A stretch of 64,000 nt of DNA from positions 17,539 through 81,538 of the forward strand of contig JBDKVB010000073.1 in the NCBI GenBank assembly GCA_039679385.1. Direction: 5' to 3'. The notes under the pieces are model-generated. The model made no database searches, had not been told where the DNA came from, and worked only from the letters and a program-made list of their open reading frames with translations. The position numbers and the translations under genes are program-made. The DNA comes from Armatimonadia bacterium. GTDB lineage: Bacteria; Armatimonadota; Zipacnadia; Zipacnadales; JABUFB01. Below are positions 1-64,000 of this stretch, piece after piece (position 1 is the stretch's first letter; the number at the start of each line of letters is the position of its first letter).

Positions 1-202
1 AAAAGACGAACTTCGGCTCGACGCGTGGCGCACGCTTCGAGAGTGGCGCGGGAGCCAGCTTCTAGGCTGATGCGGCGCGGGTCCGTGGTGCTCACGGCCT
101 TGCGCCCAGACCTCTGTGCAGGTATGTTATGGGGTGTCAGGTTCCTGAGGAAGGCCGAGAGTGGTCCTGTCGGTGCACCCCTGGTCGGAGGAGAGCTTGG
201 TA

Positions 203-1198
203 ATGGCTACGCTCAAGCAGCTTGCCGCATGCTTCGCGATGCTTTGCATCCTGACGGGGTGCACCTCCTGCGGAGGGGGCCAAAGCACCGTGCCGACTCC
301 GCCTCCGCCGACGCGTCCGAACTTCGACCGCAGTCTGGCGTACTCGGACATCGTGACGCAGTGCAACTTCGGACCGCGTAACCCCGGCTCGACGGGCCAC
401 GAGAACTGCCGGGTGTGGCTTGTGAACAAGCTGACCGCGCTGGCGGACAGTGTTGTGAAGCAGGACTTCAGCGCCCAGACGCCCCTGGGCGGTCCCTACA
501 GCTTCGAGAACATAGTCGGAGTCTTCGCCAGTCAGGCCACCGGCTCTCCCCTGCTCCTGGCGGCCCACTGGGACACTCGTCCCATCGCGGACGAGGACCC
601 TGACGCGGCGAACCGGAATACGGCCATCCTCGGCGCCAACGACGGAGCTTCGGGAGTGGCTGTGCTCCTGGAGTTGGCCCGGCATCTGAAGGACAACCCA
701 CCGACGCGGCCGGTCATCCTTGCCTTCGTCGACGCGGAGGACTCTGGCCTGGGCTCCAGCGCCCAGCCGTACATGGGCTTCTGCATCGGCTCGAACCACC
801 TGGCGAACAACTGGCCCAGCAGCCTGCCGGTCCCTTCTGAGATGATCCTGTTGGACATGGTCGGCGCCGATCAGCGCAACAACCCACGGCTTCAGCCGAC
901 TGGTGCCATCGGTGGGCCGGAGTTCCGCCTCGAGCAGAACTCGCTGAACTCGAACCCATCCCTCATGAACCGCATCTGGAGTGCGGCCGAGACCCGTGGG
1001 CACACCGCCTTCGTGCGCCAGTCTCAGGGCGCGATCACCGACGACCACAAGCCCTTCATCGACAAGGGCCTGCCCGCGGTAGACATCATCCACTTCGCCC
1101 CGGCCGAATGGCACACGGTGGACGATACCCCGGCGAACTGCTCGGCCGAGACCCTGTACCAGGTGGGCGACACCCTCGTGTCGATCCTGTGGCCCTAA
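203..1198 (+). CDS. M28-family zinc peptidase / glutaminyl-cyclase-like lipoprotein
   Basis: SD GGAGGAGAG precedes the ATG at 203. N-terminal lipobox (LTGCTSC). M28 metal-binding pattern (AAHWDTRP...NDGASGVAVLLELARHL...FVDAEDSG). Confidence 0.7.
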   Translation: MATLKQLAACFAMLCILTGCTSCGGGQSTVPTPPPPTRPNFDRSLAYSDIVTQCNFGPRNPGSTGHENCRVWLVNKLTALADSVVKQDFSAQTPLGGPYSFENIVGVFASQATGSPLLLAAHWDTRPIADEDPDAANRNTAILGANDGASGVAVLLELARHLKDNPPTRPVILAFVDAEDSGLGSSAQPYMGFCIGSNHLANNWPSSLPVPSEMILLDMVGADQRNNPRLQPTGAIGGPEFRLEQNSLNSNPSLMNRIWSAAETRGHTAFVRQSQGAITDDHKPFIDKGLPAVDIIHFAPAEWHTVDDTPANCSAETLYQVGDTLVSILWP

Positions 1199-1279
1199 GG
1201 GCCACTGGCAGGCGCGACCCGGCCCATGCCTCGACGTGACGGTAAGTGATGGGGGCACTGGGAAGACCCCAGGGGGCTG

Positions 1280-1936
1280 TCAGACGCCGATGTGACCGGG
1301 GCGTCTGATCTTGGCGGCTCGGCGCACGAGTTCACGCGCTGCGGCCTCGGGGTCCGGCTGGTCACTGATTGCGCTGATGACCGCCAGCAACTCGGCCCCG
1401 TGAGCCACGACCTCTTCGAGGTGCTCGGCCCCGACTCCGCCTATCGCACAGACGGGCAGTGTGGTTGCCGCGCGAACGGCCTCCAAGGCTTCGAGGCCAA
1501 CTACCGGCTTCTCAGGTCTCGTGGGAGAGGGATAGAGGGCACCGACGGCGACGTAGGTTGCGCCGTCAGCTTGGGCAATCCGGGCGTTTTCAGGGGTGGG
1601 GGTGGTAGCTCCAATGATCGCCGTCGGACCCATGAGGCGTCGAGCATAGGCCACCGGCAGGTCCTCGGCACCGAGGTGAACACCATCAGCACCGACTGCC
1701 AGGGCCACGTCCACGCAGTCATCGATGATGAGTGGCACCTTCGCCGCGCGGGTCATGCGTACCAGGACAGAAGCCTCCTCGACCAGATCGCGTCGCGAGA
1801 GTGACTTTGCCCGCAACTGGACCATCCCGACGCCGGCGCGCAACACTGCAGCGACAGTGCGACGGACTTGCTGCTGGTTCCGGCCGATATCCGAAGTGAC
1901 ATAGTAGATGTTTGAGCGCAAAGCCTGGATCAGCAT
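1280..1936 (-). CDS. thiE: thiamine-phosphate synthase
   Basis: ThiE-like TIM-barrel sequence (GVGMVQLRAK...VPLIIDDCVDVALAVGADGVHLG...AIGGV). Start taken at the internal ATG (MLIQALR), not the longest ORF. Confidence 0.8.
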   Translation of the reverse strand: MLIQALRSNIYYVTSDIGRNQQQVRRTVAAVLRAGVGMVQLRAKSLSRRDLVEEASVLVRMTRAAKVPLIIDDCVDVALAVGADGVHLGAEDLPVAYARRLMGPTAIIGATTPTPENARIAQADGATYVAVGALYPSPTRPEKPVVGLEALEAVRAATTLPVCAIGGVGAEHLEEVVAHGAELLAVISAISDQPDPEAAARELVRRAAKIRRPGHIGV

Positions 1937-2229
1937 GTCCCCAAGTATAGCGTGACATGCTCTGGAAGGGAAGGAGCGCCGACCGCCTACCACCACCACC
2001 GGACCTTTCTACTTTGCCCGGATAGGACATTGTCACCTTGCGCCTACACCCGAGGCGGACAGCCTTGACACTCCTCCAGGATGGGCGATAGAATAACTTC
2101 CCAATTGGCGTAAGCGAGCCGATAAGGATTGCACGTTGGCTCCCTGGCACGTGTTCTTGCGCGTTGCTCGGGGCCGACGTGTGCCTTCTTGTTTCCTCGA
2201 ACGGTGCGCGGGATTGTGAGGCCAGCCGG

Positions 2230-5037
2230 ATGGATTACCGCAAGACCCTGAATCTGCTGAAAACTGATTTCCCGATGAAGGCCAACCTGCCACAGCGCGA
2301 GCCCCTGCTCGTGGAGTGGTGGGAGGACATCGATATCTACGACAAGGTCCGGGAGAAGAGCAAGGGAAGGCCCAAGTGGATCCTCCACGACGGCCCCCCC
2401 TATGCGAACGGCAACATTCACCTGGGCCAGGCCCTCAACAAGATACTCAAGGACATCGCTATCAAGTACAAGACGATGCGGGGTTACGATTGCCCGTACG
2501 TTCCCGGCTGGGACACTCAGGGGCTCCCGACCGAACAAGCGGTGCGTCGCGAGAAGGGGGTTGACCGCAGGCAGGTCTCGCCGCTGGAGTGGCGCCGGAT
2601 GTGCGGCGAACTGGCACTCGGGTATGTCGACACTCAGCGCAAGCAGTTCAAGCGTCTGGGGGTCCGTGGCGACTGGGACCACCCCTACCTCACGCTGAGC
2701 AAGGAGTACCAGGCACGCCAGATCGACGCCTTTGGCAAGATGGCGCTCAAGGGCCTGGTGCATCGTCGCCTGCGGCCCGTCTACTGGTGCCATCACGAGG
2801 ACTGCATGACAGCCCTGGCCGAGGACGAGATCGAGTACCAGACGAAGATCTCGCCGGCCATCTACGTTGCTTTCGAGTTCCCGGAGGGCACCAAGCCCTT
2901 CGGTGCCGAGGCCCAGACGGCTGTGCCCGCAGGCACCAATCCCGAGGTCGTCATCTGGACCACTACGCCCTGGACGATCCCCGGCAACACCGGCATCGCG
3001 CTCAACGACAGCGCCGAGTACGTGTTGCTGCGAGCCACGCTGCGCGGACGGACACGCTTTCTGGTCTGCGCCTCCGCCCTCATGGACACCATGGTGAGCG
3101 AGTGCGAGTTGCAGGACGTGGAGATTCTGGGCCGCGCTGCTGGTCGCGATCTCGAAGGCATGGTGGCCGTCCACCCGATCTACGGGCGAGATTCGCGGAT
3201 TGTCCTCGCTGACTATGTTGTGATGGATCAGGGCACCGGCTGCGTGCACACTGCGCCGGGTCATGGTCTGGAGGACTTCCAGACGTCGCTGCGGTACCAA
3301 CTGGACGTCATCAGCCCGGTCGACGACGAGGGCCGCTTCACTGACGAGGCCGGTCCGGATCTGGTCGGGAAGGTCTGCGACAAGTCCAACGAGAACGTCC
3401 TTGACCTCCTGCGGGCCACGGATGCCCTGTTGCATGCCGGCACGATCGAGCATGACTATCCCCACTGCTGGCGCTGCCACAACCCGGTCATCTACCGTGC
3501 AACCAAGCAGTGGTTCATGGACATCGACGCCCTACGAGCCGATGCCCTGGTGCAGATCAAGAACGCTGACTGGATGCCAAAGTGGGGCGAGTCCCGGATC
3601 AGCGGCATGGTAGCTGCGCGGCCGGACTGGTGCATCTCCCGACAGCGCATCTGGGGCGTACCGATCCCGGTGTTCTACTGCAAGAGCTGCAACCAGGTGC
3701 TCCTCACACAGGAGAGTGTGGACAGCGTCCGCGACATTGTGGCCGAACACGGGGCCGATGCCTGGTTTGAGCGGGACGCCAAGGACCTGCTGCCCGCGGG
3801 GACTCACTGCGCTAAATGCCAGGGCACGGAGTTCACCAAGGAACCAGACATCATGTCTGTGTGGTTTGATAGTGGGGTAAGTCACTACAGCGTCCTGCTG
3901 ACGAACCCTGACCTGAGCTTCCCGGCTGACCTGTATCTGGAGGGCGACGACCAGTACCAGTGTTGGTTCCAGACCTCGCTGTGGTGCGCGGTTGCCCTGG
4001 GCGAGCCAGCTCCCTTCAAGATGGTGGTGGGGCACGCCTTCTTCGTCGATGAGACCGGGACGAAGATGTCCAAGAGCAAGGGCAACATCATCTCGCCCCA
4101 GGTGATCTACGACAAGTACGGCGCAGACGTGCTGCGGCTCTGGTTCACCTACGCCGACTTCCGCCGCAAGATGTTCTGCACCGAGGACATCTTCCAACAG
4201 GTAGCCGACGCCTACCGGCGCATTCGGAACACCGCACGGTTCATGCTCCAGAACCTGCAGGACTTCAACCCGGCGACAGACAGCGTGCCGGAGCCGGAGA
4301 TGCGTGAGTTCGACCGGTGGGCGCTCATGCGGATGAGCCAGTTGGCGGCCCGCATGACCGCGGCCTTCGATGAGTGGGACCTGCATCTGTTCTACCACGA
4401 CCTCCACGCCTTCTGCGCCACTGACCTAAGTGCTATCTATCTGGATGTGCTCAAGGATAACCTGTACACGAATCGGGCAGACGCGCCCGAGAGGCGTTCG
4501 GCACAGACGGCTCTGTGGCAGATGCTACTTGCTCTCACCAAGATGATGGCGCCGGTTCTGACGTTTACGGCAGAGGAAATCTGGCAACATTGTCGAAAGC
4601 TTGATCCGGAACTCCCCGAGAGCGTGCAACTCGCCGACTGGCCGGAACCCATGCCGGCGAACGAAGAGTTTGCAGCACGCTGGGAGAAGATGCTGGCAGT
4701 TCGCGGCGTGGTCATGGCTTCGCTGGAGGCTGCTCGAGGCGCGGGTGACGTTGAGAACCCGATCGAGGCGCGAGTGGACCTCTACAGCGATGGCCCGACT
4801 CGCGACTTCCTGAGGAGTTTTGGTGACACGCTACCGTCTCTGTTTATCGTGTCGGCCGTAGAGCTCCATGACGTGGCAGACGCGCCCGTTGAAGTGGCGG
4901 AGCACGTGGGCGTCGCTGCCGTGGCGAAAGTTGCAGAAGGGGACAAGTGCCCACGTTGCTGGACTCGTTCCACGACAGTGGGAGCGGACACGACCTATCC
5001 GGAGCTGTGTGCCCGTTGTGCAGGGCGTGTGTCGTAG
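2230..5037 (+). CDS. ileS: isoleucyl-tRNA synthetase
   Basis: Class I aaRS HIGH-type motif (PPYANGNIHLGQAL), KMSKS (KMSKSKGN) and C-terminal Zn finger (CPRCW...CARCAGRV). Length about 935 aa from MDYRKTL. Confidence 0.95.
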   Translation: MDYRKTLNLLKTDFPMKANLPQREPLLVEWWEDIDIYDKVREKSKGRPKWILHDGPPYANGNIHLGQALNKILKDIAIKYKTMRGYDCPYVPGWDTQGLPTEQAVRREKGVDRRQVSPLEWRRMCGELALGYVDTQRKQFKRLGVRGDWDHPYLTLSKEYQARQIDAFGKMALKGLVHRRLRPVYWCHHEDCMTALAEDEIEYQTKISPAIYVAFEFPEGTKPFGAEAQTAVPAGTNPEVVIWTTTPWTIPGNTGIALNDSAEYVLLRATLRGRTRFLVCASALMDTMVSECELQDVEILGRAAGRDLEGMVAVHPIYGRDSRIVLADYVVMDQGTGCVHTAPGHGLEDFQTSLRYQLDVISPVDDEGRFTDEAGPDLVGKVCDKSNENVLDLLRATDALLHAGTIEHDYPHCWRCHNPVIYRATKQWFMDIDALRADALVQIKNADWMPKWGESRISGMVAARPDWCISRQRIWGVPIPVFYCKSCNQVLLTQESVDSVRDIVAEHGADAWFERDAKDLLPAGTHCAKCQGTEFTKEPDIMSVWFDSGVSHYSVLLTNPDLSFPADLYLEGDDQYQCWFQTSLWCAVALGEPAPFKMVVGHAFFVDETGTKMSKSKGNIISPQVIYDKYGADVLRLWFTYADFRRKMFCTEDIFQQVADAYRRIRNTARFMLQNLQDFNPATDSVPEPEMREFDRWALMRMSQLAARMTAAFDEWDLHLFYHDLHAFCATDLSAIYLDVLKDNLYTNRADAPERRSAQTALWQMLLALTKMMAPVLTFTAEEIWQHCRKLDPELPESVQLADWPEPMPANEEFAARWEKMLAVRGVVMASLEAARGAGDVENPIEARVDLYSDGPTRDFLRSFGDTLPSLFIVSAVELHDVADAPVEVAEHVGVAAVAKVAEGDKCPRCWTRSTTVGADTTYPELCARCAGRVS

Positions 5038-5232
5038 CGGTCCTGGGCATGGGCACGAGACTGTAGCAGGGGTCTGGCCGTAAGCCGAGTGAGAACGTGG
5101 GTCGGGATGGGCCGGTTCCAGGCTCTGAGGGGTAACACACTCGGAACGTAGCGCCCGGCGTCCCAGGGCGTTCGTTCGCGGAGGCTTCGCGGCCGACCAT
5201 CAAGAACAGCCTCATCACAGGAGGACAGTGCT

Positions 5233-5610
5233 GTGCCCCGAACGCGGAACCTGGACATGACAAAGTTCAAGGAACGTCTGGAGGAAGAGCGCACCAAACT
5301 GCGGGCCGAACTGCAGCGCATCGACGACCGCACGGCGGGCCGTGACCGGCTGAACTCGGACGTGGCCAGCGAGGACTTCGACGAGCCCGGGGGAGATGCC
5401 GCGCAGGAGACACTCGAGCGCTCCCAGTCGATGGCTATCGGCGAAAGCCTGCGCGGCATGCTGGACAATGTGGAGAATGCGCTCAAGAAGATCGACGCGG
5501 GCTCCTACGGGGTCTGTGATTCCTGCGGCAAGGAGATCCCCAAGGCGCGACTCGAGATCATGCCTGCGGCCACGATGTGCACGGCCTGTCGCGCGCGCCT
5601 GTCGAGCTGA
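5233..5610 (+). CDS. DksA/TraR-family C4 zinc-finger protein
   Basis: Coiled-coil N-terminus followed by CDSCGKEI...CTACRARL. GTG start with AGGAGGA SD 7 nt upstream. Stop overlaps the lspA start (TGATG). Confidence 0.7.
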   Translation: MPRTRNLDMTKFKERLEEERTKLRAELQRIDDRTAGRDRLNSDVASEDFDEPGGDAAQETLERSQSMAIGESLRGMLDNVENALKKIDAGSYGVCDSCGKEIPKARLEIMPAATMCTACRARLSS

Positions 5611-6122
5611 TGAGTGACGACACGCCGAAAACCGGGAGCGCCTGGGTCAGTCGTGCACATCTGTTCGGTCCTGCCGTGGTGACGGTGGCGGTCGATCAGC
5701 TGACAAAGGCGCTCATCGTATCCAGAATGAGCGTCGGTGACTCGATACCGGTTCTCGGCCCCTATCTGAGCCTGACGCGCCGCACCAATACAGGCGGCGC
5801 CTTCGGCATTCTCCAGGGGAACGCCATCCTGCTGGCGGTAATCGGGGTATCGGTCATCTGTGCCCTGGCGATAGTGGGGCCCAGAGTTGCCGGAGCGAAC
5901 CGACCAGTGTTGTGGTCCTTCGGCTTGGTGCTCGGCGGCGCCCTGGGCAACCTGCTTGACCGGGTTTTGCTGGGCCACGTGGTCGACTTCATTGACTTCC
6001 ATGTGTGGCCTGTGTTCAACGTTGCCGATATCGGCATCACCTGCGGCGCCGCGCTGCTATTCCTGTGTCTGCTCCTCGATAGCCGAGTGCAAGAGGCAGC
6101 AGACCCCGGCGACGGCTTCTAA
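5610..6122 (+). CDS. lspA: lipoprotein signal peptidase II
   Basis: Four-TM SPase II with conserved TNTGGAFG and FNVADIGI motifs. Typical ileS-lspA synteny. Confidence 0.85.
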   Translation: MSDDTPKTGSAWVSRAHLFGPAVVTVAVDQLTKALIVSRMSVGDSIPVLGPYLSLTRRTNTGGAFGILQGNAILLAVIGVSVICALAIVGPRVAGANRPVLWSFGLVLGGALGNLLDRVLLGHVVDFIDFHVWPVFNVADIGITCGAALLFLCLLLDSRVQEAADPGDGF

Positions 6123-6247
6123 GGCAGGACTCTGCCGATCCGCAATCTCATCCCAGGGCCTGGCAGAGCCGGGCACCTCGGTCCCGTCCACCCTTCTTCA
6201 GCTCACATTCACTGCCCTTGGCACCAGCCAGATAGGCTTGCATCGCT

Positions 6248-7306
6248 ATGCGTTCAGTTCTCGTGTCTCTCGGGCCCTGGGGATGGCCGGCCGTCTTCGG
6301 CCTTGCCGCGGTGCTCGTCATCGTTGTATTCCTCTGGCGCAAGCTCGAGCGTCTTCTCGATGAGGAACCAGCGCCCATCGATGGGCGCTGGTACGTCTTC
6401 ACTTCCGCAGCAGTGGCCCTTGTCTCCTATCTGCTACTCCTGGCTATCAACCGGCTCGCACCCGTGGAGATCAAGTCGTACGGCGTGATGCTGCTGTGTG
6501 GCTTCGTGGCCGGCATCATCTACGCGTATAAGGTCGGCCCCCAACGCGGTCTGACCCTCCCAATGATCATCGACATGACGCTCCTGGACTTGGTCCTGGC
6601 GATCGTGGGAGCACGCGTCATTTTCGTCCTCACGATGTACCAAGACTACGCCGCTGCGCCCAGCACGGTTCTTGATGTGTGGCGTGGTGGGCTGTCCTTT
6701 CACGGGGGACTCCTAGGCGCCGTCGTGGCCACTGTGATCTTCTGTCGCTGGCGCAAGGTCAGGTTCGCGGTGCTCGCAGACATCTGCACGCCCGCAGTCA
6801 CACTTGGCTATGCGCTCACTCGCATCGGCTGCTTCCTGAACGGCTGCTGCCATGGCGGGCCGACCAACCTGCCCTGGGGCGTCGTCTTCCCAGAGAACGC
6901 AGCGCGTTTCCCGATGCCTGTGCATCCGACCCAGATCTACTCCGCGATCGGCAGCGTCATACTCTTCTTCATCCTCACGAGACTGTGGCCGCGTATGCAC
7001 CGCCCGGGGCAGCTGTTCCCCGTGTACCTGGTGCTGTATTCGTTCATGCGTTTCTTCATGGAGGCGACTCGCCGGGGTGCTACGGCCGAGCCCTCCTCCT
7101 GGCTACCCGTCCTGACCGTGGGGCAGGTCGCCTGCATCGCCATCGCCCTGGCAGGCCTGGTGTGGTTCGCAATCCTCCAGCGGATGCCTTCCGAGAACCC
7201 GCTGACGGCCTCCGCCCTACTCGGCACCCCGAAGCCTTCGGAGCTTCCCCACACTTCCCGCGCAACCTCCGTGAGCAGCAAGTCTGCGGCGGGAAAGCGC
7301 AAGTGA
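6248..7306 (+). CDS. lgt: prolipoprotein diacylglyceryl transferase
   Basis: Multi-TM protein with Lgt signature region (TRIGCFLNGCCHGGPTNLPWGVVFP) and HPTQIYSA. Lies downstream of lspA. Confidence 0.85.
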   Translation: MRSVLVSLGPWGWPAVFGLAAVLVIVVFLWRKLERLLDEEPAPIDGRWYVFTSAAVALVSYLLLLAINRLAPVEIKSYGVMLLCGFVAGIIYAYKVGPQRGLTLPMIIDMTLLDLVLAIVGARVIFVLTMYQDYAAAPSTVLDVWRGGLSFHGGLLGAVVATVIFCRWRKVRFAVLADICTPAVTLGYALTRIGCFLNGCCHGGPTNLPWGVVFPENAARFPMPVHPTQIYSAIGSVILFFILTRLWPRMHRPGQLFPVYLVLYSFMRFFMEATRRGATAEPSSWLPVLTVGQVACIAIALAGLVWFAILQRMPSENPLTASALLGTPKPSELPHTSRATSVSSKSAAGKRK

Positions 7307-7313
7307 CGCACAG

Positions 7314-8258
7314 ATGCTCTCACCCCAGGAACCTGAGCGAAGGTGGGCCGGGGTTGTTCCTCGAGAGGGCCACGGGAGACGGCTGGATCAGTTGCTGGCC
7401 GCACTGGTGCCGGACCTCACACGCGCGCAGGCCCAGCGGCTGATTCGTGAAGGCCTGTGCCTGGTGGAGGGCCGCCCCGGGCAGTCCTCCGACCGTCCGC
7501 CGGCCGGGACGATGATCTCCGTCACTCTCCGCGCCCCACACACCGACGTGGCGGCTGAGGCCACGCCTCTGGACATCCTCTTCGAGGACGACGTGATCAT
7601 CGCCCTCAACAAGCCGGCAGGCATGGCCGTCCATCCGGCTCGAGGAACGCCTACCGGGACACTGCTGAACGCCCTCATGGGGCACCTGGGGCCCGAGGCA
7701 CGCCCATCTCTCGTACACCGCCTGGACCGCGACACCTCCGGGGCCCTGCTTGCTGCCAAGACGCCCCAGGCACACCACGGACTCCGCCGGCAGATGGAAG
7801 CGAGACAGCTACGGCGGACCTACTGGGCGCTGGTGTGGGGAGTCGTGACGCCTGCCGAGGGTGTCATCCAGGCGACGCTGGCCCGGGCCCGTGGTGACAA
7901 GACGCGTATGACCGTCTGCCCGCGGGGGAAGGAGGCCGTCACGCACTACCGAAGACTGCAGATTCTGCTGGTCGAAGGCGAGTCGGTCAGCCTCGTGGAG
8001 GCCCGTCTGGAGACTGGCAGGACCCACCAGATCCGCGTGCACTTCGAGTGGATCGGTCACCCGCTGGTTGGCGAGCGCGTCTACCGGGGAGCACGGGCGA
8101 CCCGGACGGCAACCGACGGGGCCTTCCCCGGGCAGGCGCTACACTCACGGAGGCTGGAGTTCCTCCATCCCGTCTCCGGCCACGCCATGGGGGTCGAGGC
8201 GCCGCTGCCTGAGGCCTTCGCCCGGTTCGTGACCATCGGCGACGCAGAAGGCTGTTAG
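7314..8258 (+). CDS. rluD: RluA-family 23S rRNA pseudouridine synthase (RluD-like)
   Basis: S4-like N-terminus (RLDQLLA...LIREGLCLVEG) and catalytic motif HRLDRDTSGALLAAKT. Confidence 0.85.
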   Translation: MLSPQEPERRWAGVVPREGHGRRLDQLLAALVPDLTRAQAQRLIREGLCLVEGRPGQSSDRPPAGTMISVTLRAPHTDVAAEATPLDILFEDDVIIALNKPAGMAVHPARGTPTGTLLNALMGHLGPEARPSLVHRLDRDTSGALLAAKTPQAHHGLRRQMEARQLRRTYWALVWGVVTPAEGVIQATLARARGDKTRMTVCPRGKEAVTHYRRLQILLVEGESVSLVEARLETGRTHQIRVHFEWIGHPLVGERVYRGARATRTATDGAFPGQALHSRRLEFLHPVSGHAMGVEAPLPEAFARFVTIGDAEGC

Positions 8259-9346
8259 CCCCCAGCGTCCGCACAAGCCTCACGAACGGCCGGGTGCACT
8301 ATCTCCCCCCCTCTGACATTGATCCCCCACCTGAGTGATGGGTCGGCCTCGCAAGCACCGTCCAGCCCCAGATTGGCGATGGCTGCCACATAGGGTAAGG
8401 TCGCATTGGTCAGCGCGAAGGTCGCAGTACGTGGCACAGCAGCCGGGATATTCGGCACCGCATAGTGCAGTACGCCATGCATGGTGTAGGTCGGCTGTGA
8501 GTGGGTCGTAGGCCGGATGGTCTCGATACAGCCGCCCTGGTCGATCGCTATGTCCACCAGGACGGAGCCTTTGACCATGCTTGCCACCATTTCCTCGGTG
8601 ACCACCTGCGGCGCACGGGCTCCGGGGATGAGGACGGCGCCGATCACCAGATCGGCATAGCGCACGGCCCGCGCGATGTTGTAGGGCGTGGAGTACCATG
8701 TGACCGCTCTGCCGCTGACGAGGTCATCCAGGTGCTTGAGCCGCGCGTGGTTGAGGTCGATGATGGTGACCTGAGCGCCCATGCCGAGGGCCATCCTGGC
8801 GGCATTGAGACCCACGGTTCCACAGCCGACAACCACCACGTCGGCCGGAGGTACGCCTGGAGTGCCGCCAAGAAGGACCCCACGACCACCCTGGTGAGCC
8901 GTCAGGCAGTGAGCCCCCATCTGCGTGCCCAGTCTCCCGGCAATCTCACTCATGGGTGTGAGGAGCGGCAATTGCCCGTCGGCCGTCTGGACCGTCTCAT
9001 AGCCCACAGCCGTGATCCCGGACTCCTGCAGCGCCCGCGTCAGCTCAAGGCTCGAGGCCAGGTGCAGGTAGGTGAATAGCGTCAGCCCGGGCCGGAGTCG
9101 TGGGTACTCCACCGGCAGCGGCTCCTTCACCTTGACCACCAGATCGGCCTCGGCCCAGGCTTCCTCGACCGAGACGATCCGTGCCCCCGCCTCCCTGTAG
9201 TCTTCGTCACCGATGCCGCTGCCTTCGCCCGCGTCACGCTCAACCAGGACAACGTGGCCGCCGCTGGTCAGGAGGTGAACACCGGCAGGAGCCATGGCAA
9301 CTCGGTTCTCCCCGTCCTTGATCTCTTTGGGAACTGCGACGTGCAT
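8255..9346 (-). CDS. ald: alanine dehydrogenase
   Basis: MHVAVPKEIKDGENRVA N-terminus and Rossmann motif VVVGCGTVGLNAARMALGMGAQVTIID. Convergent with rluD, overlapping by 4 nt. Confidence 0.9.
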   Translation of the reverse strand: MHVAVPKEIKDGENRVAMAPAGVHLLTSGGHVVLVERDAGEGSGIGDEDYREAGARIVSVEEAWAEADLVVKVKEPLPVEYPRLRPGLTLFTYLHLASSLELTRALQESGITAVGYETVQTADGQLPLLTPMSEIAGRLGTQMGAHCLTAHQGGRGVLLGGTPGVPPADVVVVGCGTVGLNAARMALGMGAQVTIIDLNHARLKHLDDLVSGRAVTWYSTPYNIARAVRYADLVIGAVLIPGARAPQVVTEEMVASMVKGSVLVDIAIDQGGCIETIRPTTHSQPTYTMHGVLHYAVPNIPAAVPRTATFALTNATLPYVAAIANLGLDGACEADPSLRWGINVRGGEIVHPAVREACADAGG

Positions 9347-9588
9347 CGAAGTGCCTCCGGTGGTTCAGGTGTAGGGCGACGGTGCCGGCAAGGCGGGCTG
9401 ACTGGTCTTGCCCTGGACAATAGTAGCGTGGGCCGCTGGCTCTGTGAAGGCTACTTGATGAATTGGCAACCGTGCGTTAAGATTGTGGAGGTCAGATAGC
9501 CCCCAGGGCGCCTCCCGGTATGCCTCGGTCTGTGGTTGGAATGAGGAGGGCGCGCGGGTGGCCCCTATCGCAAGGAGTGAACCCGGGG

Positions 9589-12500
9589 ATGGCATTGCCC
9601 CCGGACGAACACACAACCGACTCTCCTCTCTTCCCGTCATACCTGGCAGGAAGCCTGGCGGACTTCTTGCAGTTCGCCCCTGCGGCCATCGTCGTTCTCA
9701 ATGAGGAGGGCGAGGTCGTCTACGCCAACGACGAGTTCTGCCAGGTGACGGGCTACTCGGCGGCGGAGATCATCGGCCTCGATGACTGGGACGCAATGGT
9801 CCCTTCGCCATGGATGGAGGAGATGCGAGAGGCGTTCCATGCGACCTGGGCCAGCAGAGCGCCCGCCCAGGCCGAGTGCCCGCTCACCTCCCGTGACGGC
9901 CAGCGTCGCCTCTTCAGTTGGCGCCATGTCGTCTGTCCGCCGCGCGAGGGCGTTCCGCCCCTCATGGTCTACGTCGGCACCGACATAACCCACCAACGAG
10001 CCAGTGAGAGGGCAGTGCGCGAGAGCGAGGAACGCTTTGGCCGGCTCGTGAACACCATGGACAGCGGCCTGGCGATGCTCGACTCTGAGGGCACCTTCAC
10101 CTACGTCAGCGCCCCGATGTGCAACATCCTGGGTCGTCCTGCCAACGTGATCGTCGGGCAGCGGGTGACGGAATTCCTGACGCCGGAGAGTCGCGCCGAT
10201 TTCGAACAGCAGTGGGATAGACGCTCCAGGGGAGAGCGAGGCTCCTACGAACTCGTGTGGCTGCGGCCCGACGGTGAGGTCGTCCATACCGCCGTGCAGG
10301 CATGCCCAGTGCAAGACGCTGCAGGGCGATTCGTCGGGGCCTACGGCGTGGTTGCCGACATCGGCCGACAGAAGCGAGTGCAGGAAGAGCTCGAGCACCA
10401 ACGCGACTTCGCCCGAGACTTGCTCGAGGAGACACCGGCCCTCGTGGTTGCCACGGACAACGAGGGCAAGATCGTACTGGCCAACAAGGCGATGCTCGGT
10501 GCGACGGGCTACGCGGAGGAGGAGGTTCTCGGCAAGGACTACCTCACCACCTTCGTGCCCGAGGCCGCACGAGCGGAGTTCCGAGCCCTGGACGGCGCGT
10601 TCGCCGGGTTGCGTGACCGCACAGCGAGTGAGTCGCCGCTGCTCACCAAGGATGGGCGCGAGCTTCTCGTGGAGTGGCATGGCCGGGTGATGGTGCACCA
10701 GGAGGATGCTCAGCCCTACGCCCTGGCCACGGGCATTGATGTCACGCAGCGCAGGCAGGACTCTGAGGCCCTGCGCGAAAGCCGACGGGCCCTGGCGACC
10801 CTCATGGGCGACCTGCCGGGCATGGCCTACCGCTGTCTGAACGACAGCCACTGGACGATGCAGTTCATCAGCGAAGGCTGCCTTGAGCTGACCGGCTACA
10901 GCGCTTCGGACCTGATCGGCAACGTCTCGACGAGCTACGGCGAACTGATCCACCCGGAGGACCGCGAGATCGTCTGGAAAGGCGTTCAGCAGGGGGTAAC
11001 AGAAAACCGAGCCTTCCATCTCGTCTACCGGATCCGGACGGCGCAGGGGCAGGAGAAGTGGGTCTCTGAGAGCGGCCGTCCCGTGCGCTCCGACACCGGC
11101 GAACTCGTGGCCCTGGAAGGGTTCATCTCCGACATCACCGAGGCGAAGGTGGCACAGGATCGCCTGACCCATGTGAACCGGGTTCTGCGGGCGATCCGCA
11201 ACGTGAACCAGCTCATCACCCACGAGCGAGACCGCGACTTGCTGCTTGCCCGCGCCTGTGAGTTGCTGGTGGAGACCCGAGGCTACAAGGCAGTCTGGGT
11301 TCAGCTCGTGGGGCCCTCAGACCGCACTGAGGAAGTGTACCACGCGGGTTTCGAGGGCAACTTCGATGCGCTCTGCAGGCAAGCTCTGGGCACCCGGGAC
11401 CTTCCTCCCTGTGCGCCCGCGGCGAGAGCGCAGACCGGAGTGCTGACGCGCACTGCGCGGGATACCTCCTGCACGGGCTGCCCACTGGCCGGGGATATGT
11501 CCGAGGGCGCCCACTTCCTGGTGCGGCTTGCCCATGCGGGCACGACCTATGGCACTCTGGCTGTCAGCGTGCCTGCGGAGGTGGCGGACAGCGAGGAGGA
11601 GCGCTCCCTGCTCAAAGAGGTGGCTGATGACCTCTCACTGGCGATCTACGCCATCGATGCTGCCCAGGAGGAACGTCGCGCTGCCGGTGCCCTGCGTGAC
11701 AGTGAGGCCCGTTTCCGCCACCTGTTCCAGCAGAGCCCCTTCCCGGTGATGGTGTGCCTCCCCGACGGAACCACGGAAGTCGTGAATGCGGCCTTCCTGG
11801 AGACCTTGGGGCTCGAGTCAGCGGAATCGATCGTAGGATACTACAATCCTCTGCGGGACCCCGGCGCGCTCGGGCTTGGCACGCGCGAACAGCTCGAGCC
11901 CTGCCTCGCCGGCCAGACAGTGGTGTTGCCCGAGGCCGCGATCGAGGCCGAGGCTATCCGTACGCGCTTTGCCAGTTCACTTACTTCGGACCTTGTGCTT
12001 CAAGCGACGGTGTTCCCGGTGGTATCCGAAGCCGGTGCTGTGGTGCAACTGGTCATCTTCTGGACCAACGTGACCGCAGAGCGCCGAGCCTTGTCTGACC
12101 TCAGACTGAAGGACTTCGCCCTGTCCTCCGCCACCAGCGGCATCCTGATCACCGACGCCGAGGGGAAGGTCAGCTACGCGAACCGCGCGGCAGTGGTGAT
12201 GTTCGGGTACGACGAGGCAGACCTGCTCGGTCAGCCCTTCGTCTCGCTGTGGAGTCAGGAAGAGGCTGGAGCTACAGCGCTGGCGTCTGCTCGCCGGGGT
12301 GAGAGCTGGCGCGGTGAACTCCAGGGCCGACGCTGCAACGGGACCGTGTTCGAGGCCGGTCTTACGGCCTCGTGGGCCGGGCAGCAAGCGACACTGGCGG
12401 TGGTGAACGATATCACACAGCGGCGACGCGACGAGCAGAACCTGCGCGAGACACGGGAGCAGTTGGAGGCTCTGGTGCAGTCGTCGCCCGTGGCGATTGT

Positions 12501-14370
12501 CGTGTTCGACGTCCAGGAGCGGGTGAAGATCTGGAACCCGGCTGCCGAGAAGCTGTTTGGGTGGACGACTGCGGAGGTGGTGGACAAGTACGTGCCCTGG
12601 ACCGACGATGAAGAGCGGCGTCAGGCCCATCGGCTCATCGCCCGGGCTCACCGGGGCGAGAGCTTTGCGGGGCTCGAGGTGCAGCGGCACACGAAGACCG
12701 GCGAAGCCCTCGACCTGAGTCTATCGACCGCGGTGCTGAGGGGACATGACGGAGAGATGATTGGGCTGGCCGAAGTGCTCGTGGACATCACGGAGCGCCG
12801 ACGTGCCGAGCGTATGCTGGAGAGCAGCGAGCGTCGCTTCCGCGAGATGGCCGAACTGCTGCCGGACATGGTCTACGAGCTCGACTCCCAAGGCTACGTC
12901 ACCTACGGCAATCGCGCGGCTATGGAGACACTGGGCCTGAGCCACGAGGACATCGAGACAGGCGTGGTGATCTTCGACGTCTTTGACCCCTCCGACGTCC
13001 CAGAGCTACGAGCCACACTGGAACGTGTTGCGGTCACCAGGGAGCCTTCGGTCCTGGCCGCCGACATGCCACTCCCGGACGCTCCGGCGGTACCTGTCGA
13101 GATCCATGTCGCACCCAGCCTGGGGATCGACGGCCAGTTGCTGGGATGGCGAGGTGTTGTCCGCGACATCTCGGAGCGCCGGAGAGCAGAAGAGGCGCAG
13201 CGGCTGGCGATGATTGGCCAGCTTGCAGCGGGTGTGGCCCACGAGTTCAACAACCTCCTGGCCGCCATGAGCGGACGAGCGCAACTGGCGCAAGCGCTTG
13301 AGACGCCTGCAGCAAACGAGCAGCTAGTCAACACAGTCCTCCTGGCCACCGAGCGGGGCGTTCGAATCAGTCGTGACCTGATGGGGTTCGCCAGACCTGG
13401 CGATCAGCGACCGGAGCCCGTTCACCTTGAGCACGCCATCGATGCAGCCCTAGGCATGGCTTCGCGAGACCTGCAGAATGCCCAGGTGCAGGTGGTGCGC
13501 CACTACCAGTCGGGCAACCAACGTGTTCTGGCCGACGCCTCACAGATGGAGCAAGTCTTCCTGAACCTGATCATGAACGCCTATCAGGCGATGCCCGGAG
13601 GTGGCACACTGACGGTCTCCACGGAGTATGTGCCGCATGAGGGCGGCACAGGCGAGGTGGTCACTCGCGTCTCGGACACCGGCACCGGCGTCGACCCGGA
13701 GATCATGAGCCGCATCTTCGAGCCCTTCTTCACCACCAAGCGCAGAGGTGATCAGGCCGGCTCGAGCGGCGCCGGCCTGGGGCTAGCGATCTCCCAGAGC
13801 ATTGTCAGCGCGCATGGTGGGACACTGTCGGTGCAAAGCCAGGTTGGTGAGGGGACGGAGTTCACGCTACGGCTGCGGGCGCACGCCGGGCCTGAGTCAC
13901 GCCGGACGGAAGACCGGGAGAACAAGGCTTCGGTGCCAACCGCTACCGGAGGTCGCGTACTGCTGGCCGAGGATGAGGACGAAGTGCGCGACATCGTGCG
14001 CAGCGTTCTTGCCCAGCACGGGTACGAGGTAGTCACTGCTCACGACACTCTTTCGGCTCTCGCCGCCCTGGGGACTGCGCACTTTGACGCCATCGTCTCT
14101 GATCTCGTCATGCCTGGAGGTGGCGGGCGTCAGGTACTGGCCGCCGCGAGGTCTCTTCCCGGATCGCCGCCGGTCTTGCTCATCACAGGAATGCCACACC
14201 AGGGCCTTGAGGGAGACCTCACCCAACTTGGGGCACGCGGCTTCCTGCACAAGCCCTTCAGCCTGCCAGACCTGATCCGCGCTCTCGGCGAGCTGATGGG
14301 CTCAACCCGGGCTGCCACCGACAGTACGACTGTTCAGCCCTCTGAGACAGACCCCACGCCGACTTCCTGA
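9589..14370 (+). CDS. multi-PAS/GAF hybrid sensor histidine kinase with C-terminal receiver
   Basis: About 1600 aa with repeated PAS blocks and a GAF-like segment. HisKA box LAAGVAHEFNNLLAAMSG, HATPase_c (GTGVDPEIMSRIFEPFFTTK...GLGLAISQSIV) and REC (VLLAEDEDEVRDIV...DAIVSDLVMPGGGG). The ORF opens at 9520. The ATG at 9589 has an AAGGAG SD and is preferred, but the start is uncertain. Confidence 0.85.
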   Translation: MALPPDEHTTDSPLFPSYLAGSLADFLQFAPAAIVVLNEEGEVVYANDEFCQVTGYSAAEIIGLDDWDAMVPSPWMEEMREAFHATWASRAPAQAECPLTSRDGQRRLFSWRHVVCPPREGVPPLMVYVGTDITHQRASERAVRESEERFGRLVNTMDSGLAMLDSEGTFTYVSAPMCNILGRPANVIVGQRVTEFLTPESRADFEQQWDRRSRGERGSYELVWLRPDGEVVHTAVQACPVQDAAGRFVGAYGVVADIGRQKRVQEELEHQRDFARDLLEETPALVVATDNEGKIVLANKAMLGATGYAEEEVLGKDYLTTFVPEAARAEFRALDGAFAGLRDRTASESPLLTKDGRELLVEWHGRVMVHQEDAQPYALATGIDVTQRRQDSEALRESRRALATLMGDLPGMAYRCLNDSHWTMQFISEGCLELTGYSASDLIGNVSTSYGELIHPEDREIVWKGVQQGVTENRAFHLVYRIRTAQGQEKWVSESGRPVRSDTGELVALEGFISDITEAKVAQDRLTHVNRVLRAIRNVNQLITHERDRDLLLARACELLVETRGYKAVWVQLVGPSDRTEEVYHAGFEGNFDALCRQALGTRDLPPCAPAARAQTGVLTRTARDTSCTGCPLAGDMSEGAHFLVRLAHAGTTYGTLAVSVPAEVADSEEERSLLKEVADDLSLAIYAIDAAQEERRAAGALRDSEARFRHLFQQSPFPVMVCLPDGTTEVVNAAFLETLGLESAESIVGYYNPLRDPGALGLGTREQLEPCLAGQTVVLPEAAIEAEAIRTRFASSLTSDLVLQATVFPVVSEAGAVVQLVIFWTNVTAERRALSDLRLKDFALSSATSGILITDAEGKVSYANRAAVVMFGYDEADLLGQPFVSLWSQEEAGATALASARRGESWRGELQGRRCNGTVFEAGLTASWAGQQATLAVVNDITQRRRDEQNLRETREQLEALVQSSPVAIVVFDVQERVKIWNPAAEKLFGWTTAEVVDKYVPWTDDEERRQAHRLIARAHRGESFAGLEVQRHTKTGEALDLSLSTAVLRGHDGEMIGLAEVLVDITERRRAERMLESSERRFREMAELLPDMVYELDSQGYVTYGNRAAMETLGLSHEDIETGVVIFDVFDPSDVPELRATLERVAVTREPSVLAADMPLPDAPAVPVEIHVAPSLGIDGQLLGWRGVVRDISERRRAEEAQRLAMIGQLAAGVAHEFNNLLAAMSGRAQLAQALETPAANEQLVNTVLLATERGVRISRDLMGFARPGDQRPEPVHLEHAIDAALGMASRDLQNAQVQVVRHYQSGNQRVLADASQMEQVFLNLIMNAYQAMPGGGTLTVSTEYVPHEGGTGEVVTRVSDTGTGVDPEIMSRIFEPFFTTKRRGDQAGSSGAGLGLAISQSIVSAHGGTLSVQSQVGEGTEFTLRLRAHAGPESRRTEDRENKASVPTATGGRVLLAEDEDEVRDIVRSVLAQHGYEVVTAHDTLSALAALGTAHFDAIVSDLVMPGGGGRQVLAAARSLPGSPPVLLITGMPHQGLEGDLTQLGARGFLHKPFSLPDLIRALGELMGSTRAATDSTTVQPSETDPTPTS

Positions 14371-14399
14371 CGGTTGCTCCTCGGACCAGTGGCGCGGCC

Positions 14400-15794
14400 T
14401 CACTGCCCCTGAAGTACCTTCAGGTGTTCGCGGGCTGCTGCGTCCTTTGGGTCGAGTGCTACAGCCTTCTGCACCAGTGGTCTTGCCTGGTCATCGTGCC
14501 CTAACAGGTGCTGAGTCCACCCCAGGGTGTCCATGACCGCCGGCGAATTCGGCGTGCGCCGATAGGCCTCTTCTGCAAGCGGCAGAGCCTCCGCAGGTCT
14601 CCCCTTGTCGACAGCCAGCAGATAGGCAAGGTTGTTCAGCGCTCGGGAGTGCCCGGGATCGTCCTTGAGGGCGGCACGGTATGCGGTCTCGGCTCCCGCG
14701 GGGTCCCCGATCGCCTCGTGCAGTATCCCGACCGCGAGATGGGCGTCGGCATTGCCCGGCTCGTAACGCAATACCAGGTTGGCTTCACCCAGGGCGCGCG
14801 TCAGAGACCCCTGCCGGGTGAGGGCATCGGTCAGGCCGATACGCAGCTTCGAGGAGTTCGGATCGTACACCAGCCCCTTCTCGAACTCCTTCTGAGCATC
14901 GCGAGGACGATCGAGGGCTAGATAGGCATGCCCCCGTGCAGCAAAGGTCGCCACGGAGGGTCCGACAAGGCGCTCGATCTCGTTCGCCTCGTCAAGGGCC
15001 GCCTGGTAGTCTCCGCAGGCATGAAGCGCACCGACACGAAGCAGTCGCACCGAGACCTTGCGCGGCACACGTTGCACGGCCTCAGTCAGGAGCCGCAGGG
15101 ACTCCTTCTGGTCCCCGGTGGCCTCGCGGTATCCGGCCAGGGTCAACAGTTGCTCCAGCGGAAGGCGCTTGCCCTGTGCGCGCTGCAGGAAGTCCCGGGC
15201 CAACTCCGGCTTGGACCGCGCTTCGGTGGCAAGGATATAGCCATCGAAGAAGCTGATCACCGGGGCGTTGCCGAAGCGCGCCACCGCCTGGTCGCGGTAC
15301 TGGCGCATTCCGGACGCATCGCCGGATTCCAGCTTCGCGACGGCCTGGCGCAGCAGGTCACCGGCCCTCTCCGCTTCCGCGGGGCTGGGACCGGTGGCTA
15401 GCCGACCGTAGGCCCAGAAGCACACCACGGCCAGGAGCACGAATACCCCTGCTGCCACGAGATATGGCTTCGCACGCTGGAGCGCCTCTGGGTCATCCTC
15501 TTCCACGACCTCAGGCGCGGCTGCCTCGGGTGGTGACGGCTGCCGCGCAATCGGGGGCAAAGCACGGAGCCCCAGGGCAGCCCGCAGGGAATTGAGCCAT
15601 CGGGGGCGCTGACGAAGGGAGACCGCCGATGCGGAGGCAGACTCCTCGACCGGCGTCCATCCCTCTGCCTCGGTCCTCGACTTGCCCTCCGAAGGGTCTT
15701 TCGATGCCATGCAGGCAACCTTCCTGACGCTGCGGAAGCCAGGGGGCCGATCGGCCTCCCCGGTCGCTTGACTCGGCTCCACAAACTGCGGCAT
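14400..15794 (-). CDS. TPR-repeat protein with a single N-terminal TM segment
   Basis: Acidic, Pro-rich N-terminus, one hydrophobic helix (LVAAGVFVLLAVVCFWAYG), then 6-8 TPR-like repeats. Alternative start at 15710 (MASKD). Confidence 0.6.
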   Translation of the reverse strand: MPQFVEPSQATGEADRPPGFRSVRKVACMASKDPSEGKSRTEAEGWTPVEESASASAVSLRQRPRWLNSLRAALGLRALPPIARQPSPPEAAAPEVVEEDDPEALQRAKPYLVAAGVFVLLAVVCFWAYGRLATGPSPAEAERAGDLLRQAVAKLESGDASGMRQYRDQAVARFGNAPVISFFDGYILATEARSKPELARDFLQRAQGKRLPLEQLLTLAGYREATGDQKESLRLLTEAVQRVPRKVSVRLLRVGALHACGDYQAALDEANEIERLVGPSVATFAARGHAYLALDRPRDAQKEFEKGLVYDPNSSKLRIGLTDALTRQGSLTRALGEANLVLRYEPGNADAHLAVGILHEAIGDPAGAETAYRAALKDDPGHSRALNNLAYLLAVDKGRPAEALPLAEEAYRRTPNSPAVMDTLGWTQHLLGHDDQARPLVQKAVALDPKDAAAREHLKVLQGQ

Positions 15795-15838
15795 ACTTCG
15801 GTGTGCTCAAAGATTAGCACGAGAAAGGGGTCACGGCA

Positions 15839-16588
15839 ATGCCGAAAGGGTCTGCTCTGTTGGTGCTCTGTGTTGTCTGTGTCTGCCTCACGCTCAGTGG
15901 CTGCAAGGATGGTGGCACCTGGCTGTTCTCACGTGACGACGAAGTGAAGCTCGGTACCGATGCAGCTGCCGAGTTCGAGAAGACCAACAAGATCTCTGCA
16001 GACGCCGCGTTGGCCCGCTTCGTTGCGGGCGTCGGCGCCAGTGTGGCCGCAGCGGCTACCCCTCCCGACTACCCCTACAAGTTCAAAGTGATCGACACCA
16101 CGGATGTGAATGCCGTGGCCTTCCCTGGCGGACCGGTGTACGTCTACCGCGGGCTTCTCGAGAAGACCAGCATGGACCGTGACATGATAGCCTGGGTTCT
16201 AGGGCACGAGGTGTCCCACATCGCCCTGCAACACGCTGCGAAGCGCATCGAGAATCAGGTCGGCGTGGAACTGATCACCCAGACCCTCCTCGGCAAGGGC
16301 AGCGCTGCTCAGGTCGCTGGGCTCATCTCCGGCCTGATGTTCCAGGACTACGGCCGTGACAAGGAGTTGCAGGCCGACCATCAGGGCCTGCTGTATGCTG
16401 CCAAGGCCGGCTACGATCCGACGGCAGCTATCGGCGTGATTCAGGTCTTCCAGTCCCTCAGTGGCGGCAAGGACCCGAACAAGCTCGAGCTGCTGTTCAT
16501 GAGCCACCCGGGTGACAACACCCGCATCAACCAGATCAAGAGCCTCTGCGCCAAGTACGGGTACCGTGGCAAGTACTACAAGCCCTAA
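15839..16588 (+). CDS. M48-family Zn metallopeptidase lipoprotein
   Basis: Lipobox LTLSGC, HEXXH (GHEVSHIALQH) and downstream E. SD AAAGGGG. Confidence 0.8.
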   Translation: MPKGSALLVLCVVCVCLTLSGCKDGGTWLFSRDDEVKLGTDAAAEFEKTNKISADAALARFVAGVGASVAAAATPPDYPYKFKVIDTTDVNAVAFPGGPVYVYRGLLEKTSMDRDMIAWVLGHEVSHIALQHAAKRIENQVGVELITQTLLGKGSAAQVAGLISGLMFQDYGRDKELQADHQGLLYAAKAGYDPTAAIGVIQVFQSLSGGKDPNKLELLFMSHPGDNTRINQIKSLCAKYGYRGKYYKP

Positions 16589-16603
16589 GCGAGCAGCCCG
16601 AGC

Positions 16604-17872
16604 ATGGCCGACCCTTTGTGCATCATCCACATCGCCCGGCCCGCCGAAGCGGAGCTACAGCGCCACGTCACCACGCTGACAGAGGCGCTGGTCGCACGCC
16701 ACGTGCAGACAATCGTGGCAGGGCCGCTCGACCGACGGTTCCGCGAGGAGCTCTCGCGCCGTGACGTCCGGTGGGCCAACGTGCCACTCCCCGAGAACAT
16801 GGCCTGGCACAGCCAACGGAAGGCGGCCGAGCACTTGGGTCGATTCCTGCGAGCCGTCCAACCCGACGTGGTGCATGCCCACGGTTTCCAGGCGGCCTTC
16901 ACGGCGTGGCTGGCCCTGCGAAACGTCAGGCCCGCAGTCCCGATCGTGGTGGCTCCCCACGGTGTGCCCTACTACGCAAGCCAGCCAAAGTGGGAACGCC
17001 TGGTGCGGCGCCACGCCTACCGTCGGGTGCTGTCGGTCTGCAAGGCTATCATCGCGGGTTCGGAGGCGGAGCGCTCGGAACTCCTGGCGCTGGCTCCCGC
17101 GGGCACCGACCAGCGCCTTCATGTGGTGGTCCCGGGCGTTGAGCCCCGGCAGAAGAGCTCGCTCTTCGACACCGGCCAGAAGCGACTCCGCGTGGGACTG
17201 CATCAGGACGCTGCCATTGTAGCCGTCCGTGCGCATCTCCGACCCGGTGTGCCAATGGAGGACTTCCTTCGCTCTGCCGCACTACTGAGCGAGAAGATTC
17301 CCAATGTCGAGTTCGCAATTCTTGGTGATGGCCCACGCATGGAAGAGCTGAAGACCCTTGCTCACGAGCTTCGGCTCTCGGGCAGTGCGGTCTTCCTCGG
17401 GGCACGCGCCGACGCACGAGAGATCGCCAGTTGCTGCAACGTCTTCGTGGCGCTGACCGAAGGCCCCTGGGGTGTCCAGCACGCCCTCGAGGCGCTGTCG
17501 CGCGATCTGCGCATCGTGGCCGCCGACTTGCCAGGCCTGCGCGAGGTCCTTGAGGGCGTCCAGGGGGTCCCCCTCGTGCAGCTCTCGGACCACCGTGCCT
17601 TCGCCGATGCGATGCTTCACCAACTCGAGCAGTTCAGTGTCGATGAGGAGGATATCAAGGTCGGCACCGGGATGGTCTGGGGCCTCAGTGAGGTGCTTGC
17701 CTCGCAGGACGAGTACGACCTGGATCGGCCAGGCCTGGATCGCCGCGACAGGGCCAAGGAGGCCACCTCCGACACCGACCGGGTTCTGGCACGCTACTCA
17801 GTCGCTAACATGGCACAGGGGACGTTGGACGTCTACGAACAGATCCTCGCCACGCCACCGGCCAGTGACTGA
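16604..17872 (+). CDS. GT4-family (group 1) glycosyltransferase
   Basis: GT-B fold pattern: N-domain (VVHAHGFQAA) and C-domain with an E-x7-E-like region (FLGARADAREIASCCNVFVALTEGPWGVQHALEALS). Confidence 0.65.
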   Translation: MADPLCIIHIARPAEAELQRHVTTLTEALVARHVQTIVAGPLDRRFREELSRRDVRWANVPLPENMAWHSQRKAAEHLGRFLRAVQPDVVHAHGFQAAFTAWLALRNVRPAVPIVVAPHGVPYYASQPKWERLVRRHAYRRVLSVCKAIIAGSEAERSELLALAPAGTDQRLHVVVPGVEPRQKSSLFDTGQKRLRVGLHQDAAIVAVRAHLRPGVPMEDFLRSAALLSEKIPNVEFAILGDGPRMEELKTLAHELRLSGSAVFLGARADAREIASCCNVFVALTEGPWGVQHALEALSRDLRIVAADLPGLREVLEGVQGVPLVQLSDHRAFADAMLHQLEQFSVDEEDIKVGTGMVWGLSEVLASQDEYDLDRPGLDRRDRAKEATSDTDRVLARYSVANMAQGTLDVYEQILATPPASD

Positions 17873-17981
17873 CCCACAGACCTTCAGGATGCTGACGCCC
17901 CTCACGCAGTCACCAGGACGGGGAGGGCAGGGGCTTGTGCCCCCTCTCCCCGTCACAGGCACAACCAGCACGACGCCCTAC

Positions 17982-18977
17982 TCAGACCGGGTACGGGATG
18001 CCACGACGGGCGGACGCCCTCGCCTTGAGAACCACCTCAGTCATGCGCAGGCAGTCCTCGGCTGGAACATCACAGGCGCACTCACCCCTGATCGAGCGCA
18101 CGAAGTTCACGAACTGGTTCTCGCCAACGGCAGGCAACTCCAGTTCCTGTGGCGCCTGATCCTGCGCTATGAGGGTGACTTGCTTGCCGCACCACAGGGA
18201 CTCCACCACACCCTTGCTGCCGGCCACTCGCAGGCGGTCGTCACCATGGGTGGGAGCCGCCGCAGGACGGCAGTAATCGAGACGTGCGGAGGCAGACGCA
18301 CCGTTATCTAGCTTCGCCACTACGTGGCCCTCGTCCTCGAAGTCGCCCATCTCTGGATGTCCAACGTTGGCACAGCAGGCGTAGACTTCGGTGAACTCCC
18401 GGCCGGTGCACCAGCGGATCAGATCCAGTGCGTGGATCCCGATGAAGGGGATGATGCCGCTGTAGGTGGCCTTCTGCTTCTGCCACTCCGGGCGCACGCC
18501 GAGACGGTAGGACTTCTGGGCAGTGGCCAGGCAGACCTCACCGATCTCGCCGCTCTCGACGACACTGCGCAGGAGCCGGTACTGCGGCTCGAAGCGCATC
18601 GTCAACAGCATGGACAGATGGATACCACTGCGGCGCAGTGCCCGGCGGATATCGGCCAGGTCCGGCAGGCTGTTTGCCAGGGGCTTTTCGGTCAGGCAGT
18701 GTATCTTGCGGTCGGCCGCAGCCAGCACAACCTGGTGGCGCTCACTGTCCACCCCGTTCTCAACGAGGATGTCGATCTGCTCCTTATCAAGCATCTCGCG
18801 CCAGTCGGCATAGACATGGGTGCTCTCATCGGCGCGCTGGTACTTGGGGACGCCGGCGAGCTTCTCGGGATCATCATCGGAGGCCGCGACCAGCCGGGCC
18901 TCCGGAAGCTGCTCTAGGCCTTGTAGAGCGACGCCGTAGTGCCCCTTGAGACCCGCGATCGCAACACGCAGTGACAT
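17982..18977 (-). CDS. Gfo/Idh/MocA-family NAD(P)-dependent oxidoreductase
   Basis: N-terminal Rossmann (MSLRVAIAGLKGHYG) and EKP motif (CLTEKPLA). Start taken at the internal ATG 18977. Confidence 0.8.
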   Translation of the reverse strand: MSLRVAIAGLKGHYGVALQGLEQLPEARLVAASDDDPEKLAGVPKYQRADESTHVYADWREMLDKEQIDILVENGVDSERHQVVLAAADRKIHCLTEKPLANSLPDLADIRRALRRSGIHLSMLLTMRFEPQYRLLRSVVESGEIGEVCLATAQKSYRLGVRPEWQKQKATYSGIIPFIGIHALDLIRWCTGREFTEVYACCANVGHPEMGDFEDEGHVVAKLDNGASASARLDYCRPAAAPTHGDDRLRVAGSKGVVESLWCGKQVTLIAQDQAPQELELPAVGENQFVNFVRSIRGECACDVPAEDCLRMTEVVLKARASARRGIPYPV

Positions 18978-19075
18978 AAGGAAGGCTCCTTTCGTGTGTA
19001 GCCTGACTCGTGATGGAGAGTTCCCCCTGGGGGCGTCTTCCCCCTCCGCCCAGGATGGCGAACAGTGCCGATGCC

Positions 19076-19104
19076 TTGACAGTCCACGGGGCATTTGCTA
19101 TCCT
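19076..19104 (+). promoter_or_regulatory. sigma70-like promoter TTGACA-17-TATCCT upstream of infC
   Basis: Exact -35 TTGACA at 19076-19081, a 17-nt spacer, and -10 TATCCT at 19099-19104, about 65 nt upstream of the infC start. Confidence 0.4.
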
Positions 19105-19167
19105 GCAACCGCCCGAACACGCCGGTTCACCGTGCTTTTGGCGCGCATTCTGAGAGGGTGAGGTCGT

Positions 19168-19815
19168 ATCGACGTTAAGTCCTATCGGGTTAATGAGCGG
19201 ATCCGAGCCAAGGAAGTGCGGGTAATCGATCCGACAGGTGAGCAGCTCGGAATCATGACCGTCGATCAGGCTCGGCGGGCCGCGGCGGATCGGGAACTGG
19301 ACCTCATCGAGGTCGCCCCCAACGCGACTCCGCCTGTGTGCCGGATCATGGACTACGGTAAGTTCCGGTACGAACAGCGCAAGAAAGCCAAGGAAGCCCA
19401 GCGGAAGTCAAAGCAGACCGAGATCAAGATGCTGCGCTGTCGTCCGAACACCGACGATCACGACATCAACTACAAGATGCGCAACGCCCGCAAGTTCCTC
19501 GTGCGGGGTCACAAGGTCCGGTTTACTGTCATCTTCCGCGGTCCCGAACTCCGGCATAAGGAGATCGGTGAGCAGCAGCTCAAGCTGTTCATCGAGGGCT
19601 GCAAGGACCTCGCGAGCGTCGAGAACTACCCTCGCATGGAGGGGCGCCGGATGGTCATGCAGCTCGAGCCCCTGCCCGAGGTTCTCGCCAAGGCGAAGAC
19701 CGCTCAGGCAGAAGCCGAGGCCAAGGGCGAAGTCCTCGAAGAGCTCCCGCCTGACGATGCGGAGGATGTTGAGGTCGGTCAGGACGTAGAGGAAGTCGAG
19801 GGTCAGAAGAGCTAG
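19168..19815 (+). CDS. infC: translation initiation factor IF-3
   Basis: Conserved IF-3 N-terminus RINERIRAKEVRVIDPTGEQLG continues in frame upstream of the first GTG/ATG, back to a stop at 19159. The likely start is the non-canonical AUC at 19168, with a GAGGGTGAGG SD. The remainder (CRIMDYGKFRYEQ...FRGPELRHKEIG) is canonical IF-3. Confidence 0.8.
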   Translation: MDVKSYRVNERIRAKEVRVIDPTGEQLGIMTVDQARRAAADRELDLIEVAPNATPPVCRIMDYGKFRYEQRKKAKEAQRKSKQTEIKMLRCRPNTDDHDINYKMRNARKFLVRGHKVRFTVIFRGPELRHKEIGEQQLKLFIEGCKDLASVENYPRMEGRRMVMQLEPLPEVLAKAKTAQAEAEAKGEVLEELPPDDAEDVEVGQDVEEVEGQKS

Positions 19816-19839
19816 CAGCAACCCAGCACGCCCGTTACA

Positions 19840-19868
19840 GCCCGGGCAGGTTGCCCGGGCCGTTTTGT
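19840..19868 (+). terminator. intrinsic terminator/attenuator-like hairpin after infC
   Basis: GCCCGGGC-AGGTT-GCCCGGGC stem followed by CGTTTTGTC. Confidence 0.45.
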
Positions 19869-20067
19869 CGCCTGTCGCGGTCTTCGGATCGGAGCCAGGC
19901 CAAGAGACTTGCCACCATGCCCCGTGCATGATGGCAGATAGGGTGACCGCGCTGTAGCGGGGTGCCCCGACCCACAAAACGTGCGGCAGTGGAAGGCCGC
20001 ACTGCCTGCCGACCCGGGCTCTGCACTCTGCATCCTCGGCGTCGCGTAGGCTCAAGGAGAGAGAGAC

Positions 20068-20289
20068 GTGGCAAAGAACAAGATGAAGACCAAGAAGGCG
20101 GCAGCGAAGCGCTTCAAGTTCTCCGCCAACGGCGTCGTGATGTACAAGAAGTCACAGCAGAGCTCCAACACGCCACTGTCGAGAAGCTCGCGTCGCATCA
20201 AGCGCGCTCTTCGTCTGGGCGGCCAACTGGAGGAGGGCGACGCGAAGCAAGTCAAGCGGATGATCCCCTACTTCAAGAAGCACAAGTAG
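20068..20289 (+). CDS. rpmI: 50S ribosomal protein L35
   Basis: Small basic protein (MAKNKMKTKKAAAKRFKF...), GTG start with AAGGAGAGAGAGAC SD, infC-rpmI-rplT order. Confidence 0.85.
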   Translation: MAKNKMKTKKAAAKRFKFSANGVVMYKKSQQSSNTPLSRSSRRIKRALRLGGQLEEGDAKQVKRMIPYFKKHK

Positions 20290-20411
20290 GGCCATCGTCG
20301 CGCTGCTGAGGCCCGGGCCACAGAGGACCAGGGCCAAGCAGGACCCACTTCGTCACCCCAAAGCCGTACGCCACAACCATCCGGTTTGCCAATCAGAAAG
20401 GGAGAGCCAAG

Positions 20412-20771
20412 ATGCCAAGAGTGAAACGAGGTTTCGTCGCCCGCCGGCGCCGCAACAAGGTTCTGCGCGCTGCCAAGGGCTTCGTCGGTGGCCGCCGCAC
20501 ACTGTACAAGACCGCCAAAGAGACTCTCATGAAGGCCCGCAACTACGCGTACCGGGATCGCCGCGTCCTCAAGCGGAAGATCCGTGGTCTGTGGATCGCC
20601 CGCATCAACGCTGCGGTGCGTGCCGAGGGCCTCAGCTACAGCAAGTTCGCCTACGGACTGAAGAAGGCCAACATCGGCCTGAACCGCAAGATCCTTGCCT
20701 ACCTGGCCTACGACGATCCTAAGGCCTTCTCCGCGGTCGTCGCCAGGGTCAAGTCGGCTCTGAGCGCCTAA
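20412..20771 (+). CDS. rplT: 50S ribosomal protein L20
   Basis: [24 protein letters not shown]...ARINAA is canonical L20. Confidence 0.95.
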
Positions 20772-20818
20772 GGCTTCGTCCGCGAGGCTCGGCGGCCCTG
20801 CCGCACAGGTTGGCTGCC

Positions 20819-21604
20819 ATGATTGAGAGCCCACACAACCAACTGGTGAAGACAGCCCGGTCGCTCCACGACAGCAAAGGTCGTGAGTTGGCCGGGCTGT
20901 TTCTTGCTGAGGGCCCTTCGGTAGTGGCCGAAGCCCTCGCCTATGCGCCCGGCATCGAGTGGATCGCCTGGTGTCCCCCGCTGGGCGATGGGACAGGCCA
21001 GGAACTGGTGGACGCTGCGCAGGAGGCGGGCCTCACCGTCCACGAGATGAGTGAGCGCGCCTTTGCGGCACTCAGCGACGCTCGCTCACCTCAGGGAATC
21101 GCTGCCGTCCTGCAGATCCGGGCTTCGTCCCTCAATGCGATACGCCCGGAGGGGGCCGCTGTCTTCCTCGTGCTGCATGAAGTGCGGGACCCCGGTAACC
21201 TGGGGACGATGATCCGCACGGCCGATGCCCTCGGTGCGCAGGCCGTGATCCTGTGCGGTAACTGCGTCGACCAGTACGAGCCAAAGGTGGTGCGGTCGAC
21301 TGCGGGCTCCCTCTTCCACCTGCCAGTGGTTGAGGCCACCTGGCGGCAGATCAAGGGCTGGGCTGAGAACCACGAAGTCGTCCTGGCTGCCACGAGTCTC
21401 GAGGCGACCCTGGAGCTTGGCCGGTCGCCTCTCCCCTCTCGACTTGCCCTGGTGATCGGCAACGAGGCGCATGGCCTACCGGACGAGGTCTTGCAAGACG
21501 CAGGCTTGCAGGTTAGAATTCCTATGCGCGGACGGGCGGAGAGCCTCAATGCAGCGGCCGCAGCGGCGATAGTGCTCTATGAGGCGTCGCGAGGCCGCGA
21601 CTGA
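20819..21604 (+). CDS. TrmH/SpoU-family RNA 2'-O-methyltransferase
   Basis: SPOUT motifs (LVLHEVRDPGNLGTMIRTADALG...LVIGNEAHGL...SLNAAAAAAIVLYE). Confidence 0.8.
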   Translation: MIESPHNQLVKTARSLHDSKGRELAGLFLAEGPSVVAEALAYAPGIEWIAWCPPLGDGTGQELVDAAQEAGLTVHEMSERAFAALSDARSPQGIAAVLQIRASSLNAIRPEGAAVFLVLHEVRDPGNLGTMIRTADALGAQAVILCGNCVDQYEPKVVRSTAGSLFHLPVVEATWRQIKGWAENHEVVLAATSLEATLELGRSPLPSRLALVIGNEAHGLPDEVLQDAGLQVRIPMRGRAESLNAAAAAAIVLYEASRGRD

Positions 21605-21639
21605 GGCAAGGCCCGAGGTCTGTCGACGCCAACCGAATA

Positions 21640-21905
21640 CTCAACGGTTCCGACGGAGAAAAGTAGACGGAAGTGCGAGGTCACAGAGCGGGAAGGCCAC
21701 CGGCTGAGAGCCTTCCTGACTGGCGCACCGTCGAAGTTCACTCCCGAACTGCAAGCTGAAGGACCGATCCTGAGGTCGGGGACTGGTCTGCGTAGGCTGC
21801 GCCGGTTTGCTCCACCGTTACCCGGGGCCCCAGTTGCTAGACTAGGGTGGTATAGCGAGAGCCTCCGGCTTTCGTCCCTTGGGACGAGTTCGGAGGCTTT
21901 TTTGG
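21640..21905 (+). ncRNA. candidate T-box leader (Phe specifier UUC) upstream of pheS
   Basis: A 430-nt untranslated leader containing a GAAGUUCAC segment and a T-box-like sequence AGGGTGGTATAGCG. That sequence is about a 9/14 match to AGGGUGGNACCGCG and lies immediately 5' of a terminator hairpin. Confidence 0.35.
21861..21903 (+). terminator. intrinsic terminator within the pheS leader
   Basis: GCCTCCG ... CGGAGGC stem enclosing an inner GTCCC-TTG-GGAC hairpin, followed by TTTTTT. Confidence 0.55.
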
Positions 21906-22030
21906 TGCTCCGGCGCGATGGCCACCTTTGCCCCGTATCGCCCGGAGGCCGCGATGGGGGCAAGAGCTTTGCCATTACCCGACGGCCGGTATGGGCTGTT
22001 CACCGGCCATAAGCCGAGGGAGAGGTACCT

Positions 22031-23050
22031 ATGAAAGAGACCCTGCAGAAGCTGCAGGAAGAGGCGATTGCTGCACTGCAGGCCGCCAAGACCGAGCAGG
22101 AACTCGTGGAGACCCGTGCCCGCTATCTGGGCCGGAAAGGCAGCCTTCGCGAGATCCGTCAGTCCATCGGCAAGCTGGCCGACGACCAGCGCAAGGTGGT
22201 CGGCCGGTTGTGCAACGAGGTTCAGAGCGCCTTGGAAGAGGCGATCGCAGGCCGCAAAGCGGCCCTGACTGCGGAGCGCGAGCAGGTAGCCCAGAGGGAG
22301 GAGACTCTGGACGTCACGCTCCCTGGCCGCACGCCGCGCATCGGCCGCAAGCACCCCTTGCTGGCGACCCTCGACGATGTCGTCTCGATCTTCCTGGGCC
22401 TGGGCTTCCGGGTGGCAGAAGGGCCAGAGGTGGAGAATCACTACTACAGTTGGGAGGCCCTCAACTACCCCGACGACCACCCCGCGATGGATGAGCAGAT
22501 GACCTTCTACATCAACGACAACGTCATGATGCGCAGCCAGACGTCGACTGTGCAGATTCGCTATATGCAGTCTCACGAGCCGCCGGTACGCGTCATCGTC
22601 CCCGGCCGGTGCTTCCGTCGCGATACCGTGGACGCCACGCACTGTCACACCTTCTACCAAACCGAGGGGCTGCTGGTGGATGAGGGTGTCACCATGGCCG
22701 ACCTGCGGGGAACCCTGGAGGCCTTTGCCCATGGGATGTACGGTGAGCGCTGCCGGGTGCGTTTCCGCCCTGACTTCTTCCCCTTCACGGAGCCCAGCGC
22801 CGAGTTCGCACTGAGCTGCACCATCTGCGGCGGCGAGGGCTGCCGTGTCTGCTCCCACACCGGTTGGCTGGAGGTCGGCGGCTGCGGTATGGTCGACCCG
22901 AACGTCCTCGCGAACGTCGGCTATGATCCCGACCGATACACGGGCTACGCCTTCGGGTTCGGCATCGAGCGCATCACCATGCTGCGGCACGGCATCGACG
23001 ACATCCGCCTGCTGTACAGTGGCGACATGCGTTTTCTGGGCCAGTTCTAG
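22031..23050 (+). CDS. pheS: phenylalanyl-tRNA synthetase alpha subunit
   Basis: Class II aaRS motifs (FRRDTVDATHCHTFYQTEG, GFGIERITMLRHGIDDIR). Confidence 0.95.
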   Translation: MKETLQKLQEEAIAALQAAKTEQELVETRARYLGRKGSLREIRQSIGKLADDQRKVVGRLCNEVQSALEEAIAGRKAALTAEREQVAQREETLDVTLPGRTPRIGRKHPLLATLDDVVSIFLGLGFRVAEGPEVENHYYSWEALNYPDDHPAMDEQMTFYINDNVMMRSQTSTVQIRYMQSHEPPVRVIVPGRCFRRDTVDATHCHTFYQTEGLLVDEGVTMADLRGTLEAFAHGMYGERCRVRFRPDFFPFTEPSAEFALSCTICGGEGCRVCSHTGWLEVGGCGMVDPNVLANVGYDPDRYTGYAFGFGIERITMLRHGIDDIRLLYSGDMRFLGQF

Positions 23051-23144
23051 GGCCCAATCGCGCTGCAGCACAAGTTCCACCTGAGCTTTCATACCCGGCG
23101 GAGACGTGCCCGCTTGGGCGTCGCCGCGAGAGGATCGCGAGACT

Positions 23145-25265
23145 ATGCGCATACCCTATAGCTGGCTCACAGACTACCTCAGATCCGAGATCGTCCCTGA
23201 GGAACTCGCCGAAGTGCTCACCATGGGCGGGCTCGAGGTTGAGGAGATACGGGACTGGACCTCCGAAGATGGCAAGGCCACCGACAAGGTGCTGGTTACC
23301 AAGATCACGGCGAACCGAGGCGACCTGCTCTCGATGATCGGAGTGGCCCGGCAAGCCGCTGCGTTGCTGGGCTGCGAGTGGGCTTTGCCGGACCTCGGTC
23401 GGCCGGAGATCACCGCACCTCTTGCCGGCGCGCCCCTGGTCGAGGCCGGTGACGTCAAGATCGAAGTACAGGACCTGAAGGGCTGCCCGCGGTACTCGGC
23501 CCTGGCGATCCGCGACCTGAAGACCGGGCCCTCGCCGGACTGGCTCCGCTACCGTCTTGAGGCCGCCGGGATCCGGTCGGTCAGCAACATCGTCGATGTC
23601 ACCAACTACGTGTGCTGGGAACTCGGCCAGCCCATGCACGCCTTCGACCTGCGCCTCGTTGCCCGCAACCACATCATCGTGCGGCGCGCACATGAAGGCG
23701 AGGCTCTCAAACTCATCGACGGCAGCACCGCCAACCTCGTCGACCAAGACCTGATGATCTGCGACGAGATGGGGCCAGTGGGCATCGCCGGAGTGATGGG
23801 CGGCAGCGAGACCGAAGTCAACGAGCGCACCAAGATGGTGCTCCTCGAGTCGGCCCACTTCGACCCAACCAGCCTGCGTCGGTCGGCCCAGCGTTATGGC
23901 CTGAGCACCGAGGCCTCCTATCGGTTCGAGCGGTTCGTCGACCCGAACATGACGCTCCCGGCCCTGGCACGAGCCACCACGCTGATGCTGCAACTCGCGG
24001 GCGGAACGCCCGATGCTACGGCCATCGATGTCCGTGACGGCGACTTCACGGCCAGCACGGTGCAACTGCGTCCCCAGCGCTGCAACCAGATTCTGGGCAC
24101 GGAGCTGACTGCCGAGAAGATGTCCGACTACCTCGAGAGGCTGGGGATGAGCGTCGACGGCCCCGGCGACGACGGCAGACTCTCGGTTCGCGTGCCGACC
24201 TTCCGTTGGGATGTCGAGCGCGAGATCGACCTCATCGAGGAGGTCGCGATCGTCCACGGCTACAACAACATTCCGATGACGGTCCCGGGCAATCTGCTTG
24301 AGAGCGGTGTGCTCACGGCCCGGCAGAAGGCTGAGCGACGACTTCGCGACCTGATGCGGCAGTGTGGTCTCAACGAGACAATCAGCTTCTCCTTCATGGG
24401 CATGGCCGACCTCGACCGCTGTGGCTTTGCCGAAGACGCCCCCGAGCGCACGGCGCTGAAGCTGCTCATGCCGGTCGCCTCCGACATGTCCCACCTGCGC
24501 ACCTCGCTGATTCCCGGCCTGCTCAACGCCTGCTCCGTCAACGTCCGCCAGCGGGTTCTGGACGTGGCGCTCTATGACCTGGACCGGGTGTTCATACCTC
24601 AGGGCGAGCGGGAGCTACCTCAGGAGCGAGTAAGGGTCGCGGGGCTGGTGACAGGTGTGCCCTTCACTTCTGACTGGAACCTCTCGGGCGCCGAAGTCGA
24701 CTTCTACTGGCTCAAGGGGATCGTGGAGCAGGTCTGCGACGCAATGAACGTGAGCGGTGTTGAGTACGTACGCGATGCGCACCCGGCTTTCCATCCGGGC
24801 CGGTGCGCCCAGGTTACGGTCGAGGGCAAGCCTGCTGGCGTCCTGGGCGAGGTCGTGAGGCAGGTGCAGGAGGCGTACGACCTTCCGGCGAACACCTACC
24901 TGTTCGAGCTGGACCTGGACACGCTGCTGGAAGGTGCAGCAGCCTTCCGCGTCTATGATCCCTTGCCGCGTTTCCCGGCCGCCCTGCGCGACATCGCCCT
25001 CGTGGTGACTGACGATGAGGCCCACACCGCCGCCGCGCTGGAGGCTGCGGTCCGTAAGGCTGCAGGGGAGTACCTGTGGAAGGTCGTTGCCTTCGACCTG
25101 TACACCGACGCTGAGCGTCTGGGTGCCGGCCGGAAGTCTGTGGCCTTCCGCCTGACCTTCCGGGCCGCCGACCGCACGCTCACCGACGAGGAACTCGATG
25201 GCGCTATGAACTGCGTGGCGCAACACCTGGCCGAGACCCTGGGGGCAGAAGTCCGGACTGCCTAG
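23145..25265 (+). CDS. pheT: phenylalanyl-tRNA synthetase beta subunit
   Basis: MRIPYSWLTDYL N-terminus, B3/B4 and FDX-ACB-like regions. SD GAGAGGA precedes the start. Confidence 0.9.
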   Translation: MRIPYSWLTDYLRSEIVPEELAEVLTMGGLEVEEIRDWTSEDGKATDKVLVTKITANRGDLLSMIGVARQAAALLGCEWALPDLGRPEITAPLAGAPLVEAGDVKIEVQDLKGCPRYSALAIRDLKTGPSPDWLRYRLEAAGIRSVSNIVDVTNYVCWELGQPMHAFDLRLVARNHIIVRRAHEGEALKLIDGSTANLVDQDLMICDEMGPVGIAGVMGGSETEVNERTKMVLLESAHFDPTSLRRSAQRYGLSTEASYRFERFVDPNMTLPALARATTLMLQLAGGTPDATAIDVRDGDFTASTVQLRPQRCNQILGTELTAEKMSDYLERLGMSVDGPGDDGRLSVRVPTFRWDVEREIDLIEEVAIVHGYNNIPMTVPGNLLESGVLTARQKAERRLRDLMRQCGLNETISFSFMGMADLDRCGFAEDAPERTALKLLMPVASDMSHLRTSLIPGLLNACSVNVRQRVLDVALYDLDRVFIPQGERELPQERVRVAGLVTGVPFTSDWNLSGAEVDFYWLKGIVEQVCDAMNVSGVEYVRDAHPAFHPGRCAQVTVEGKPAGVLGEVVRQVQEAYDLPANTYLFELDLDTLLEGAAAFRVYDPLPRFPAALRDIALVVTDDEAHTAAALEAAVRKAAGEYLWKVVAFDLYTDAERLGAGRKSVAFRLTFRAADRTLTDEELDGAMNCVAQHLAETLGAEVRTA

Positions 25266-25299
25266 ACGGCCTGAGTGCGGGTCCAGAGGAGGCCATGTT

Positions 25300-25857
25300 G
25301 TGAGTCGTCGTGGGCTGGAGTCGCGGCGCCTGTGCCAGACTTTGCCGGGGCTTGTCCTCGGGGTCGCCCTTCTGGGCGGCTGCTCGCACTTTGCGCAGAC
25401 GCCGCCGACGGTTCTGCACGTCGAAGCGGACAATCTGGACGCGAAGTATCCGGAATGCCTGCAGTCTCGGGAAGCTGAGCCGCCCAAGGCCTTCCTCGTG
25501 AAGAGCGAGGCCGCATGGAAGAAGGTCTGGGGAGCCGCCGAGCCACCAGTCATCAACTTTGACAAGAGCATGATCTTCGTCGCCCATGGGTCGATCGGTT
25601 CCGAAGGTCCCGGCACGCTCACAGTCTACGTGCTGAAGTTCGTGGAGAGGGAGGATGTGATGGAGGTCAGGGTGAAGGAGTCACTCAGCGGCGAGTGGCC
25701 CCTGAGTTCGGGCTTCTCTCGCGCCTACGAGATCGTGAAGCTCCCGCGGACCGACAAGCCCGTCAAGGTTCTGTGGCGGTACCTGTGGGGCAGCCGCGAC
25801 CAGACACATGAGCTGAAGGCCTCGGAGTGGACGCCGCCGGCGCCCACTCGTCGCTGA
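25300..25857 (+). CDS. hypothetical lipoprotein
   Basis: GTG start after a GAGGAGG SD. Lipobox VALLGGC. No recognisable catalytic motif. Good coding periodicity. Confidence 0.5.
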   Translation: MSRRGLESRRLCQTLPGLVLGVALLGGCSHFAQTPPTVLHVEADNLDAKYPECLQSREAEPPKAFLVKSEAAWKKVWGAAEPPVINFDKSMIFVAHGSIGSEGPGTLTVYVLKFVEREDVMEVRVKESLSGEWPLSSGFSRAYEIVKLPRTDKPVKVLWRYLWGSRDQTHELKASEWTPPAPTRR

Positions 25858-25967
25858 CAACTGTCGCACGTCGTCCACGAAGCCTGCTCGTTTTGCTTGC
25901 CGGGCGGGCTGTTCTTTTGCCCATGGCCGTCCTGGCCAGGACCGATACCCATCGCGGAGCCCCGGAT

Positions 25968-26240
25968 ATGCTCAGGCAGAACCCGCTCTACGTCTCGCGC
26001 AAGGTGAACGAGGAATGTGTTCTGGTCCCCGTGCGCCAGTCTGTTGCAGAGATGGGCGCCGTCTACGTCCTCAACGAGGTCGGGGCGCGGATTTGGGAGC
26101 TGGTCGGTGACGGGCAGACCGCGGAGCAGATGGTAGCTATCCTGGGTCAGGAGTTTGACGCACCGACGCAGCAGATCGCACAAGACGTTGCGAGTTTCCT
26201 CGACCGCATGCGGCTCCTCGGAGCGATCGTCGAGGAGTGA
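25968..26240 (+). CDS. PqqD-family protein (RiPP-recognition-element-like)
   Basis: 90-aa wHTH-type PqqD signature (YVLNEVGARIWELVGDGQTAEQMVAILGQEFDAPTQQIAQDVASFLDRMRLLGAI). GGAG SD 9 nt upstream. The longer ORF from 25827 is probably not used. Confidence 0.65.
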   Translation: MLRQNPLYVSRKVNEECVLVPVRQSVAEMGAVYVLNEVGARIWELVGDGQTAEQMVAILGQEFDAPTQQIAQDVASFLDRMRLLGAIVEE

Positions 26241-26251
26241 GGTGAAACCTC

Positions 26252-27892
26252 TTGCTTCTGTTCGATGCCAACGTACAGGTCGGTCGGTACCGGCAGCTCC
26301 GCGAGGGCATGCCGTACTCGAAGGACGACCTGCTAAAGGACATGGACCGTTTCGGCATTGCCGAAGCGCTGGTGCTGCACTCTCTGTCACGCGAAGCCCA
26401 TCTGGCCCCCGGTAATCACCGCGTGCTCAGGACCGTGGAGGGCGAGCCGCGGCTGCATCCCTGCTGGGCTGTCGTTCCGGCGCGATCGGGCGAAAACGGT
26501 CCCCTGGACATGCTCCTGGATCGGCTCTACAAATCCAGCATCCGAGCGGTGAAGCTCTTCCCAGGCCACTACAGCTTCAGCCTGCAGGAGTGGTGCCTTG
26601 GCTCGCTTCTGGAGGTTCTGGAGGAGGGGCGTCTCGTCACCTTCATCGACCCCAACTCGCAGTACATGGGCACACCGATGGACCAGACGAACTGGGATGC
26701 CCTCGTGGCGCTGTGCAGGGCCCATCCCAAGCTCCCAGTGGTCCTCAGCGAGAGTCGCCTGCGGTCTGGGAACCGCATGTTGTACCAGGCCTTCGAGACT
26801 TGCCCCAACCTGCACCTGGAGCTGTCCGGCTTCTGGGAGCATCGCGGCATCGAGTTCCTCTGCCACGAGTTCGGCCCCGAGCGCTTGCTGTTCGGGACCA
26901 AGTGGCCGGTGCGTGAACTGGGCGGCACTGTGGCCCAGCTTCAGTATGCCGAGATCGGCGAGGCCGAGAGGAGCAAGATCGGCGGCGACAACCTACGGAA
27001 GCTCCTGGCCGGCGCTCATCCCTCCAAGCGGCGTGCGAAGCCGGAGTTCCAGATCAGCATCAAGCCTCCCAAGGGTGAAACGCTCCGGGCACAGGCGCTG
27101 CGGGGAGATCGGCCGGACCGCCTCATCATCGACACCCATGCCCACCTGGGCAAGTCGGCCATCTATCACCTGCCTCAGAGCTCCCCGGCTCTGGTCGAGC
27201 AGGAGATGCAGAGACTGGGCGTCCGTTGTTCTATCGTCTTCGGCTTCTCTGGCGTGACTGGTGACTGGACCTACGACAACGATCTGGTGACCCAGGCCAT
27301 GCGACGCCATCCGGGACGCTACCATGGCCTCATCGTGGTCAACCCCAACCACCCCGGCGAGATGATGCAGGAACTGGAGCGCTGCGTCGACCGTGGGTTC
27401 ATCGGCGTCAAGCTGATCCCCAGCTATCAGGACTACCCGGAGGACGGACCGAACATCGAACTCGCGGTTCGGTGGGCCAATGAGCATCGGATGATCGTGC
27501 TCAATCACTCCTGGGGGCCGACCGACCACCTGCGGCGCCTCGCGGTCAAGTACCCCGAGGTCACCTTCATCATTGGCCACTACACGACCCAGCACGCGGC
27601 CGTGGTCAACAACTACCCGAATGTCTACCAGTGCACCTGCGAGCCGCTGACCTACAACTCCGTCGAGACCTTGGTGGATGCGCTGGACACCTCCAAGATC
27701 GTCTTCGGCTCTGACACGACCGACCTTCCACTGATGCTTGGCATGGGGCCGATCCTCCACGCCCGAATCCCGGAAGAGGACAAGGACCGGATCCTGGGGC
27801 TCAACGCTCGCGACCTCTTGCGCAAGGTCGGGGTGAGGATCGCCGCGTCGGAACCGATGGAGGAACTGGACGGGGAATACGAGGCCGAGTAG
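26252..27892 (+). CDS. tandem amidohydrolase-2 (PF04909-like) protein: degenerate N-domain plus intact C-domain
   Basis: TTG start 12 nt after the PqqD stop, with a GAGGTGA SD. The N-half is an amidohydrolase_2-like barrel lacking the HxH motif (LLFDANVQVG). The C-half has intact IIDTHAHLG ... IIGH ... FGSDT metal ligands. Confidence 0.75.
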   Translation: MLLFDANVQVGRYRQLREGMPYSKDDLLKDMDRFGIAEALVLHSLSREAHLAPGNHRVLRTVEGEPRLHPCWAVVPARSGENGPLDMLLDRLYKSSIRAVKLFPGHYSFSLQEWCLGSLLEVLEEGRLVTFIDPNSQYMGTPMDQTNWDALVALCRAHPKLPVVLSESRLRSGNRMLYQAFETCPNLHLELSGFWEHRGIEFLCHEFGPERLLFGTKWPVRELGGTVAQLQYAEIGEAERSKIGGDNLRKLLAGAHPSKRRAKPEFQISIKPPKGETLRAQALRGDRPDRLIIDTHAHLGKSAIYHLPQSSPALVEQEMQRLGVRCSIVFGFSGVTGDWTYDNDLVTQAMRRHPGRYHGLIVVNPNHPGEMMQELERCVDRGFIGVKLIPSYQDYPEDGPNIELAVRWANEHRMIVLNHSWGPTDHLRRLAVKYPEVTFIIGHYTTQHAAVVNNYPNVYQCTCEPLTYNSVETLVDALDTSKIVFGSDTTDLPLMLGMGPILHARIPEEDKDRILGLNARDLLRKVGVRIAASEPMEELDGEYEAE

Positions 27893-28009
27893 CACAGCTT
27901 CCTGCAGACCGAAAGCAAGGCACGGCACTCCATAGCAGAGAGACGGGGCACCCTTCGATGGGTGCCCCGTTTGTGTTGTCCAACAAGAGACCCCGTCAGG
28001 ACGTTGCCC

Positions 28010-28831
28010 TTAGCAGAGGGGCTCGAGGATCGCGATCGCCCGCCTGATGTCTTCCACCTGCTGGGGGCCACTGATCTCGCGTTCGATGGTCAGGTGTCCC
28101 TGGTAACCGAGTGACTTGAGCTTCGGGATGAACACGGGGAAGTTGACGCGCCCCTCACCCATCGACTTCTCCTTGCCCAGTTGATGCCCGTCGGTCGGGT
28201 ACTCGCCATCCTTGCAGTGCGTGCCACGCACCCATTGGCCGAAGACATCCAGCGCATCGACAGGATTCGCCTTGCCGTACATGAGCAGGTTCGCTGGATC
28301 GAGGTTGATCCCCAGGTTGTCGGTGCCGATGTCCTGGATCGTCCGCAACAGAGTGATGGGCGTCTCCTGCCCGGTCTCGAACCAGAATTCCACACCCGCA
28401 TCGAGGCAGGCCTGGGCGACCTCCTTGAGAGCCGCGAGGACACCCTCGTACAGCGGGTCACCCATGAACTCGGGGATGAACCCCACGTGAGTGGTGATCG
28501 ACTGCACGCCGATGGCACCGGCGACTGCAGCCGCCTTCTTCAGCGTTGCAACGCGCTCAGCACGGAACTCGGGCGGTACGAGCCCGATGGTGCTCGGGCC
28601 CTCAACGAAGTTCCACTTCGCAGGGCCGGGAAGGGAGGCCCACAGCGTCGTGACCGTCATGCCAAGGGAGTCGGAGACGTCCTTGAGCGCCTTCCCGTCC
28701 TCCAGGGTCTTGTCGGGTCCCCAGCCGACCTGGCACGTGTCCAGGCCGAGAGCTTTGATGGGCTCGAGCGACTCCTGGGGGCTGGTGCGAATGTGCGTCA
28801 TCACGCCGATTCGGAGCTTCTGGTCTGGCAT
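28010..28831 (-). CDS. sugar-phosphate isomerase/epimerase (xylose-isomerase-like TIM barrel)
   Basis: AP endonuclease 2 / XI-like TIM pattern (GVEFWFETGQETP ... GHLTIERE). Confidence 0.75.
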   Translation of the reverse strand: MPDQKLRIGVMTHIRTSPQESLEPIKALGLDTCQVGWGPDKTLEDGKALKDVSDSLGMTVTTLWASLPGPAKWNFVEGPSTIGLVPPEFRAERVATLKKAAAVAGAIGVQSITTHVGFIPEFMGDPLYEGVLAALKEVAQACLDAGVEFWFETGQETPITLLRTIQDIGTDNLGINLDPANLLMYGKANPVDALDVFGQWVRGTHCKDGEYPTDGHQLGKEKSMGEGRVNFPVFIPKLKSLGYQGHLTIEREISGPQQVEDIRRAIAILEPLC

Positions 28832-28951
28832 TGTGATAGCCTCACAGTGAAGTCGGGTGCGCTTCCTGGCACCGGACATGGAGTATGGCAGGCCCTCCGG
28901 GCAGAGCGCTCAGACCCGCTTCCGGAGCCCTGCAGTTTGGTGCCTTTGTCT

Positions 28952-30259
28952 CTACTGCGTCGGCGCCGTAACCGTGGTAACCCACACCGGTGCCGACCAC
29001 ATCATCTGTCCGTCCGTCTGCGTGACACGCACGAAGTAGAAGTGGTTGCCGGGCTGGGGATCGGCGAGAGTCTGCCACCGATACTCAGTGGCCTTCGGCT
29101 CCGCCGTCTGAACCACCGCTCCGTCTTCATACAGCTCGATCTTCGCGATAGTGTCCTGCGCGTCCGGATCGGACACGAGAACCTCAGCGCGCACCTGCAG
29201 GGCCGGCTGCTCGATGATGTCGCCCATCTGAGTGCCATTGATCCAGAAGAACAGCTTGCAGTTGCGGTCATGGGTCGAGTAGGTGTGCCGGCTCTTGAGG
29301 GCATCCCAGAGGTTCCGCTGCGACTTGCCCGGCGCGATCACTCCAGTCCAGGTGTTCGTGTTGCCCCAGTTCGGCGAGTGGGTGTCGGAGGACCCATCGG
29401 CCGACAGGTGCCACCCGAGCTGCAGTGCGCGGATGTAAGCCGCCTCCTCGTTGGCGTTGCGAACCTCCATCAGTTCGACAGCCTTGTCGCCGACCTCTGA
29501 GTAGGCGAGCCCGTCGAACACACGCTTCCCGTCACCGGGGTGGTTGATCTTGCAGAAGATGCCGGCATCGACGACAGCCTGGAAGAACCCGTCCTTGTCT
29601 TTGGGCCACACGCGGGTCGGCGGATCATACAGGCAGGCGTGCCCAAGGCCCTTGGTCCACTCGAGACCCGGGAAGCAGGCGAACTTGCCGTCCTCGTTGG
29701 CTTTCCAGGCCTGCTGACGGTAGTCTGCCCACTCGGCCTCGTCCATGGACTCCAGGTGGTCCATGAGCACGAAGAAGTCGAGCTTGGCGGTCTCGCGCGC
29801 GTACTTGTGGGCGTCGGCCGGCAGCAGCGTTCCATCGGAGTAGTAGGTGTGCCCGTGGAAGTCGCCGATGTAGGCGCTGTAGCCGTTCTGGAGCTCGACC
29901 TTCACCGACTGGGACAGCTTCTTGACGCTAGCGGTGCGGCCAAAGACCTGTAGCGTTGCGAGGCCGTTGGCGGACAGACTGGTATTGATCTTGCAGGTCC
30001 ACTCGTTGGTCTTCTCGACCCGTGACATCGGGTACCAGGGCGCTGCGTTGAAGCCTACGTAGAGCGCAGAGGCGGACTCGGTGTCGGGCGTAACACGGGC
30101 CCGCACCTCGATGACGCCCTCCAGCACTGCGTCGGCCGCGGGCTGCAGAATCTCAATGGCCGGCTTCGCCGGCGCGTCGGCGCACCAGGCCGGAGCAGCC
30201 AGCGCCATGAACAGGGCAGCGACTACCAGTGCTATGCATGATCTGTGGGTGAAAGACAA
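28952..30259 (-). CDS. secreted PHP-domain metal-dependent phosphoesterase
   Basis: PHP motif GDFHGHTYYSDG. The signal peptide (SFTHRSCIALVVAALFMALAAPAWCADA) begins at a TTG at 30259, 6 nt after a GGGAGGT SD. No in-frame ATG precedes the signal peptide. Confidence 0.7.
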   Translation of the reverse strand: MSFTHRSCIALVVAALFMALAAPAWCADAPAKPAIEILQPAADAVLEGVIEVRARVTPDTESASALYVGFNAAPWYPMSRVEKTNEWTCKINTSLSANGLATLQVFGRTASVKKLSQSVKVELQNGYSAYIGDFHGHTYYSDGTLLPADAHKYARETAKLDFFVLMDHLESMDEAEWADYRQQAWKANEDGKFACFPGLEWTKGLGHACLYDPPTRVWPKDKDGFFQAVVDAGIFCKINHPGDGKRVFDGLAYSEVGDKAVELMEVRNANEEAAYIRALQLGWHLSADGSSDTHSPNWGNTNTWTGVIAPGKSQRNLWDALKSRHTYSTHDRNCKLFFWINGTQMGDIIEQPALQVRAEVLVSDPDAQDTIAKIELYEDGAVVQTAEPKATEYRWQTLADPQPGNHFYFVRVTQTDGQMMWSAPVWVTTVTAPTQ

Positions 30260-30465
30260 GTCTCGTACCTCCCTATCTGATTGGCTACTGCACAGACTGC
30301 AGCAGCCCCATCTTTGCGACCTGTGAAGCACCTTGAGCACGCCATGGTTCTTTCGCCACAAGGAGAGATCCCCCTCCGTACATGACGAGTGTTAACGCAA
30401 CCTTAGTGTGCACAAGGCGAACCGGTCGGGAGACACGCGGTAAGGGTAGCACCTCCCGGCTCACC

Positions 30466-30494
30466 TTCACACTCCTTGCGGGTTATGCTATACT
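30466..30494 (+). promoter_or_regulatory. sigma70-like promoter TTCACA-17-TATACT upstream of thrS
   Basis: -35 at 30466-30471, 17-nt spacer, -10 TATACT at 30489-30494, followed by an approximately 170-nt GC-rich leader. Confidence 0.35.
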
Positions 30495-30664
30495 CCCTTC
30501 GGTTCGCCGATCGATATAGACGAGGAGAGCGGCACCCGCCAAGCCGTGCCAGATAGGCGCGGTTTTTGCGTATGTTGAGCCCGAGGGCCGGGCGAAGGGC
30601 CTAGCCCGCCGCAAAGCCCGCCGCCGCTGCGAGCCCAACACACTCACAGAAGGAGGTAGTCCCG

Positions 30665-32584
30665 ATGAGCGCTATACGATTAACGCTGCCGGATGGCTCA
30701 GAAAAGCAGGTGGAACGCGGGACTACTGTCCTGCAGGTCGCCGAACAGATCGGCAAGCGTCTGGCCCAGGCTGCGGTTGCCGGCAAGCTCGATGGGAAGC
30801 TGGTGGACCTCAGCACCCCAATCGAGCAGGACGCGCAGTTCGCGGTCATCACCTTCGACAGCCCTGAGGGTCCTGATGTGTACTGGCACTCGGCAGCTCA
30901 CGTCATGGCAGATGCCGTCGTACGCCTCTTCCCGAAGACGAAGCTCACCATCGGCCCACCGGTCGACGAGGGCTTTTACTACGATTTCGATACCGACGTC
31001 ACCTTCAGCGACGACGATCTTGCGCGCATTGAAGAGGAAATGGGCAAGATCATCGCCGCCGACGCTGCCTTCGAGCGCCGCGAAGTAAGCGCTGCAGAAG
31101 CCCGCGAGGCCTTCAAGGACAACCCGTACAAGCTGGAGATCGTCGACGAGATCGAGGCCGCCGGGGACCAGAAGATCAGCCTCTATCGGCACGGCGGCTT
31201 TGTCGACCTGTGCCGTGGACCCCACCTTCCCAGCACGGGTCGTATCAAGGCCTTCAAGCTCACCTCCGTGGCAGGCGCCTACTGGCACGGCGACGAGCAC
31301 AACCCCATGCTCCAGCGCATCTACGGGACAGCGTATCCGGACAGGAAGCTCCTGGACGAGCACATGCACCGGATTGAGGAGGCCAAGCGGCGCGACCACC
31401 GCAAGCTCGGTGCCGAGCTGGACCTCTTCAGCTTCCACCAGGAAGCCGGAGCAGGCCTGGTCTACTATCACCCGAAAGGCGCGATGCTGCGTCAGACCGT
31501 TCTGGACTTCAGCATCAAGGAGCATCTGAAGCGCGGCTACGACCTGGTACGCACGCCGCATCTGATCAAGAGCGATATCTGGTACACCTCCGGCCATCGG
31601 CAGCAGGGGTACCCGATGTACTTCACGGAGATCGACGGGCAGGAGTACGGCGTCAAGCCCATGAACTGCCCGGGGCACATTCTCATCTTCAAGACACGCA
31701 CACGCAGCTACCGTGACTTGCCCATCCGCTACTTCGAGCTTGGCACAGTCTACCGCCACGAGCGGGCCGGCGTGCTCCATGGACTCATGCGCGTCCGAGG
31801 CTTCACGCAGGACGATGCGCACATCTTCTGTCGTGAGGACCAGCTCGAGGACGAGCTCACGGGCGTCATCGACTTCGCAGCCTTCATGATGCGCACCTTT
31901 GGCTTCCCGGAGTACAAGGTGTACCTCGCGACGCGTCCCGAGAAGTCCGTGGGATCGGATGCGCAATGGGAACTCGCGACCTCCAAACTCGTGGAGGCAC
32001 TGGAAGCCAACCATCTTCCCTACGAGGAGGATCCGGGTGGCGGCGCCTTCTATGGTCCGAAGATCGATGTGAAGGTCAAGGACGCCATCGGCCGCCTCTG
32101 GCAGTGTCCGACGATCCAGTGTGACTTCACTCAGCCAGAGCGCTTCGACATTACCTATGTGGGCGAGGATGGTCAGCCGCACCGCCCGGTCATGGTTCAC
32201 CGCGTCGTGCTGGCCGGCATCGAGCGCTTCCTGGGGGTACTGATCGAGAACTACGCCGGTGCCTTCCCCGTCTGGTTGGCACCCGTGCAGGTGAGCGTGC
32301 TTCCTATCACCGACCGGAACCTCCCCTATGCGGAGAAGGTTGTGGCACGACTGATCGACGATGGCGTACGTGTGGAGATCGACCGCTTTGGCGGAACCCT
32401 CGGCAACAAGATCAGGCAGGCGCAGACCCAGAAAGTGCCCTTCATGTTTGTCGTGGGTGACAAGGAGGAGGCCGCGGAAGCGGTCGCCGTCAGGTCACGC
32501 GACAAGGGCGACCTCGGGCCGATGCCCCTCGACGACGCAGTGAACGCGGTCAAGAAGCTGGATGTGCCCGGCGCGACCGGATAG
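30665..32584 (+). CDS. thrS: threonyl-tRNA synthetase
   Basis: TGS N-terminus (MSAIRLTLPDGSEKQVERGTTVLQVAEQIG), editing-domain HxxxH, class II core (FRHE, GFTQDDAHIFC) and anticodon-binding C-terminus. Confidence 0.95.
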   Translation: MSAIRLTLPDGSEKQVERGTTVLQVAEQIGKRLAQAAVAGKLDGKLVDLSTPIEQDAQFAVITFDSPEGPDVYWHSAAHVMADAVVRLFPKTKLTIGPPVDEGFYYDFDTDVTFSDDDLARIEEEMGKIIAADAAFERREVSAAEAREAFKDNPYKLEIVDEIEAAGDQKISLYRHGGFVDLCRGPHLPSTGRIKAFKLTSVAGAYWHGDEHNPMLQRIYGTAYPDRKLLDEHMHRIEEAKRRDHRKLGAELDLFSFHQEAGAGLVYYHPKGAMLRQTVLDFSIKEHLKRGYDLVRTPHLIKSDIWYTSGHRQQGYPMYFTEIDGQEYGVKPMNCPGHILIFKTRTRSYRDLPIRYFELGTVYRHERAGVLHGLMRVRGFTQDDAHIFCREDQLEDELTGVIDFAAFMMRTFGFPEYKVYLATRPEKSVGSDAQWELATSKLVEALEANHLPYEEDPGGGAFYGPKIDVKVKDAIGRLWQCPTIQCDFTQPERFDITYVGEDGQPHRPVMVHRVVLAGIERFLGVLIENYAGAFPVWLAPVQVSVLPITDRNLPYAEKVVARLIDDGVRVEIDRFGGTLGNKIRQAQTQKVPFMFVVGDKEEAAEAVAVRSRDKGDLGPMPLDDAVNAVKKLDVPGATG

Positions 32585-32752
32585 GGCGCCACCACGGAGG
32601 CCACCAGTAGCAATGCTTGACGGTCGTGGGGGGAGGTACTCAGTGCGACGTGTCTGGCGAACCAAGGTACCTTCCCCTGCGCAGGTCGACCGTGGGGACG
32701 CGGGAGCGCGAGGTGGGCGAACTCTCCAGCAACACATACGGGGCCGCCTGGG

Positions 32753-35317
32753 GTGATCGAGACGCACCTGACCAACCAAGTCTGCTGTCTCGCAATGACA
32801 GTGCCCGCCCTGGCGACTCTGCTGCTGGCCGCGTACGCCTGGCGTCGTCGGTCCTGTCCGGGCGCCCCCTCCTTTACCTTGGCGATGATAGCTGCCTCCC
32901 TATGCTCCTTTGCCACTGCCATGGACTACGCCAGTGCCGCTCTGGAAGGCAAGGTCGCCTGGGCGCAGGTGGGCTACATCGGCGCCTCGACAGTCCCCGT
33001 GGCATGGCTGGCCTTCGCCGCACAGTACTCCGGACTGGACCACCTGATCAGTCGTCGGCGACTTGTCCTGCTGCTGATAGTCCCCGCTGTAACCGTCCTC
33101 GTTGCCTTCACCAACGGCGCCCACGGCTTGCTGTGGCGCGAGATCAGAACGGTTGACTACGGCGAGTTCCACACCTGGACCGTCACCCACGGAGCCTGGT
33201 ACCCGGTTCACCTGGCATACAGCTATCTTGCTCTTGCGACCGCCCTCCTTGCGATCGGGCACGCAATCGTGGTCCGACAGGGGGTCTACCGTGCTCAGGC
33301 GGTTCTTGTCTTGGTGGCAGCGGCGATTCCTATGGCCGGAGACTTGGCCTACCTGGTCGGTGCGAGCCCCCTCCCGAGTGAGAACCCTGCCCCCTTTCTC
33401 TTTGCCGCCTCCGGTGCAGCAATCGCCTGGAGCGCCCTTCGCTACCACCTCCTCGACCTGATCCCCATTGCCCGCGATGTCGTTGTCGAGGCGCTCTCAG
33501 ACGCGATCGTTGTACTCGATGAGCATGGGCGCATCGCCGACGCCAACAGCGCAGGGCAGCGCTTGGCCGGGCTACCACTGCACGACCTGATCGGTTGCAC
33601 GGTCTCCACCATCTCACCGGTCCTTGCCAGTCTCCCTGAGCATCTTGGGGATGACCAGCACATGCAGGTCGAGTTTCGTGTGGCCGACGACGGCACGCTG
33701 CACTGCTTCGATCTCCGTATCTCGTCCGTCACTGCGCCGGGAAGGGCCTGTGCCGGGACCGTCCTCCTGCTGTGCGATATAACCGCACAACGCCGGGCCG
33801 AGGATGCCCTGGAGGAGCAGCTCATCAGCTACGAGGACCTGGTGGACAGTGTGCGGGAAGCGGTACTCGTGCAGGATGCTGACGGTATCCTCATCTCCGC
33901 CAGCCGCGGTGTGGAGGAGGTCTTTGGGTTCCCACGCGACGAGTTACTGGGCCGATCTCTCTCAGATCTGATCCCGCAGAACCCCGACGAGAACGTGGCC
34001 CTGACCGACCGGCTGCATTGCGCTCTGGAGGGAGAACCCCAGCGCTTTGAGGCGCGGGGACGACGTTCAGACGGCGAGTCCTTCCCTGCTGCCGTGCGGC
34101 TCTACCGGACTTCGCAGCGAGGTGAAGCCGCGGTTGTGGCCCTTATCTCCGACACCTCGGAGCACCAACGGGCCGAGGAGAGTCAGCGTCTCGCGATAGC
34201 CGGCCAACTCGCCGCAGGCGTCGCTCACGAGTTCAACAACCTCCTCGCTGCTCTCCTTATGCGCGCCGAGCTTGCGGCAAGGTCGTCACACGAGGAGACG
34301 CGCGTCCTCGCGGCGGTTGTCAAGCGGTCCGCTCAGCGCGGGGCCGAGGTCTGCGGCAACCTGCTAGCCTTTGCACGACCGCGACCACCACGACCCACAC
34401 CTTTGCGTGTCGAGACCCCACTCGAGAGTGCCCTCCAGGTTGCACGCCATCAGCTCATGGCCAGTGGCGCTCAAGTAGTCCGTGACTTCCAGACCGGATC
34501 CCAGCAAGTGCTTGCCGATGACGGCCAGCTCGAGCAGGTCTTTCTGAACCTGATACTGAATGCCTGTCATGCCCTGGCAAGCGATAGTGTTCCCCCGGAG
34601 CGGCGGCAGTTGCGGGTCAGTACGCGCCTCGACCAAGGACCGGACGGGTCGAAGGAGGTGGTCGTGTCCGTCACCGACACCGGGGTCGGCATGAGCCCTC
34701 AGAGCCTCCGCAGGGCTTTCGAGCCCTTTTTCACCACCCGTGCATCGACCGACAAGGACATGCCCAAGGGCTCGGGCCTCGGACTGTCTGTCTCCCACGG
34801 CATTATCGCCGCTCACGACGGACACATCGAGCTGCAGAGCCAACTCGGCGAGGGCACGACGGTCGAGGTGCGTCTGCCGGCTGTGGCCTCGGCCCCAGGG
34901 CCACCCTCTGAGCCGGTCGAGGAGGAGACGATTCCCCTGTCAGCGTGTGCACCTGGTGTCGGCAGGGTTCTCGTCGCCGAGGATGAGGAGGAGGTTCGGT
35001 CGCTGATCAGTGAGGTCATCTCTCTATCCGGTTGCCAGACCATGGAGGTCGCCACCACAAGCGAGGCGATCTCAGCCCTTGGCCAACACCGGTTCAGTGC
35101 AGTCGTGTCGGACCTGATGATGCCCGGTGGGGGCGGCGAGGAGATACTGCGGTACTCCCAGACCCTCGACTGCCCGCCACCAGTGATCATCGTTACCGGC
35201 AAGATCGAGGCAGGGCTTGCGAACCAGGTCATGTCTCTCGGAGCTCGACGCCTGCTATCGAAACCTTTCAGCCTGCGGGAGTTGCGTAGCGCGGTTCTCG
35301 AACTGGTCGGCAACTAG
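32753..35317 (+). CDS. 7TM-PAS hybrid sensor histidine kinase with C-terminal receiver
   Basis: N-terminal 7-helix sensor (HisKA_7TM-like), two PAS blocks, HisKA LAAGVAHEFNNLLAALLMRAEL, HATPase_c (GVGMSPQSLRRAFEPFFTTR...GLGLSVSHGII) and REC (VLVAEDEEEVRSLI...AVVSDLMMPGGGG). Start is ambiguous: GTG at 32753 or ATG at 32795. Confidence 0.85.
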   Translation: MIETHLTNQVCCLAMTVPALATLLLAAYAWRRRSCPGAPSFTLAMIAASLCSFATAMDYASAALEGKVAWAQVGYIGASTVPVAWLAFAAQYSGLDHLISRRRLVLLLIVPAVTVLVAFTNGAHGLLWREIRTVDYGEFHTWTVTHGAWYPVHLAYSYLALATALLAIGHAIVVRQGVYRAQAVLVLVAAAIPMAGDLAYLVGASPLPSENPAPFLFAASGAAIAWSALRYHLLDLIPIARDVVVEALSDAIVVLDEHGRIADANSAGQRLAGLPLHDLIGCTVSTISPVLASLPEHLGDDQHMQVEFRVADDGTLHCFDLRISSVTAPGRACAGTVLLLCDITAQRRAEDALEEQLISYEDLVDSVREAVLVQDADGILISASRGVEEVFGFPRDELLGRSLSDLIPQNPDENVALTDRLHCALEGEPQRFEARGRRSDGESFPAAVRLYRTSQRGEAAVVALISDTSEHQRAEESQRLAIAGQLAAGVAHEFNNLLAALLMRAELAARSSHEETRVLAAVVKRSAQRGAEVCGNLLAFARPRPPRPTPLRVETPLESALQVARHQLMASGAQVVRDFQTGSQQVLADDGQLEQVFLNLILNACHALASDSVPPERRQLRVSTRLDQGPDGSKEVVVSVTDTGVGMSPQSLRRAFEPFFTTRASTDKDMPKGSGLGLSVSHGIIAAHDGHIELQSQLGEGTTVEVRLPAVASAPGPPSEPVEEETIPLSACAPGVGRVLVAEDEEEVRSLISEVISLSGCQTMEVATTSEAISALGQHRFSAVVSDLMMPGGGGEEILRYSQTLDCPPPVIIVTGKIEAGLANQVMSLGARRLLSKPFSLRELRSAVLELVGN

Positions 35318-35426
35318 AAGGTGCCTGAGGCGTGGCGACTGGCCACGTCGGAGCACGATAGCCACTGCCCATGTGTACCTATCAGGCGGGACTGTCGTCC
35401 CCCGTCCTCGGGGAGGTCGTACTCGA

Positions 35427-37205
35427 ATGCCCTACACCCCCGGTCGCATCGCCGACCGCAGCGTCGTCATCTACATGCAGGGAGCACTCTGCACACAGCC
35501 GACACAGGTCTTCCAGAGCCCCCATGCCCCGCGCGTCATCCAGCGGTTCCTCAGTCGGCTCATCAAACACGAATCCAATCTGCTTAGTCTCTTCGAGGGG
35601 CTGGAGATCAGTGGACAGCCGGAGGAGATCTGTGAGGGCGCCTTTGCGCTGAACCGCGTCCTTGGGCTGCTGGTCGATTGGAGGCCAGAACAGATCAGGC
35701 TCAAAGCGCCTGACGTTGCTCCCCTGGTACGTGACCCGATGGCCCTGGCACGTCTGGTGGAGCAGCTGTATGACCACTGGCGCGGACTGGAGCGCTACCT
35801 GATCTTCGAGGGCAAGGCCCTTGCCGACCGCGATCGGGCGCTGGAGGGCCATGTCACCTTCATCCACAGCAACCAGGACCTCACTGACCTGGTGCGCGAT
35901 GCCTACCGACGTATCGAGAGCAATCTGCGAGCCCACTGGCCGCGGGTCTACCGCCAGGTGCCTTCCGGCGCCAATATGAGCCTACTCATCGACAACATCG
36001 AGTGGCCCTGCCCGGACGGGCCCTACCAGATGCTCAAGCCCATCCGCATGGTACGGCTCGCCCTGCTCAACCCGCCGGTCGTGCTCTACCCGCGTTCAAA
36101 CCGACGACAGGGTCGCTTTGAGCCGGTCGACTACAACCCGCTGGAACGCGTGATCATCGACCCGGAGAAGTGGCTCTGCATTCCGGTCCGTGTCGGGCAA
36201 CTCACCATGCACGTGTACTTCGACCGGGACTTCCTCAGTCACGCGGTGTCGCTGGTGAACCTCTTCGAGCTGGCTGGTCATGAGGAGGCCCGTCAGAAGC
36301 CCGACGGCATTCTCATCTTCGGAGTAGCCCCGGCTGCCTTGCGGGGCGAGCCGACGGTCTTCTACGAAGACGAGGCCAACGACCTCGTCCTGGGCATCAT
36401 CGCCAAGTCCGAAGAGGTGGACTACTTCGGCTACTTCAAGAAGATGCTGCTCACGATGCACAACGTCATCATGATGCGCCGCGGTCGCCTCCCAATCCAT
36501 GGGGCCATGTGCCACATGGAGTTCAAGAACGGCTCGTGCAGCAATGTGGTGATCGTGGGGGACAGCGGCGCAGGGAAGTCGGAGACTCTTGAGGCCTTCC
36601 GCCTACTGGCTGATGACTGGCTCCGCGAGATGACGACGGTCTTCGACGACATGGGATCGGTCGCACTGACAGAAGAGGGCAAGCTCATCGCCTACGGGAC
36701 GGAGATTGGCGCCTTCGTGCGCCTCGACGATCTCGACATTGGCTATGCCTTCGGCCGTATCGACCGTGCCGTCTTCATGAACCCACATCGCCAGAACGCA
36801 CGGATCGTTATCCCCATCGCCGAGTACGACGACGTAGTCGCCGGTCACCCCGTCGACTTGCTGCTGTACGCCAACAACTACGAGCCGGTCGACGCTGACC
36901 ACCCGACGATCGAGTACTACCCCAGCGCTGAAGCCGCGATCAGTACCTTCCGCCAGGGCTTGCGCGCGAGTAAGGGGACGACCGACGAGAGTGGTCTGGT
37001 CGGCACCTACTTCGGCAACCCCTTCGGGCCGGAGCAACTGCAGGAGCGCCACGAGCCGATCGCTCAGCGGCTCTTCGCGCAGGCCTTTGCCGGTGGCGTG
37101 CGTGTCGGTGTGCTACGGACTCAGCTGGGCATTCCGGGAATGGAGCACGACGGGCCGCTGGCGGCTGCCAGGGAGCTGTTCCGGGAGGTCAGCGGCGGGG
37201 AGTAG
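35427..37205 (+). CDS. large protein with a C-terminal HPr-kinase/phosphorylase-like P-loop domain
   Basis: GGGAGGT SD 8 nt before the ATG at 35427. The C-terminal region HGAMCHMEF...VVIVGDSGAGKSETLEAFRLLADDWL matches the HprK Walker-A (GxSGxGKSE) and the downstream LADD motif. The N-terminal 400 aa have no motif I recognise. The longer ORF from 35217 overlaps the HK and is rejected. Confidence 0.6.
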   Translation: MPYTPGRIADRSVVIYMQGALCTQPTQVFQSPHAPRVIQRFLSRLIKHESNLLSLFEGLEISGQPEEICEGAFALNRVLGLLVDWRPEQIRLKAPDVAPLVRDPMALARLVEQLYDHWRGLERYLIFEGKALADRDRALEGHVTFIHSNQDLTDLVRDAYRRIESNLRAHWPRVYRQVPSGANMSLLIDNIEWPCPDGPYQMLKPIRMVRLALLNPPVVLYPRSNRRQGRFEPVDYNPLERVIIDPEKWLCIPVRVGQLTMHVYFDRDFLSHAVSLVNLFELAGHEEARQKPDGILIFGVAPAALRGEPTVFYEDEANDLVLGIIAKSEEVDYFGYFKKMLLTMHNVIMMRRGRLPIHGAMCHMEFKNGSCSNVVIVGDSGAGKSETLEAFRLLADDWLREMTTVFDDMGSVALTEEGKLIAYGTEIGAFVRLDDLDIGYAFGRIDRAVFMNPHRQNARIVIPIAEYDDVVAGHPVDLLLYANNYEPVDADHPTIEYYPSAEAAISTFRQGLRASKGTTDESGLVGTYFGNPFGPEQLQERHEPIAQRLFAQAFAGGVRVGVLRTQLGIPGMEHDGPLAAARELFREVSGGE

Positions 37206-37353
37206 GCGTTCGCCCTTTTCCAGCACGTCGCCACTCTTCCGAGAGCCGCCCACTCAGGGCGGCTCTTCTGTCCGGCCCGCAAGGTTAGTCGGCGGTGTCT
37301 GGCGAAGAAGTACCTATGCCATACCTTACCGTGCTCACCTGGGGGGCTCGTGT

Positions 37354-38619
37354 GTGGACCAAGTGTCATCTTTTACAGACAATGAGCTAGTGCAGGTGGT
37401 TGTTGTCATCGCACTGACTCTCGTCACGGGCATCACCCGCGAGGAGAAGGCCGCTGCCGAGCATACGACGGCCGTAGCGGGAGTTCGCACCTTCCCTATC
37501 ATCGGCTTGCTCGGCTATGGCCTCACGCTCCTATACCCCGACAACCCACTCCCGGTGACTCTGGGCCTCGCAGGGCTGTGTGGCTTCCTCGTCGCTGCCT
37601 ATGTGCACAAGCTTGGCGAGGGTAAGCACGGCATCACGACTGAGATGGCGGCACTGGCTGCCTATCTGGTCGGAGCCCTGGTGGCGCGCGACCTGATGTG
37701 GATCGCATGCTCCGTCTCGGTCGCGTGCGTGATGCTGCTGCAGTCAAAGACGGAACTGGAGAGCTTCGCCATCCGTCTCGCACCCCACGAACTCGGGACC
37801 TTCGTTCAGTTCCTCCTGCTGTCGGTCGTGATCCTCCCGGTCCTGCCCAACGCGGACTATACGCAGTTTCACATCAACCCCTTCCGCACCTGGGTGATAG
37901 TGGTCGCCGTCAGCGGCATATCCTACGCGGTCTACGTGATGCAGCGCGTCGTGCAAGCGCGCCACAGCCTGCTTCTCACTGCCCTCTTCGGGGGGGCCTA
38001 TTCCAGCACAGTCACTACTGTTGTCATTGCCAAGCGTTCGAAGACGCAGCCCGACCCGTTGCTCTATGCCGGTGCCATAGTCATGGCGTCCGGCGTCATG
38101 TACCTACGTCTGGCGATCTTGCTGTGGATCTTCAGCAGCACGCTCGGATGGACGCTGGGCCCCCGGCTCATAGCCCTGTTTGCAGCAGCAACCCTGGCGG
38201 GCTACCTGCTTACCTGTGTTGGGCGTGGTTGTCGCCGGGCCGCGCCGATGGTGGAGGACACTGATGCCCGCAACCCTCTGGAGATAGGCACCGCCGTCCT
38301 CTTCGCCGCCTTTTTCGTGGGCGTCTCGGTGGTCACGCAGTTGGCGGGGCGGCATCTGGGCAGCGCTGGCGTCTATGCCCTCGCAACGGTCATCGGGATG
38401 GTCGATATCACCCCCTTCGTCTTGAGCTTGACCCAGACTGCGGGGCGATCGACCCCTCTTGCCGTCGCCGCTGTCGCCGTCATCCTTTGCGCAGGCAGCA
38501 ATAACCTGTTGAAGGGTGTCTATGCCCTGGTCTTTGGCGAGCGCCGCGCTGGCATCGCAGCCTTCGTCGGACTGATCGCCCTGGCGGCGGCCAGCTTCCT
38601 GACGCTCATCGGTCTCTGA
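37354..38619 (+). CDS. MgtC/SapB-family membrane protein with DUF4010-like C-terminal extension
   Basis: MgtC-like N-terminus (ITREEKAAAEHTTAVAGVRTFPIIGLLG) followed by about 8 more TM helices. GTG start 8 nt after GGGGGG. The start is uncertain. Confidence 0.55.
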   Translation: MDQVSSFTDNELVQVVVVIALTLVTGITREEKAAAEHTTAVAGVRTFPIIGLLGYGLTLLYPDNPLPVTLGLAGLCGFLVAAYVHKLGEGKHGITTEMAALAAYLVGALVARDLMWIACSVSVACVMLLQSKTELESFAIRLAPHELGTFVQFLLLSVVILPVLPNADYTQFHINPFRTWVIVVAVSGISYAVYVMQRVVQARHSLLLTALFGGAYSSTVTTVVIAKRSKTQPDPLLYAGAIVMASGVMYLRLAILLWIFSSTLGWTLGPRLIALFAAATLAGYLLTCVGRGCRRAAPMVEDTDARNPLEIGTAVLFAAFFVGVSVVTQLAGRHLGSAGVYALATVIGMVDITPFVLSLTQTAGRSTPLAVAAVAVILCAGSNNLLKGVYALVFGERRAGIAAFVGLIALAAASFLTLIGL

Positions 38620-38675
38620 GGCCGCTCTTCCTGGCCTGTTCACACCCATGCCGTTGTCATGCTCTGGAGGTCGTT

Positions 38676-41600
38676 GTGATGCTGCTTGCTGCTTTCATTG
38701 CCTGTCTGGCTACCTCCGCAACACCATCCCTGGCTGACGTCCCACTGCACACCTTCGACGACCTCTCCCTGTGGTCAGCCTACAAGGACGGCGGCAACCC
38801 GCCCGTCTTCACCTCAGACACACAGACCACGCGAGAGGGCAAGGCACTTCGCCTCAAGTACACCGACCGGACGCCGCAATGGGGCAACCTCAACGGCCCG
38901 TGCACTGTTCCACCGGAGGCCGTGGCTCTGCGCTTCTGGATCTACAAGCACTCCGCAGCTCCAGGGGCAGCCATGCATATCTGGCTGTTCGAGCCGGATG
39001 GCGATGGCTGGGTGCAGCGCGTACCCTTCTCCCCCGGCGGGGAGCTTTCGGCGACGCCCACCGGCTGGCAGCAGGTACGCATGCCCATCAGCGCCTTCCG
39101 CTTCGACCCGCGTGGCAAGAGCACCCGACAACTGACCAGTGTGAGCCGCATGCTGATCGGCTGCAACTTCGCCGATCTGGAGGTGACCGTGGATTCGATG
39201 ACCTGGGAGACCGGTCAGACGGCTGAGCCGATACCGCTGCCGACCACGCCGAACCTCAAGATCGAGACAGGAACCAGGGGCGCCCTGGGCATTCTCGACC
39301 TAGGACCGGGACTACCCGCGTCCTTCCGACCGGCTCACAGGCCCACAGAGCTGAGTGCGGTTCTGCGTGCTGCCGGCTTCGGCGTAACGGTACTGAAGCC
39401 CGGTGACTTCGCCGATCCCGCAGTGCTTGCGCCGGCCAAGCTCGATGCGGTCATCCTGCCCTGCGGGCCCTACTTCCCTCAAGCCGCACAGGCCACTTTC
39501 CTGGCCTACGTGAAGGCAGGCGGGAGCTTCCTGTCCTCGGACGGCTATGCCTTCGACCAACTGCTGCAGCTCACGAACAAGGGCTGGTCGGCGTCCGGCG
39601 TAGAGAAGACGGCGGCGGACATGGACAAGCCCGACGAGGCTGCGCCGATGGGTCTCAACAACCGGCTGGGCAAGACCGGCGACTCCATGACCTTCAGCCC
39701 GGACCAGATCCCGGTCTTCGATCCTCAGTTCCAGTTGGAGCACGCGACTCGGCTGCGCCTGTCAGAGGGCTATGGACAGCCCGATTCCGCTGCGGAGGGC
39801 CTCACGAAGGATGCAGCCAGGACGGCCCAGCCCACCTATTCGTCTCTTGCGCCCTTCGAGGGCTTCTCTGCCTGCGTCCTGACCGGCCTCAACAGCGCCG
39901 TCTTCCCGCAGGTGTATCGCCGCTGGGTGCCTGTTCTCGACGCCGTTACCGACGAGGGGCAGGTACGTGGCTGCGGTCTGGCCCTGGCGCTGAACTACAC
40001 CGGTCCCTTCCGAGGCTCCGTATGGGCCTTCTCGGGCTTGGCGGACGGAACGGACCTGTTCCTCGGGGATGCCTCCCGCCGCGACCTTCTCGTGCGTGTA
40101 GTGAGCGACCTCACCGAGAAGGTGTTCCTGCACGAGCTGACCACCGACCTTGCCTGCTACGAGCCCGGAGAGACGCCCCGGGTGTCGGTGAAGCTCTCCA
40201 ACTTCGGCAAGCGACCGGCGGAGCGCAAGCTCTGCATCGCAATCAGCGACGGGACCGTGCTCGAGAAGGAACTGACGATCCAGCCGGGCGAGACCCAGAC
40301 CTTCACAGTCTCAGCATCGACGGCCGAACTGGCCCGTGATGGCGATCTGGTTCCGGTGAGTGCCTGGCTGGCCACAGGAGGTCGCCTCGCTGACCGACTG
40401 GAGACGGCGTACTGCGTGCGCAGCCCACAGGTTCTCGCCTCCGGACCTCGCGTCCGGTGGCAGGGCAACTACATGACCGTCGACGGTCGCGCAACCTTCC
40501 TCATCGGCAGCAACCAGACTGGGATGATGTACTACTCGCCCGATGAGAACCCGCGAACCTGGGACCGTGACTTCCGCAGCATGTCGGACAATGGCTACCA
40601 CGTCCTCCGCATCCTGCACTTCTCCCCTTTCGCCAAGGGGAGCTATGAGAGCGGGTACCGTACCGAGCCACTTGACCTGCTGGAGCGGCCGCAGAAGCTC
40701 GTGCGTCAGATGGACGCCATCGTCCAACTCGCCCAGAAGCACCGCGTGGCCCTCTTCCTTGCCCTCCATGACTGGCAGCCTCTGGCGCTCAGCGACGAGG
40801 AACTCCGAGCACAGGCCGACTGGGACCACTTCTGGGCCGCCCGCTATCGCGACGTTCCGGGCCTCTTCTTCGACGTGCAGAACGAGCCGACGGTCGATGT
40901 GCCTGACCGGCCGGATATCAGGGCGCTGTGGAACAACTTCCTCAAGGACCGCTACGGGAGCGATGAGGCCTTACGGGCTGCCTGGAAGAAGCACCCGCCG
41001 GAGGCCGCGATGCCGGACGTCCCACTCAGTGCCATCACCGACGAATGGGACGATTGCCGCAGTGCCGACCGCAAGCGCTTTGAGGCCGAGATTCTCAACC
41101 GTTGGGTGAAGGCGAATGTGGATGGCCTGAAGTTGGGGAGCCCTGAAGCACCGACCACCGTCGGCTTCCTGCAGTCGATGCCCAACGCCGACAAGCTCCT
41201 GGGCACACGCCACACAGACTTCTCCAACATGCATTTCTACGGGTCGATCCAGAGCCTGGCGCCCCAACTCAAGTTCATCGACCGCCGCTTCGAGGGCAAG
41301 GGCTTCAGCCTCGGCGAGTTTGGCGCCCGGGATGCACACACGGCCCGCAATCAGGGCAGCACACGAGTTCCGGTCGCGGAGTGCACGGACTACTTCCGAA
41401 GTGTCGCGCACTACGTTACGGGCATGGGCGGGGCCTTCGCAGCAGTCTGGTCTTGGAAGGACTTCGACGAGATGGTCTTCCCGTGGGGACTGGTGCATCG
41501 CGAGTCCTGCGTCACCAAGCCCTGGCTCCATGCTTTGCTGCAGAGCTACCTGTTCGCCTCCTTCGCCCAGCCGGTCTATGAAGCGCCCGAGCTATATCTG

Positions 41601-42650
41601 CTGGTCCCAGACCAGAACCGCATCGGGCCGAGGTTCAACGAGATCCACCAGGCCCTGTTTCGCGCCGTCGACCTTCTCCTCGACCAGCGTGTCAACTTCG
41701 GCGTGCTCAACGAGGAAGACCTCAACAAGCTGCCGCCGCAGGCACGGGCGCTTCTGTGGCCTCTCCCCTACTGCCCGACCGATGCCACCTTCGCGCGCGT
41801 CAGAGACTGGGTCAAGGCCGGCGGCACCCTCTACCTGTCGGGAGATGTAGGCTTCGACCCGCAGCGGCAGCCTACCCGCGGTAGTCGCCGTGCTGAGCTC
41901 GGACTTGCAGATACCCCTGCTCTGTCTCCCTTCGACGTGCCCGCCGAAGCCTGGGGCCAGGCTCCTGTCGAGACGCAGGTGGGACAGGGCAAGGTCCTCG
42001 CCGTACCCTATCCACTGGAGCTGCGAGCCCACGAGGCGGACGCCAAGGTGTACACGCGCTTCCTGCGCATGGCCGGCATCGCCGCGATCGAGCTTGTCTG
42101 CGACGAGGCACAGGGGCCCTTCCGCGCCTTGAGCATCCCCACTGCCGGCGGCGGGCGACTGACGATGATAGCTCGCAACAGCAGCAAGCGTGATCTGGCC
42201 CAGGTCACCTTGCCGGCGGCAGGTGTGACTCTGGAGCTTGGCGCCGAGGGATGCGCCTTCGTCCTCCAGGGAGCACAGGGGCAAGTGATCGGTGCGGAGA
42301 CCGACGGGCGCCTGGTCCTCGGCGACCAGAAGGAGGGCTTCGCCTCCGCCGCGGGGCATTTCGGTGTCTGTGCGCTGGACGGCAGAGACCTGCGTCAGTC
42401 GCAGCAGGTGATGGTGTTGCCGGGCGAGTGCGAGACTGTTCGTGTGCCCGGTCTTGCCGGCCTGAGAGGCGGGCAGGTTCGGCTTGGGGTGCCGGCACAA
42501 CTGCAACCGGCGACGGTCTTCTCTGGGTCAGCCCTGTCCTTCGAGCCTGCGGGCACCGGACGCATCGCAGTGGTTGCTGCCGCTACTCAGATGCAGGCAG
42601 CCACCGACAAGGTCCTCGCGCATCTACACCTGCAGACCGCGAACTGGTAA
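38676..42650 (+). CDS. secreted 1324-aa multidomain glycoside hydrolase (clan GH-A TIM barrel) with GATase1-like and beta-sandwich domains
   Basis: Signal peptide (MMLLAAFIACLATSATPSLA). GATase1/GH42-trimerisation-like segment (DAVILPCGPY...YVKAGGSFLS). Clan GH-A acid/base motif FFDVQNEPT and nucleophile region FSLGEFGA. Confidence 0.65.
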   Translation: MMLLAAFIACLATSATPSLADVPLHTFDDLSLWSAYKDGGNPPVFTSDTQTTREGKALRLKYTDRTPQWGNLNGPCTVPPEAVALRFWIYKHSAAPGAAMHIWLFEPDGDGWVQRVPFSPGGELSATPTGWQQVRMPISAFRFDPRGKSTRQLTSVSRMLIGCNFADLEVTVDSMTWETGQTAEPIPLPTTPNLKIETGTRGALGILDLGPGLPASFRPAHRPTELSAVLRAAGFGVTVLKPGDFADPAVLAPAKLDAVILPCGPYFPQAAQATFLAYVKAGGSFLSSDGYAFDQLLQLTNKGWSASGVEKTAADMDKPDEAAPMGLNNRLGKTGDSMTFSPDQIPVFDPQFQLEHATRLRLSEGYGQPDSAAEGLTKDAARTAQPTYSSLAPFEGFSACVLTGLNSAVFPQVYRRWVPVLDAVTDEGQVRGCGLALALNYTGPFRGSVWAFSGLADGTDLFLGDASRRDLLVRVVSDLTEKVFLHELTTDLACYEPGETPRVSVKLSNFGKRPAERKLCIAISDGTVLEKELTIQPGETQTFTVSASTAELARDGDLVPVSAWLATGGRLADRLETAYCVRSPQVLASGPRVRWQGNYMTVDGRATFLIGSNQTGMMYYSPDENPRTWDRDFRSMSDNGYHVLRILHFSPFAKGSYESGYRTEPLDLLERPQKLVRQMDAIVQLAQKHRVALFLALHDWQPLALSDEELRAQADWDHFWAARYRDVPGLFFDVQNEPTVDVPDRPDIRALWNNFLKDRYGSDEALRAAWKKHPPEAAMPDVPLSAITDEWDDCRSADRKRFEAEILNRWVKANVDGLKLGSPEAPTTVGFLQSMPNADKLLGTRHTDFSNMHFYGSIQSLAPQLKFIDRRFEGKGFSLGEFGARDAHTARNQGSTRVPVAECTDYFRSVAHYVTGMGGAFAAVWSWKDFDEMVFPWGLVHRESCVTKPWLHALLQSYLFASFAQPVYEAPELYLLVPDQNRIGPRFNEIHQALFRAVDLLLDQRVNFGVLNEEDLNKLPPQARALLWPLPYCPTDATFARVRDWVKAGGTLYLSGDVGFDPQRQPTRGSRRAELGLADTPALSPFDVPAEAWGQAPVETQVGQGKVLAVPYPLELRAHEADAKVYTRFLRMAGIAAIELVCDEAQGPFRALSIPTAGGGRLTMIARNSSKRDLAQVTLPAAGVTLELGAEGCAFVLQGAQGQVIGAETDGRLVLGDQKEGFASAAGHFGVCALDGRDLRQSQQVMVLPGECETVRVPGLAGLRGGQVRLGVPAQLQPATVFSGSALSFEPAGTGRIAVVAAATQMQAATDKVLAHLHLQTANW

Positions 42651-42773
42651 CAATCTGGCTCCTACCATCTCTGGCGGCATAGCCGTCGTGGCCCCGGGGT
42701 ATGCTCAAGGATAGCTCAATAGGTCCGCCGCATGCCACGGACCACATATGCCAGGGATATGGGAGGTTCCAGT

Positions 42774-43652
42774 ATGTCACACAAATTGGTCTTCGGAGCC
42801 GTGTGCCTGCTGCTCGCGGGGATCGCGCTGTTCATCGCGGGCTGCGGAGGTGGGAGCGGCGTCAGCACGGGTCAGCTACAGGTGGCGCTGACGGACGCTA
42901 CAGGTACCTATGACAAGGTGGTGCTGTCGGTACAGGCGGTTCGCGTTGTGCCGGTCGGGCAGGGAGGTCAGAACACCGGCACCGGCCTGCCGCTGATCGT
43001 GCAGTACCCGACGCCACAGGTCCTGGATGTACTCACCCTCGCCTTCAGCCAGCAGGTGATGGGCTCGGCGGCCGTGCCTGCCGGTGAGTATGAGCAGGTA
43101 CGTCTCGTGCTCGCACCGAACCCGACCACAGGAGACCCGGTCAACTACGTCACGCTCCCTGGCGACCCGAACACCAAGCTCGCCCTGGACACTCCCAGCG
43201 GCCAGCAGTCAGGTCTGAAGGTGCTCGGTCGGTTCGAGGTGAAACCTGGTGTCCTGAACGCCCTTGCCCTCGACTTTGACCCGGCGCGGGCGATTGTCGA
43301 GGCCGGCTCAAGCAACAAGCGGCTGCTCAAGCCCACCGGCATCCGCATTGTGCAGATGAACTCCGTGCTGCCCACCTATGGCAGCGTATCCGGCACGGTC
43401 CTGCCCGACACCACATGGTCCGACGCCGTTGTATCGGTCATCCCGCAGGGACAGGCCCTCCCGATCGCGATCGGATCGGTCGACCCGACAGACGGTCACT
43501 TCGTGGCCTTCCTGCCTGCAGGGACCTACTACCTGAGGATCACGGCGCCCGGCTTCCAGACCTACGATACCTCACAACTGCCGACGCCGGTGTTCTACAC
43601 CGTGACACTTCAGCAGGATACGCCGGCCGGTGACCTCACACTGTCGCCCTAG
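42774..43652 (+). CDS. DUF4382-like lipoprotein with C-terminal carboxypeptidase-regulatory-like beta-sandwich
   Basis: GGGAGG SD. Lipobox FIAGCGGG. LQVALTDATGTYDKVVLSVQAV pattern. C-terminal GSVSGTV...YYLRITAPGFQ. Confidence 0.55.
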   Translation: MSHKLVFGAVCLLLAGIALFIAGCGGGSGVSTGQLQVALTDATGTYDKVVLSVQAVRVVPVGQGGQNTGTGLPLIVQYPTPQVLDVLTLAFSQQVMGSAAVPAGEYEQVRLVLAPNPTTGDPVNYVTLPGDPNTKLALDTPSGQQSGLKVLGRFEVKPGVLNALALDFDPARAIVEAGSSNKRLLKPTGIRIVQMNSVLPTYGSVSGTVLPDTTWSDAVVSVIPQGQALPIAIGSVDPTDGHFVAFLPAGTYYLRITAPGFQTYDTSQLPTPVFYTVTLQQDTPAGDLTLSP

Positions 43653-43682
43653 CCGACGTTCACAAAGGGAGAGCCTTCGGCG

Positions 43683-44249
43683 ATGATCGGGTGCTCGGAG
43701 TTCTGTGGCCACTACTGCTACACTTTCGAGTGGATCCGCGCCAGGGCCGGCGAGGAGGCGCTTCGGGAGTACTGGACGGAGGCCGTGGCGCGTGACTCAC
43801 AACAACACGCTGCGGACCTCATCATCCCTCAGGGGATCGAGGGCATGGTGCAGTACTGGGGTCACACGCTGGCTGAGGAGGAGGCCGGGTATGTCTCAGC
43901 CTATGATGTGGGAGACGAGTCCGGTAAGCCCTACTACCGCATAGACATGTTCGCCTGCCCCTCCCTGGGCTACAACCTCGCTCACGGGTACTCCTACTAT
44001 CATGACTACTGCAGCCATTGCATGGGCTGGATTCAGGACATCATGGACCGGGCGGGCTTCGTCATCCACCACGACCACGACCACCGAGGGCGCTGCTGGT
44101 GGGAGATGAGGCCCGCAGACAACGACCCCGGGCCCTCGGAGCCCGGCGAGCTGACGGGCCGAGACGACGTGCGACTTCTCCCAGACTACGCGGAGGGCAC
44201 GCACCATTGCTGGCAGGCCGGACGTCCCGTTTGTTGGCCCGACAAATGA
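43683..44249 (+). CDS. Cys/His-rich hypothetical protein (possible metal-binding)
   Basis: AGGGAGAG SD. 188 aa with CxxxCxxxC near the N-terminus, CPSLG, YCSHCMGW and HHDHDHRGRCWW. No family recognised. Confidence 0.5.
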   Translation: MIGCSEFCGHYCYTFEWIRARAGEEALREYWTEAVARDSQQHAADLIIPQGIEGMVQYWGHTLAEEEAGYVSAYDVGDESGKPYYRIDMFACPSLGYNLAHGYSYYHDYCSHCMGWIQDIMDRAGFVIHHDHDHRGRCWWEMRPADNDPGPSEPGELTGRDDVRLLPDYAEGTHHCWQAGRPVCWPDK

Positions 44250-44413
44250 CCCGATGCTCGCCGCATGACCTCTCAGAACCCCCGCAGGAGCCTGCGGGGG
44301 TTCTCGCCTTGTGGTCTCGGGGCACCGGAAGCTGAGGTCGACCAAGGGAAAGAGTACCTCGGACGCGAACACTGGTTCATCTGCCGGCAGGCTGCGTATC
44401 GCGATCCTGCCGT

Positions 44414-46360
44414 GTGACAGACCGCAGGGAGACCATGCACCAGCGCTACCGTCGCAAAAGGGCCGCCTTCATGCTCGCGCTCGTCGCCGGTGTAGTTGCC
44501 GCAGTCTGGAGCTACCTACCCGCGGGCGACGTATTGGAACGACTGGAGTTGCGGACGATCGATGCGCGGTTCCTTGCCCGAGGCCCCAAGGCGCCCTCCG
44601 GCCAAGTGGTGATCGTCGAAGTCGACGAGGCGAGCCTGGACAGGATCGGTGGCTGGCAATGGCCACGCCAGACCTTCGGCGAACTCGTCCGTCGTCTGGA
44701 TGCGGCCGGCGCCAGGGCCATCGGGATGGACATCCTCTTTGCGGAGCCGGATGAGGAGCAGGGCGGCGAGGTCTCCGATGCAGTCTTCGCACACGACGTC
44801 CGCAAGTCGGGTAGGGTCTTCCAGGCGCTCGGCGGTCTCCATCAGGAGCCGGGGCTGACACAGGTCCCCGGAGATGCCGCGCGCTTCGCCTGGTCTTCGG
44901 TGCAGACCCGGCCGGGAACGGGCCTTAGCACCGGGGCGATCCTCCAGGAGGTTCTCGACGCCGCCAGCCCATATAAGGATCTTGCCGAGGCGAGCGCTGG
45001 TGCGGGGTTCGTTGACGTGGTGCCTTCGCTCGACGGCGTGTACCGGCAGGTGCTGCCTGTCGTGAAGATGCAGGGGCAGGTCTACCCCTCACTATCCCTG
45101 GCACTTGCGGATTTCGCCCTGGGCGTTAGCCCCAAGGACGTGGTAGTCACAGCCGGCGACAGCATCCGCCTGGGCAACACGCGACGCGTCCCCCTCCAGC
45201 GTGATGGGACCATGTTGATCGACTACGCAGGTCCCAGTCGCACCTTCGCCTACTACTCCGCTGCCGACGTGCTCGAGGCCCCGGAGAGGATCCCCGCAAA
45301 CGCCTTCCGCGACAAGATCGTTCTTGTCGCCGTCACGGCACTGGGTCTCTACGACCTGCGCGCGTGTCCCTTCGGAGCGGTCTTCAACGGAGTAGAGGTG
45401 CAGGCTAACGCGCTGGACAATATCCTTACGGGGCACTTCGTCCAGCGGCTGGGTCCTGAGTGGTCAGCCGCCCTGGCCCTGCTCTGGGCCCTGATCGTCG
45501 GTCTGTGCCTGACGGTGGTATCGCCGCCGCTGTGGGTCCCGGCAACGGTGCTAGGCTTGGTCGTCCACAACCTGACGGCAACCTGGGTGTTCGCGCACAG
45601 TGGGCTCCTGGTTGATATGGTGGTGCCCAGTGTGGGGATTGCCCTTGCACTGGTGACGGTTCCCGCATACCAGTTGGTGGCCGAGGAGGAGCAGCGCCGG
45701 GGCTGGCAGGACACTCTGAGCCGGTTCGTTCCGCGCGAACTGGCCGACAACCTCATGGAGGATGTCGGAGCCCCGGCGGTTCAGGGCGAGATGCGGTCGA
45801 TCACCGTTCTCTTCGCCGACCTGCGCGGGTTCACGGCGGCCAGTGCCAACATCGGTGCGGCGGAGACCGTCGAACTGCTGAACCGCTACTTCCGCCTCAT
45901 GCACGAGGTGATCGAGCAGTTCGGGGGAACTCTGGACAAGTTCGTCGGGGACGGGCTCATGGCGCTCTTCAACGCCCCTCAGGCGCAGATCGACCATGCC
46001 GCTCTGGCGGTCGCGACAGCGCTGGAGATGCAGCGCCAGGTTGAGACGCGTAAGGACGAATGGGAGTTCTACCACATGCCCGAGTTGCGCGTCAGCATCG
46101 GGATCAGTACCGGCGATGCCGTCGTAGGCTATGTGGGGTCCGGCGAGAGGATGCAGTACACTGCCATCGGAGCCCATGTCAACCTCGCCAGCCGTCTCGA
46201 GGAACTTGCCAAGGACTTGGACGTCAAGATAGCCATTAGCCCGGCTACCCATGCCCTGGTTAAGGACGTCGTGGACTGTGCTGAACTGGGAGTATTCGAA
46301 CTGCACAACGTGCCCGCTCCCGTGAAGGTCTATGAGGTCCGAGGATACGGCGCAGGATAG
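44414..46360 (+). CDS. CHASE2-sensor class III adenylate/guanylate cyclase
   Basis: N-terminal TM, CHASE2-like periplasmic region, about 3 TM helices, then a CYCc catalytic domain (ITVLFADLRGFTA...KFVGDGLMALFNAP...GISTGDAVVGYVG). Alternative start at ATG 44435. Confidence 0.8.
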   Translation: MTDRRETMHQRYRRKRAAFMLALVAGVVAAVWSYLPAGDVLERLELRTIDARFLARGPKAPSGQVVIVEVDEASLDRIGGWQWPRQTFGELVRRLDAAGARAIGMDILFAEPDEEQGGEVSDAVFAHDVRKSGRVFQALGGLHQEPGLTQVPGDAARFAWSSVQTRPGTGLSTGAILQEVLDAASPYKDLAEASAGAGFVDVVPSLDGVYRQVLPVVKMQGQVYPSLSLALADFALGVSPKDVVVTAGDSIRLGNTRRVPLQRDGTMLIDYAGPSRTFAYYSAADVLEAPERIPANAFRDKIVLVAVTALGLYDLRACPFGAVFNGVEVQANALDNILTGHFVQRLGPEWSAALALLWALIVGLCLTVVSPPLWVPATVLGLVVHNLTATWVFAHSGLLVDMVVPSVGIALALVTVPAYQLVAEEEQRRGWQDTLSRFVPRELADNLMEDVGAPAVQGEMRSITVLFADLRGFTAASANIGAAETVELLNRYFRLMHEVIEQFGGTLDKFVGDGLMALFNAPQAQIDHAALAVATALEMQRQVETRKDEWEFYHMPELRVSIGISTGDAVVGYVGSGERMQYTAIGAHVNLASRLEELAKDLDVKIAISPATHALVKDVVDCAELGVFELHNVPAPVKVYEVRGYGAG

Positions 46361-46458
46361 CCTTCGCCGGCTAGGGCTAACACGCCGGCGTTCCATCGAC
46401 CTGTCACCTGTCGCGATCTCGCGGCAGAACAACTCAGTCAGAGGAGACGATCCGCGTC

Positions 46459-49400
46459 ATGGTCGCACATCGTACCTGTTCCACCCTCCCACCGACAGCG
46501 ATCTGCAGCCGCCCGCATCCAGCCCACTCCGCCGGGGCGAGCCATCTGATCGCCCTCAGCCTTCTCAGCCTGGCTGTGGTGGCGCTCTTGCCCTTGCTTC
46601 CGTCCCGCGCTTCCGCAGCGCCGGTGACCGCTCTCCTGGAGGATGCCGAGGGCAAGCTCAAGGGTTGGCCCGGCAACGCGGTTGTCGATCCCGACGCCTC
46701 CCAGGGCAAAGCCTCGGTGTGCTGGACGCCGGATGCGCACGCGAACGCCCAGTCCCTCAACTTCGACTTCGCCGGCCGCGGTGTCGAGTTGTCCGAGTGG
46801 GACCGCTTGGTCTTCGATTACAAGATGCCCAAGAGTGGCTGCATCTGGTGGGGTGTCAAGATCGTCGACTTCCCGCTCGGCGACGGCATGCAGGCAACCT
46901 GGCAGCTCACCGACCCCGACGCAACCAAGCCGGGGGTCTGGCACAAGGCCGTCATCGACCTGCAGCACCCGACCTGGCTGTGGGGCGACAAGCCCGACAA
47001 GACGTCTCAGCTCATCATGTTCCGCTGCCAGATGGCTGAGGGTAAGGTCACGCCCATCCTGCTGGACAACCTCCGTCTCGAGCGCGACCCCTTCCGGATC
47101 GAGAAGGTGGAACGACAGGAGCCGGTTCAGGAGGGCGACGTCCTCTACTCCAACTACGAGGTCCGGCTGCAGAACGCCACCGACGACCAGATCACGGTAG
47201 CTGTCGGTCTGCGACATACTGACGCGAACCTCACGGCCGAGGCCGGCCTTCAGGAAGTCGTGATACCCGCTCGGTCCGTGCGGTCCGTCAAGGCGCAGCT
47301 CATCGCTCAGCTCAAGGGGGAAAAGGCCGCTTCCCCACTCACTGCTCTCAGCACAGAGCTCTTCGCACAGGTGAAAGGCATGGCTGACACAGAAAAGACT
47401 GCCGCACTGACCCTTGCCGTCCCGCTGGGGAAACTGCAGCACCCCTTTGCTCTACTGACGAAGCAAGACGTACCTCGCATACTCGAAGCTGTGCAGAAGT
47501 CGCCTGAGGCCAAGGCAGTCTATGACGGCCTCAAGCAGCGTGCCGACTCCTGGCTGACCAAGGCGCCCCAGTATCCCGACCGCGGCGGCCAGTGGTGGCA
47601 CTGGTACACCTGCAAGGCTTGCGGCGGCAAACTGGTCACGAAATCGCCGACGGAGCATGTCTGCGCTGACTGCGGTAAGGTATACACCGGCTGGCCCTAC
47701 GATGATGTGGTCCTGGACCGCGATCATAGTGCTCTCGCCGGCGCCATTCGCGACTGTGGTCTGATGTTCACCCTCACCGGCAACAAGGCCTATGCGGCCA
47801 AGGCCCGCGAGATCCTCATGGGCTACGCCGAGCGGTATCTGAACTACCCACTCCACGACATCAACGGCAAGCCGAACAAGGGCGGCGGCCATGTGGGCCC
47901 GCAGACCCTGGACGAGTCGACGTGGCTCATTCCCGTGGTGCAGGGCTTCGACTGTATCTACGACACCCTCAGCGCCGACGACGTCAAGTACCTCGCCGAC
48001 AAGATGCTGCTTCCGGCGGCCTGGCTCATTCACGACCACCAGTGGGGCATCCACAACATCTGCTGCTGGCATGACTCGGCCTACGGGCTGGTTGGCCTGG
48101 CCCTGGCGGAGCCGACGCTGGCCGCCGATGCGATCGCAGGGCCCAAGGGCTTCCACCAGCAGGTCGAGAAGGGCATCTCCGATGATGGTCTGTGGTATGA
48201 GGGCGCCTGGGGTTACCACTACTACACCATGATGGCGCTGAGCCCGCTTGCAGTCGCTGCCCACAACATCGGCATCGAGATGTACAGCGAACGATACAAG
48301 CGGATGTACGACGCGCCCCTGAAGTTCATGGCCCCCAAGGGTGAGCTGCCGGCCTTCCATGACAGCGGCACCTCCAACGCCCTCGGTTCGGGGAACCTCT
48401 ACGAGATCGCCTATGCTCGCTGGCAGGATCCGATCCATCTGCTGCCTGTGATCCAGGCCGGGCGCAAGAGCCTGGAGACTCTGCTCTACGGAGTCCCGCT
48501 TGGTGCGGAACCCGAGTTCAAGCTGCAGTCCACAGTCTTCCCGGCCGCCGGCTGGGCCATCCTCCGCAGCGGTGACGTGGGCACCAGCCTTGCCGACAAG
48601 CACATCCCGCAGAACTACCTGGCCCTTGACTTCGGCCCCCATGGCGGCGGACACGGGCACCCGGACAAGCTCTCCTTCGTCTTCTATGGCAAGGACACAC
48701 TCCTGGCCGAGGACCCCGGCTGCATCGCCTACGGCAACCCCGCCCACCAGGGCTGGTTCCGCCAGACCGTGAGTCACAACACCGTGGTCGTCAACGGCAA
48801 GAGCCAGCAGGCTTGCACCGGCGAGACGCAGTTCGCCTCCTTCGGAGACGGCATCGGCATCTTCAGCGCACGGGCCGACGGGGCCTATCCGGGAGTCCGC
48901 CTGCGCCGCACCGTGGCCCTCATCGGTGACCGCCTGATCGACGTTTTCCTGTGCCAGGCGACCGAGGGCGAGGCAACCTTCGACTGGTGCTACCACAACC
49001 GAGGCGCCTTCGAGAGCGTCCTGCCTCTGCAGGCGATGACCACAGGCCCCACCGGTGACGGCTACAGCTGGGCAAAGGAGTGGCGACAGGCTGAGGCGAA
49101 TCAGGAGTGGACGGCAGTCTGGCGCGGCGACAAGGCACCCAGCGTTGCCTTCGCTCAAGCTGCCCCCGATGGCTCTCGCGAGGTTCTTGCCGCCATCGGC
49201 ATGGGCAACCCGACGAAGATCAAGGTGCCCTTCGTCGTTTCCCGTCAGAAGGGCAAGAGCGCGCTGTTCTGTTCAGCTATGCAGGTCTTCGATGGACCTG
49301 ACACACCGCAGTTGCAGGTGCGCGTGCTTCCCATCGGCTCCTTCAGCGGCAACGCCGAAGAGCAGCCCGTGGCAGTCGAGGTTACCGGCAACGGTATGCG

Positions 49401-49575
49401 TGACGTGCTGCTGGTCAACCCCGCTGGTGGCGTCCTGAAGGCCGGCGAGTTTGAGCTCGAGGGACAGGGCGCTGCCCTGCGGTACCGAGGTGAGGCCCTG
49501 GAGAGTCTGGTCGTCGCCGGAGAGGCCAAGGTCCGCGTCAACGGCCGCCTGACCGCACCGACTGCCGGCAAGTAG
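46459..49575 (+). CDS. secreted heparinase II/III-like (alginate-lyase-superfamily) protein with N-terminal beta-sandwich and Zn-ribbon
   Basis: Signal peptide. C4 ribbon (CKACGG...CADCGK). Heparinase II/III-like (alpha/alpha)-toroid and C-terminal beta-sheet region with HGGGHGHPDKLSF. Confidence 0.65.
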   Translation: MVAHRTCSTLPPTAICSRPHPAHSAGASHLIALSLLSLAVVALLPLLPSRASAAPVTALLEDAEGKLKGWPGNAVVDPDASQGKASVCWTPDAHANAQSLNFDFAGRGVELSEWDRLVFDYKMPKSGCIWWGVKIVDFPLGDGMQATWQLTDPDATKPGVWHKAVIDLQHPTWLWGDKPDKTSQLIMFRCQMAEGKVTPILLDNLRLERDPFRIEKVERQEPVQEGDVLYSNYEVRLQNATDDQITVAVGLRHTDANLTAEAGLQEVVIPARSVRSVKAQLIAQLKGEKAASPLTALSTELFAQVKGMADTEKTAALTLAVPLGKLQHPFALLTKQDVPRILEAVQKSPEAKAVYDGLKQRADSWLTKAPQYPDRGGQWWHWYTCKACGGKLVTKSPTEHVCADCGKVYTGWPYDDVVLDRDHSALAGAIRDCGLMFTLTGNKAYAAKAREILMGYAERYLNYPLHDINGKPNKGGGHVGPQTLDESTWLIPVVQGFDCIYDTLSADDVKYLADKMLLPAAWLIHDHQWGIHNICCWHDSAYGLVGLALAEPTLAADAIAGPKGFHQQVEKGISDDGLWYEGAWGYHYYTMMALSPLAVAAHNIGIEMYSERYKRMYDAPLKFMAPKGELPAFHDSGTSNALGSGNLYEIAYARWQDPIHLLPVIQAGRKSLETLLYGVPLGAEPEFKLQSTVFPAAGWAILRSGDVGTSLADKHIPQNYLALDFGPHGGGHGHPDKLSFVFYGKDTLLAEDPGCIAYGNPAHQGWFRQTVSHNTVVVNGKSQQACTGETQFASFGDGIGIFSARADGAYPGVRLRRTVALIGDRLIDVFLCQATEGEATFDWCYHNRGAFESVLPLQAMTTGPTGDGYSWAKEWRQAEANQEWTAVWRGDKAPSVAFAQAAPDGSREVLAAIGMGNPTKIKVPFVVSRQKGKSALFCSAMQVFDGPDTPQLQVRVLPIGSFSGNAEEQPVAVEVTGNGMRDVLLVNPAGGVLKAGEFELEGQGAALRYRGEALESLVVAGEAKVRVNGRLTAPTAGK

Positions 49576-49686
49576 CCGCAGACACAGGCCAGTTGCTGCG
49601 CCCTGAGCACAGCCTTCCTACAGCCCGGCAGGGCCGCTCTTCCTGGCGGTCCTGCCGGCCATACCGGCATCTCCTGGGATACCGAC

Positions 49687-52020
49687 ATGGAGTTCCAGCT
49701 TACCGACCTCATCGATGGCCAGTACAAGGTTGTCGAGAAGCACCGCGGGGGAATGAGCCTCGTCTACATCGTCCTGGACGAGTTTTCCCAGAAGCGCTTC
49801 GCCATCAAGACCGTCAAAGAGGACTTCCTCGATGACCTCAGCGTCATCGACCGCTTCCACGAAGAAGCTCGCACGTGGATGAACATTGGCCGACACTTGC
49901 ACGTGGTCGAGGCGATCATCTACCGCAACATCGGCGGGCAGCCCTTCCTCTGGCTCGAGTACGTCGACGGCAGCGACCTGCAGAAGCTCATCGAACAGGA
50001 ACACCGCCTGCTTCCTACCCAGGTGGTCCTCTACGCCCTGCAGGTCTGCGAGGCCATGCAGTATGTCCACACCGCCCAGGTCCGCAGTCAACGTGGCGTG
50101 ATCCACCGAGACCTCAAACCCGCCAACATCATGCTCGACCGGCGGCTGGGTGTGAAGATCACGGACTTTGGCCTGGCCAAGCTCTACGGCGGCACCCGGG
50201 GACTCACAGACGCCGGTGTCGGGTTGGGCACCTACCTGTACATGCCGCCCGAGCAGTTCCTCGACGCCGCGACGGCCGATGCCACCTCCGACATCTTCTC
50301 CTTTGGCGCGTGCATGTACGCCGCGCTGACCGGTAAGCCGCCCGTCACTGGCGACACCATCGGCGCGGTCATCAACAGCATCCTCAGCAAGACCGCGCCA
50401 AGCCCGGAGAAGGTCTGCGACGAAGTCCCGGCAGAGCTGGCGCAGATCGTCATGTGGTGCCTCGCCAAGCCCCGAGAGCGTCGGTTCCCGAGCTTCGAGG
50501 CACTGGGTGGCGCCCTCGAAGCGGTCCTGCCCATCTGCAACGAGTCCTCGGCCGACACCGTCGTGCACAAATGTCAGGGCTGCGGCCATCTCACTCTGCA
50601 CGAGTACCGCGTCTGCCCCGTCTGCGCCAGTTACTTCGACGTCGGCAGTCTGCGGGACTTCCTGGCAAAGGGAGAGAGCCGCGAGACCCGCTCCGTGAGC
50701 GTACCCCAACCGACCGCAGCGCCACAGCCCGCTCAGGCGCCGGAAGCCGCACCGCCGCCGTCGTCCGAGCAAGCTCCCGCGGAGGCCGGTCCTACTGCCG
50801 CAGACCTGTACGCGCAGGCTCTCCAGCATCGGCAGGCTGGGCGGTCCCGTCAGGCACTCTCACTTCTGCGTGACGCGCTGACCCTCGATCCTTCCCACAA
50901 GGAGGCGCGCGCAGCCTTCGACGAGTTGGCGTTGCAGGTCGCTCGTGAGAAGACGCAGGCGGCCACCAAGGCCTACAACTGGGGGATGTTCCGCGGGAAC
51001 GTGACCCGCAGCGGCTACACCCCGGAGGCCATCGCACCACCTCTGCGCAGGGCGTGGCAGACCCGCGTCGGCGAGTGGATCATCGGCTCACCGGCAGTGG
51101 TCAACGGTGTGGTCTACGTCGGCGCGTATGTCGACAAGCCGGGGAGACATGGGCGGATGGCGGCCCTGCGTGCCCAGGACGGCGAGGCGCTGTGGACTGC
51201 CGACTTCGCCTATGAGATCGTCAGCAGCCCCCTGGTGTTCGAGGGACGCACGCTCTACTTCGGCTGCCAGAACAACCTTGTCGCCCTGGACGCAAAGACC
51301 GGGCGCCGGGTGTGGGAGTTCACGACTGCCGGTGAAGTAGTCGGCGGCCCGGGTGCCTGGAAGCGTGTCGTTTTCTTCGGTAGCTGCGACAGCCGCCTCT
51401 ACGGCATCCACCCGCAGAGCGGGCAACAGATGTGGGCCTTCTCCTCGCGCGGCGAGATCTTCTCCTCGCCTGCCTACTGGAACGGGGTAGTCTACGTCGG
51501 CTCCAGCGACCACCGGCTTTACGCCGTCAATGCAGCCTCCGGGCGCGGCGTGTGGGAGTTTGTCAGTGGAGGCGAGATCGCGGGCTCGCCGGCCTACGCC
51601 AACGAGCGCGTCTACTTCGGTTCGACCGATCGCCGCGTATACTGCCTCGATGCACAGACCGGCCAGAAGCTCTGGGAGTACCAGACCGAAGCCGAGATCC
51701 ACAGCTCGCCTGCGGTGTGGGGCGAGTGCCTCTACGTGGGCTCGCGCGACCACTTCCTCTACGCTCTGGACTCGCGCACCGGCGAACTGCGCTGGCGTTT
51801 TGCTACCGGCGACTGGGTACATAGCTCCCCGGTCATCAGCGGCAACATCGTCTACTGCGGCTCGCACGACAAGAAGCTCTACGCGGTCGAAGCCGAGAGC
51901 GGCGTTCTGGTCTGGGAGTACCAAACTGCCGGCGAGGTCCAGGCCTCACCGGCAGTCTCAGCGGGAGCCGTCTACGCTGCTTCCAACGACGGCAACGTCT
52001 ACTGCTTCACCGCACGCTAG
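49687..52020 (+). CDS. Hanks-type Ser/Thr protein kinase fused to a PQQ-repeat beta-propeller
   Basis: Kinase subdomains (AIK, HRDLKPANIML, DFGLAK, PPE), Zn-ribbon CQGCGH...CPVCAS, a Pro-rich linker, and then about 8 PQQ/BamB-like repeats (GxVYxGSxDxxLYAxDAxTG). Confidence 0.85.
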   Translation: MEFQLTDLIDGQYKVVEKHRGGMSLVYIVLDEFSQKRFAIKTVKEDFLDDLSVIDRFHEEARTWMNIGRHLHVVEAIIYRNIGGQPFLWLEYVDGSDLQKLIEQEHRLLPTQVVLYALQVCEAMQYVHTAQVRSQRGVIHRDLKPANIMLDRRLGVKITDFGLAKLYGGTRGLTDAGVGLGTYLYMPPEQFLDAATADATSDIFSFGACMYAALTGKPPVTGDTIGAVINSILSKTAPSPEKVCDEVPAELAQIVMWCLAKPRERRFPSFEALGGALEAVLPICNESSADTVVHKCQGCGHLTLHEYRVCPVCASYFDVGSLRDFLAKGESRETRSVSVPQPTAAPQPAQAPEAAPPPSSEQAPAEAGPTAADLYAQALQHRQAGRSRQALSLLRDALTLDPSHKEARAAFDELALQVAREKTQAATKAYNWGMFRGNVTRSGYTPEAIAPPLRRAWQTRVGEWIIGSPAVVNGVVYVGAYVDKPGRHGRMAALRAQDGEALWTADFAYEIVSSPLVFEGRTLYFGCQNNLVALDAKTGRRVWEFTTAGEVVGGPGAWKRVVFFGSCDSRLYGIHPQSGQQMWAFSSRGEIFSSPAYWNGVVYVGSSDHRLYAVNAASGRGVWEFVSGGEIAGSPAYANERVYFGSTDRRVYCLDAQTGQKLWEYQTEAEIHSSPAVWGECLYVGSRDHFLYALDSRTGELRWRFATGDWVHSSPVISGNIVYCGSHDKKLYAVEAESGVLVWEYQTAGEVQASPAVSAGAVYAASNDGNVYCFTAR

Positions 52021-52047
52021 CCTTCGCCTCACGGCCTGGCCTCACCA

Positions 52048-53553
52048 TCAGGCTTCCTCCCGGCGCGTCTCCGGTAGCTGTCGCAAGGCCGCCTCTCTGA
52101 CCTGCTGCTCAGCCCCCACACGCAACCCCAGAAAGAGCAAGGCGGTCAGCAGACTGCACGCCACAGCTATGAGCGTTGCTGGCCCGAAGTCGCTGGCTCC
52201 CTCTCCTGCAACTGCGGTGTACACTCCTACCGGTGCGCTGACACTCATTACCGCCAGTGCCAGATGCGTGTTCTCTAGCGTCAGCCCCGCCAGACTTCCC
52301 ACCGGTACCGGCATCACCCACACGAGGAACAGAAACAGCGCGATGTAGGTCTGTCCCCCCTTCGGGAACCGCAGCAGGAAGTACTGGTGCGCACAGGCGA
52401 AGGTGCCCAGCGCGGCGACAGCCACCAGCACCCCAAGCAGAGCGCGTGTCGGCGCTGGCCCCTGCGGCGCCGGAAAGCAGGCCAGGACGAACACGCCACA
52501 GAGAGCCAGGATCACCGTGAAGGCCCACATGGGGGCCCAGTTCACAGAAAGGTCGCTCCACACAGGCACCGAGGAAAGCCCCAGCTTCCTGGCTCTGCGC
52601 ACCCCATTTGCGGTCTGGCCAGCCGTCGGTGTCACTGCGACCGTGAGCATCAGTGCGGCCAGAAGGCCACCGTACAGGGCCCCGAGGAGTGGGAGCGTCT
52701 TCTCAAGGAGGTCCGTGCTCTCCAGCCCATGGCCGAACCCGTGGCCCAGGGCGAGGAAGGCGATGAACCCCACAAAGACCACTGCCGTTGGCTTGGAGTA
52801 CACCATTGCGTACTCACTGCGCACCTTACGCACCGCAGCCACGAGCATCAGCAGCGCGAGAGGCACCTGGTGGATCAGGGAAAGGACCAGCGGGGGAATG
52901 CGCCCCCCGAAGAAGTACAGCTCGCGCACAAAGTGTGACTCGGGGTCGAAGGCTGCGGCTATCGACGGCACGGGCGTCAGGAGCCCCAGGGGCGTCTGAA
53001 TGCCCACAAGAGCGAGAATCACCACGACCCCGACCGCCCAATTACTGGCACTCCGTGGCTTCTTCGACAGACACCCGGCCATCGCCGCCAGAGAGTGGTA
53101 CAGAAGGGCACAGGAGGCCATCGCGACGAGGCTGACCACGAAGCCATCGATCCCCGGCTTCCCCGCCAGCGAGGCATAGAGTAGGAAGGGCAAGGTGCAG
53201 GCGAACAGCACCCACTCCCGCACCGAGGCGCCCAGGACGAAACCCACAGCCGTTGCCAGCGAGGTCTGGGGAGAGATGCGGTGCAGGTCGAGCATCCCGC
53301 TGTCGCGGGACTGGGCCACCGCCATCGCCACCTCATTCGTGCCGATCAGCAGAAGCAAGATCCCCTGCACGACCAGCAGCGCAGTGAACCCTCCACCGTC
53401 TTTCATCAGATCGGCCGCGTAGGACCACCACATCAGACAACCGCAGATCACCACCACGGCCAGGATCGCCGGCAGTGTCTGCTGCGAGCGAAGCCGTGAG
53501 CGTCGGAAACGCACGAACAGCGGGTTCTCCCAGAAGACGATCTCTTCAGCCAT
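52048..53553 (-). CDS. ABC-2-type exporter permease (polytopic)
   Basis: About 12 predicted TM helices. Start ATG abuts the ATPase stop. Confidence 0.65.
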   Translation of the reverse strand: MAEEIVFWENPLFVRFRRSRLRSQQTLPAILAVVVICGCLMWWSYAADLMKDGGGFTALLVVQGILLLLIGTNEVAMAVAQSRDSGMLDLHRISPQTSLATAVGFVLGASVREWVLFACTLPFLLYASLAGKPGIDGFVVSLVAMASCALLYHSLAAMAGCLSKKPRSASNWAVGVVVILALVGIQTPLGLLTPVPSIAAAFDPESHFVRELYFFGGRIPPLVLSLIHQVPLALLMLVAAVRKVRSEYAMVYSKPTAVVFVGFIAFLALGHGFGHGLESTDLLEKTLPLLGALYGGLLAALMLTVAVTPTAGQTANGVRRARKLGLSSVPVWSDLSVNWAPMWAFTVILALCGVFVLACFPAPQGPAPTRALLGVLVAVAALGTFACAHQYFLLRFPKGGQTYIALFLFLVWVMPVPVGSLAGLTLENTHLALAVMSVSAPVGVYTAVAGEGASDFGPATLIAVACSLLTALLFLGLRVGAEQQVREAALRQLPETRREEA

Positions 53554-54477
53554 CTAGGACACCTCCCTCGCGCCGACCTTGAGGAACACAGCCTCCAGGT
53601 CTTCGTGTCGTCTGACGAAGGAGGAGACCCGAACCCCTCCCTGAACGAGCTCAGCCAGGACGCCACTCATCTCCTCCGGCCCACCATCCAGCAGGAACCG
53701 AAAGGTGTCGCCCTCGCGTGCAACCGCATGCACACCGGTCTGTGAGCTGAGGATGCCCTCGACCAGATCCGCGCCGCTGAAGACCTCCATCTCGATCTGG
53801 CCCTGCCCGAACACCCGGGTCGTGATGTCCTCGACTCGACCGCTCATCACTAGGCTTCCGCGCTCCATGATCCCCACGGAGGTGCAGAACTCAGACAGCT
53901 CCGGGAGAATGTGCGAGGAGATGATCACGATCTTGCCGTCAGAGCCCAACTGCCGGAGGATCTCCTTCAGCAGGGCGCGTCCATAGGGGTCTACCCCACT
54001 CGCCGGTTCGTCCAGCAGCAGAATCCGTGGCTCGGGGAGCAAGGTTCGAGCCAGCATCAGCCGCTGCTTCATCCCGCGCGAGAGCTGCCCGGTGTACTCA
54101 CCGCGCTTGCCGGCCAGGTCCACGAGCTCCAGGTAGTGGGTGATCCTCTCGCCACGCTCGGTCTCGGGAACCAGGTAACTTGAGGCGAACAGATCGAGGT
54201 ACTCCCAGACGGTGAGGTCCTCGTACACCGGAGCGGAATCGGGCATGAACCCGATCGCTTGCACCGCCTTCTCGCGATCATGGTCCATGTCGACGCCGTC
54301 GATGATGATGTCCCCGTAGGTCTTCTCCACCAGCCCCACCAGGGCACGCAAGGTCGAGGTCTTCCCCGCCCCGTTCGGACCGATCAGCCCATAGATCTCT
54401 CCCGGACCCAGCTCCAGACAGAGGTCTCTGACAGCACAGACTTCATCATAGTCTACTCTCAGATTGCGCACTTGTAT
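53554..54477 (-). CDS. ABC transporter ATP-binding protein
   Basis: Walker A GPNGAGKTS, signature LSRGMKQRL, Walker B LLLDEPASGVD. GGAGG SD before ATG 54477. Confidence 0.9.
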   Translation of the reverse strand: MQVRNLRVDYDEVCAVRDLCLELGPGEIYGLIGPNGAGKTSTLRALVGLVEKTYGDIIIDGVDMDHDREKAVQAIGFMPDSAPVYEDLTVWEYLDLFASSYLVPETERGERITHYLELVDLAGKRGEYTGQLSRGMKQRLMLARTLLPEPRILLLDEPASGVDPYGRALLKEILRQLGSDGKIVIISSHILPELSEFCTSVGIMERGSLVMSGRVEDITTRVFGQGQIEMEVFSGADLVEGILSSQTGVHAVAREGDTFRFLLDGGPEEMSGVLAELVQGGVRVSSFVRRHEDLEAVFLKVGAREVS

Positions 54478-54662
54478 CATTGATAAGGCCTCCACGCTCC
54501 ACATCTCTGACAAGCCGACCTGAGTGTGGTGCTTTTCGCCAACTACGCGACGATGTCCTGCAAGGCCAGGGGGCATTCCCTACGCTTTCGCCCGCCTGCC
54601 AGACAGGACTCTGGGGAGTCGCACGGCCTCTGCGACTACAGAGCTCTTTCTGCTCGAAGCAC

Positions 54663-54705
54663 TTGACTTGCCTCGTTGGAATCAGTATACTTGTCTCGAT
54701 ACAAG
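54663..54705 (+). promoter_or_regulatory. sigma70-like promoter TTGACT-17-TATACT overlapped by a TTGT-N6-ACAA palindrome (candidate Rex operator)
   Basis: -35 at 54663-54668 and -10 at 54686-54691. Imperfect palindrome CTTGTCTCGATACAAG at 54690-54705, about 125 nt upstream of rex. Confidence 0.3.
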
Positions 54706-54831
54706 AAACTCGATAATTGTTGCTCGATTAACCAGAAAGCAACTCCAGAGGGCAAGTCCTTCCCAACCGAGATCTACCCGGACTTGACCGATGCCGAAGG
54801 CACAAGACGCCCACGCGAGGAGGGCACTCAC

Positions 54832-55518
54832 ATGCTCAAAGACCAGCTACAGACCGTTCCAGTGCCGACGCTGCGCAGACTGCCGTCCTATCTGCAGTTC
54901 CTGCGCAGGCTTCAGGCGACGGGTCGCGATGTGGTCTCCTGCACTCACATTGCCGACGACCTGCACCTCGATCCGACCCAGGTGCGTAAGGACTTGCAGA
55001 CGACCGGCATCGTCGGCAAGCCCCGGGTCGGCTACTACCTGCCCGCACTCATCGAGGCCATTGAAAGCCTCTTGGGCTGGAACAACACCACGGAGGCCTT
55101 CCTGGTGGGCGTCGGCAGTCTCGGCACTGCCCTGATGGGCTACGGTGGGTTCAAAGAGTCCGGGCTCGAGGTCCTGGCCGGGTTCGACGTGGATCCTGCC
55201 AAAGTCGGCACCGAAGTCCACGGCAAGCAGATCCTCCACTTGGACAGGCTCCCCGATCTGGCCGCCCGGATGCACATCCATCTGGGCATCATCACTGCAC
55301 CGGCCGAGTGTGCCCAGGATATTGCCCAGCTGATGGTGCTGAGCGGCATCCGTGCCATATGGAACTTCGCCCCGACGACCCTTGAGGTCCCCGAGGGAGT
55401 CATTCTCGAGAACGTAACACTCGCCGCAAGCCTGGCCGTGTTGTCCAGCAAGCTCACCGCCATGCTGCGTGCCGAAGAGCAGGGAGGCGTCACCAATGCG
55501 TCAACCACAGTCCGATAG
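54832..55518 (+). CDS. rex: redox-sensing transcriptional repressor Rex
   Basis: Winged-helix N-terminus (PTLRRLPSYLQFLRRL) and Rossmann NADH-binding region (FLVGVGSLGTALMGY). GAGGAGGG SD. Confidence 0.85.
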   Translation: MLKDQLQTVPVPTLRRLPSYLQFLRRLQATGRDVVSCTHIADDLHLDPTQVRKDLQTTGIVGKPRVGYYLPALIEAIESLLGWNNTTEAFLVGVGSLGTALMGYGGFKESGLEVLAGFDVDPAKVGTEVHGKQILHLDRLPDLAARMHIHLGIITAPAECAQDIAQLMVLSGIRAIWNFAPTTLEVPEGVILENVTLAASLAVLSSKLTAMLRAEEQGGVTNASTTVR

Positions 55519-56014
55519 CTCGCCGTTGGCGGCCCGTCAGTTCGCCAAGGTCTGCGAGATCCTCGACCGCCACGAGCGAGACGCAGCGAAGCTGATCCCC
55601 ATCCTCCAGGAGGTGCAGGAAGAGTACCGGTACCTGCCTGAGGAGGTCCTGACCTACGTGGCCACGTCCCTCGGACTGCCGCCTGCCAAGGTCTACGGCG
55701 TCGCCACCTTCTATGCCCACTTCACGCTGGAGGCCAAGGGCAAGTACGTCATTCGCGTGTGTGACGGAACCGCCTGTCACGTGAAGCGCTCCATCCCGAT
55801 CCTGGAAGCGGTTCGCAAGCGTCTGGGAATGGACGAGGAGCGCAAGACCACCAGCGACATGCTCTTCACCCTTGAGACGGTCTCTTGCCTGGGTGCCTGC
55901 GGTCTGGCTCCCGTCATGGTGATCAACGATGAGGTCCACGGTCAGATGACCCCTGACAAGGCCGTCGCCCTCGTGGAAGAGATCATTGCGAGAGAGGGAG
56001 ACAGCAATGAGTAA
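55496..56014 (+). CDS. hydC: NADH-dependent [FeFe]-hydrogenase subunit, NuoE-like 2Fe-2S (HydC)
   Basis: Thioredoxin-like [2Fe-2S] ligands CDGTACHVK...CLGACGLAP. AGGGAGG SD. Start overlaps the rex 3' end. Confidence 0.85.
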   Translation: MRQPQSDSSPLAARQFAKVCEILDRHERDAAKLIPILQEVQEEYRYLPEEVLTYVATSLGLPPAKVYGVATFYAHFTLEAKGKYVIRVCDGTACHVKRSIPILEAVRKRLGMDEERKTTSDMLFTLETVSCLGACGLAPVMVINDEVHGQMTPDKAVALVEEIIAREGDSNE

Positions 56015-57908
56015 CAGTGCCATCCAGACTCTTGACCTCGACAAAACCGCCGAGCAGTTCGGCGAGATGATGGAGCAGACCGACAAGCGCGTGATCATCT
56101 GCGCAGGCACCGGCTGCATCGCCAATGGATCACTGAAGGTCTATGACGCCTTCCTCAAGGAGATCGAGCAGGAGGGCCTCAAGGCCGTTGTCCAGCTCAA
56201 GGAAGAGGAGGAGCAGGAGGGCATCTACGTCTCCAAGAGCGGATGCCAGGGCTTCTGCCAGATGGGTCCGCTCGTATGGGTGGAGCCGGCTGGTGTCCTG
56301 TACGTCAAGGTCACTCCCACCGATGTCCCCGACATTGTAGGAGCTACCCTCAAGCATGGCGTGGTCCTCGAGCACCTCCTGTACACAGAGCCGGCCTCCG
56401 GTGCGCGCGCCAAGAACGCCCAGGAGATCCACTTCTACCAGCGCCAGTCGCGCACGGTCCTCAAGGAATGCGGGCACATCGACCCAGAGGACATCCGCGA
56501 GTACATCTCTCACGGTGGCTACTTCGCAGCTCGCAAGGTCTTCACCGAGATGACACCGGAGACCGTCTGCGAGGAAATGCTCCACGCCGGTCTGCGTGGT
56601 CGTGGTGGTGGCGGGTTCCCCACCGGCAGGAAATGGGACCTCACGCGCATTGAGCCCGAGGGCAAGAAGTACGTCATCTGCAACGGCGACGAGGGTGACC
56701 CCGGGGCCTTCATGGACCGCAGCGTCATGGAGGGCAATCCCCACAGCGTGCTTGAGGGCATGGTGATCGCCGCCCGAGCCATCGGCGCTGACGAGGGTTT
56801 CCTCTACGTGCGCGCGGAGTACCCACTGGCTGTGAAGCGCCTGCGCAAGGCCGTGGCGGATGCGGAGAGCGTCGGCATACTCGGCGACAACGTCTTCGGG
56901 AGTGGGCTCTCGCTGCACCTGCATGTGATGGAGGGTGCCGGCGCCTTCGTCTGTGGCGAGGAGACCGCCATGATCGCCTCCATCGAGGGTAACCGAGGCA
57001 TGCCTGCACCGAAGCCGCCCTACCCCGCTCAGAAGGGTCTGTGGGGCAAGCCGACGGTCATCAATAACGTAGAGACGCTTGCCACCGTCCCGCTGATCTT
57101 CCGCATGGGCGCCGCCAGGTTCCGCTCCATCGGCACCGAGGGATCGCCGGGCACGAAGACCTTCGCTCTCACCGGCCACGTCGCCAACACCGGCCTGATT
57201 GAGGTTCCCTTCGGCGCGTCCTTGCGCGAGATCGTCTACAACATCGGCGGCGGCGTCACCGACAACCAGGGCAACCTCACCGGCGACGGGTTCAAGGCCG
57301 TTCAGATCGGTGGCCCCTCCGGCGGTTGTCTGACGGAGGAGTTCCTTGACCTGCCCCTTGACTACGATTCCATCAAGACGGCCGGTGCCATGGTCGGCTC
57401 CGGCGGTCTGGTGGTCATGAACAAGCAGACCTGCATCGTTCGCATCGCTCGCTTCTTCATGCAGTTCACCCAGAACGAGTCCTGCGGCAAGTGCGTGCTG
57501 TGTCGTGAGGGCACCAAGCAGATGCTCGCCCTCCTGGACGACATCATCGAGGGCCGTGCCGACGAGGGAACCCTCGAGCTCCTCGAGACTCTGGCCAAGA
57601 CTGTCCAGAAGGGTTCTCTCTGCGGGCTTGGCAAGACCGCGCCGAATCCTGTCCTGTCCACGCTGCGCTACTTCCGCCCCGAATACGAGGCGCATGTGTT
57701 CCAGAAGCGCTGCCCGACCGGCGAGTGCAAGGCCCTCACGCCGCCCAAGATCGACCCTGAGAAGTGCCGTGGCTGCGGTCTGTGCGCACGAGTCTGCCCG
57801 GCTGAGGCGATCTTCGGCGAGAAGAAGCAGGCGCATCACATCGATCCGGAGCTGTGCATCAAGTGCCGAGCCTGCGTGTCAACCTGCAAGTTCGGGGCGA
57901 TCGCCTAG
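56007..57908 (+). CDS. hydB: NADH-dependent [FeFe]-hydrogenase subunit, NuoF-like flavoprotein (HydB)
   Basis: NADH/FMN motifs (GLRGRGGGGFPTGRKW), SLBB, a NuoF 4Fe-4S site, and two C-terminal ferredoxin CxxCxxCxxxCP clusters. Confidence 0.9.
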   Translation: MSNSAIQTLDLDKTAEQFGEMMEQTDKRVIICAGTGCIANGSLKVYDAFLKEIEQEGLKAVVQLKEEEEQEGIYVSKSGCQGFCQMGPLVWVEPAGVLYVKVTPTDVPDIVGATLKHGVVLEHLLYTEPASGARAKNAQEIHFYQRQSRTVLKECGHIDPEDIREYISHGGYFAARKVFTEMTPETVCEEMLHAGLRGRGGGGFPTGRKWDLTRIEPEGKKYVICNGDEGDPGAFMDRSVMEGNPHSVLEGMVIAARAIGADEGFLYVRAEYPLAVKRLRKAVADAESVGILGDNVFGSGLSLHLHVMEGAGAFVCGEETAMIASIEGNRGMPAPKPPYPAQKGLWGKPTVINNVETLATVPLIFRMGAARFRSIGTEGSPGTKTFALTGHVANTGLIEVPFGASLREIVYNIGGGVTDNQGNLTGDGFKAVQIGGPSGGCLTEEFLDLPLDYDSIKTAGAMVGSGGLVVMNKQTCIVRIARFFMQFTQNESCGKCVLCREGTKQMLALLDDIIEGRADEGTLELLETLAKTVQKGSLCGLGKTAPNPVLSTLRYFRPEYEAHVFQKRCPTGECKALTPPKIDPEKCRGCGLCARVCPAEAIFGEKKQAHHIDPELCIKCRACVSTCKFGAIA

Positions 57909-58018
57909 CACCACGGTTCGGGTCGGCTGAGGCTGCCGTGCACCGCGGCTCTCGCTTCCTAGGACGACGCAAGGTGCACGCCCAAACCTGAGAGCACGCG
58001 ACACTGGGAGTGTAAAGG

Positions 58019-60031
58019 ATGAACCAGGACAACTTTGTAATGATCGACGGGCGCGAAATCCCGATCGAGGGCGAGGCCAACTTGCTGGAGCTGTGCCGCA
58101 AGGCCAACATCGACATTCCCACCTTCTGCTACCACTCACACCTGAGCGTCTACGGCGCTTGCCGCCTGTGTCTGGTCGATGTGGAGGGGCGCGGCATCGT
58201 CACTTCCTGCTCCACCGCGCCGACGCCGGGGATGAAGCTGCGCACGAACACCGACGAGATCCGCCAGATGCGCAAGATCGCCATTGAGCTGCTCTTGGCC
58301 AACCATGACCAGAGCTGCCCGACCTGCCCCAAGAGCGCAACTTGCCGGCTCCAGGACTTGACCCGTCGGCTCGGGGTTACCGAGGTCCGCTTCAAGCGCA
58401 CCCAGAAGGAGGCGCCCCGTGACCTCAGTTCGCCCTCCCTCGTGCGCGACCCCAACAAGTGCATCCTCTGCGGCGACTGCGTCCGCGTGTGTGCCGAGAT
58501 CCAGGGCATCGGCGCCATCGACTTCGCCAACCGCGGAAGCCATGTCTGTGTTGTGCCCGCCTTTGGCAAGGATCTGGGTACGGTCGAGTGTGTGAACTGT
58601 GGCCAGTGTGCTGCCGTCTGTCCGACCGGAGCACTCACCCCGCGCTCAGAGATCGACGATGTCTGGAAGGACCTCAACAACCCGGACAAGCTGGTCGTGG
58701 CCCAGATCGCGCCGGCCGTACGTGTAGCGCTGGGCGAGTCCTTCGGCCTCGAGCCGGGAGCCCTGACCATCGGGCAGATCGTCGCAGCCTTGCGAGCCAT
58801 GGGGTTCGACAAGGTCTATGACACCTGCTTCGCCGCCGACCTGACCGTGATGGAGGAAGGCAACGAGTTCCTGCAGCGCGCTGCCAAAGGCGAGAAGCTC
58901 CCGCAGTTCACCTCCTGCTGCCCGGGCTGGGTCAAGTTCGCCGAGCAATACTACCCGGAGCTGCTTCCGAACCTGTCCTCCTGTCGCTCGCCGCAGCAGA
59001 TGTTCGGCTCGCTGGCCAAGGAAATGCTGCCTGTGGAGCTTGGCATTGACCGCTCCAAGATCGTCGTCGTCTCCATCATGCCCTGCACTGCAAAGAAGTT
59101 CGAGGCCCGACGCAGCGAGTTCCGCCATGAGGGCATCCCGGACGTCGACCATGTGCTGACCACCCAGGAACTGGCCCTGATGATCGAGGGCGCCGGTATC
59201 AGCTTCAACAAGCTGCAGCCCGAGTCGCTGGACCTCCCCCTGGGCTTCAAGACCGGAGCCGGCATCATCTTCGGAGTCACCGGCGGCGTCGCTGAGGCCG
59301 TCCTGCGACTTGCGGCCGAGAAGATCTCAGGCATCAAGCTCGACAATCCGGACTTCAAGATCGTCCGCGGTGAAGACGGGGTCCGCGAAGCCACCCTCAA
59401 GTTCGGTGACAAGGAGCTCAAGCTCGCCGTCGTCCATGGTCTTGCCAACGCCCGCAAGGTAGCTGAGAAGGTCCGTGCCGGGGAGACGGACTACGACCTT
59501 ATCGAGGTCATGGCCTGCCCCGGTGGCTGTGTCGGCGGCGCCGGTCAGCCCGTAACGATCGACGCCAATGCCCGGACGCAGCGCGCTGCCGGGCTGTATG
59601 CGGCCGACAAGATGGTCCAGCTCCACAAGTCGCAGGAGAACCCCTACGTTGCCCAGGCCTACGACATGACCCTGGGCGAGGTCGGCGGGCCCAAGGCGCA
59701 CCAGCTCCTGCACACCCACTACCACAGCCGCAAGCGTATCAGCGACGAGGATCTCACGCTCACCGGCGGTGAGGAGCCTGCACGCCTGAGCGTCAACGTG
59801 TGTGTGGGTACGAGCTGCTTCGTCCGTGGCGCTCAGAACCTGCTCCATCGCCTGCTGGACTACGTGCAGGACCAGGGGCTTAACGACACCGTTGAGGTCA
59901 ACGCCACCTTCTGCTTCGAGCGCTGCGATCGCGGGCCGACCGTCGCCGTTGGCGACACGGTCATCGAGAAGTGCACCTTCGACAAGGCGACAGCGGCAAT
60001 CCAGGAGGCCCTGGAGAAGATCGTAGCCTGA
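58019..60031 (+). CDS. hydA: [FeFe]-hydrogenase catalytic subunit HydA with C-terminal thioredoxin-like 2Fe-2S domain
   Basis: NuoG-like N-terminus. H-cluster motifs L1 TSCCPGW, L2 MPCTAKKFE, L3 EVMACPGGCVGGAGQP. C-terminal CVGTSC...CFERCDRGP. Confidence 0.9.
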   Translation: MNQDNFVMIDGREIPIEGEANLLELCRKANIDIPTFCYHSHLSVYGACRLCLVDVEGRGIVTSCSTAPTPGMKLRTNTDEIRQMRKIAIELLLANHDQSCPTCPKSATCRLQDLTRRLGVTEVRFKRTQKEAPRDLSSPSLVRDPNKCILCGDCVRVCAEIQGIGAIDFANRGSHVCVVPAFGKDLGTVECVNCGQCAAVCPTGALTPRSEIDDVWKDLNNPDKLVVAQIAPAVRVALGESFGLEPGALTIGQIVAALRAMGFDKVYDTCFAADLTVMEEGNEFLQRAAKGEKLPQFTSCCPGWVKFAEQYYPELLPNLSSCRSPQQMFGSLAKEMLPVELGIDRSKIVVVSIMPCTAKKFEARRSEFRHEGIPDVDHVLTTQELALMIEGAGISFNKLQPESLDLPLGFKTGAGIIFGVTGGVAEAVLRLAAEKISGIKLDNPDFKIVRGEDGVREATLKFGDKELKLAVVHGLANARKVAEKVRAGETDYDLIEVMACPGGCVGGAGQPVTIDANARTQRAAGLYAADKMVQLHKSQENPYVAQAYDMTLGEVGGPKAHQLLHTHYHSRKRISDEDLTLTGGEEPARLSVNVCVGTSCFVRGAQNLLHRLLDYVQDQGLNDTVEVNATFCFERCDRGPTVAVGDTVIEKCTFDKATAAIQEALEKIVA

Positions 60032-60191
60032 TCCGCGTGGCCCAAGAGCCCGTCACTTTCCGAAAGGTCAACCATCGTTGGGAAGGTCGGGGAAGGGAGG
60101 GGTCGAATCTGACCGTCAGGGGTACAGTGGAGACACTGGATGCCGGTCAGCTCGGGCCCTCCCCCCACTTTTGACACGGACGGAGCCTTCC

Positions 60192-61970
60192 ATGGACACT
60201 GAGCAGAGCAGGAGTCGCATCGTCTTCACCAACAAGGCGCGCTGCCGCGACTGCTACCGGTGCGTGCGGGTGTGCCCGGTGAAGGCCATTCGAATGGAGG
60301 ACGGCCAGGCCCACGTGGAAGAGGACCGCTGCATCGCCTGCGGGACGTGCATCCGTGAGTGCCCGCAAGGCGCCAAGACCTTCCGCGATGACACCTCCCG
60401 GGCCAAGGAGATCATGGCAGGCGGAGGGCCCATCGCCGCCAGCGTTGCCCCTTCCTTCGCCGCCGTGTTCACCGAGTGGGAGCGCAAGCGTCTGCCCTCA
60501 GCCCTGCGCAAACTCGGCTTCTCCTACGTCGCCGAGACCGCGATCGGTGCGTACCACGTGGCCCACAAGACGGCCGAGCTAGTGGCCGCCGACCCCACGC
60601 ATTCCCACGTCTGCACCGCCTGTCCTGCCGCCGTCACCTACATCGAGCGCTACCAGCCCGACCTTGTCGGCTACCTCACACCCGTGTGTTCCCCGATGGT
60701 CGCTCACGCCCGGCACATCAAGGCCAACCTCGGACCGGATACCCACGTTATCTTCATCGGTCCCTGCGTTGCCAAGAAGGCCGAAGCTGAGCGACCCGAG
60801 AACGAGGGTGCCGTGGACTGTGTCCTCACCTTCCGCGAGCTGGTGCAGTGGCTCGACCAGGAGAGCATTCTGCTAGCCGAGTGCGAGGAGAGCGGCTTCG
60901 ATGAGCAGCCCGAGGGCGATGCCCGCTTCTTCCCCCTCGAAGGTGGAAGCCTGCGCACCGCCTGCCTCGACGCCAACCTGCTCGCCACCGACAACGTATC
61001 GGTCAGCGGCGCCGAAGCCGTCCATGAGGCGCTGGAGAGCCTGCGCAACGACCCCGCACCGGTTGTCATCGAGCCACTGTTCTGTCCGCACGGCTGTGTG
61101 GGTGGCCCCGCGATTCCGCGCGAAGCAAACCTCTACGACCGCCGTCGTGAGGTGCTCGGCTACGCGACACGGAATCCAGGTACCGAGCCCGGAGAGCCTG
61201 AGCCTGAGGAGGCCCTCAAGGCCGAGTTCACCGACAAGCCCCTGGTCGAGGAAGTCGAGATCACCGAAGAGAAGATCCGCGAGGTCCTGGCGCGCACCGG
61301 AAAGGTCACGCCCGAGGATGAGCTCAACTGCACCGCCTGCGGCTATCCGACTTGCCGCGACAAGGCGATCGCCGTCCTACGTGGCCTCGCCGAGCCCGAG
61401 ATGTGCATCCCGCACATGCGACGACTCGCGGAGCAGCGCACCGATCGCATCATCGAGACCAGCCCCAACGGCATCGTGATCGTCGACGAGCACATGGACA
61501 TCCTCAGCATGAGCCCGGCTTTCCGCCGCATGTTCATGTGCACCGAGGCCGTCCTGGGCAAGCGCATCTCCTACCTCATGGACCCCGACCCCTTCGAGCG
61601 TCTGGCCTCGACGGGTGAAGACCTCCTCGAGATGACCGTGACCCATGAGCGCTACGGGATTGTCTGCCACCAGATCCTCTACCCGCTGCGTGAGGAGCAC
61701 CAGTACGTGGGCATCTTCGTCAACGTCACCCGAGGGGTCGCAGACCGACAGAAGCTTGACCAGCTCCGCGCTCAGACCGTGAATCAGGCCCAGCAACTGC
61801 TGCAGCACCAAATCACGATGGCCCAGCAGATCGGCAAGTTCCTTGGCGAGAGTGCGGCGCAGGGCGAGAAGCTCGTGCAGAATCTTATGCAGATGGCGGG
61901 CGAAGAGCACGAGCCAACCGGGAAGGAGGGAGACGACTGGCTGGCCGATACCTACACGTCGAAGTCCTAG
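60192..61970 (+). CDS. hydS: sensory (group C) [FeFe]-hydrogenase-like protein with C-terminal PAS domain (HydS/HfsB-like)
   Basis: N-terminal 2x[4Fe-4S] ferredoxin. H-domain with variant motifs (TACPAAV for L1, GPCVAKK for L2, LFCPHGCVGGPAI for L3). An additional Cys cluster CTACGYPTC. A C-terminal PAS-like region. Confidence 0.75.
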   Translation: MDTEQSRSRIVFTNKARCRDCYRCVRVCPVKAIRMEDGQAHVEEDRCIACGTCIRECPQGAKTFRDDTSRAKEIMAGGGPIAASVAPSFAAVFTEWERKRLPSALRKLGFSYVAETAIGAYHVAHKTAELVAADPTHSHVCTACPAAVTYIERYQPDLVGYLTPVCSPMVAHARHIKANLGPDTHVIFIGPCVAKKAEAERPENEGAVDCVLTFRELVQWLDQESILLAECEESGFDEQPEGDARFFPLEGGSLRTACLDANLLATDNVSVSGAEAVHEALESLRNDPAPVVIEPLFCPHGCVGGPAIPREANLYDRRREVLGYATRNPGTEPGEPEPEEALKAEFTDKPLVEEVEITEEKIREVLARTGKVTPEDELNCTACGYPTCRDKAIAVLRGLAEPEMCIPHMRRLAEQRTDRIIETSPNGIVIVDEHMDILSMSPAFRRMFMCTEAVLGKRISYLMDPDPFERLASTGEDLLEMTVTHERYGIVCHQILYPLREEHQYVGIFVNVTRGVADRQKLDQLRAQTVNQAQQLLQHQITMAQQIGKFLGESAAQGEKLVQNLMQMAGEEHEPTGKEGDDWLADTYTSKS

Positions 61971-62011
61971 CAGCTCAGCAGTCGAAGAAGCCCGGTGACC
62001 CCTGCGGAGAC

Positions 62012-63091
62012 GTGTACGCCTTCGAGCGGACGGCCACTGCGACGACGCTGGTGTGCGCCGACGGGATCGGCTCGGGCATCAAGGCCAACGTGGCCGCCAA
62101 CATGGCCGCCTCCCGTCTGCTGGAGCTGCTACGTCAGGGCTTCTCTCAGCGCGAGGCCTTCTCGCATGTCGTCCAGACCATGGAGGACGCCAAGCACGCG
62201 GACCTGCCCTACGTGGCCTTCAGCCTCGCACGGATCCTCAACGGCGGCGAGACGACGGTCCTGTCCTACGAGGCGCCGGGACCGCTTCTGGTCGGACGAC
62301 GCCACACGGCGATCCTGCCTCAGCACAACGTGATGCTGGGCGCTGCTCTGACCCTGGAGTCCAACTGCCACCTGGAGCCGGGCGAGGGCATCCTGCTCAT
62401 GACTGACGGCATCACGCAGGCCGGTCTCGGAGGCAGTACACGAGGCGGTTGGAAACTGGAGGGCGCCACCAGACACGCCACGGACCTGCTTGCCAATGGT
62501 GTGCCGCCGGATAGCCTGCCCGCACGCATGAACCAGCGGGCCGTTCAGCTAAGCGCTGGCACAGCCGGCGACGACTGCACAACCGTCCTGGCCCTCTGTC
62601 GGCTGGGGAAGGTCGTGACCGTCTTCACCGGGCCGCCGGTGGACGCGAAGAAGGACCGCGAGGTGGCTCGCAACTTCCTCGCCGCCGAGGGGACCAAGGT
62701 CATCTGCGGGGCCACCACGGCCGACATCATCGCCAGGTACCTCGGAACCAAGGTCACCATCGACCGAAGCAGCCAGAGCATGCTGGCGCCTCCCGGCTAC
62801 CTACTCGACGGCATCGATCTGGTCACCGAGGGGTCCGTCACCCTCAACCAAGTCTACAACGTTCTGGATGTAGACCCCTCGCAGTTCGACGAAGACAGCG
62901 GCGTCACCAGCCTCTACGAACACTTGGTCCATGCGGACCGCGTGAACTTCATCCTGGGCACCGCGCAGAACCCCGCAAACTGGCACATCAGCTTCCAGCA
63001 GCGGGGCCTGCTGCCTCGCACCAAGATCGTGGAGCTCCTGGCCGAGAAGCTCCGCGAGGCAGGCAAGCTCGTCGTCATCCAGCGGGTCTAG
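62012..63091 (+). CDS. PP2C-family (SpoIIE-like) Ser/Thr phosphatase with C-terminal extension
   Basis: PP2C motifs (LVCADGIGSGIKANVAANMAAS...LLMTDGI...GDDCTTVLAL). GTG start. About 150-aa extra C-terminal domain. Confidence 0.65.
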   Translation: MYAFERTATATTLVCADGIGSGIKANVAANMAASRLLELLRQGFSQREAFSHVVQTMEDAKHADLPYVAFSLARILNGGETTVLSYEAPGPLLVGRRHTAILPQHNVMLGAALTLESNCHLEPGEGILLMTDGITQAGLGGSTRGGWKLEGATRHATDLLANGVPPDSLPARMNQRAVQLSAGTAGDDCTTVLALCRLGKVVTVFTGPPVDAKKDREVARNFLAAEGTKVICGATTADIIARYLGTKVTIDRSSQSMLAPPGYLLDGIDLVTEGSVTLNQVYNVLDVDPSQFDEDSGVTSLYEHLVHADRVNFILGTAQNPANWHISFQQRGLLPRTKIVELLAEKLREAGKLVVIQRV

Positions 63092-63129
63092 GCCCCTGCA
63101 CGAAGTCCCATGTGTGGCGCCGGTCCGCC

Positions 63130-64000
63130 TCAGCGCGCCACAAAGCTGAAGACCCGGAACTCCTCAGCGCCCCAGGTACTCTCAGGGCAGAACCGCAGCC
63201 CCTCCAGGACCTGGCTCAGCTTCACCTTGACCAGCCGCTGGTGGTTGTCGGCCTCCCGGTACAGCTCCTGCCACTGCCCCTTCACACAGCCCTCCACACG
63301 GAACCCGCGAACTAGCGTGCGAGGCATCACCAGAGCCGGTGCTCCAGTGTGCGTGCAGGTGATGCGGATGTTGGTGTTGAGGTCACTATCGAGGACCAGG
63401 AACACCTCCTCTATCCGTCGCGCCTCGGCGAAGGTGTACTCAACGGCCTCGCCGACATGGCCCACCCACGCATGGGACTCGTCGCCCACGGGCCTGCTGA
63501 ACCCATCGCGAAGCGCCTCGGGGTTGCCCGGCCCGGACAGCTTGGCCGAGCCTATCGGCTCTGGAATCTGCATCGGCGTCCAGGGCAGGTAGCAGTCATC
63601 CCACAGGAGCCGCTGTTGCAGTTCCCCCATGTGTGCGTTGATATCCCGCGGCAGGACACCGCGGGCAATCGCCATGGCCGCCGCTGTACCGACCGCTTCA
63701 CCCATGATCGCGCAGGTGGCCATCACCCGCGTCGAGCTCATCGCCGAATGGGTGGCGCTGATGTTGCGGCCTGCGAACACCAGGTTCGCGATGTTGCGCG
63801 AGTACAGGCAGCGATAGGGGATCCCATAGGGCGCCGGAGCCGGGTGGAAGATACTAGGGGGCTCGCCCAGTTTGACCGCCCTGAAGCCTGCCGGATGGTG
63901 GTCGTCCATGGACCACCCGCCGTAGGCGACGATGTCCTCGAACTTACCCTCTGCCTGCACGTCGTTCTGCGTGAGGATGTGATCCCCCACGTAGCGGCGG
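63130..64000 (-). CDS. FAD-dependent oxidoreductase, C-terminal part (gene runs off the window end)
   Basis: C-terminal FAD-binding signature (VFAGRNISATHSAMSSTRVMATCAIMGEAVGTAAAMAI). The N-terminus lies beyond position 64000. Confidence 0.55.
   Translation of the reverse strand, partial: RRYVGDHILTQNDVQAEGKFEDIVAYGGWSMDDHHPAGFRAVKLGEPPSIFHPAPAPYGIPYRCLYSRNIANLVFAGRNISATHSAMSSTRVMATCAIMGEAVGTAAAMAIARGVLPRDINAHMGELQQRLLWDDCYLPWTPMQIPEPIGSAKLSGPGNPEALRDGFSRPVGDESHAWVGHVGEAVEYTFAEARRIEEVFLVLDSDLNTNIRITCTHTGAPALVMPRTLVRGFRVEGCVKGQWQELYREADNHQRLVKVKLSQVLEGLRFCPESTWGAEEFRVFSFVAR

Follow-up and report, generated by a model that had tools for sequence, protein, structure and literature searches.

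Protein B, a 592-residue protein encoded in a 64,000-nucleotide window of DNA from an Armatimonadia bacterium (GCA_039679385.1 JBDKVB010000073.1:17539-81538), is proposed to be a divergent housekeeping metabolic enzyme of the phosphoenolpyruvate carboxykinase (PEPCK) type and not a signalling kinase, a reading to which we give a probability of about 0.5, and it most likely works in aspartate/oxaloacetate/phosphoenolpyruvate (PEP) metabolism. B has a PEPCK fold, its motifs are conserved across a large family, and its gene context varies between lineages. Homologues of B number 6,625, most of them 575–600 residues long, and were found in Armatimonadota, Nitrospirota, Clostridium botulinum/sporogenes, Moorella and DPANN archaea. 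Thousands of these entries carry the automatic RefSeq name ‘phosphoenolpyruvate carboxykinase’, and a search of the literature returned no assay of any family member.

A preliminary description of this DNA had cast B as a Ser/Thr-type kinase of the HprK fold, recruited into a phosphorelay with the hybrid histidine kinase encoded upstream and possibly with an output linked to the MgtC-family protein encoded downstream. The three genes it described are all confirmed at the stated positions, as are the strong Shine-Dalgarno sequence and the gap of roughly 110 nt that it reported ahead of B. The features of the region, in window coordinates, are:

30665–32584, + strand: thrS (threonine--tRNA ligase), TIGR00418 at 700.9 bits (cut-off 383.65)
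32753–35317, + strand: hybrid sensor histidine kinase, 854 residues, with HisKA_7TM, two PAS, HisKA, HATPase_c and REC domains (Pfam)
35410–35416, + strand: Shine-Dalgarno-like GGGGAGG, 10 nt 5′ of the ATG of B, read from the sequence
35427–37205, + strand: protein B, 592 residues, ATG start, from an uncharacterised family within the PEPCK superfamily
37241–37267, + strand: GC-rich hairpin of 11 bp followed by TTCTGT, 36 nt past the stop codon of B
37354–38619, + strand: MgtC and DUF4010 membrane protein, 421 residues (Pfam)
38676–42650, + strand: 1324-residue protein with weak glycoside-hydrolase-like matches (Pfam scores below or near cut-off), syntenic with loci L004 and L005

The hybrid kinase is read from a GTG codon; initiation at the in-frame ATG of 32795 would shorten it to 840 residues, and the homologue at locus L001 was called at 839. 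Its domains all score above their Pfam cut-offs (HisKA_7TM, residues 16–238; PAS, 245–348 and 360–470; HisKA, 484–544; HATPase_c, 589–710; Response_reg, 739–848), and both the H-box histidine (AHEFNN, residue 491) and the receiver aspartate (SDLMMPG, residue 786) are present. The 109 nt between its stop codon and the start of B hold no convincing terminator, so co-transcription of the two genes is possible in the window's lineage. On the other side of B, the hairpin was missed by a strict T-tract terminator scan; the RNA of 37200–37300 folds at −44.9 kcal/mol (z = −3.2), and the hairpin is probably a terminator parting B from the MgtC gene. The product of that gene matches MgtC (PF02308; 46.7 bits against a cut-off of 31.4) and DUF4010 (PF13194; 167.6 bits against 30), while the 1324-residue protein is 54% identical over 1311 residues to its L004 counterpart.

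The predicted structure of B is that of a two-domain PEPCK. The best 50 Foldseek matches were all ATP- or GTP-PEPCKs (E ~1e-14, 360–440 aligned columns), and 337–375 residues of B could be superposed on PEPCK compared with 121–138 on HprK. The sequence region common to B and PEPCK spans at least residues 273 to ~570, and only residues 1 to ~175 form a separate domain, which overturns the earlier division of the protein into an HprK-like C-terminal 200 residues and an unrelated N-terminal 400. Eleven motifs are colinear between B and E. coli PckA (the reference sequence is 100% identical to 1aq2), with offsets of 120–144 residues, and hhalign returned a probability of only 76% against a single sequence. 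No Pfam or NCBIfam model reaches its threshold for B (PF01293, 13.7 bits against 26.5; NF006821, 15 bits against 369), and the B-family profile recovered no PEPCK among PDB sequences. Because no curated model claims B, the earlier statement that it could not be assigned to any characterised family stands. Among 70 diverse family members, weak matches were found to Pfam PEPCK_ATP (45 members), DUF4914 (PF16260; 25 members, best E 5.6e-5) and Hpr_kinase_C (10 members, best E 7.7e-5). B itself matched neither DUF4914 nor Hpr_kinase_N or Hpr_kinase_C (PF07475) at E <= 0.1, nor any NCBIfam HprK model. DUF4914, of which the literature search found no mention in any paper, is on sequence grounds probably a sister family of the B family within the PEPCK superfamily.

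The domain and motifs on which the comparison with PEPCK turns are:

35499–35936, + strand: N-terminal helical domain, residues ~25–170, globin-like fold, no conserved His
36423–36443, + strand: YFGYFKK, residues 333–339, equivalent of PEPCK Y207-G209-K212-K213 (YGGEMKK)
36492–36509, + strand: PIHGAM, residues 356–361, with H358 the equivalent of PEPCK Mn-ligand H232
36558–36584, + strand: P-loop GDSGAGKSE, residues 378–386, equivalent of PEPCK GLSGTGKTT (kinase-1a)
36606–36617, + strand: LADD, residues 394–397, inside the post-P-loop helix (model helix 384–398)
36642–36656, + strand: FDDMG, residues 406–410, conserved acidic pair D407-D408
36696–36722, + strand: GTEIGAFVR, residues 424–432, the family's best-conserved motif
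36795–36815, + strand: NARIVIP, residues 457–463, equivalent of PEPCK N331-T-R333 (NTRVSYP)

Conservation of these motifs was calculated over the 70 diverse family members. YFGYFKK, which was aligned to 1j3b by phmmer and to E. coli PckA by hhalign, is strongly conserved (Y 95%, G 94%, K 97%, K 85%), as is H358 (88%), where phmmer pairs RGRLPIHGAM of B with RGVFPMHASA of PEPCK. The P-loop, with positions 85–98% conserved, is nearest in sequence to that of HprK/P, and the HprK-type Walker A seen in the preliminary description is indeed there; the LADD that it paired with this motif is not the conserved acidic motif, being absent from the positions at least 75% conserved and not kept outside close relatives. 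That role falls to FDDMG (D407 92%, D408 92%, G410 97%), which sits on model strand 399–414 and is probably the equivalent of PEPCK D268-D269 (kinase-2); the register of the pair varies by method, with phmmer pairing the PEPCK DD with LADD and hhalign off by a few residues. GTEIGAFVR, in which G424 and G428 are invariant, is colinear with E. coli PckA and probably corresponds to PEPCK EGGCYAK (K288). For NARIVIP, phmmer and hhalign give the same pairing (N 91%, R 90%, P 91%). In PEPCK, the contacts to oxaloacetate, PEP, CO2 and Mn are made by Y207, K212, K213, H232, N331 and R333; N331 and R333 bind oxaloacetate and CO2, H232 is the Mn ligand, and R65, in the N-domain, binds the substrate carboxylate. 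A counterpart of R65 (GRSPKDK) is not recognisable in B, where no alignment extends to that region; candidates are R227 (NxRxGxF), R176 and R123.

The N-terminal domain structurally resembles sensor globins and RsbR, and no haem-ligand His is conserved in it among the 70 members. Its conserved motifs are YxxWRxxxRY (residues 115–124) and YR (160–161), and the extra Arg, Tyr and Trp positions conserved in this family-specific part of the protein (Y115, W118, R119, R123, Y160, R161 and R176) point to a substrate site that is modified or larger.

Among known systems, ATP-PEPCK (PckA, PF01293; 1aq2, T. cruzi 1ii2 and T. thermophilus 1j3b) shares with B a common core of similar size, a two-lobed architecture with the P-loop domain C-terminal, and the colinear series NMF/NLF, KPD, YxGxxKK, His, P-loop, a probable DD, NxR and FxxxFG. 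B differs from PckA in being only 16–20% identical and under every profile threshold, in its ~127 extra N-terminal residues, which form the globin-like domain, in its P-loop (GDSGAGKSE versus GLSGTGKTT) and in a longer helix linking the P-loop to the DD motif. Neither GTP-PEPCK (PckG) nor PPi-PEPCK, the latter about twice the size of B, matches it at the sequence level. HprK/P has a P-loop domain of the same superfamily and a near-identical Walker A (G-D-S-G-x-G-K-S-E), but B is about twice as long (592 versus ~310 residues), lacks the HprK N-domain in favour of the globin-like helical domain and a PEPCK-type beta region, and carries the PEPCK-specific YxGxxKK and NxR, which bind small molecules in PEPCK.

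The genes on either side of B in the window are not its regular companions. Adjacency was assessed in two ways, with tblastn searches of the first 87 loci and with clustering of neighbours over 121 non-redundant neighbourhoods, where the five adjacent-neighbour clusters common to more than three neighbourhoods were left unannotated. The hybrid kinase adjoins B only in L001–L003, relatives that are ~97% identical, and is gone from L004 and L005 (69% identical), where the order is thrS-B-MgtC-1334aa; in L004, thrS lies directly upstream of B across a 90-nt gap. MgtC was found beside B by tblastn only in the window's lineage (L001, L003, L004 and L005). Neither gene adjoins B at any other of the 87 loci or 121 neighbourhoods, and the other kinase matches, from the first 87 loci, are weak (27–36% identity, 5.3–8 kb from B). 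The kinase is 86% identical in L001, compared with 94–97% for the flanking genes, and its GC3 is 0.74 versus 0.79–0.83 in its neighbours. From this comparison of gene orders and sequences, thrS is the gene that ancestrally lay upstream of B, and the kinase a lineage-specific insertion between the two. On the preferred reading, the MgtC/DUF4010 gene forms a unit of its own beyond the hairpin, and neither it nor the kinase is functionally tied to B.

The neighbours of B elsewhere are predominantly metabolic, though no constant partner emerged from the 121 non-redundant neighbourhoods. A first tally of gene context was barely above expectation, and was circular because its queries had been chosen from within those same loci. 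When 148 immediate neighbours were surveyed without bias, Aminotran_1_2 was the commonest family (only 4/148), and aspartokinase, EPSP synthase, chorismate synthase, Lyase_1 and AspRS were also represented. For example, an aminotransferase gene precedes B with an 8-nt overlap or a gap of 19–23 nt (L118, L150/151), an aspartate-aminotransferase-like gene follows it by 14 nt in L139, and aspartate ammonia-lyase follows by 85 nt in L093 (NF008909, 616.9 bits; cut-off 510). Similarly, asd-lysC lies 15 nt ahead of B in L088/89, with the same gene order in L108, aspS ends 13–15 nt ahead of B, and aroA and aroC, of the shikimate pathway, stand beside it in three Armatimonadota arrangements. Proteins of ~2,100–2,200 residues join a class I/II aminotransferase-fold domain, too divergent for a call of specificity, to a B-like module, and one such fusion adjoins asparaginase, glutamate dehydrogenase and PPDK.

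B comprises the family-specific, non-haem globin-like domain (~25–170), a beta-rich region corresponding to the C-terminal half of the PEPCK N-domain and ending in YFGYFKK, and a PEPCK-type P-loop nucleotide-binding domain. By analogy with PEPCK, the nucleotide would sit at GDSGAGKS, K339, H358 and D408 would bind a divalent metal, and Y333, K338, N457 and R459 would hold a small 2-oxo-acid, to or from whose enolate the phosphoryl group would be transferred. The most likely predicted reaction is oxaloacetate + NTP <-> PEP + CO2 + NDP. Aspartate is one transamination from oxaloacetate, and the proposed reaction would tie aspartate/asparagine metabolism, via oxaloacetate, to PEP.

That B is instead a Ser/Thr protein kinase of the HprK fold, coupled to the neighbouring hybrid kinase, phosphorylating or controlled by the receiver domain of that kinase or a small protein, and with its output to MgtC, now appears highly improbable. 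It draws on the very HprK-like P-loop, the Hpr_kinase_C matches in a minority of family members and the possible co-transcription of kinase and B, and is set against the far larger superposition with PEPCK, the lack of any Hpr_kinase_N or _C match for B itself, the poor conservation of LADD and the hairpin between B and an MgtC gene that is itself confined to a narrow lineage. Failure of the adjacency to be conserved had been named beforehand as part of the refuting test, and the kinase–B–MgtC order is not conserved in relatives; the proposal is largely refuted because this adjacency fails beyond the ~97% identical loci. As reported earlier, no HPr, CcpA or PTS families occur in the 15 genes scanned (~10 kb either side of B), nor were PTS, HPr or ccpA genes among the top families of the 148 neighbours. 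Identity as an HPr kinase/phosphorylase was not supported (no profile match, no HprK N-domain, no PTS neighbours), nor was a role as a two-component accessory protein, given the restriction of the kinase to L001–L003. The likeness of the N-terminal domain to sensor globins and RsbR would also accommodate a regulatory NTPase, in which a globin-like sensor controls a PEPCK-derived module, comparable to non-catalytic PEPCK-fold subunits. This seems unlikely, as the putative catalytic and substrate residues are strongly conserved across phyla, which is unexpected for a pseudo-enzyme, the domain has no conserved haem-ligand His, and the neighbours are metabolic enzymes rather than signalling proteins.

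A more serious, if still doubtful, alternative retains the PEPCK fold and phosphoryl-transfer machinery but has them act on another small molecule linked to aspartate or 2-oxo-acids, with the N-terminal domain shaping or gating the site. The extreme divergence of B from all three PEPCK classes speaks for a different substrate, as do the lack of an R65 equivalent located by alignment, the family-specific domain with its Arg/Tyr/Trp cluster, the sister relationship to the uncharacterised DUF4914, the presence of two B paralogues (P0040 and P0021) in one assembly, and partners that are mostly aspartate enzymes and not classical gluconeogenic genes. However, PEPCK Y207, K212, K213, H232, N331 and R333 all have conserved counterparts in B, and the same substrate is therefore the simplest reading; as oxaloacetate lies close to aspartate, the gene context is explained without a new one.

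A more tentative reading makes the B family a fourth, structurally distinct class of the PEPCK fold, in which a non-haem globin-like N-domain is joined to a PEPCK core and the substrate or regulation is unlike those of the ATP, GTP and PPi classes. If so, its members could, for example, act as a kinase or carboxykinase on an aspartate-linked 2-oxo-acid, with the globin-like domain as the gate, and the automatic name ‘phosphoenolpyruvate carboxykinase’ would be wrong or incomplete for its members, including those of C. botulinum and C. sporogenes.

Protein B, a 592-aa P-loop protein first described as HPr-kinase-like, is encoded in the window between a 7TM-PAS hybrid histidine kinase and an MgtC-family membrane protein. 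Open reading frames and Pfam domains bear out these three genes as they had been outlined in the preliminary description. The genes are as follows.

Upstream: thrS (+ strand), directly upstream of the kinase; farther upstream, pheS, pheT, an amidohydrolase and a TIM-barrel isomerase
32753-35317, + strand: hybrid histidine kinase, 854 aa from a GTG start (alternative ATG start at 32795)
35427-37205, + strand: protein B, 592 aa, with GDSGAGKSE at aa 378-386 and LADD at aa 394-397
37354-38619, + strand: MgtC and DUF4010 gene (Pfam)
Downstream of the MgtC gene: a glycosidase-like protein of 1324 aa (+ strand), a DUF4382 protein, a CHASE2 adenylate cyclase and a heparinase-like protein

Every domain of the kinase (HisKA_7TM, two PAS, HisKA, HATPase_c and receiver) exceeded its Pfam cut-off, and the phospho-accepting His and Asp, as read from the sequence, are intact. 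A spacer of 109 nt separates the kinase from B, which is preceded by the Shine-Dalgarno sequence GGGGAGG, and no PTS, HPr or CcpA genes were seen among the genes surrounding B in the window, as had been noted before. The 1324-aa protein (38676-42650) has matches to GH5, GH42, DUF4350 and a xyloglucan-binding domain, all sub- or near-threshold, and is syntenic at two related loci (L004/L005; 54% identity). A few kb downstream lie a CHASE2-domain adenylate/guanylate cyclase (44414-46360) and a heparinase II/III plus alginate-lyase-like protein (46459-49575).

The arrangement had been read as an HprK-fold Ser/Thr kinase wired into a two-component phosphorelay, possibly with an MgtC-linked output. 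The comparison of relatives does not support this, as the adjacency is restricted to the narrow lineage of the window: the kinase is shared only in relatives with a B ~97% identical (loci L001-L003). Where B is 69% identical (L004/L005), the order is thrS, B, MgtC/DUF4010 and a 1334-aa gene, without the kinase, and a strong thrS terminator hairpin precedes B; the kinase was therefore either gained between thrS and B in the lineage of the window or lost from the sister lineage. MgtC/DUF4010 follows B in L001-L005 only and is lacking at a locus with a 71% identical B (L008). Within the block, the kinase gene has also evolved fastest, being 86% identical between the window and L001 (1249-3816) versus 94-97% for the flanking thrS, B and MgtC genes, and its GC3 is 0.74 versus 0.79-0.83 for the flanking genes, suggesting fast evolution or a separate history. 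When the window's kinase and MgtC sequences were compared by tblastn with the first 87 loci, neither had a homologue adjoining B outside this lineage, and clustering of the neighbours in 121 neighbourhoods, made non-redundant at 80% identity, revealed no partner common to B across lineages. The kinase, B and MgtC genes are thus not a unit, and their adjacency is an accident of lineage.

Transcription signals were examined around B. A perfect 11-bp GC-rich hairpin (GAGAGCCGCCC/GGGCGGCTCTC; fold z = -3.2) lies at 37241-37267, 36 nt past the stop of B, and is followed by a weak T-tract; it was missed by a strict promoter/terminator scan of 32400-38800, which returned nothing above shuffle expectation. 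Folding of the kinase-B spacer was not significant (z = -0.66), and neither this nor the strict scan gave a convincing terminator between the two genes. Read-through from the kinase into B may therefore occur in the lineage of the window, though it is not evidence of a functional link. An Rfam scan of the 250-370 nt leader 5' of B at eight loci (mostly Clostridium, plus Moorella and others) found no riboswitch. Two other RNA elements are present but not adjacent to B, namely a ZMP/ZTP riboswitch ~2 kb downstream of B in a Clostridium locus (L046 11621-11701) and a group II intron domain fragment in a Neomoorella locus (L031 2197-2278).

The fold of B points to a different affiliation. The AlphaFold model is confident (pLDDT 84, pTM 0.85), and its top 50 Foldseek matches in the PDB are all ATP- or GTP-dependent phosphoenolpyruvate carboxykinases (PEPCK; E ~1e-14, 360-440 columns). 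Similarly, a Pfam census of 70 diverse members gave weak matches to PEPCK_ATP in 45, DUF4914 in 25 and Hpr_kinase_C in 10. Together, these results place B in the PEPCK/HprK superfamily with full PEPCK architecture. The earlier assignment as an HprK-type protein thus holds for the P-loop (GDSGAGKSE) and the superfamily, but not for the architecture, by which B is not an HPr kinase/phosphorylase (HprK/P). A sequence profile of the 70 members searched against the PDB returned only generic P-loop noise and no PEPCK, and the case for homology therefore depends on the fold, the hhalign comparison and the motifs.

Residues were compared with those of the ATP-dependent PEPCK of E. coli (PckA; the sequence used is 100% identical to structure 1aq2) by phmmer against the T. 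thermophilus PEPCK, hhalign of the family profile against PckA and a check of motif order. In the hhalign comparison (probability 76%, E 2e-5), aa 273-535 of B paired with 145-411 of PckA, and eleven motifs are colinear at offsets of 120-144 residues.

Motifs of PckA and their counterparts in B
PckA NMF150; B NLF278
PckA KPD164; B KPD291
PckA Y207-G-G-E-M-K212-K213; B Y333-F-G-Y-F-K338-K339
PckA H232; B H358
PckA G248-LSGTGKT; B G378-DSGAGKS
PckA D268-D269; B D407-D408 (register of the DD pair differs between methods)
PckA EGGCYAK; B TEIGAFVR
PckA N331-T-R333; B N457-A-R459
PckA FLTADAFG; B LLYANNYE
PckA FSACFGA; B YFGNPFG
PckA LVNTGW; B VLRTQL

In PEPCK, these motif residues bind Mn2+, nucleotide phosphates, oxaloacetate, PEP and CO2, and the B residues are 85-100% conserved in the 70 members. 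No alignment extends to PckA R65, for which R227, R176 and R123 are candidate counterparts in B. The LADD sequence, previously taken as a motif, is conserved among close relatives only and falls within the helix that follows the P-loop (384-398 in the model); the conserved acidic motif of the family is FDDMG. B would resemble PEPCK most in its mode of action. It nevertheless falls outside the ATP-type enzymes in every profile-based membership test, and differs from them in having one more domain and a P-loop signature of its own.

The extra domain is located at the N-terminus, which is ~127 residues longer than that of PckA, while residues ~180-350 form the beta-rich counterpart of the PEPCK N-domain. 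The N-domain is globin-like, with modest match scores but a strikingly homogeneous match list, and is unique to the B family. Conserved Tyr, Trp and Arg residues occur in YxxWRxxxRY (aa 115-124) and YR (aa 160-161). Haem binding was considered but judged unlikely as no His of the domain is conserved among the 70 members, and the domain is therefore probably non-haem.

The family is large. Of 8,000 candidates scored, 6,625 were homologues at E <= 0.001, most of 575-600 aa and conserved over their full length, and an exhaustive search gave 497 clusters at 50% identity. At least 594 loci in the genome collection carry B, distributed across the Armatimonadota, Nitrospirota/Thermodesulfovibrio, many Clostridium species (including C. 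botulinum, C. sporogenes and C. butyricum), Moorella/Neomoorella, Atribacterota, Spirochaetota, Planctomycetes, Neomarinimicrobiota and DPANN archaea. Examples of orthologues are WP_163222016.1 from C. sporogenes and WP_054937200.1 from Moorella. B matched none of the Pfam or NCBIfam models at threshold, consistent with the earlier remark that it could not be assigned to a characterised family, and a search of the literature available to the analysis found no paper on the family. Public names conflict, with "phosphoenolpyruvate carboxykinase" (sometimes with "(ATP)") or "hypothetical protein" at NCBI and UniRef and "EcfA2" at JGI, and none is backed by a curated model at threshold. B thus represents a widespread branch of the PEPCK fold that is still uncharacterised. 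One assembly (GCA_900174595.1), which may be mixed, carries two paralogues (P0040 and P0021; loci L006 and L092), each ~60% identical to the window protein, one between aroA and aroC and the other after prfA-prmC-tsaC-ychF.

Across relatives, B is usually monocistronic and its neighbours are highly variable. An initial tblastn count of genes for aspartate, shikimate and TCA metabolism around B was rejected as evidence since its queries had been chosen from the same loci (with self and close-relative matches excluded, ~0.14 per locus versus ~0.1 expected), and was replaced by an unbiased Pfam census. Among 148 immediate neighbours, this census found 202 families and no dominant partner; class I/II aminotransferases were the commonest (4 of 148), and aspartokinase (AA_kinase and ACT), EPSP synthase, chorismate synthase, Lyase_1 and a class II AspRS-type synthetase also occurred. 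All of the tight linkages converge on a single node of metabolism. For example, L118 has an aminotransferase gene that shares 8 nt with B, in L150/151 such a gene lies 19-23 nt upstream, a gene 14 nt past B has aspartate aminotransferases as its best NCBIfam matches, below their cut-offs (L139), and an aspartate ammonia-lyase, above cut-off, lies 85 nt past B (L093). Similarly, asd and aspartokinase lie 15 nt upstream (L088/89, with a like order in L108), aspS 13-15 nt upstream (L023/27/29) and argG-argH upstream in a Clostridium subclade, while three Armatimonadota arrangements, each different, have B flanked by aroA and aroC. In addition, bacterial proteins of ~2,000-2,200 aa contain a B-like PEPCK-fold module (P0243, at L097 8001-14441, P0257, P0259, P0262 and P0263). 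The two scanned (P0243 and P0257), fusions of ~2,100-2,200 aa, also carry an aminotransferase-fold domain of class I/II that exceeds the Pfam threshold but is divergent, and to which NCBIfam assigned no specificity, and the L097 fusion gene adjoins asparaginase, glutamate dehydrogenase and pyruvate phosphate dikinase (PPDK). At a further locus (L095, an ERZ25070731 contig), translation of the sequence does not give the queried protein and stops occur within the neighbour coordinates, suggesting a coordinate or frame mismatch in the record; the Aminotran_5 neighbour there is taken from a precomputed table.

A single transamination separates aspartate from oxaloacetate, and PEP is a substrate of EPSP synthase; a PEPCK-type reaction is therefore the most economical proposal for B. 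The aroA/aroC and asd-lysC neighbours also prompted the proposal that B replaces shikimate kinase or homoserine kinase, but this is less parsimonious, as neither activity accounts for both contexts or for the substrate residues of PEPCK that are conserved in B. No canonical PEPCK was found in the window or at any of 177 loci. Judged on sequence and context, the PEPCK-type reaction is given an even chance (roughly 0.5), since the context counts are small, the initial count was circular, the fused aminotransferase has no assigned specificity, R65 has only candidate counterparts and the absence of canonical PEPCK applies to the window and the 177 loci.

For the window, these results remove a reading that is attractive but lacks support, as there is no HprK-fold kinase wired into a phosphorelay here, and the B gene looks like an ordinary metabolic gene that stands alone and belongs to an unstudied family. 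The remaining interest lies in that family, which is large and phylogenetically wide and combines the PEPCK fold and catalytic residues with a globin-like domain of its own. Should its members be the PEPCK on which these anaerobes rely, metabolic models of the PEP-oxaloacetate-aspartate node depend on a putative annotation; if they are not, thousands of database entries are misnamed.

Follow-up and report, generated by a model that had tools for sequence, protein, structure and literature searches.

Gene Content and Distribution of the Cassette

How a redox repressor, a trimeric [FeFe]-hydrogenase, a second hydrogenase-like protein, and a phosphatase encoded side by side are controlled, and what the last two may report, is the question raised by the rex-hydCBA-hydS-pp2c locus of the window (the whole 64,000-nucleotide stretch of DNA analysed). 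The six-gene cassette is of an ordinary kind and is cleanly preserved. All genes and motifs given in the first-pass annotation were recovered at their positions, and its statement that similar arrangements are known is borne out. The kind is already known because HydDB has a class "C3, phosphatase-linked" (PMC5037454), and a comparable module is present in R. albus (PMC6776011).

The related loci comprise 24 from a genome scan (L001–L024) and six further loci, about 30 in all. The same six-gene order is found in MAGs of Planctomycetota, Armatimonadota, and Hydrogenedentota, with a different flanking context every time, and Firmicutes-like MAGs keep the order of the cassette without rex. HydS and PP2C are encoded next to each other in all 24 genome-scan loci, including those where hydABC is not adjacent (L007, L008, L011, L012, and L019). 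No regulator gene other than rex was found conserved within the cassette in the synteny comparison. The six genes probably form a single transcription unit read from the promoter at 54663–54691, and this reading explains the whole best.

Rex and the Trimeric Hydrogenase

The first gene, rex (54832–55518, + strand), encodes a redox-sensing repressor of 228 aa, which scores 275 bits against the NCBIfam Rex equivalog NF003994 (cut-off 130). The recognition helix QVRKD (aa 50–54), the wing GKPRVGY (aa 62–68), and the Rossmann motif GVGSLG (aa 93–98) can be distinguished, and the closest solved relative is T-Rex (1xcb, E 4e-37). By sequence, the protein is a complete NAD(H)-type repressor. The 3′ end of rex lies over the start of hydC, as had been noted earlier; the overlap is 23 nt.

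All three hydrogenase genes are on the + strand. The hydC gene (55496–56014, 172 aa) encodes a NuoE-like thioredoxin-type [2Fe-2S] subunit (PF01257, 1e-52), in agreement with the NCBI record. The hydB gene (56007–57908, 633 aa) encodes a NuoF-like FMN/NADH subunit with an N-terminal [2Fe-2S] domain and C-terminal 2x[4Fe-4S] domains; its start at ATG 56007 is favoured over the public one at 56067 because homologues align from residue 4–11. The catalytic group-A [FeFe]-hydrogenase subunit is encoded by hydA (58019–60031, 670 aa), in which TSCCP, MPCTAKK, and MACPGGCVGG are intact; its product scores 764.9 bits with the model NF040763, "NADH-dependent [FeFe] hydrogenase group A6", against a cut-off of 765. 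It carries a C-terminal thioredoxin-like [2Fe-2S] domain, as does the T. maritima HydA. Structure searches matched HydA to 8a6t_A (E 3e-179) and 7p5h_A (E 2e-177 over residues 7–658), and HydB to 8a6t_B (E 1e-223), 7p5h_B (E 1e-217), and 7t2r_B (E 1e-232); the best solved relatives of both are the bifurcating HydABC enzymes 8a6t, 7p5h, and 7q4v. This agrees with the trimeric NADH/ferredoxin-type enzyme recognised in the first-pass annotation. By sequence, HydCBA is a NuoE/NuoF-linked trimeric [FeFe]-hydrogenase of group A, a kind of enzyme in which NADH and reduced ferredoxin are confurcated to H2, and we call it bifurcating-type in a sense that takes in NADH-only activity, from which bifurcation cannot be separated by sequence.

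The hydA-hydS spacer contains a GC-rich hairpin followed by CCCACUUUUG (60095–60163, + strand). The fold of the whole spacer has an energy of -71.7 kcal/mol with a marginal z = -2.0, and the corresponding spacer also contains strong hairpins in L002, L010, L015, L020, L029, L033, and L034. The hairpin, which separates the enzyme genes from the sensor genes, may act as a partial terminator or serve to process or stabilise the transcript, and hydS-pp2c could be not simply co-expressed with hydCBA.

Promoter and Candidate Operator

A consensus-like sigma-70-type promoter does precede rex on the + strand, as had been proposed. It consists of the -35 box TTGACT (54663–54668), a 17-nt spacer, and the -10 box TATACT (54686–54691), with 10 of 12 positions matching. 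The pattern TTGACx-17-TAnnnT also precedes the operator array in L003, L006, L014, L015, L020, L029, L033, L035, and L054.

The palindrome described over this promoter, TTGTCTCGATACAA (54691–54704, no strand), is indeed present upstream of rex, abutting the -10 box; as a Rex site it was rejected. TTGT-N6-ACAA has one match in the window, and it is not beyond chance by itself because 21% of window shuffles contain at least one (expected 0.22). Rex boxes are 18-mers of the TTGT-N10-ACAA type, so the spacing is wrong, and relatives do not conserve the TTGT/ACAA arms, which are absent even in the ~70%-identical L029. A search for the canonical Rex box within the window yielded neither TTGTGAA-N4-TTCACAA nor any TTGT-N10-ACAA. 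The palindrome is centred on the first TCGA of a conserved TCGA-N10-TCGA array, which it simply straddles.

This array, a candidate Rex operator (54696–54727, no strand), has TCGA cores at 54696, 54710, and 54724, with a period of 14 bp, and lies just downstream of the promoter at about +5 to +36 relative to the -10 box. It can be read as two overlapping 18-mers, TCGATACAAGAAACTCGA (54696–54713) and TCGATAATTGTTGCTCGA (54710–54727). The extended consensus is TCGA[T/G]A[A/T]N4[T/A]T[A/C]TCGA, to which box 1 of the window is a weak match with three mismatches. Exact TCGA-N10-TCGA occurs 14 times in 3.5 kb upstream of operon starts (14 loci) versus 13 times in 560 kb elsewhere, a partly post hoc statistic, and the array reappears in five loci fetched after the motif had been defined. 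A blind metagenome scan returned only two matches in AT-rich islands, each some 40 nt upstream of a rex gene. In one of these operons (L150), which has no hydrogenase, rex is followed by carboxylase/decarboxylase genes; on this sequence evidence, the array accompanies this Rex subfamily even without a hydrogenase downstream.

Like Rex boxes, the TCGA boxes span 18 bp and have an inner GAA-N4-TTC. Their half-site TCGAGAA is one base off the TTGAGAA of the crystallised T. maritima Rex operator; the G and A that Arg48 and Lys49 contact are retained in it, and both residues are kept in this Rex (PMC8836258). The TCGA-N10-TCGA array therefore appears to be a better candidate Rex operator than TTGT-N6-ACAA.

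Two further observations concern the array. Overlapping boxes with a common TCGA might bring neighbouring Rex dimers into steric conflict. The loci L019 and L034, which have the same Rex subfamily, lack TCGA boxes and contain other GAA-N4-TTC palindromes instead.

HydS, a Putative Sensor

The hydS gene (60192–61970, + strand) encodes a protein of 592 aa. The altered motifs, the extra Cys cluster, and the C-terminal PAS domain reported earlier are all present. N-terminal 2x[4Fe-4S] (aa 18–58) precede an H-domain with the H-cluster motifs TACPAAV (aa 142–148), GPCVAKK (aa 190–196), and FCPHGCVGG (aa 297–305). The domain is followed by the cluster Cx2Cx4Cx16C (aa 380–405; PF04060), which is an additional [4Fe-4S] motif, a PAS domain at about aa 416–500 (ORF residues 454–538) that barely exceeds the Pfam cut-offs, and a C-terminal tail of about 50 residues, by eye a possible coiled coil. 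The four H-cluster cysteines are retained without the group-A proton relay. Ala occupies the position of the relay Cys C299, Gly that of M353, and Leu that of M497. The equivalents of E279, E282, R286, and S319 are presumably replaced too, given our own mapping of CpI numbering onto the alignment. There are no group-A TSCCP/MPCxxK motifs.

The substitutions, Cx2Cx4Cx16C, and PAS agree with published descriptions of TmHydS and group C, and these motifs, together with the family definition, were used for the assignment (PMC10055695, PMC8163306). HydS is, by these motifs, a group C (M2f) putative H2-sensing [FeFe]-hydrogenase and not a catalytic group-A enzyme, as had been suggested in the first-pass annotation.

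The PP2C Phosphatase

A PP2C gene follows hydS, as had been reported; its length needed correction. Public records give 359 aa from GTG 62012, whereas the frame is open upstream of this codon and encodes a conserved N-terminus, so that the SpoIIE/RsbU-type PP2C would have 384 aa (61937–63091, + strand). Judging from conservation, the start is most likely CTG 61937–61939, which lies inside the hydS 3′ end, 7 nt after the Shine–Dalgarno sequence AAGGAGG (61923–61929, + strand); GTG 62012 has just GGAG, 2 nt upstream. Homologues of 382–384 aa overlap the end of hydS by 19–31 nt and begin with Met exactly at the position of the CTG. L029 and L031 have this CTG as well, and the start is delimited in L029 by an in-frame TGA directly before it. 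In the window, L029, and L031, the 25 added codons encode conserved amino-acid sequence.

The extension includes the first of the metal motifs PCGD (aa 22–25), DGIGSG (aa 42–47), DGITQAG (aa 157–163), and GDDCT (aa 211–215), so that all four metal-binding Asp motifs are predicted to be present. In the AF2 model, residues 6–15 form the first, core beta-strand of the PP2C. An alpha/beta domain at about aa 221–384 (nt 62597–63091) matched no Pfam model and is seen in this family only. The best structural matches are Rv1364c-RsbU, RsbX, SpoIIE, and SiaA; partner-switching phosphatases are matched at E ~1e-12 versus ~1e-9 for the Hanks-paired PstP/Stp, so the SpoIIE/RsbU/RsbX partner-switching phosphatases are the closest type.

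Alternative Interpretations

The array might be bound by a regulator other than Rex, e.g., an unlinked factor on CTCGATA direct repeats, with Rex acting elsewhere or at a degenerate site. A reading of its units as direct repeats of 14 bp serves equally well, CTCGATA being found three times in the window, and the shared TCGA, the missing canonical box, and the two loci without TCGA boxes point the same way. However, the array goes with rex even ahead of carboxylase/decarboxylase genes, it has the traits of a Rex box and a half-site one base from the crystallographically defined one, and the cassette contains no other conserved regulator gene; we consider such a factor possible but rather unlikely. 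Somewhat less probable still is that HydS is not an H2 sensor but a redox/electron-flow sensor, its FeS chain and PAS reporting the ferredoxin/NADH poise, or a low-activity accessory hydrogenase that supplies or removes electrons for HydABC. The 2x[4Fe-4S] relay, which serves catalysis in other enzymes, and the complete H-cluster site fit this reading, TmHydS and TamHydS turn over H2 slowly (PMC10055695, PMC8163306), and for group C enzymes sensing is only theorised, none having demonstrated sensing or output (PMC11376134). Against it, HydS has lost the proton relay and carries replacements of the second-sphere methionines, a state shared with low-activity enzymes, and its strict association with a phosphatase (24 of 24 loci, some without adjacent hydABC) argues for signalling rather than catalysis.

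That the PP2C truly has 359 aa, or is a pseudo-phosphatase that would be a scaffold rather than an enzyme without the first metal motif, seems improbable. Gene calls in the clade do give 358–359 aa, and the 25-codon extension contains no ATG, GTG, or TTG; nevertheless, its conservation with PCGD, the better-placed AAGGAGG, the TGA in L029, and the core beta-strand all speak for the longer protein. The model of the first-pass annotation, in which the Hanks kinase encoded at 49687–52020 is cognate to the PP2C and TTGT-N6-ACAA is the Rex site, is very hard to sustain. This kinase (Pkinase plus a PQQ/BamB-like beta-propeller) is indeed encoded 2.6 kb upstream of the promoter, and the palindrome abuts the -10 box, but two ABC-transporter genes on the opposite strand part the kinase from the cassette. 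Using tblastn, no homologue was found beside the cassette in L001–L024, and no kinase gene was called in the six further loci. The kinase was rejected as the partner given this lack of synteny and the partner-switching type of the PP2C, and the palindrome fails as described above. Since no cassette in any locus holds a kinase or STAS gene, the partner-switching idea is drawn from the PP2C subtype only.

Proposed Mechanism

We propose that, when the NADH/NAD+ ratio is low, Rex dimers would bind the overlapping TCGA-N10-TCGA boxes that closely follow the -10 box and prevent transcription, rex itself being repressed through the same array. A build-up of NADH would release Rex, and HydABC would then shed reducing equivalents as H2. 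HydS may report how much H2 is present, or the redox state of its own clusters, to the co-translated phosphatase, the signal passing from the C-terminal cluster through the PAS domain and the terminal helix. The phosphatase would act on a phosphoprotein whose gene lies elsewhere, with a STAS-type partner-switching protein the most plausible candidate, and dephosphorylation would feed back on hydrogenase or fermentation gene expression.

Comparison with Known Systems

The R. albus C3 module (Zheng et al. 2014, described in PMC5707799 and PMC6776011) likewise has a PAS-bearing H-cluster protein beside a Ser/Thr phosphatase, encoded together with a catalytic [FeFe]-hydrogenase, and a presumed H2 feedback on hydrogenase and fermentation genes. 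There the module accompanies ferredoxin-only HydA2 and adhE, with an adjacent Ser/Thr kinase reported, whereas here it follows trimeric HydCBA, rex leads, and neither this locus nor the ~30 related loci have a kinase.

TmHydS (M2f) shares with HydS the domain order 2x[4Fe-4S], H-domain, Cx2Cx4Cx16C, PAS, as well as Ala at the relay-Cys position and Gly at that of M353; it has Ser at the M497 position, where HydS has Leu. The identity of HydS to any solved hydrogenase is low. The HydA of T. maritima has the same extra C-terminal [2Fe-2S] domain (see 7p5h above). The Rex half-site of the T. maritima TM0201 operator (TTGAGAA) differs by one base from that of the window, whose operator is distinguished by TCGA outer bases and overlapping arrays, and the Rex wing is GKPRVGY, not of the GxRGxxY type.

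In hfsABCD of Thermoanaerobacterium and C. thermocellum, the hydrogenase-like protein with a PAS domain corresponds to HfsB and the serine phosphatase to HfsC; Firmicutes-like relatives align over the full length of the window PP2C, C-terminal domain included. The window has no HfsA or HfsD, with hydCBA and rex instead. The first-pass annotation had spoken of an hfsD-like kinase, but HfsD is a ferredoxin-linked monomeric hydrogenase, not a kinase (PMC11837493). The bifurcating-type hydABC operon of Caldithrix abyssi also begins with rex and is preceded by a Rex box predicted to be autoregulatory; that box is near-canonical (cTGTGAATCAATTCACAt), and no HydS-PP2C is described (PMC5317091).

In sequence profile and fold, the closest PP2C catalytic domains are those of SpoIIE, RsbX, Rv1364c-RsbU, and SiaA. 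The succession of PAS, helix, and PP2C in the cassette resembles RsbP. In contrast to partner-switching PP2Cs, PAS and PP2C are here on separate, apparently translationally coupled polypeptides, with no STAS or GHKL-kinase gene nearby, and the window PP2C has an extra C-terminal alpha/beta domain that those enzymes lack.

Organization of the Hydrogenase Gene Block

The genes rex, hydC, hydB, hydA, hydS, and the PP2C phosphatase gene are all co-directional (ORF list, Pfam, and NCBIfam), and the rex–hydCBA–hydS–PP2C block described in the first-pass annotation is present as claimed. The rex gene (54832–55518, forward strand), which scores 275 bits with NCBIfam NF003994 (cut-off 130), overlaps by 23 nt the NuoE-like hydC (55496–56014, forward). 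They are followed, on the same strand, by the NuoF-like hydB (56007–57908), encoding an N-terminal [2Fe-2S] and a C-terminal 2×[4Fe-4S] domain, by hydA (58019–60031; 670 aa) and hydS (60192–61970; 592 aa), and by the SpoIIE-family PP2C gene, which ends at 63091. Proteins identical to HydS and Rex are encoded by the NCBI MAG GCA_021372855.1 with the gene order unchanged. The public annotation starts hydB at 56067 (613 aa), a later codon than ATG 56007. The latter start (633 aa), which gives an 8-nt overlap with the hydC stop, is favoured because the alignments with homologues and with solved HydB chains begin at residue 4–11 of this form.

The HydA motifs TSCCP, MPCTAKK, and MACPGGCVGG (L1–L3) are intact. 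The best solved relatives of HydA are the electron-bifurcating 8a6t_A (E 3e-179), 7p5h_A (E 2e-177), and 7q4v_A, and the match with 7p5h_A takes in the extra C-terminal [2Fe-2S] domain. HydB matches 7t2r_B, 8a6t_B, and 7p5h_B with E < 1e-216. The subunits expected of an electron-bifurcating HydABC of the group A3 type can all be recognized: HydA with L1–L3, NuoF-like HydB with the FMN/NADH site, and NuoE-like HydC. The score of HydA against NF040763 (764.9 bits, cut-off 765) is marginally under the curated threshold. Judged by its subunit set, HydCBA is an NADH/ferredoxin-type trimer, a type within which the sequence does not separate bifurcating from NADH-only enzymes. The earlier assignment to the bifurcating type is sound.

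The hydA–hydS spacer contains a GC-rich hairpin (60095–60163) followed by a short U run (fold z = −2.0). Strong hairpins, some with short U runs, occupy the same spacer in most relatives (loci L002, L010, L015, L020, L029, L033, and L034). These hairpins may cause attenuation as partial terminators, or may be mRNA processing or stabilizing elements setting the enzyme-to-sensor ratio. The fold of the hydB–hydA spacer was no better than that of shuffled sequences, and the Rfam search of the 54–64 kb region gave only a sub-threshold chance match.

HydS Is a Putative Sensory Hydrogenase

HydS contains the hydrogenase domain PF02906 (1.4e-49) and the motifs quoted in the first-pass annotation. All four H-cluster cysteines are kept, in TAC(144)P, GPC(192), FC(298)PHG, and GC(302)VGG, as is the Lys of MPCxxK. 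In the alignment with T. maritima HydA (7p5h_A), the relay Cys of TSCCP is replaced by Ala (TACPA), M353 of MPC by Gly (GPC), and M497 by Leu; the EE..E..R stretch stands opposite HV..K..L, and LSS opposite LTP. In the CpI numbering that we take to apply to this alignment, the equivalents of E279, E282, R286, and S319 are presumably all replaced. Intact TSCCP and MPCxxK motifs, which would have pointed to a catalytic group A enzyme, were looked for, and TACPA and GPC were found instead, in agreement with the sensory group C assignment proposed earlier.

Group C (M2f) enzymes are characterized by the loss of the group A proton pathway and by replacement of M353 with a small residue (PMC8163306, PMC10055695), and the Ala and Gly substitutions in TmHydS are the same as in the HydS studied here (PMC10055695, PMC8163306). 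Two CxxCxxCxxxCP motifs for [4Fe-4S] clusters are located at the N terminus (aa 18–29 and 47–58), and a CTACGYPTC-x16-C cluster (Cx2Cx4Cx16C; PF04060, 8e-11) at aa 380–405. The PAS domain is detected with 24.6 bits (cut-off 22.6), and PAS_8 with 23.9 bits (cut-off 21.8). Since the two [4Fe-4S] motifs, the Cx2Cx4Cx16C cluster, and the PAS domain fit the published definition, HydS is classified by sequence as a putative sensory hydrogenase of group C/M2f. More than 5000 database proteins match HydS at E < 1e-10, and the best 120 share its ~590-aa architecture; there is no solved HydS structure among the PDB sequence matches. In HydDB, the [FeFe] group C3 is designated as "phosphatase-linked (putative)" (PMC5037454). 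A Ser/Thr phosphatase is indeed co-located here, the PP2C gene most likely starting inside the 3′ end of hydS, while the Pfam and NCBIfam models used do not separate groups C1, C2, and C3.

The Phosphatase: Start Codon, Active Site, and C-Terminal Domain

In public annotations, the phosphatase gene begins at GTG 62012 (359 aa). The homologues are mostly 382–384 aa in length, and in L032, L034, and L035 their genes overlap the hydS end by 19–31 nt. The window sequence upstream of GTG 62012 continues the open frame with LAGRYLHVEVLAAQQSKKPGDPCGD; this stretch aligns one-to-one with the N-terminus of the family and includes the first metal motif PCGD. This conserved 25-residue N-terminal extension contains no ATG, GTG, or TTG start. 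A CTG codon at 61937 falls at the Met position of the homologues, 7 nt downstream of AAGGAGG (61923–61929), and would give a protein of 384 aa (61937–63091). L029 and L031, relatives with ~65% identity, share this CTG, which in L029 comes right after an in-frame TGA. With the corrected start, PP2C_2 clears the Pfam threshold (28.6 bits against 24), and in the AF2 model residues 6–15 form a core β-strand. The GTG 62012 call is likely a systematic mis-annotation in the clade, or else the clade uses a non-canonical start. A −1 frameshift fusion of HydS and PP2C was also considered and is unlikely given the L029 in-frame TGA directly upstream of the CTG.

In all 38 homologues compared, DGIGSG, DGITQAG, and GDDCT retain their Asp residues, and the Gly-Asp of PCGD is kept in at least 90%. 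With these four Asp motifs invariant or nearly so, the phosphatase is probably an active enzyme whose translation is coupled to that of HydS.

The C-terminal α/β domain (about aa 221–384) belongs to no Pfam family and has no relative in the PDB by sequence. When 1.84 billion cluster representatives (50% identity) were searched exhaustively with HMMER, 718 matches were returned. Nearly all of them are located at positions ~220–383 in proteins of ~380–390 aa, which indicates that the domain is found only fused to the PP2C of this phosphatase family.

Conservation of the Cassette in Related Loci

A HydS scan of a genome collection yielded 27 loci, which were mapped by tblastn with the six window proteins. 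The PP2C gene directly follows hydS in all 24 informative loci. The full rex–hydCBA–hydS–pp2c order is found in Planctomycetota, Armatimonadia, and unclassified MAGs; the Hydrogenedentales locus L019 has rex–hydS–pp2c without hydCBA, and Firmicutes-like loci have hydCBA–hydS–pp2c with an XRE-cupin regulator where rex would be. These regulators, of about 180–208 aa with an XRE-type HTH and a cupin domain, are encoded at 1531–2157 in L021, 314–859 in L022, and 4253–4855 in L024. Six more loci obtained by exact-protein look-ups contain the same cassette with unrelated flanks. All-against-all ORF clustering of 25 loci revealed no further conserved neighbour gene family, such as a kinase or STAS family. 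No other hydrogenase-like ORF flanks hydS–pp2c in the window ORF/Pfam survey or in the ORF clustering of the loci.

In the Armatimonadetes MAG locus L032, a URO-D-family gene (3605–4678) is inserted before rex and is preceded by the operator array and promoter (3527–3558); a second URO-D-family gene (12982–14067) is located after the phosphatase. The upstream neighbours of the cassette in the window include a CHASE2-adenylate/guanylate cyclase (44414–46360) and a 1038-aa heparinase II/III-like protein (46459–49575). In the relatives, the hydrogenase cassette is not accompanied by either of these genes or by the Hanks kinase.

Possible Partners of the Phosphatase

The first-pass annotation remarked on the absence of an "hfsD-like kinase" and offered a Hanks kinase (49687–52020) as a possible partner of the PP2C. 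HfsD is not a kinase but a ferredoxin-linked hydrogenase (PMC11837493), and the kinase reported beside hydS in R. albus is another gene (PMC5707799). In the window, the Hanks kinase does lie upstream of the cassette and combines a Pkinase domain with a PQQ/BamB-like propeller; a pair of oppositely oriented ABC-transporter genes lies between it and the cassette. A tblastn search of the 24 loci L001–L024 found no counterpart of it beside the cassette, and no kinase gene was called in the six further loci. The phosphatase itself is nearer to the SpoIIE/RsbX type: its family profile finds PDB entries for SpoIIE, RsbX, and related "serine phosphatases", PF07228 is detected with 3.6e-14, and the structures closest to its AF2 model (pLDDT 90) are 3pu9, Rv1364c-RsbU, RsbX, SpoIIE, and SiaA (E about 1e-12), PstP/Stp-type enzymes being more distant (E about 1e-9). 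The missing synteny, the intervening opposite-strand genes, and the phosphatase type together make the Hanks kinase an unlikely partner.

The SpoIIE-family PP2C with its full set of Asp motifs would suit a partner-switching module, but the STAS protein and RsbW-like kinase that belong to such a module are not encoded alongside, and neither STAS nor HATPase_c domains occur among the Pfam-annotated cassette neighbours in L029–L035. A STAS-type protein encoded elsewhere in the genome would be a better guess for the phosphatase substrate than the Hanks kinase.

Rex and Its Candidate Operator

Rex has the winged-helix N-domain with an Arg-Lys recognition helix (QVRKD) and the Rossmann NAD(H) domain (GVGSLG). 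The best promoter-like site of the region, TTGACT-17-TATACT, is located upstream of rex at 54663–54691. The known Rex box is the 18-mer TTGTGAA-N4-TTCACAA (PMC5317091, PMC2883068). There is no match to TTGT-N10-ACAA in the 64-kb window, and the 18-mer ahead of rex that comes nearest to the canonical box has five mismatches. The palindrome TTGTCTCGATACAA (TTGT-N6-ACAA), put forward earlier as the Rex site, does exist, but it occurs at chance level, its spacing is wrong, and its arms are not conserved.

Alignment of the regions upstream of rex in the relatives revealed conserved TCGA-N10-TCGA 18-mers instead, for example TCGAGAAAGATTTCTCGA. The variant TCGA[T/G]AA-N4-TT[A/C]TCGA stands in place of the canonical box; the boxes usually form overlapping arrays that share one TCGA (14-bp period) and lie within or just after a TTGACx-17-TAnnnT promoter. 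In the window, the array occupies 54696–54727, with TCGA cores at 54696, 54710, and 54724. Tandem Repeats Finder reported nothing in the promoter region, the 14-bp units being too divergent. Fourteen exact TCGA-N10-TCGA sites occur in 3.5 kb upstream of operon starts compared with 13 in 560 kb elsewhere (Poisson about 6e-27), and the inner positions are 78% A+T at the operon-upstream sites versus 37% in background matches. Exact sites are present in eight of the 14 loci and one-mismatch arrays in three more. The motif had been defined on nine loci, and it appeared again among the five fetched afterwards, as exact sites in L032 and L033 and as one-mismatch arrays in L029 and L035. Five further exact TCGA-N10-TCGA matches in the window are GC-rich and probably due to chance; the only good site is at the rex promoter.

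A blind metagenome scan with the pattern TCGAGAANNNNTTCTCGA returned 120 stretches, mostly chance matches in GC-rich, apparently coding DNA. Only two matches lie in AT-rich islands, and both are arrays behind a promoter, with a rex of the window subfamily about 40 nt downstream. One of them, L054, is a rex–hydCBA locus. In the other, L150 (2811–5840), rex with its TCGA array is followed by genes that, by eye from N-terminal sequence, are oxaloacetate-decarboxylase/carboxyltransferase-like, with no hydrogenase. Hence it is rex, rather than the hydrogenase, that the TCGA element accompanies, and L150 may be a first hint of further members of the candidate Rex regulon.

In the T. maritima Rex–DNA crystal, the half-site is TTGAGAA, the G and A of which are read by Arg48 and Lys49 (PMC8836258). 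The half-site TCGAGAA is one base apart from it; the G and A are kept, and the window Rex retains the Arg-Lys pair (QVRKD). The differing base is a minor-groove contact of the wing in the T. maritima complex (PMC8836258), and the wing is distinct in the window Rex subfamily. The window Rex (aa 62–68) and the Rex proteins of L002–L035 have the wing G[KR]P[KR]VGY and helix-2 VSCTHIA, whereas Thermus Rex has a GTRGVGY wing and TSSEQLG. No co-variation of wing and box type was found within the window Rex subfamily. The TCGA array is a concrete, comparatively supported candidate for a non-canonical Rex operator.

Interpretation and Comparison with Known Systems

The bifurcating-type hydrogenase, the group C sensor, the PP2C, and Rex control all stand from the original interpretation, whereas the kinase partner, the "hfsD kinase", and the Rex palindrome are not supported. 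A more far-reaching reading combines three proposals: HydS and the phosphatase would form a self-contained, kinase-less H2-to-phosphatase switch, spread across several phyla as a two-gene unit; the Rossmann-like C-terminal domain would dock on the PAS domain and tail of HydS, or would receive a second input by nucleotide binding; and the overlapping TCGA-N10-TCGA arrays with their 14-bp period, which would gate the operon in this lineage, would be an undescribed Rex operator class permitting multimeric Rex occupancy. That all three hold jointly seems to us rather doubtful.

According to reviews, the mechanism of group C signal transduction is an open question, and no output has been established for TmHydS either (PMC11376134). 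The locus does not answer this question, but it narrows the experiment. Since what stays constant is HydS together with a single 384-aa phosphatase bearing an extra domain, the two being apparently translationally coupled and with no need of a neighbouring kinase, two-protein reconstitution is the natural test. The candidate Rex operator may allow redox regulon prediction in the genomes of uncultured Planctomycetota- and Armatimonadota-type bacteria, and the phosphatase start flags a likely systematic mis-annotation for the clade.

The arrangement of rex, HydCBA, HydS, and PP2C is an already recognised class, and our additions are modest: the putative TCGA-type operator array, the probable CTG start with the 384-aa phosphatase, and the family-restricted C-terminal domain. 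The hfsABCD operon includes HfsA and the ferredoxin-linked monomeric hydrogenase HfsD beside the PAS hydrogenase HfsB and the phosphatase HfsC (PMC11837493); only HfsB-like and HfsC-like genes are present in the window, which therefore does not contain an hfsABCD operon. In Caldithrix abyssi, rex likewise stands in front of a bifurcating hydABC operon, for which a Rex box has been predicted (PMC5317091), and the group C enzyme of R. albus comprises an H-cluster/PAS subunit and a putative Ser/Thr phosphatase subunit (PMC6776011).
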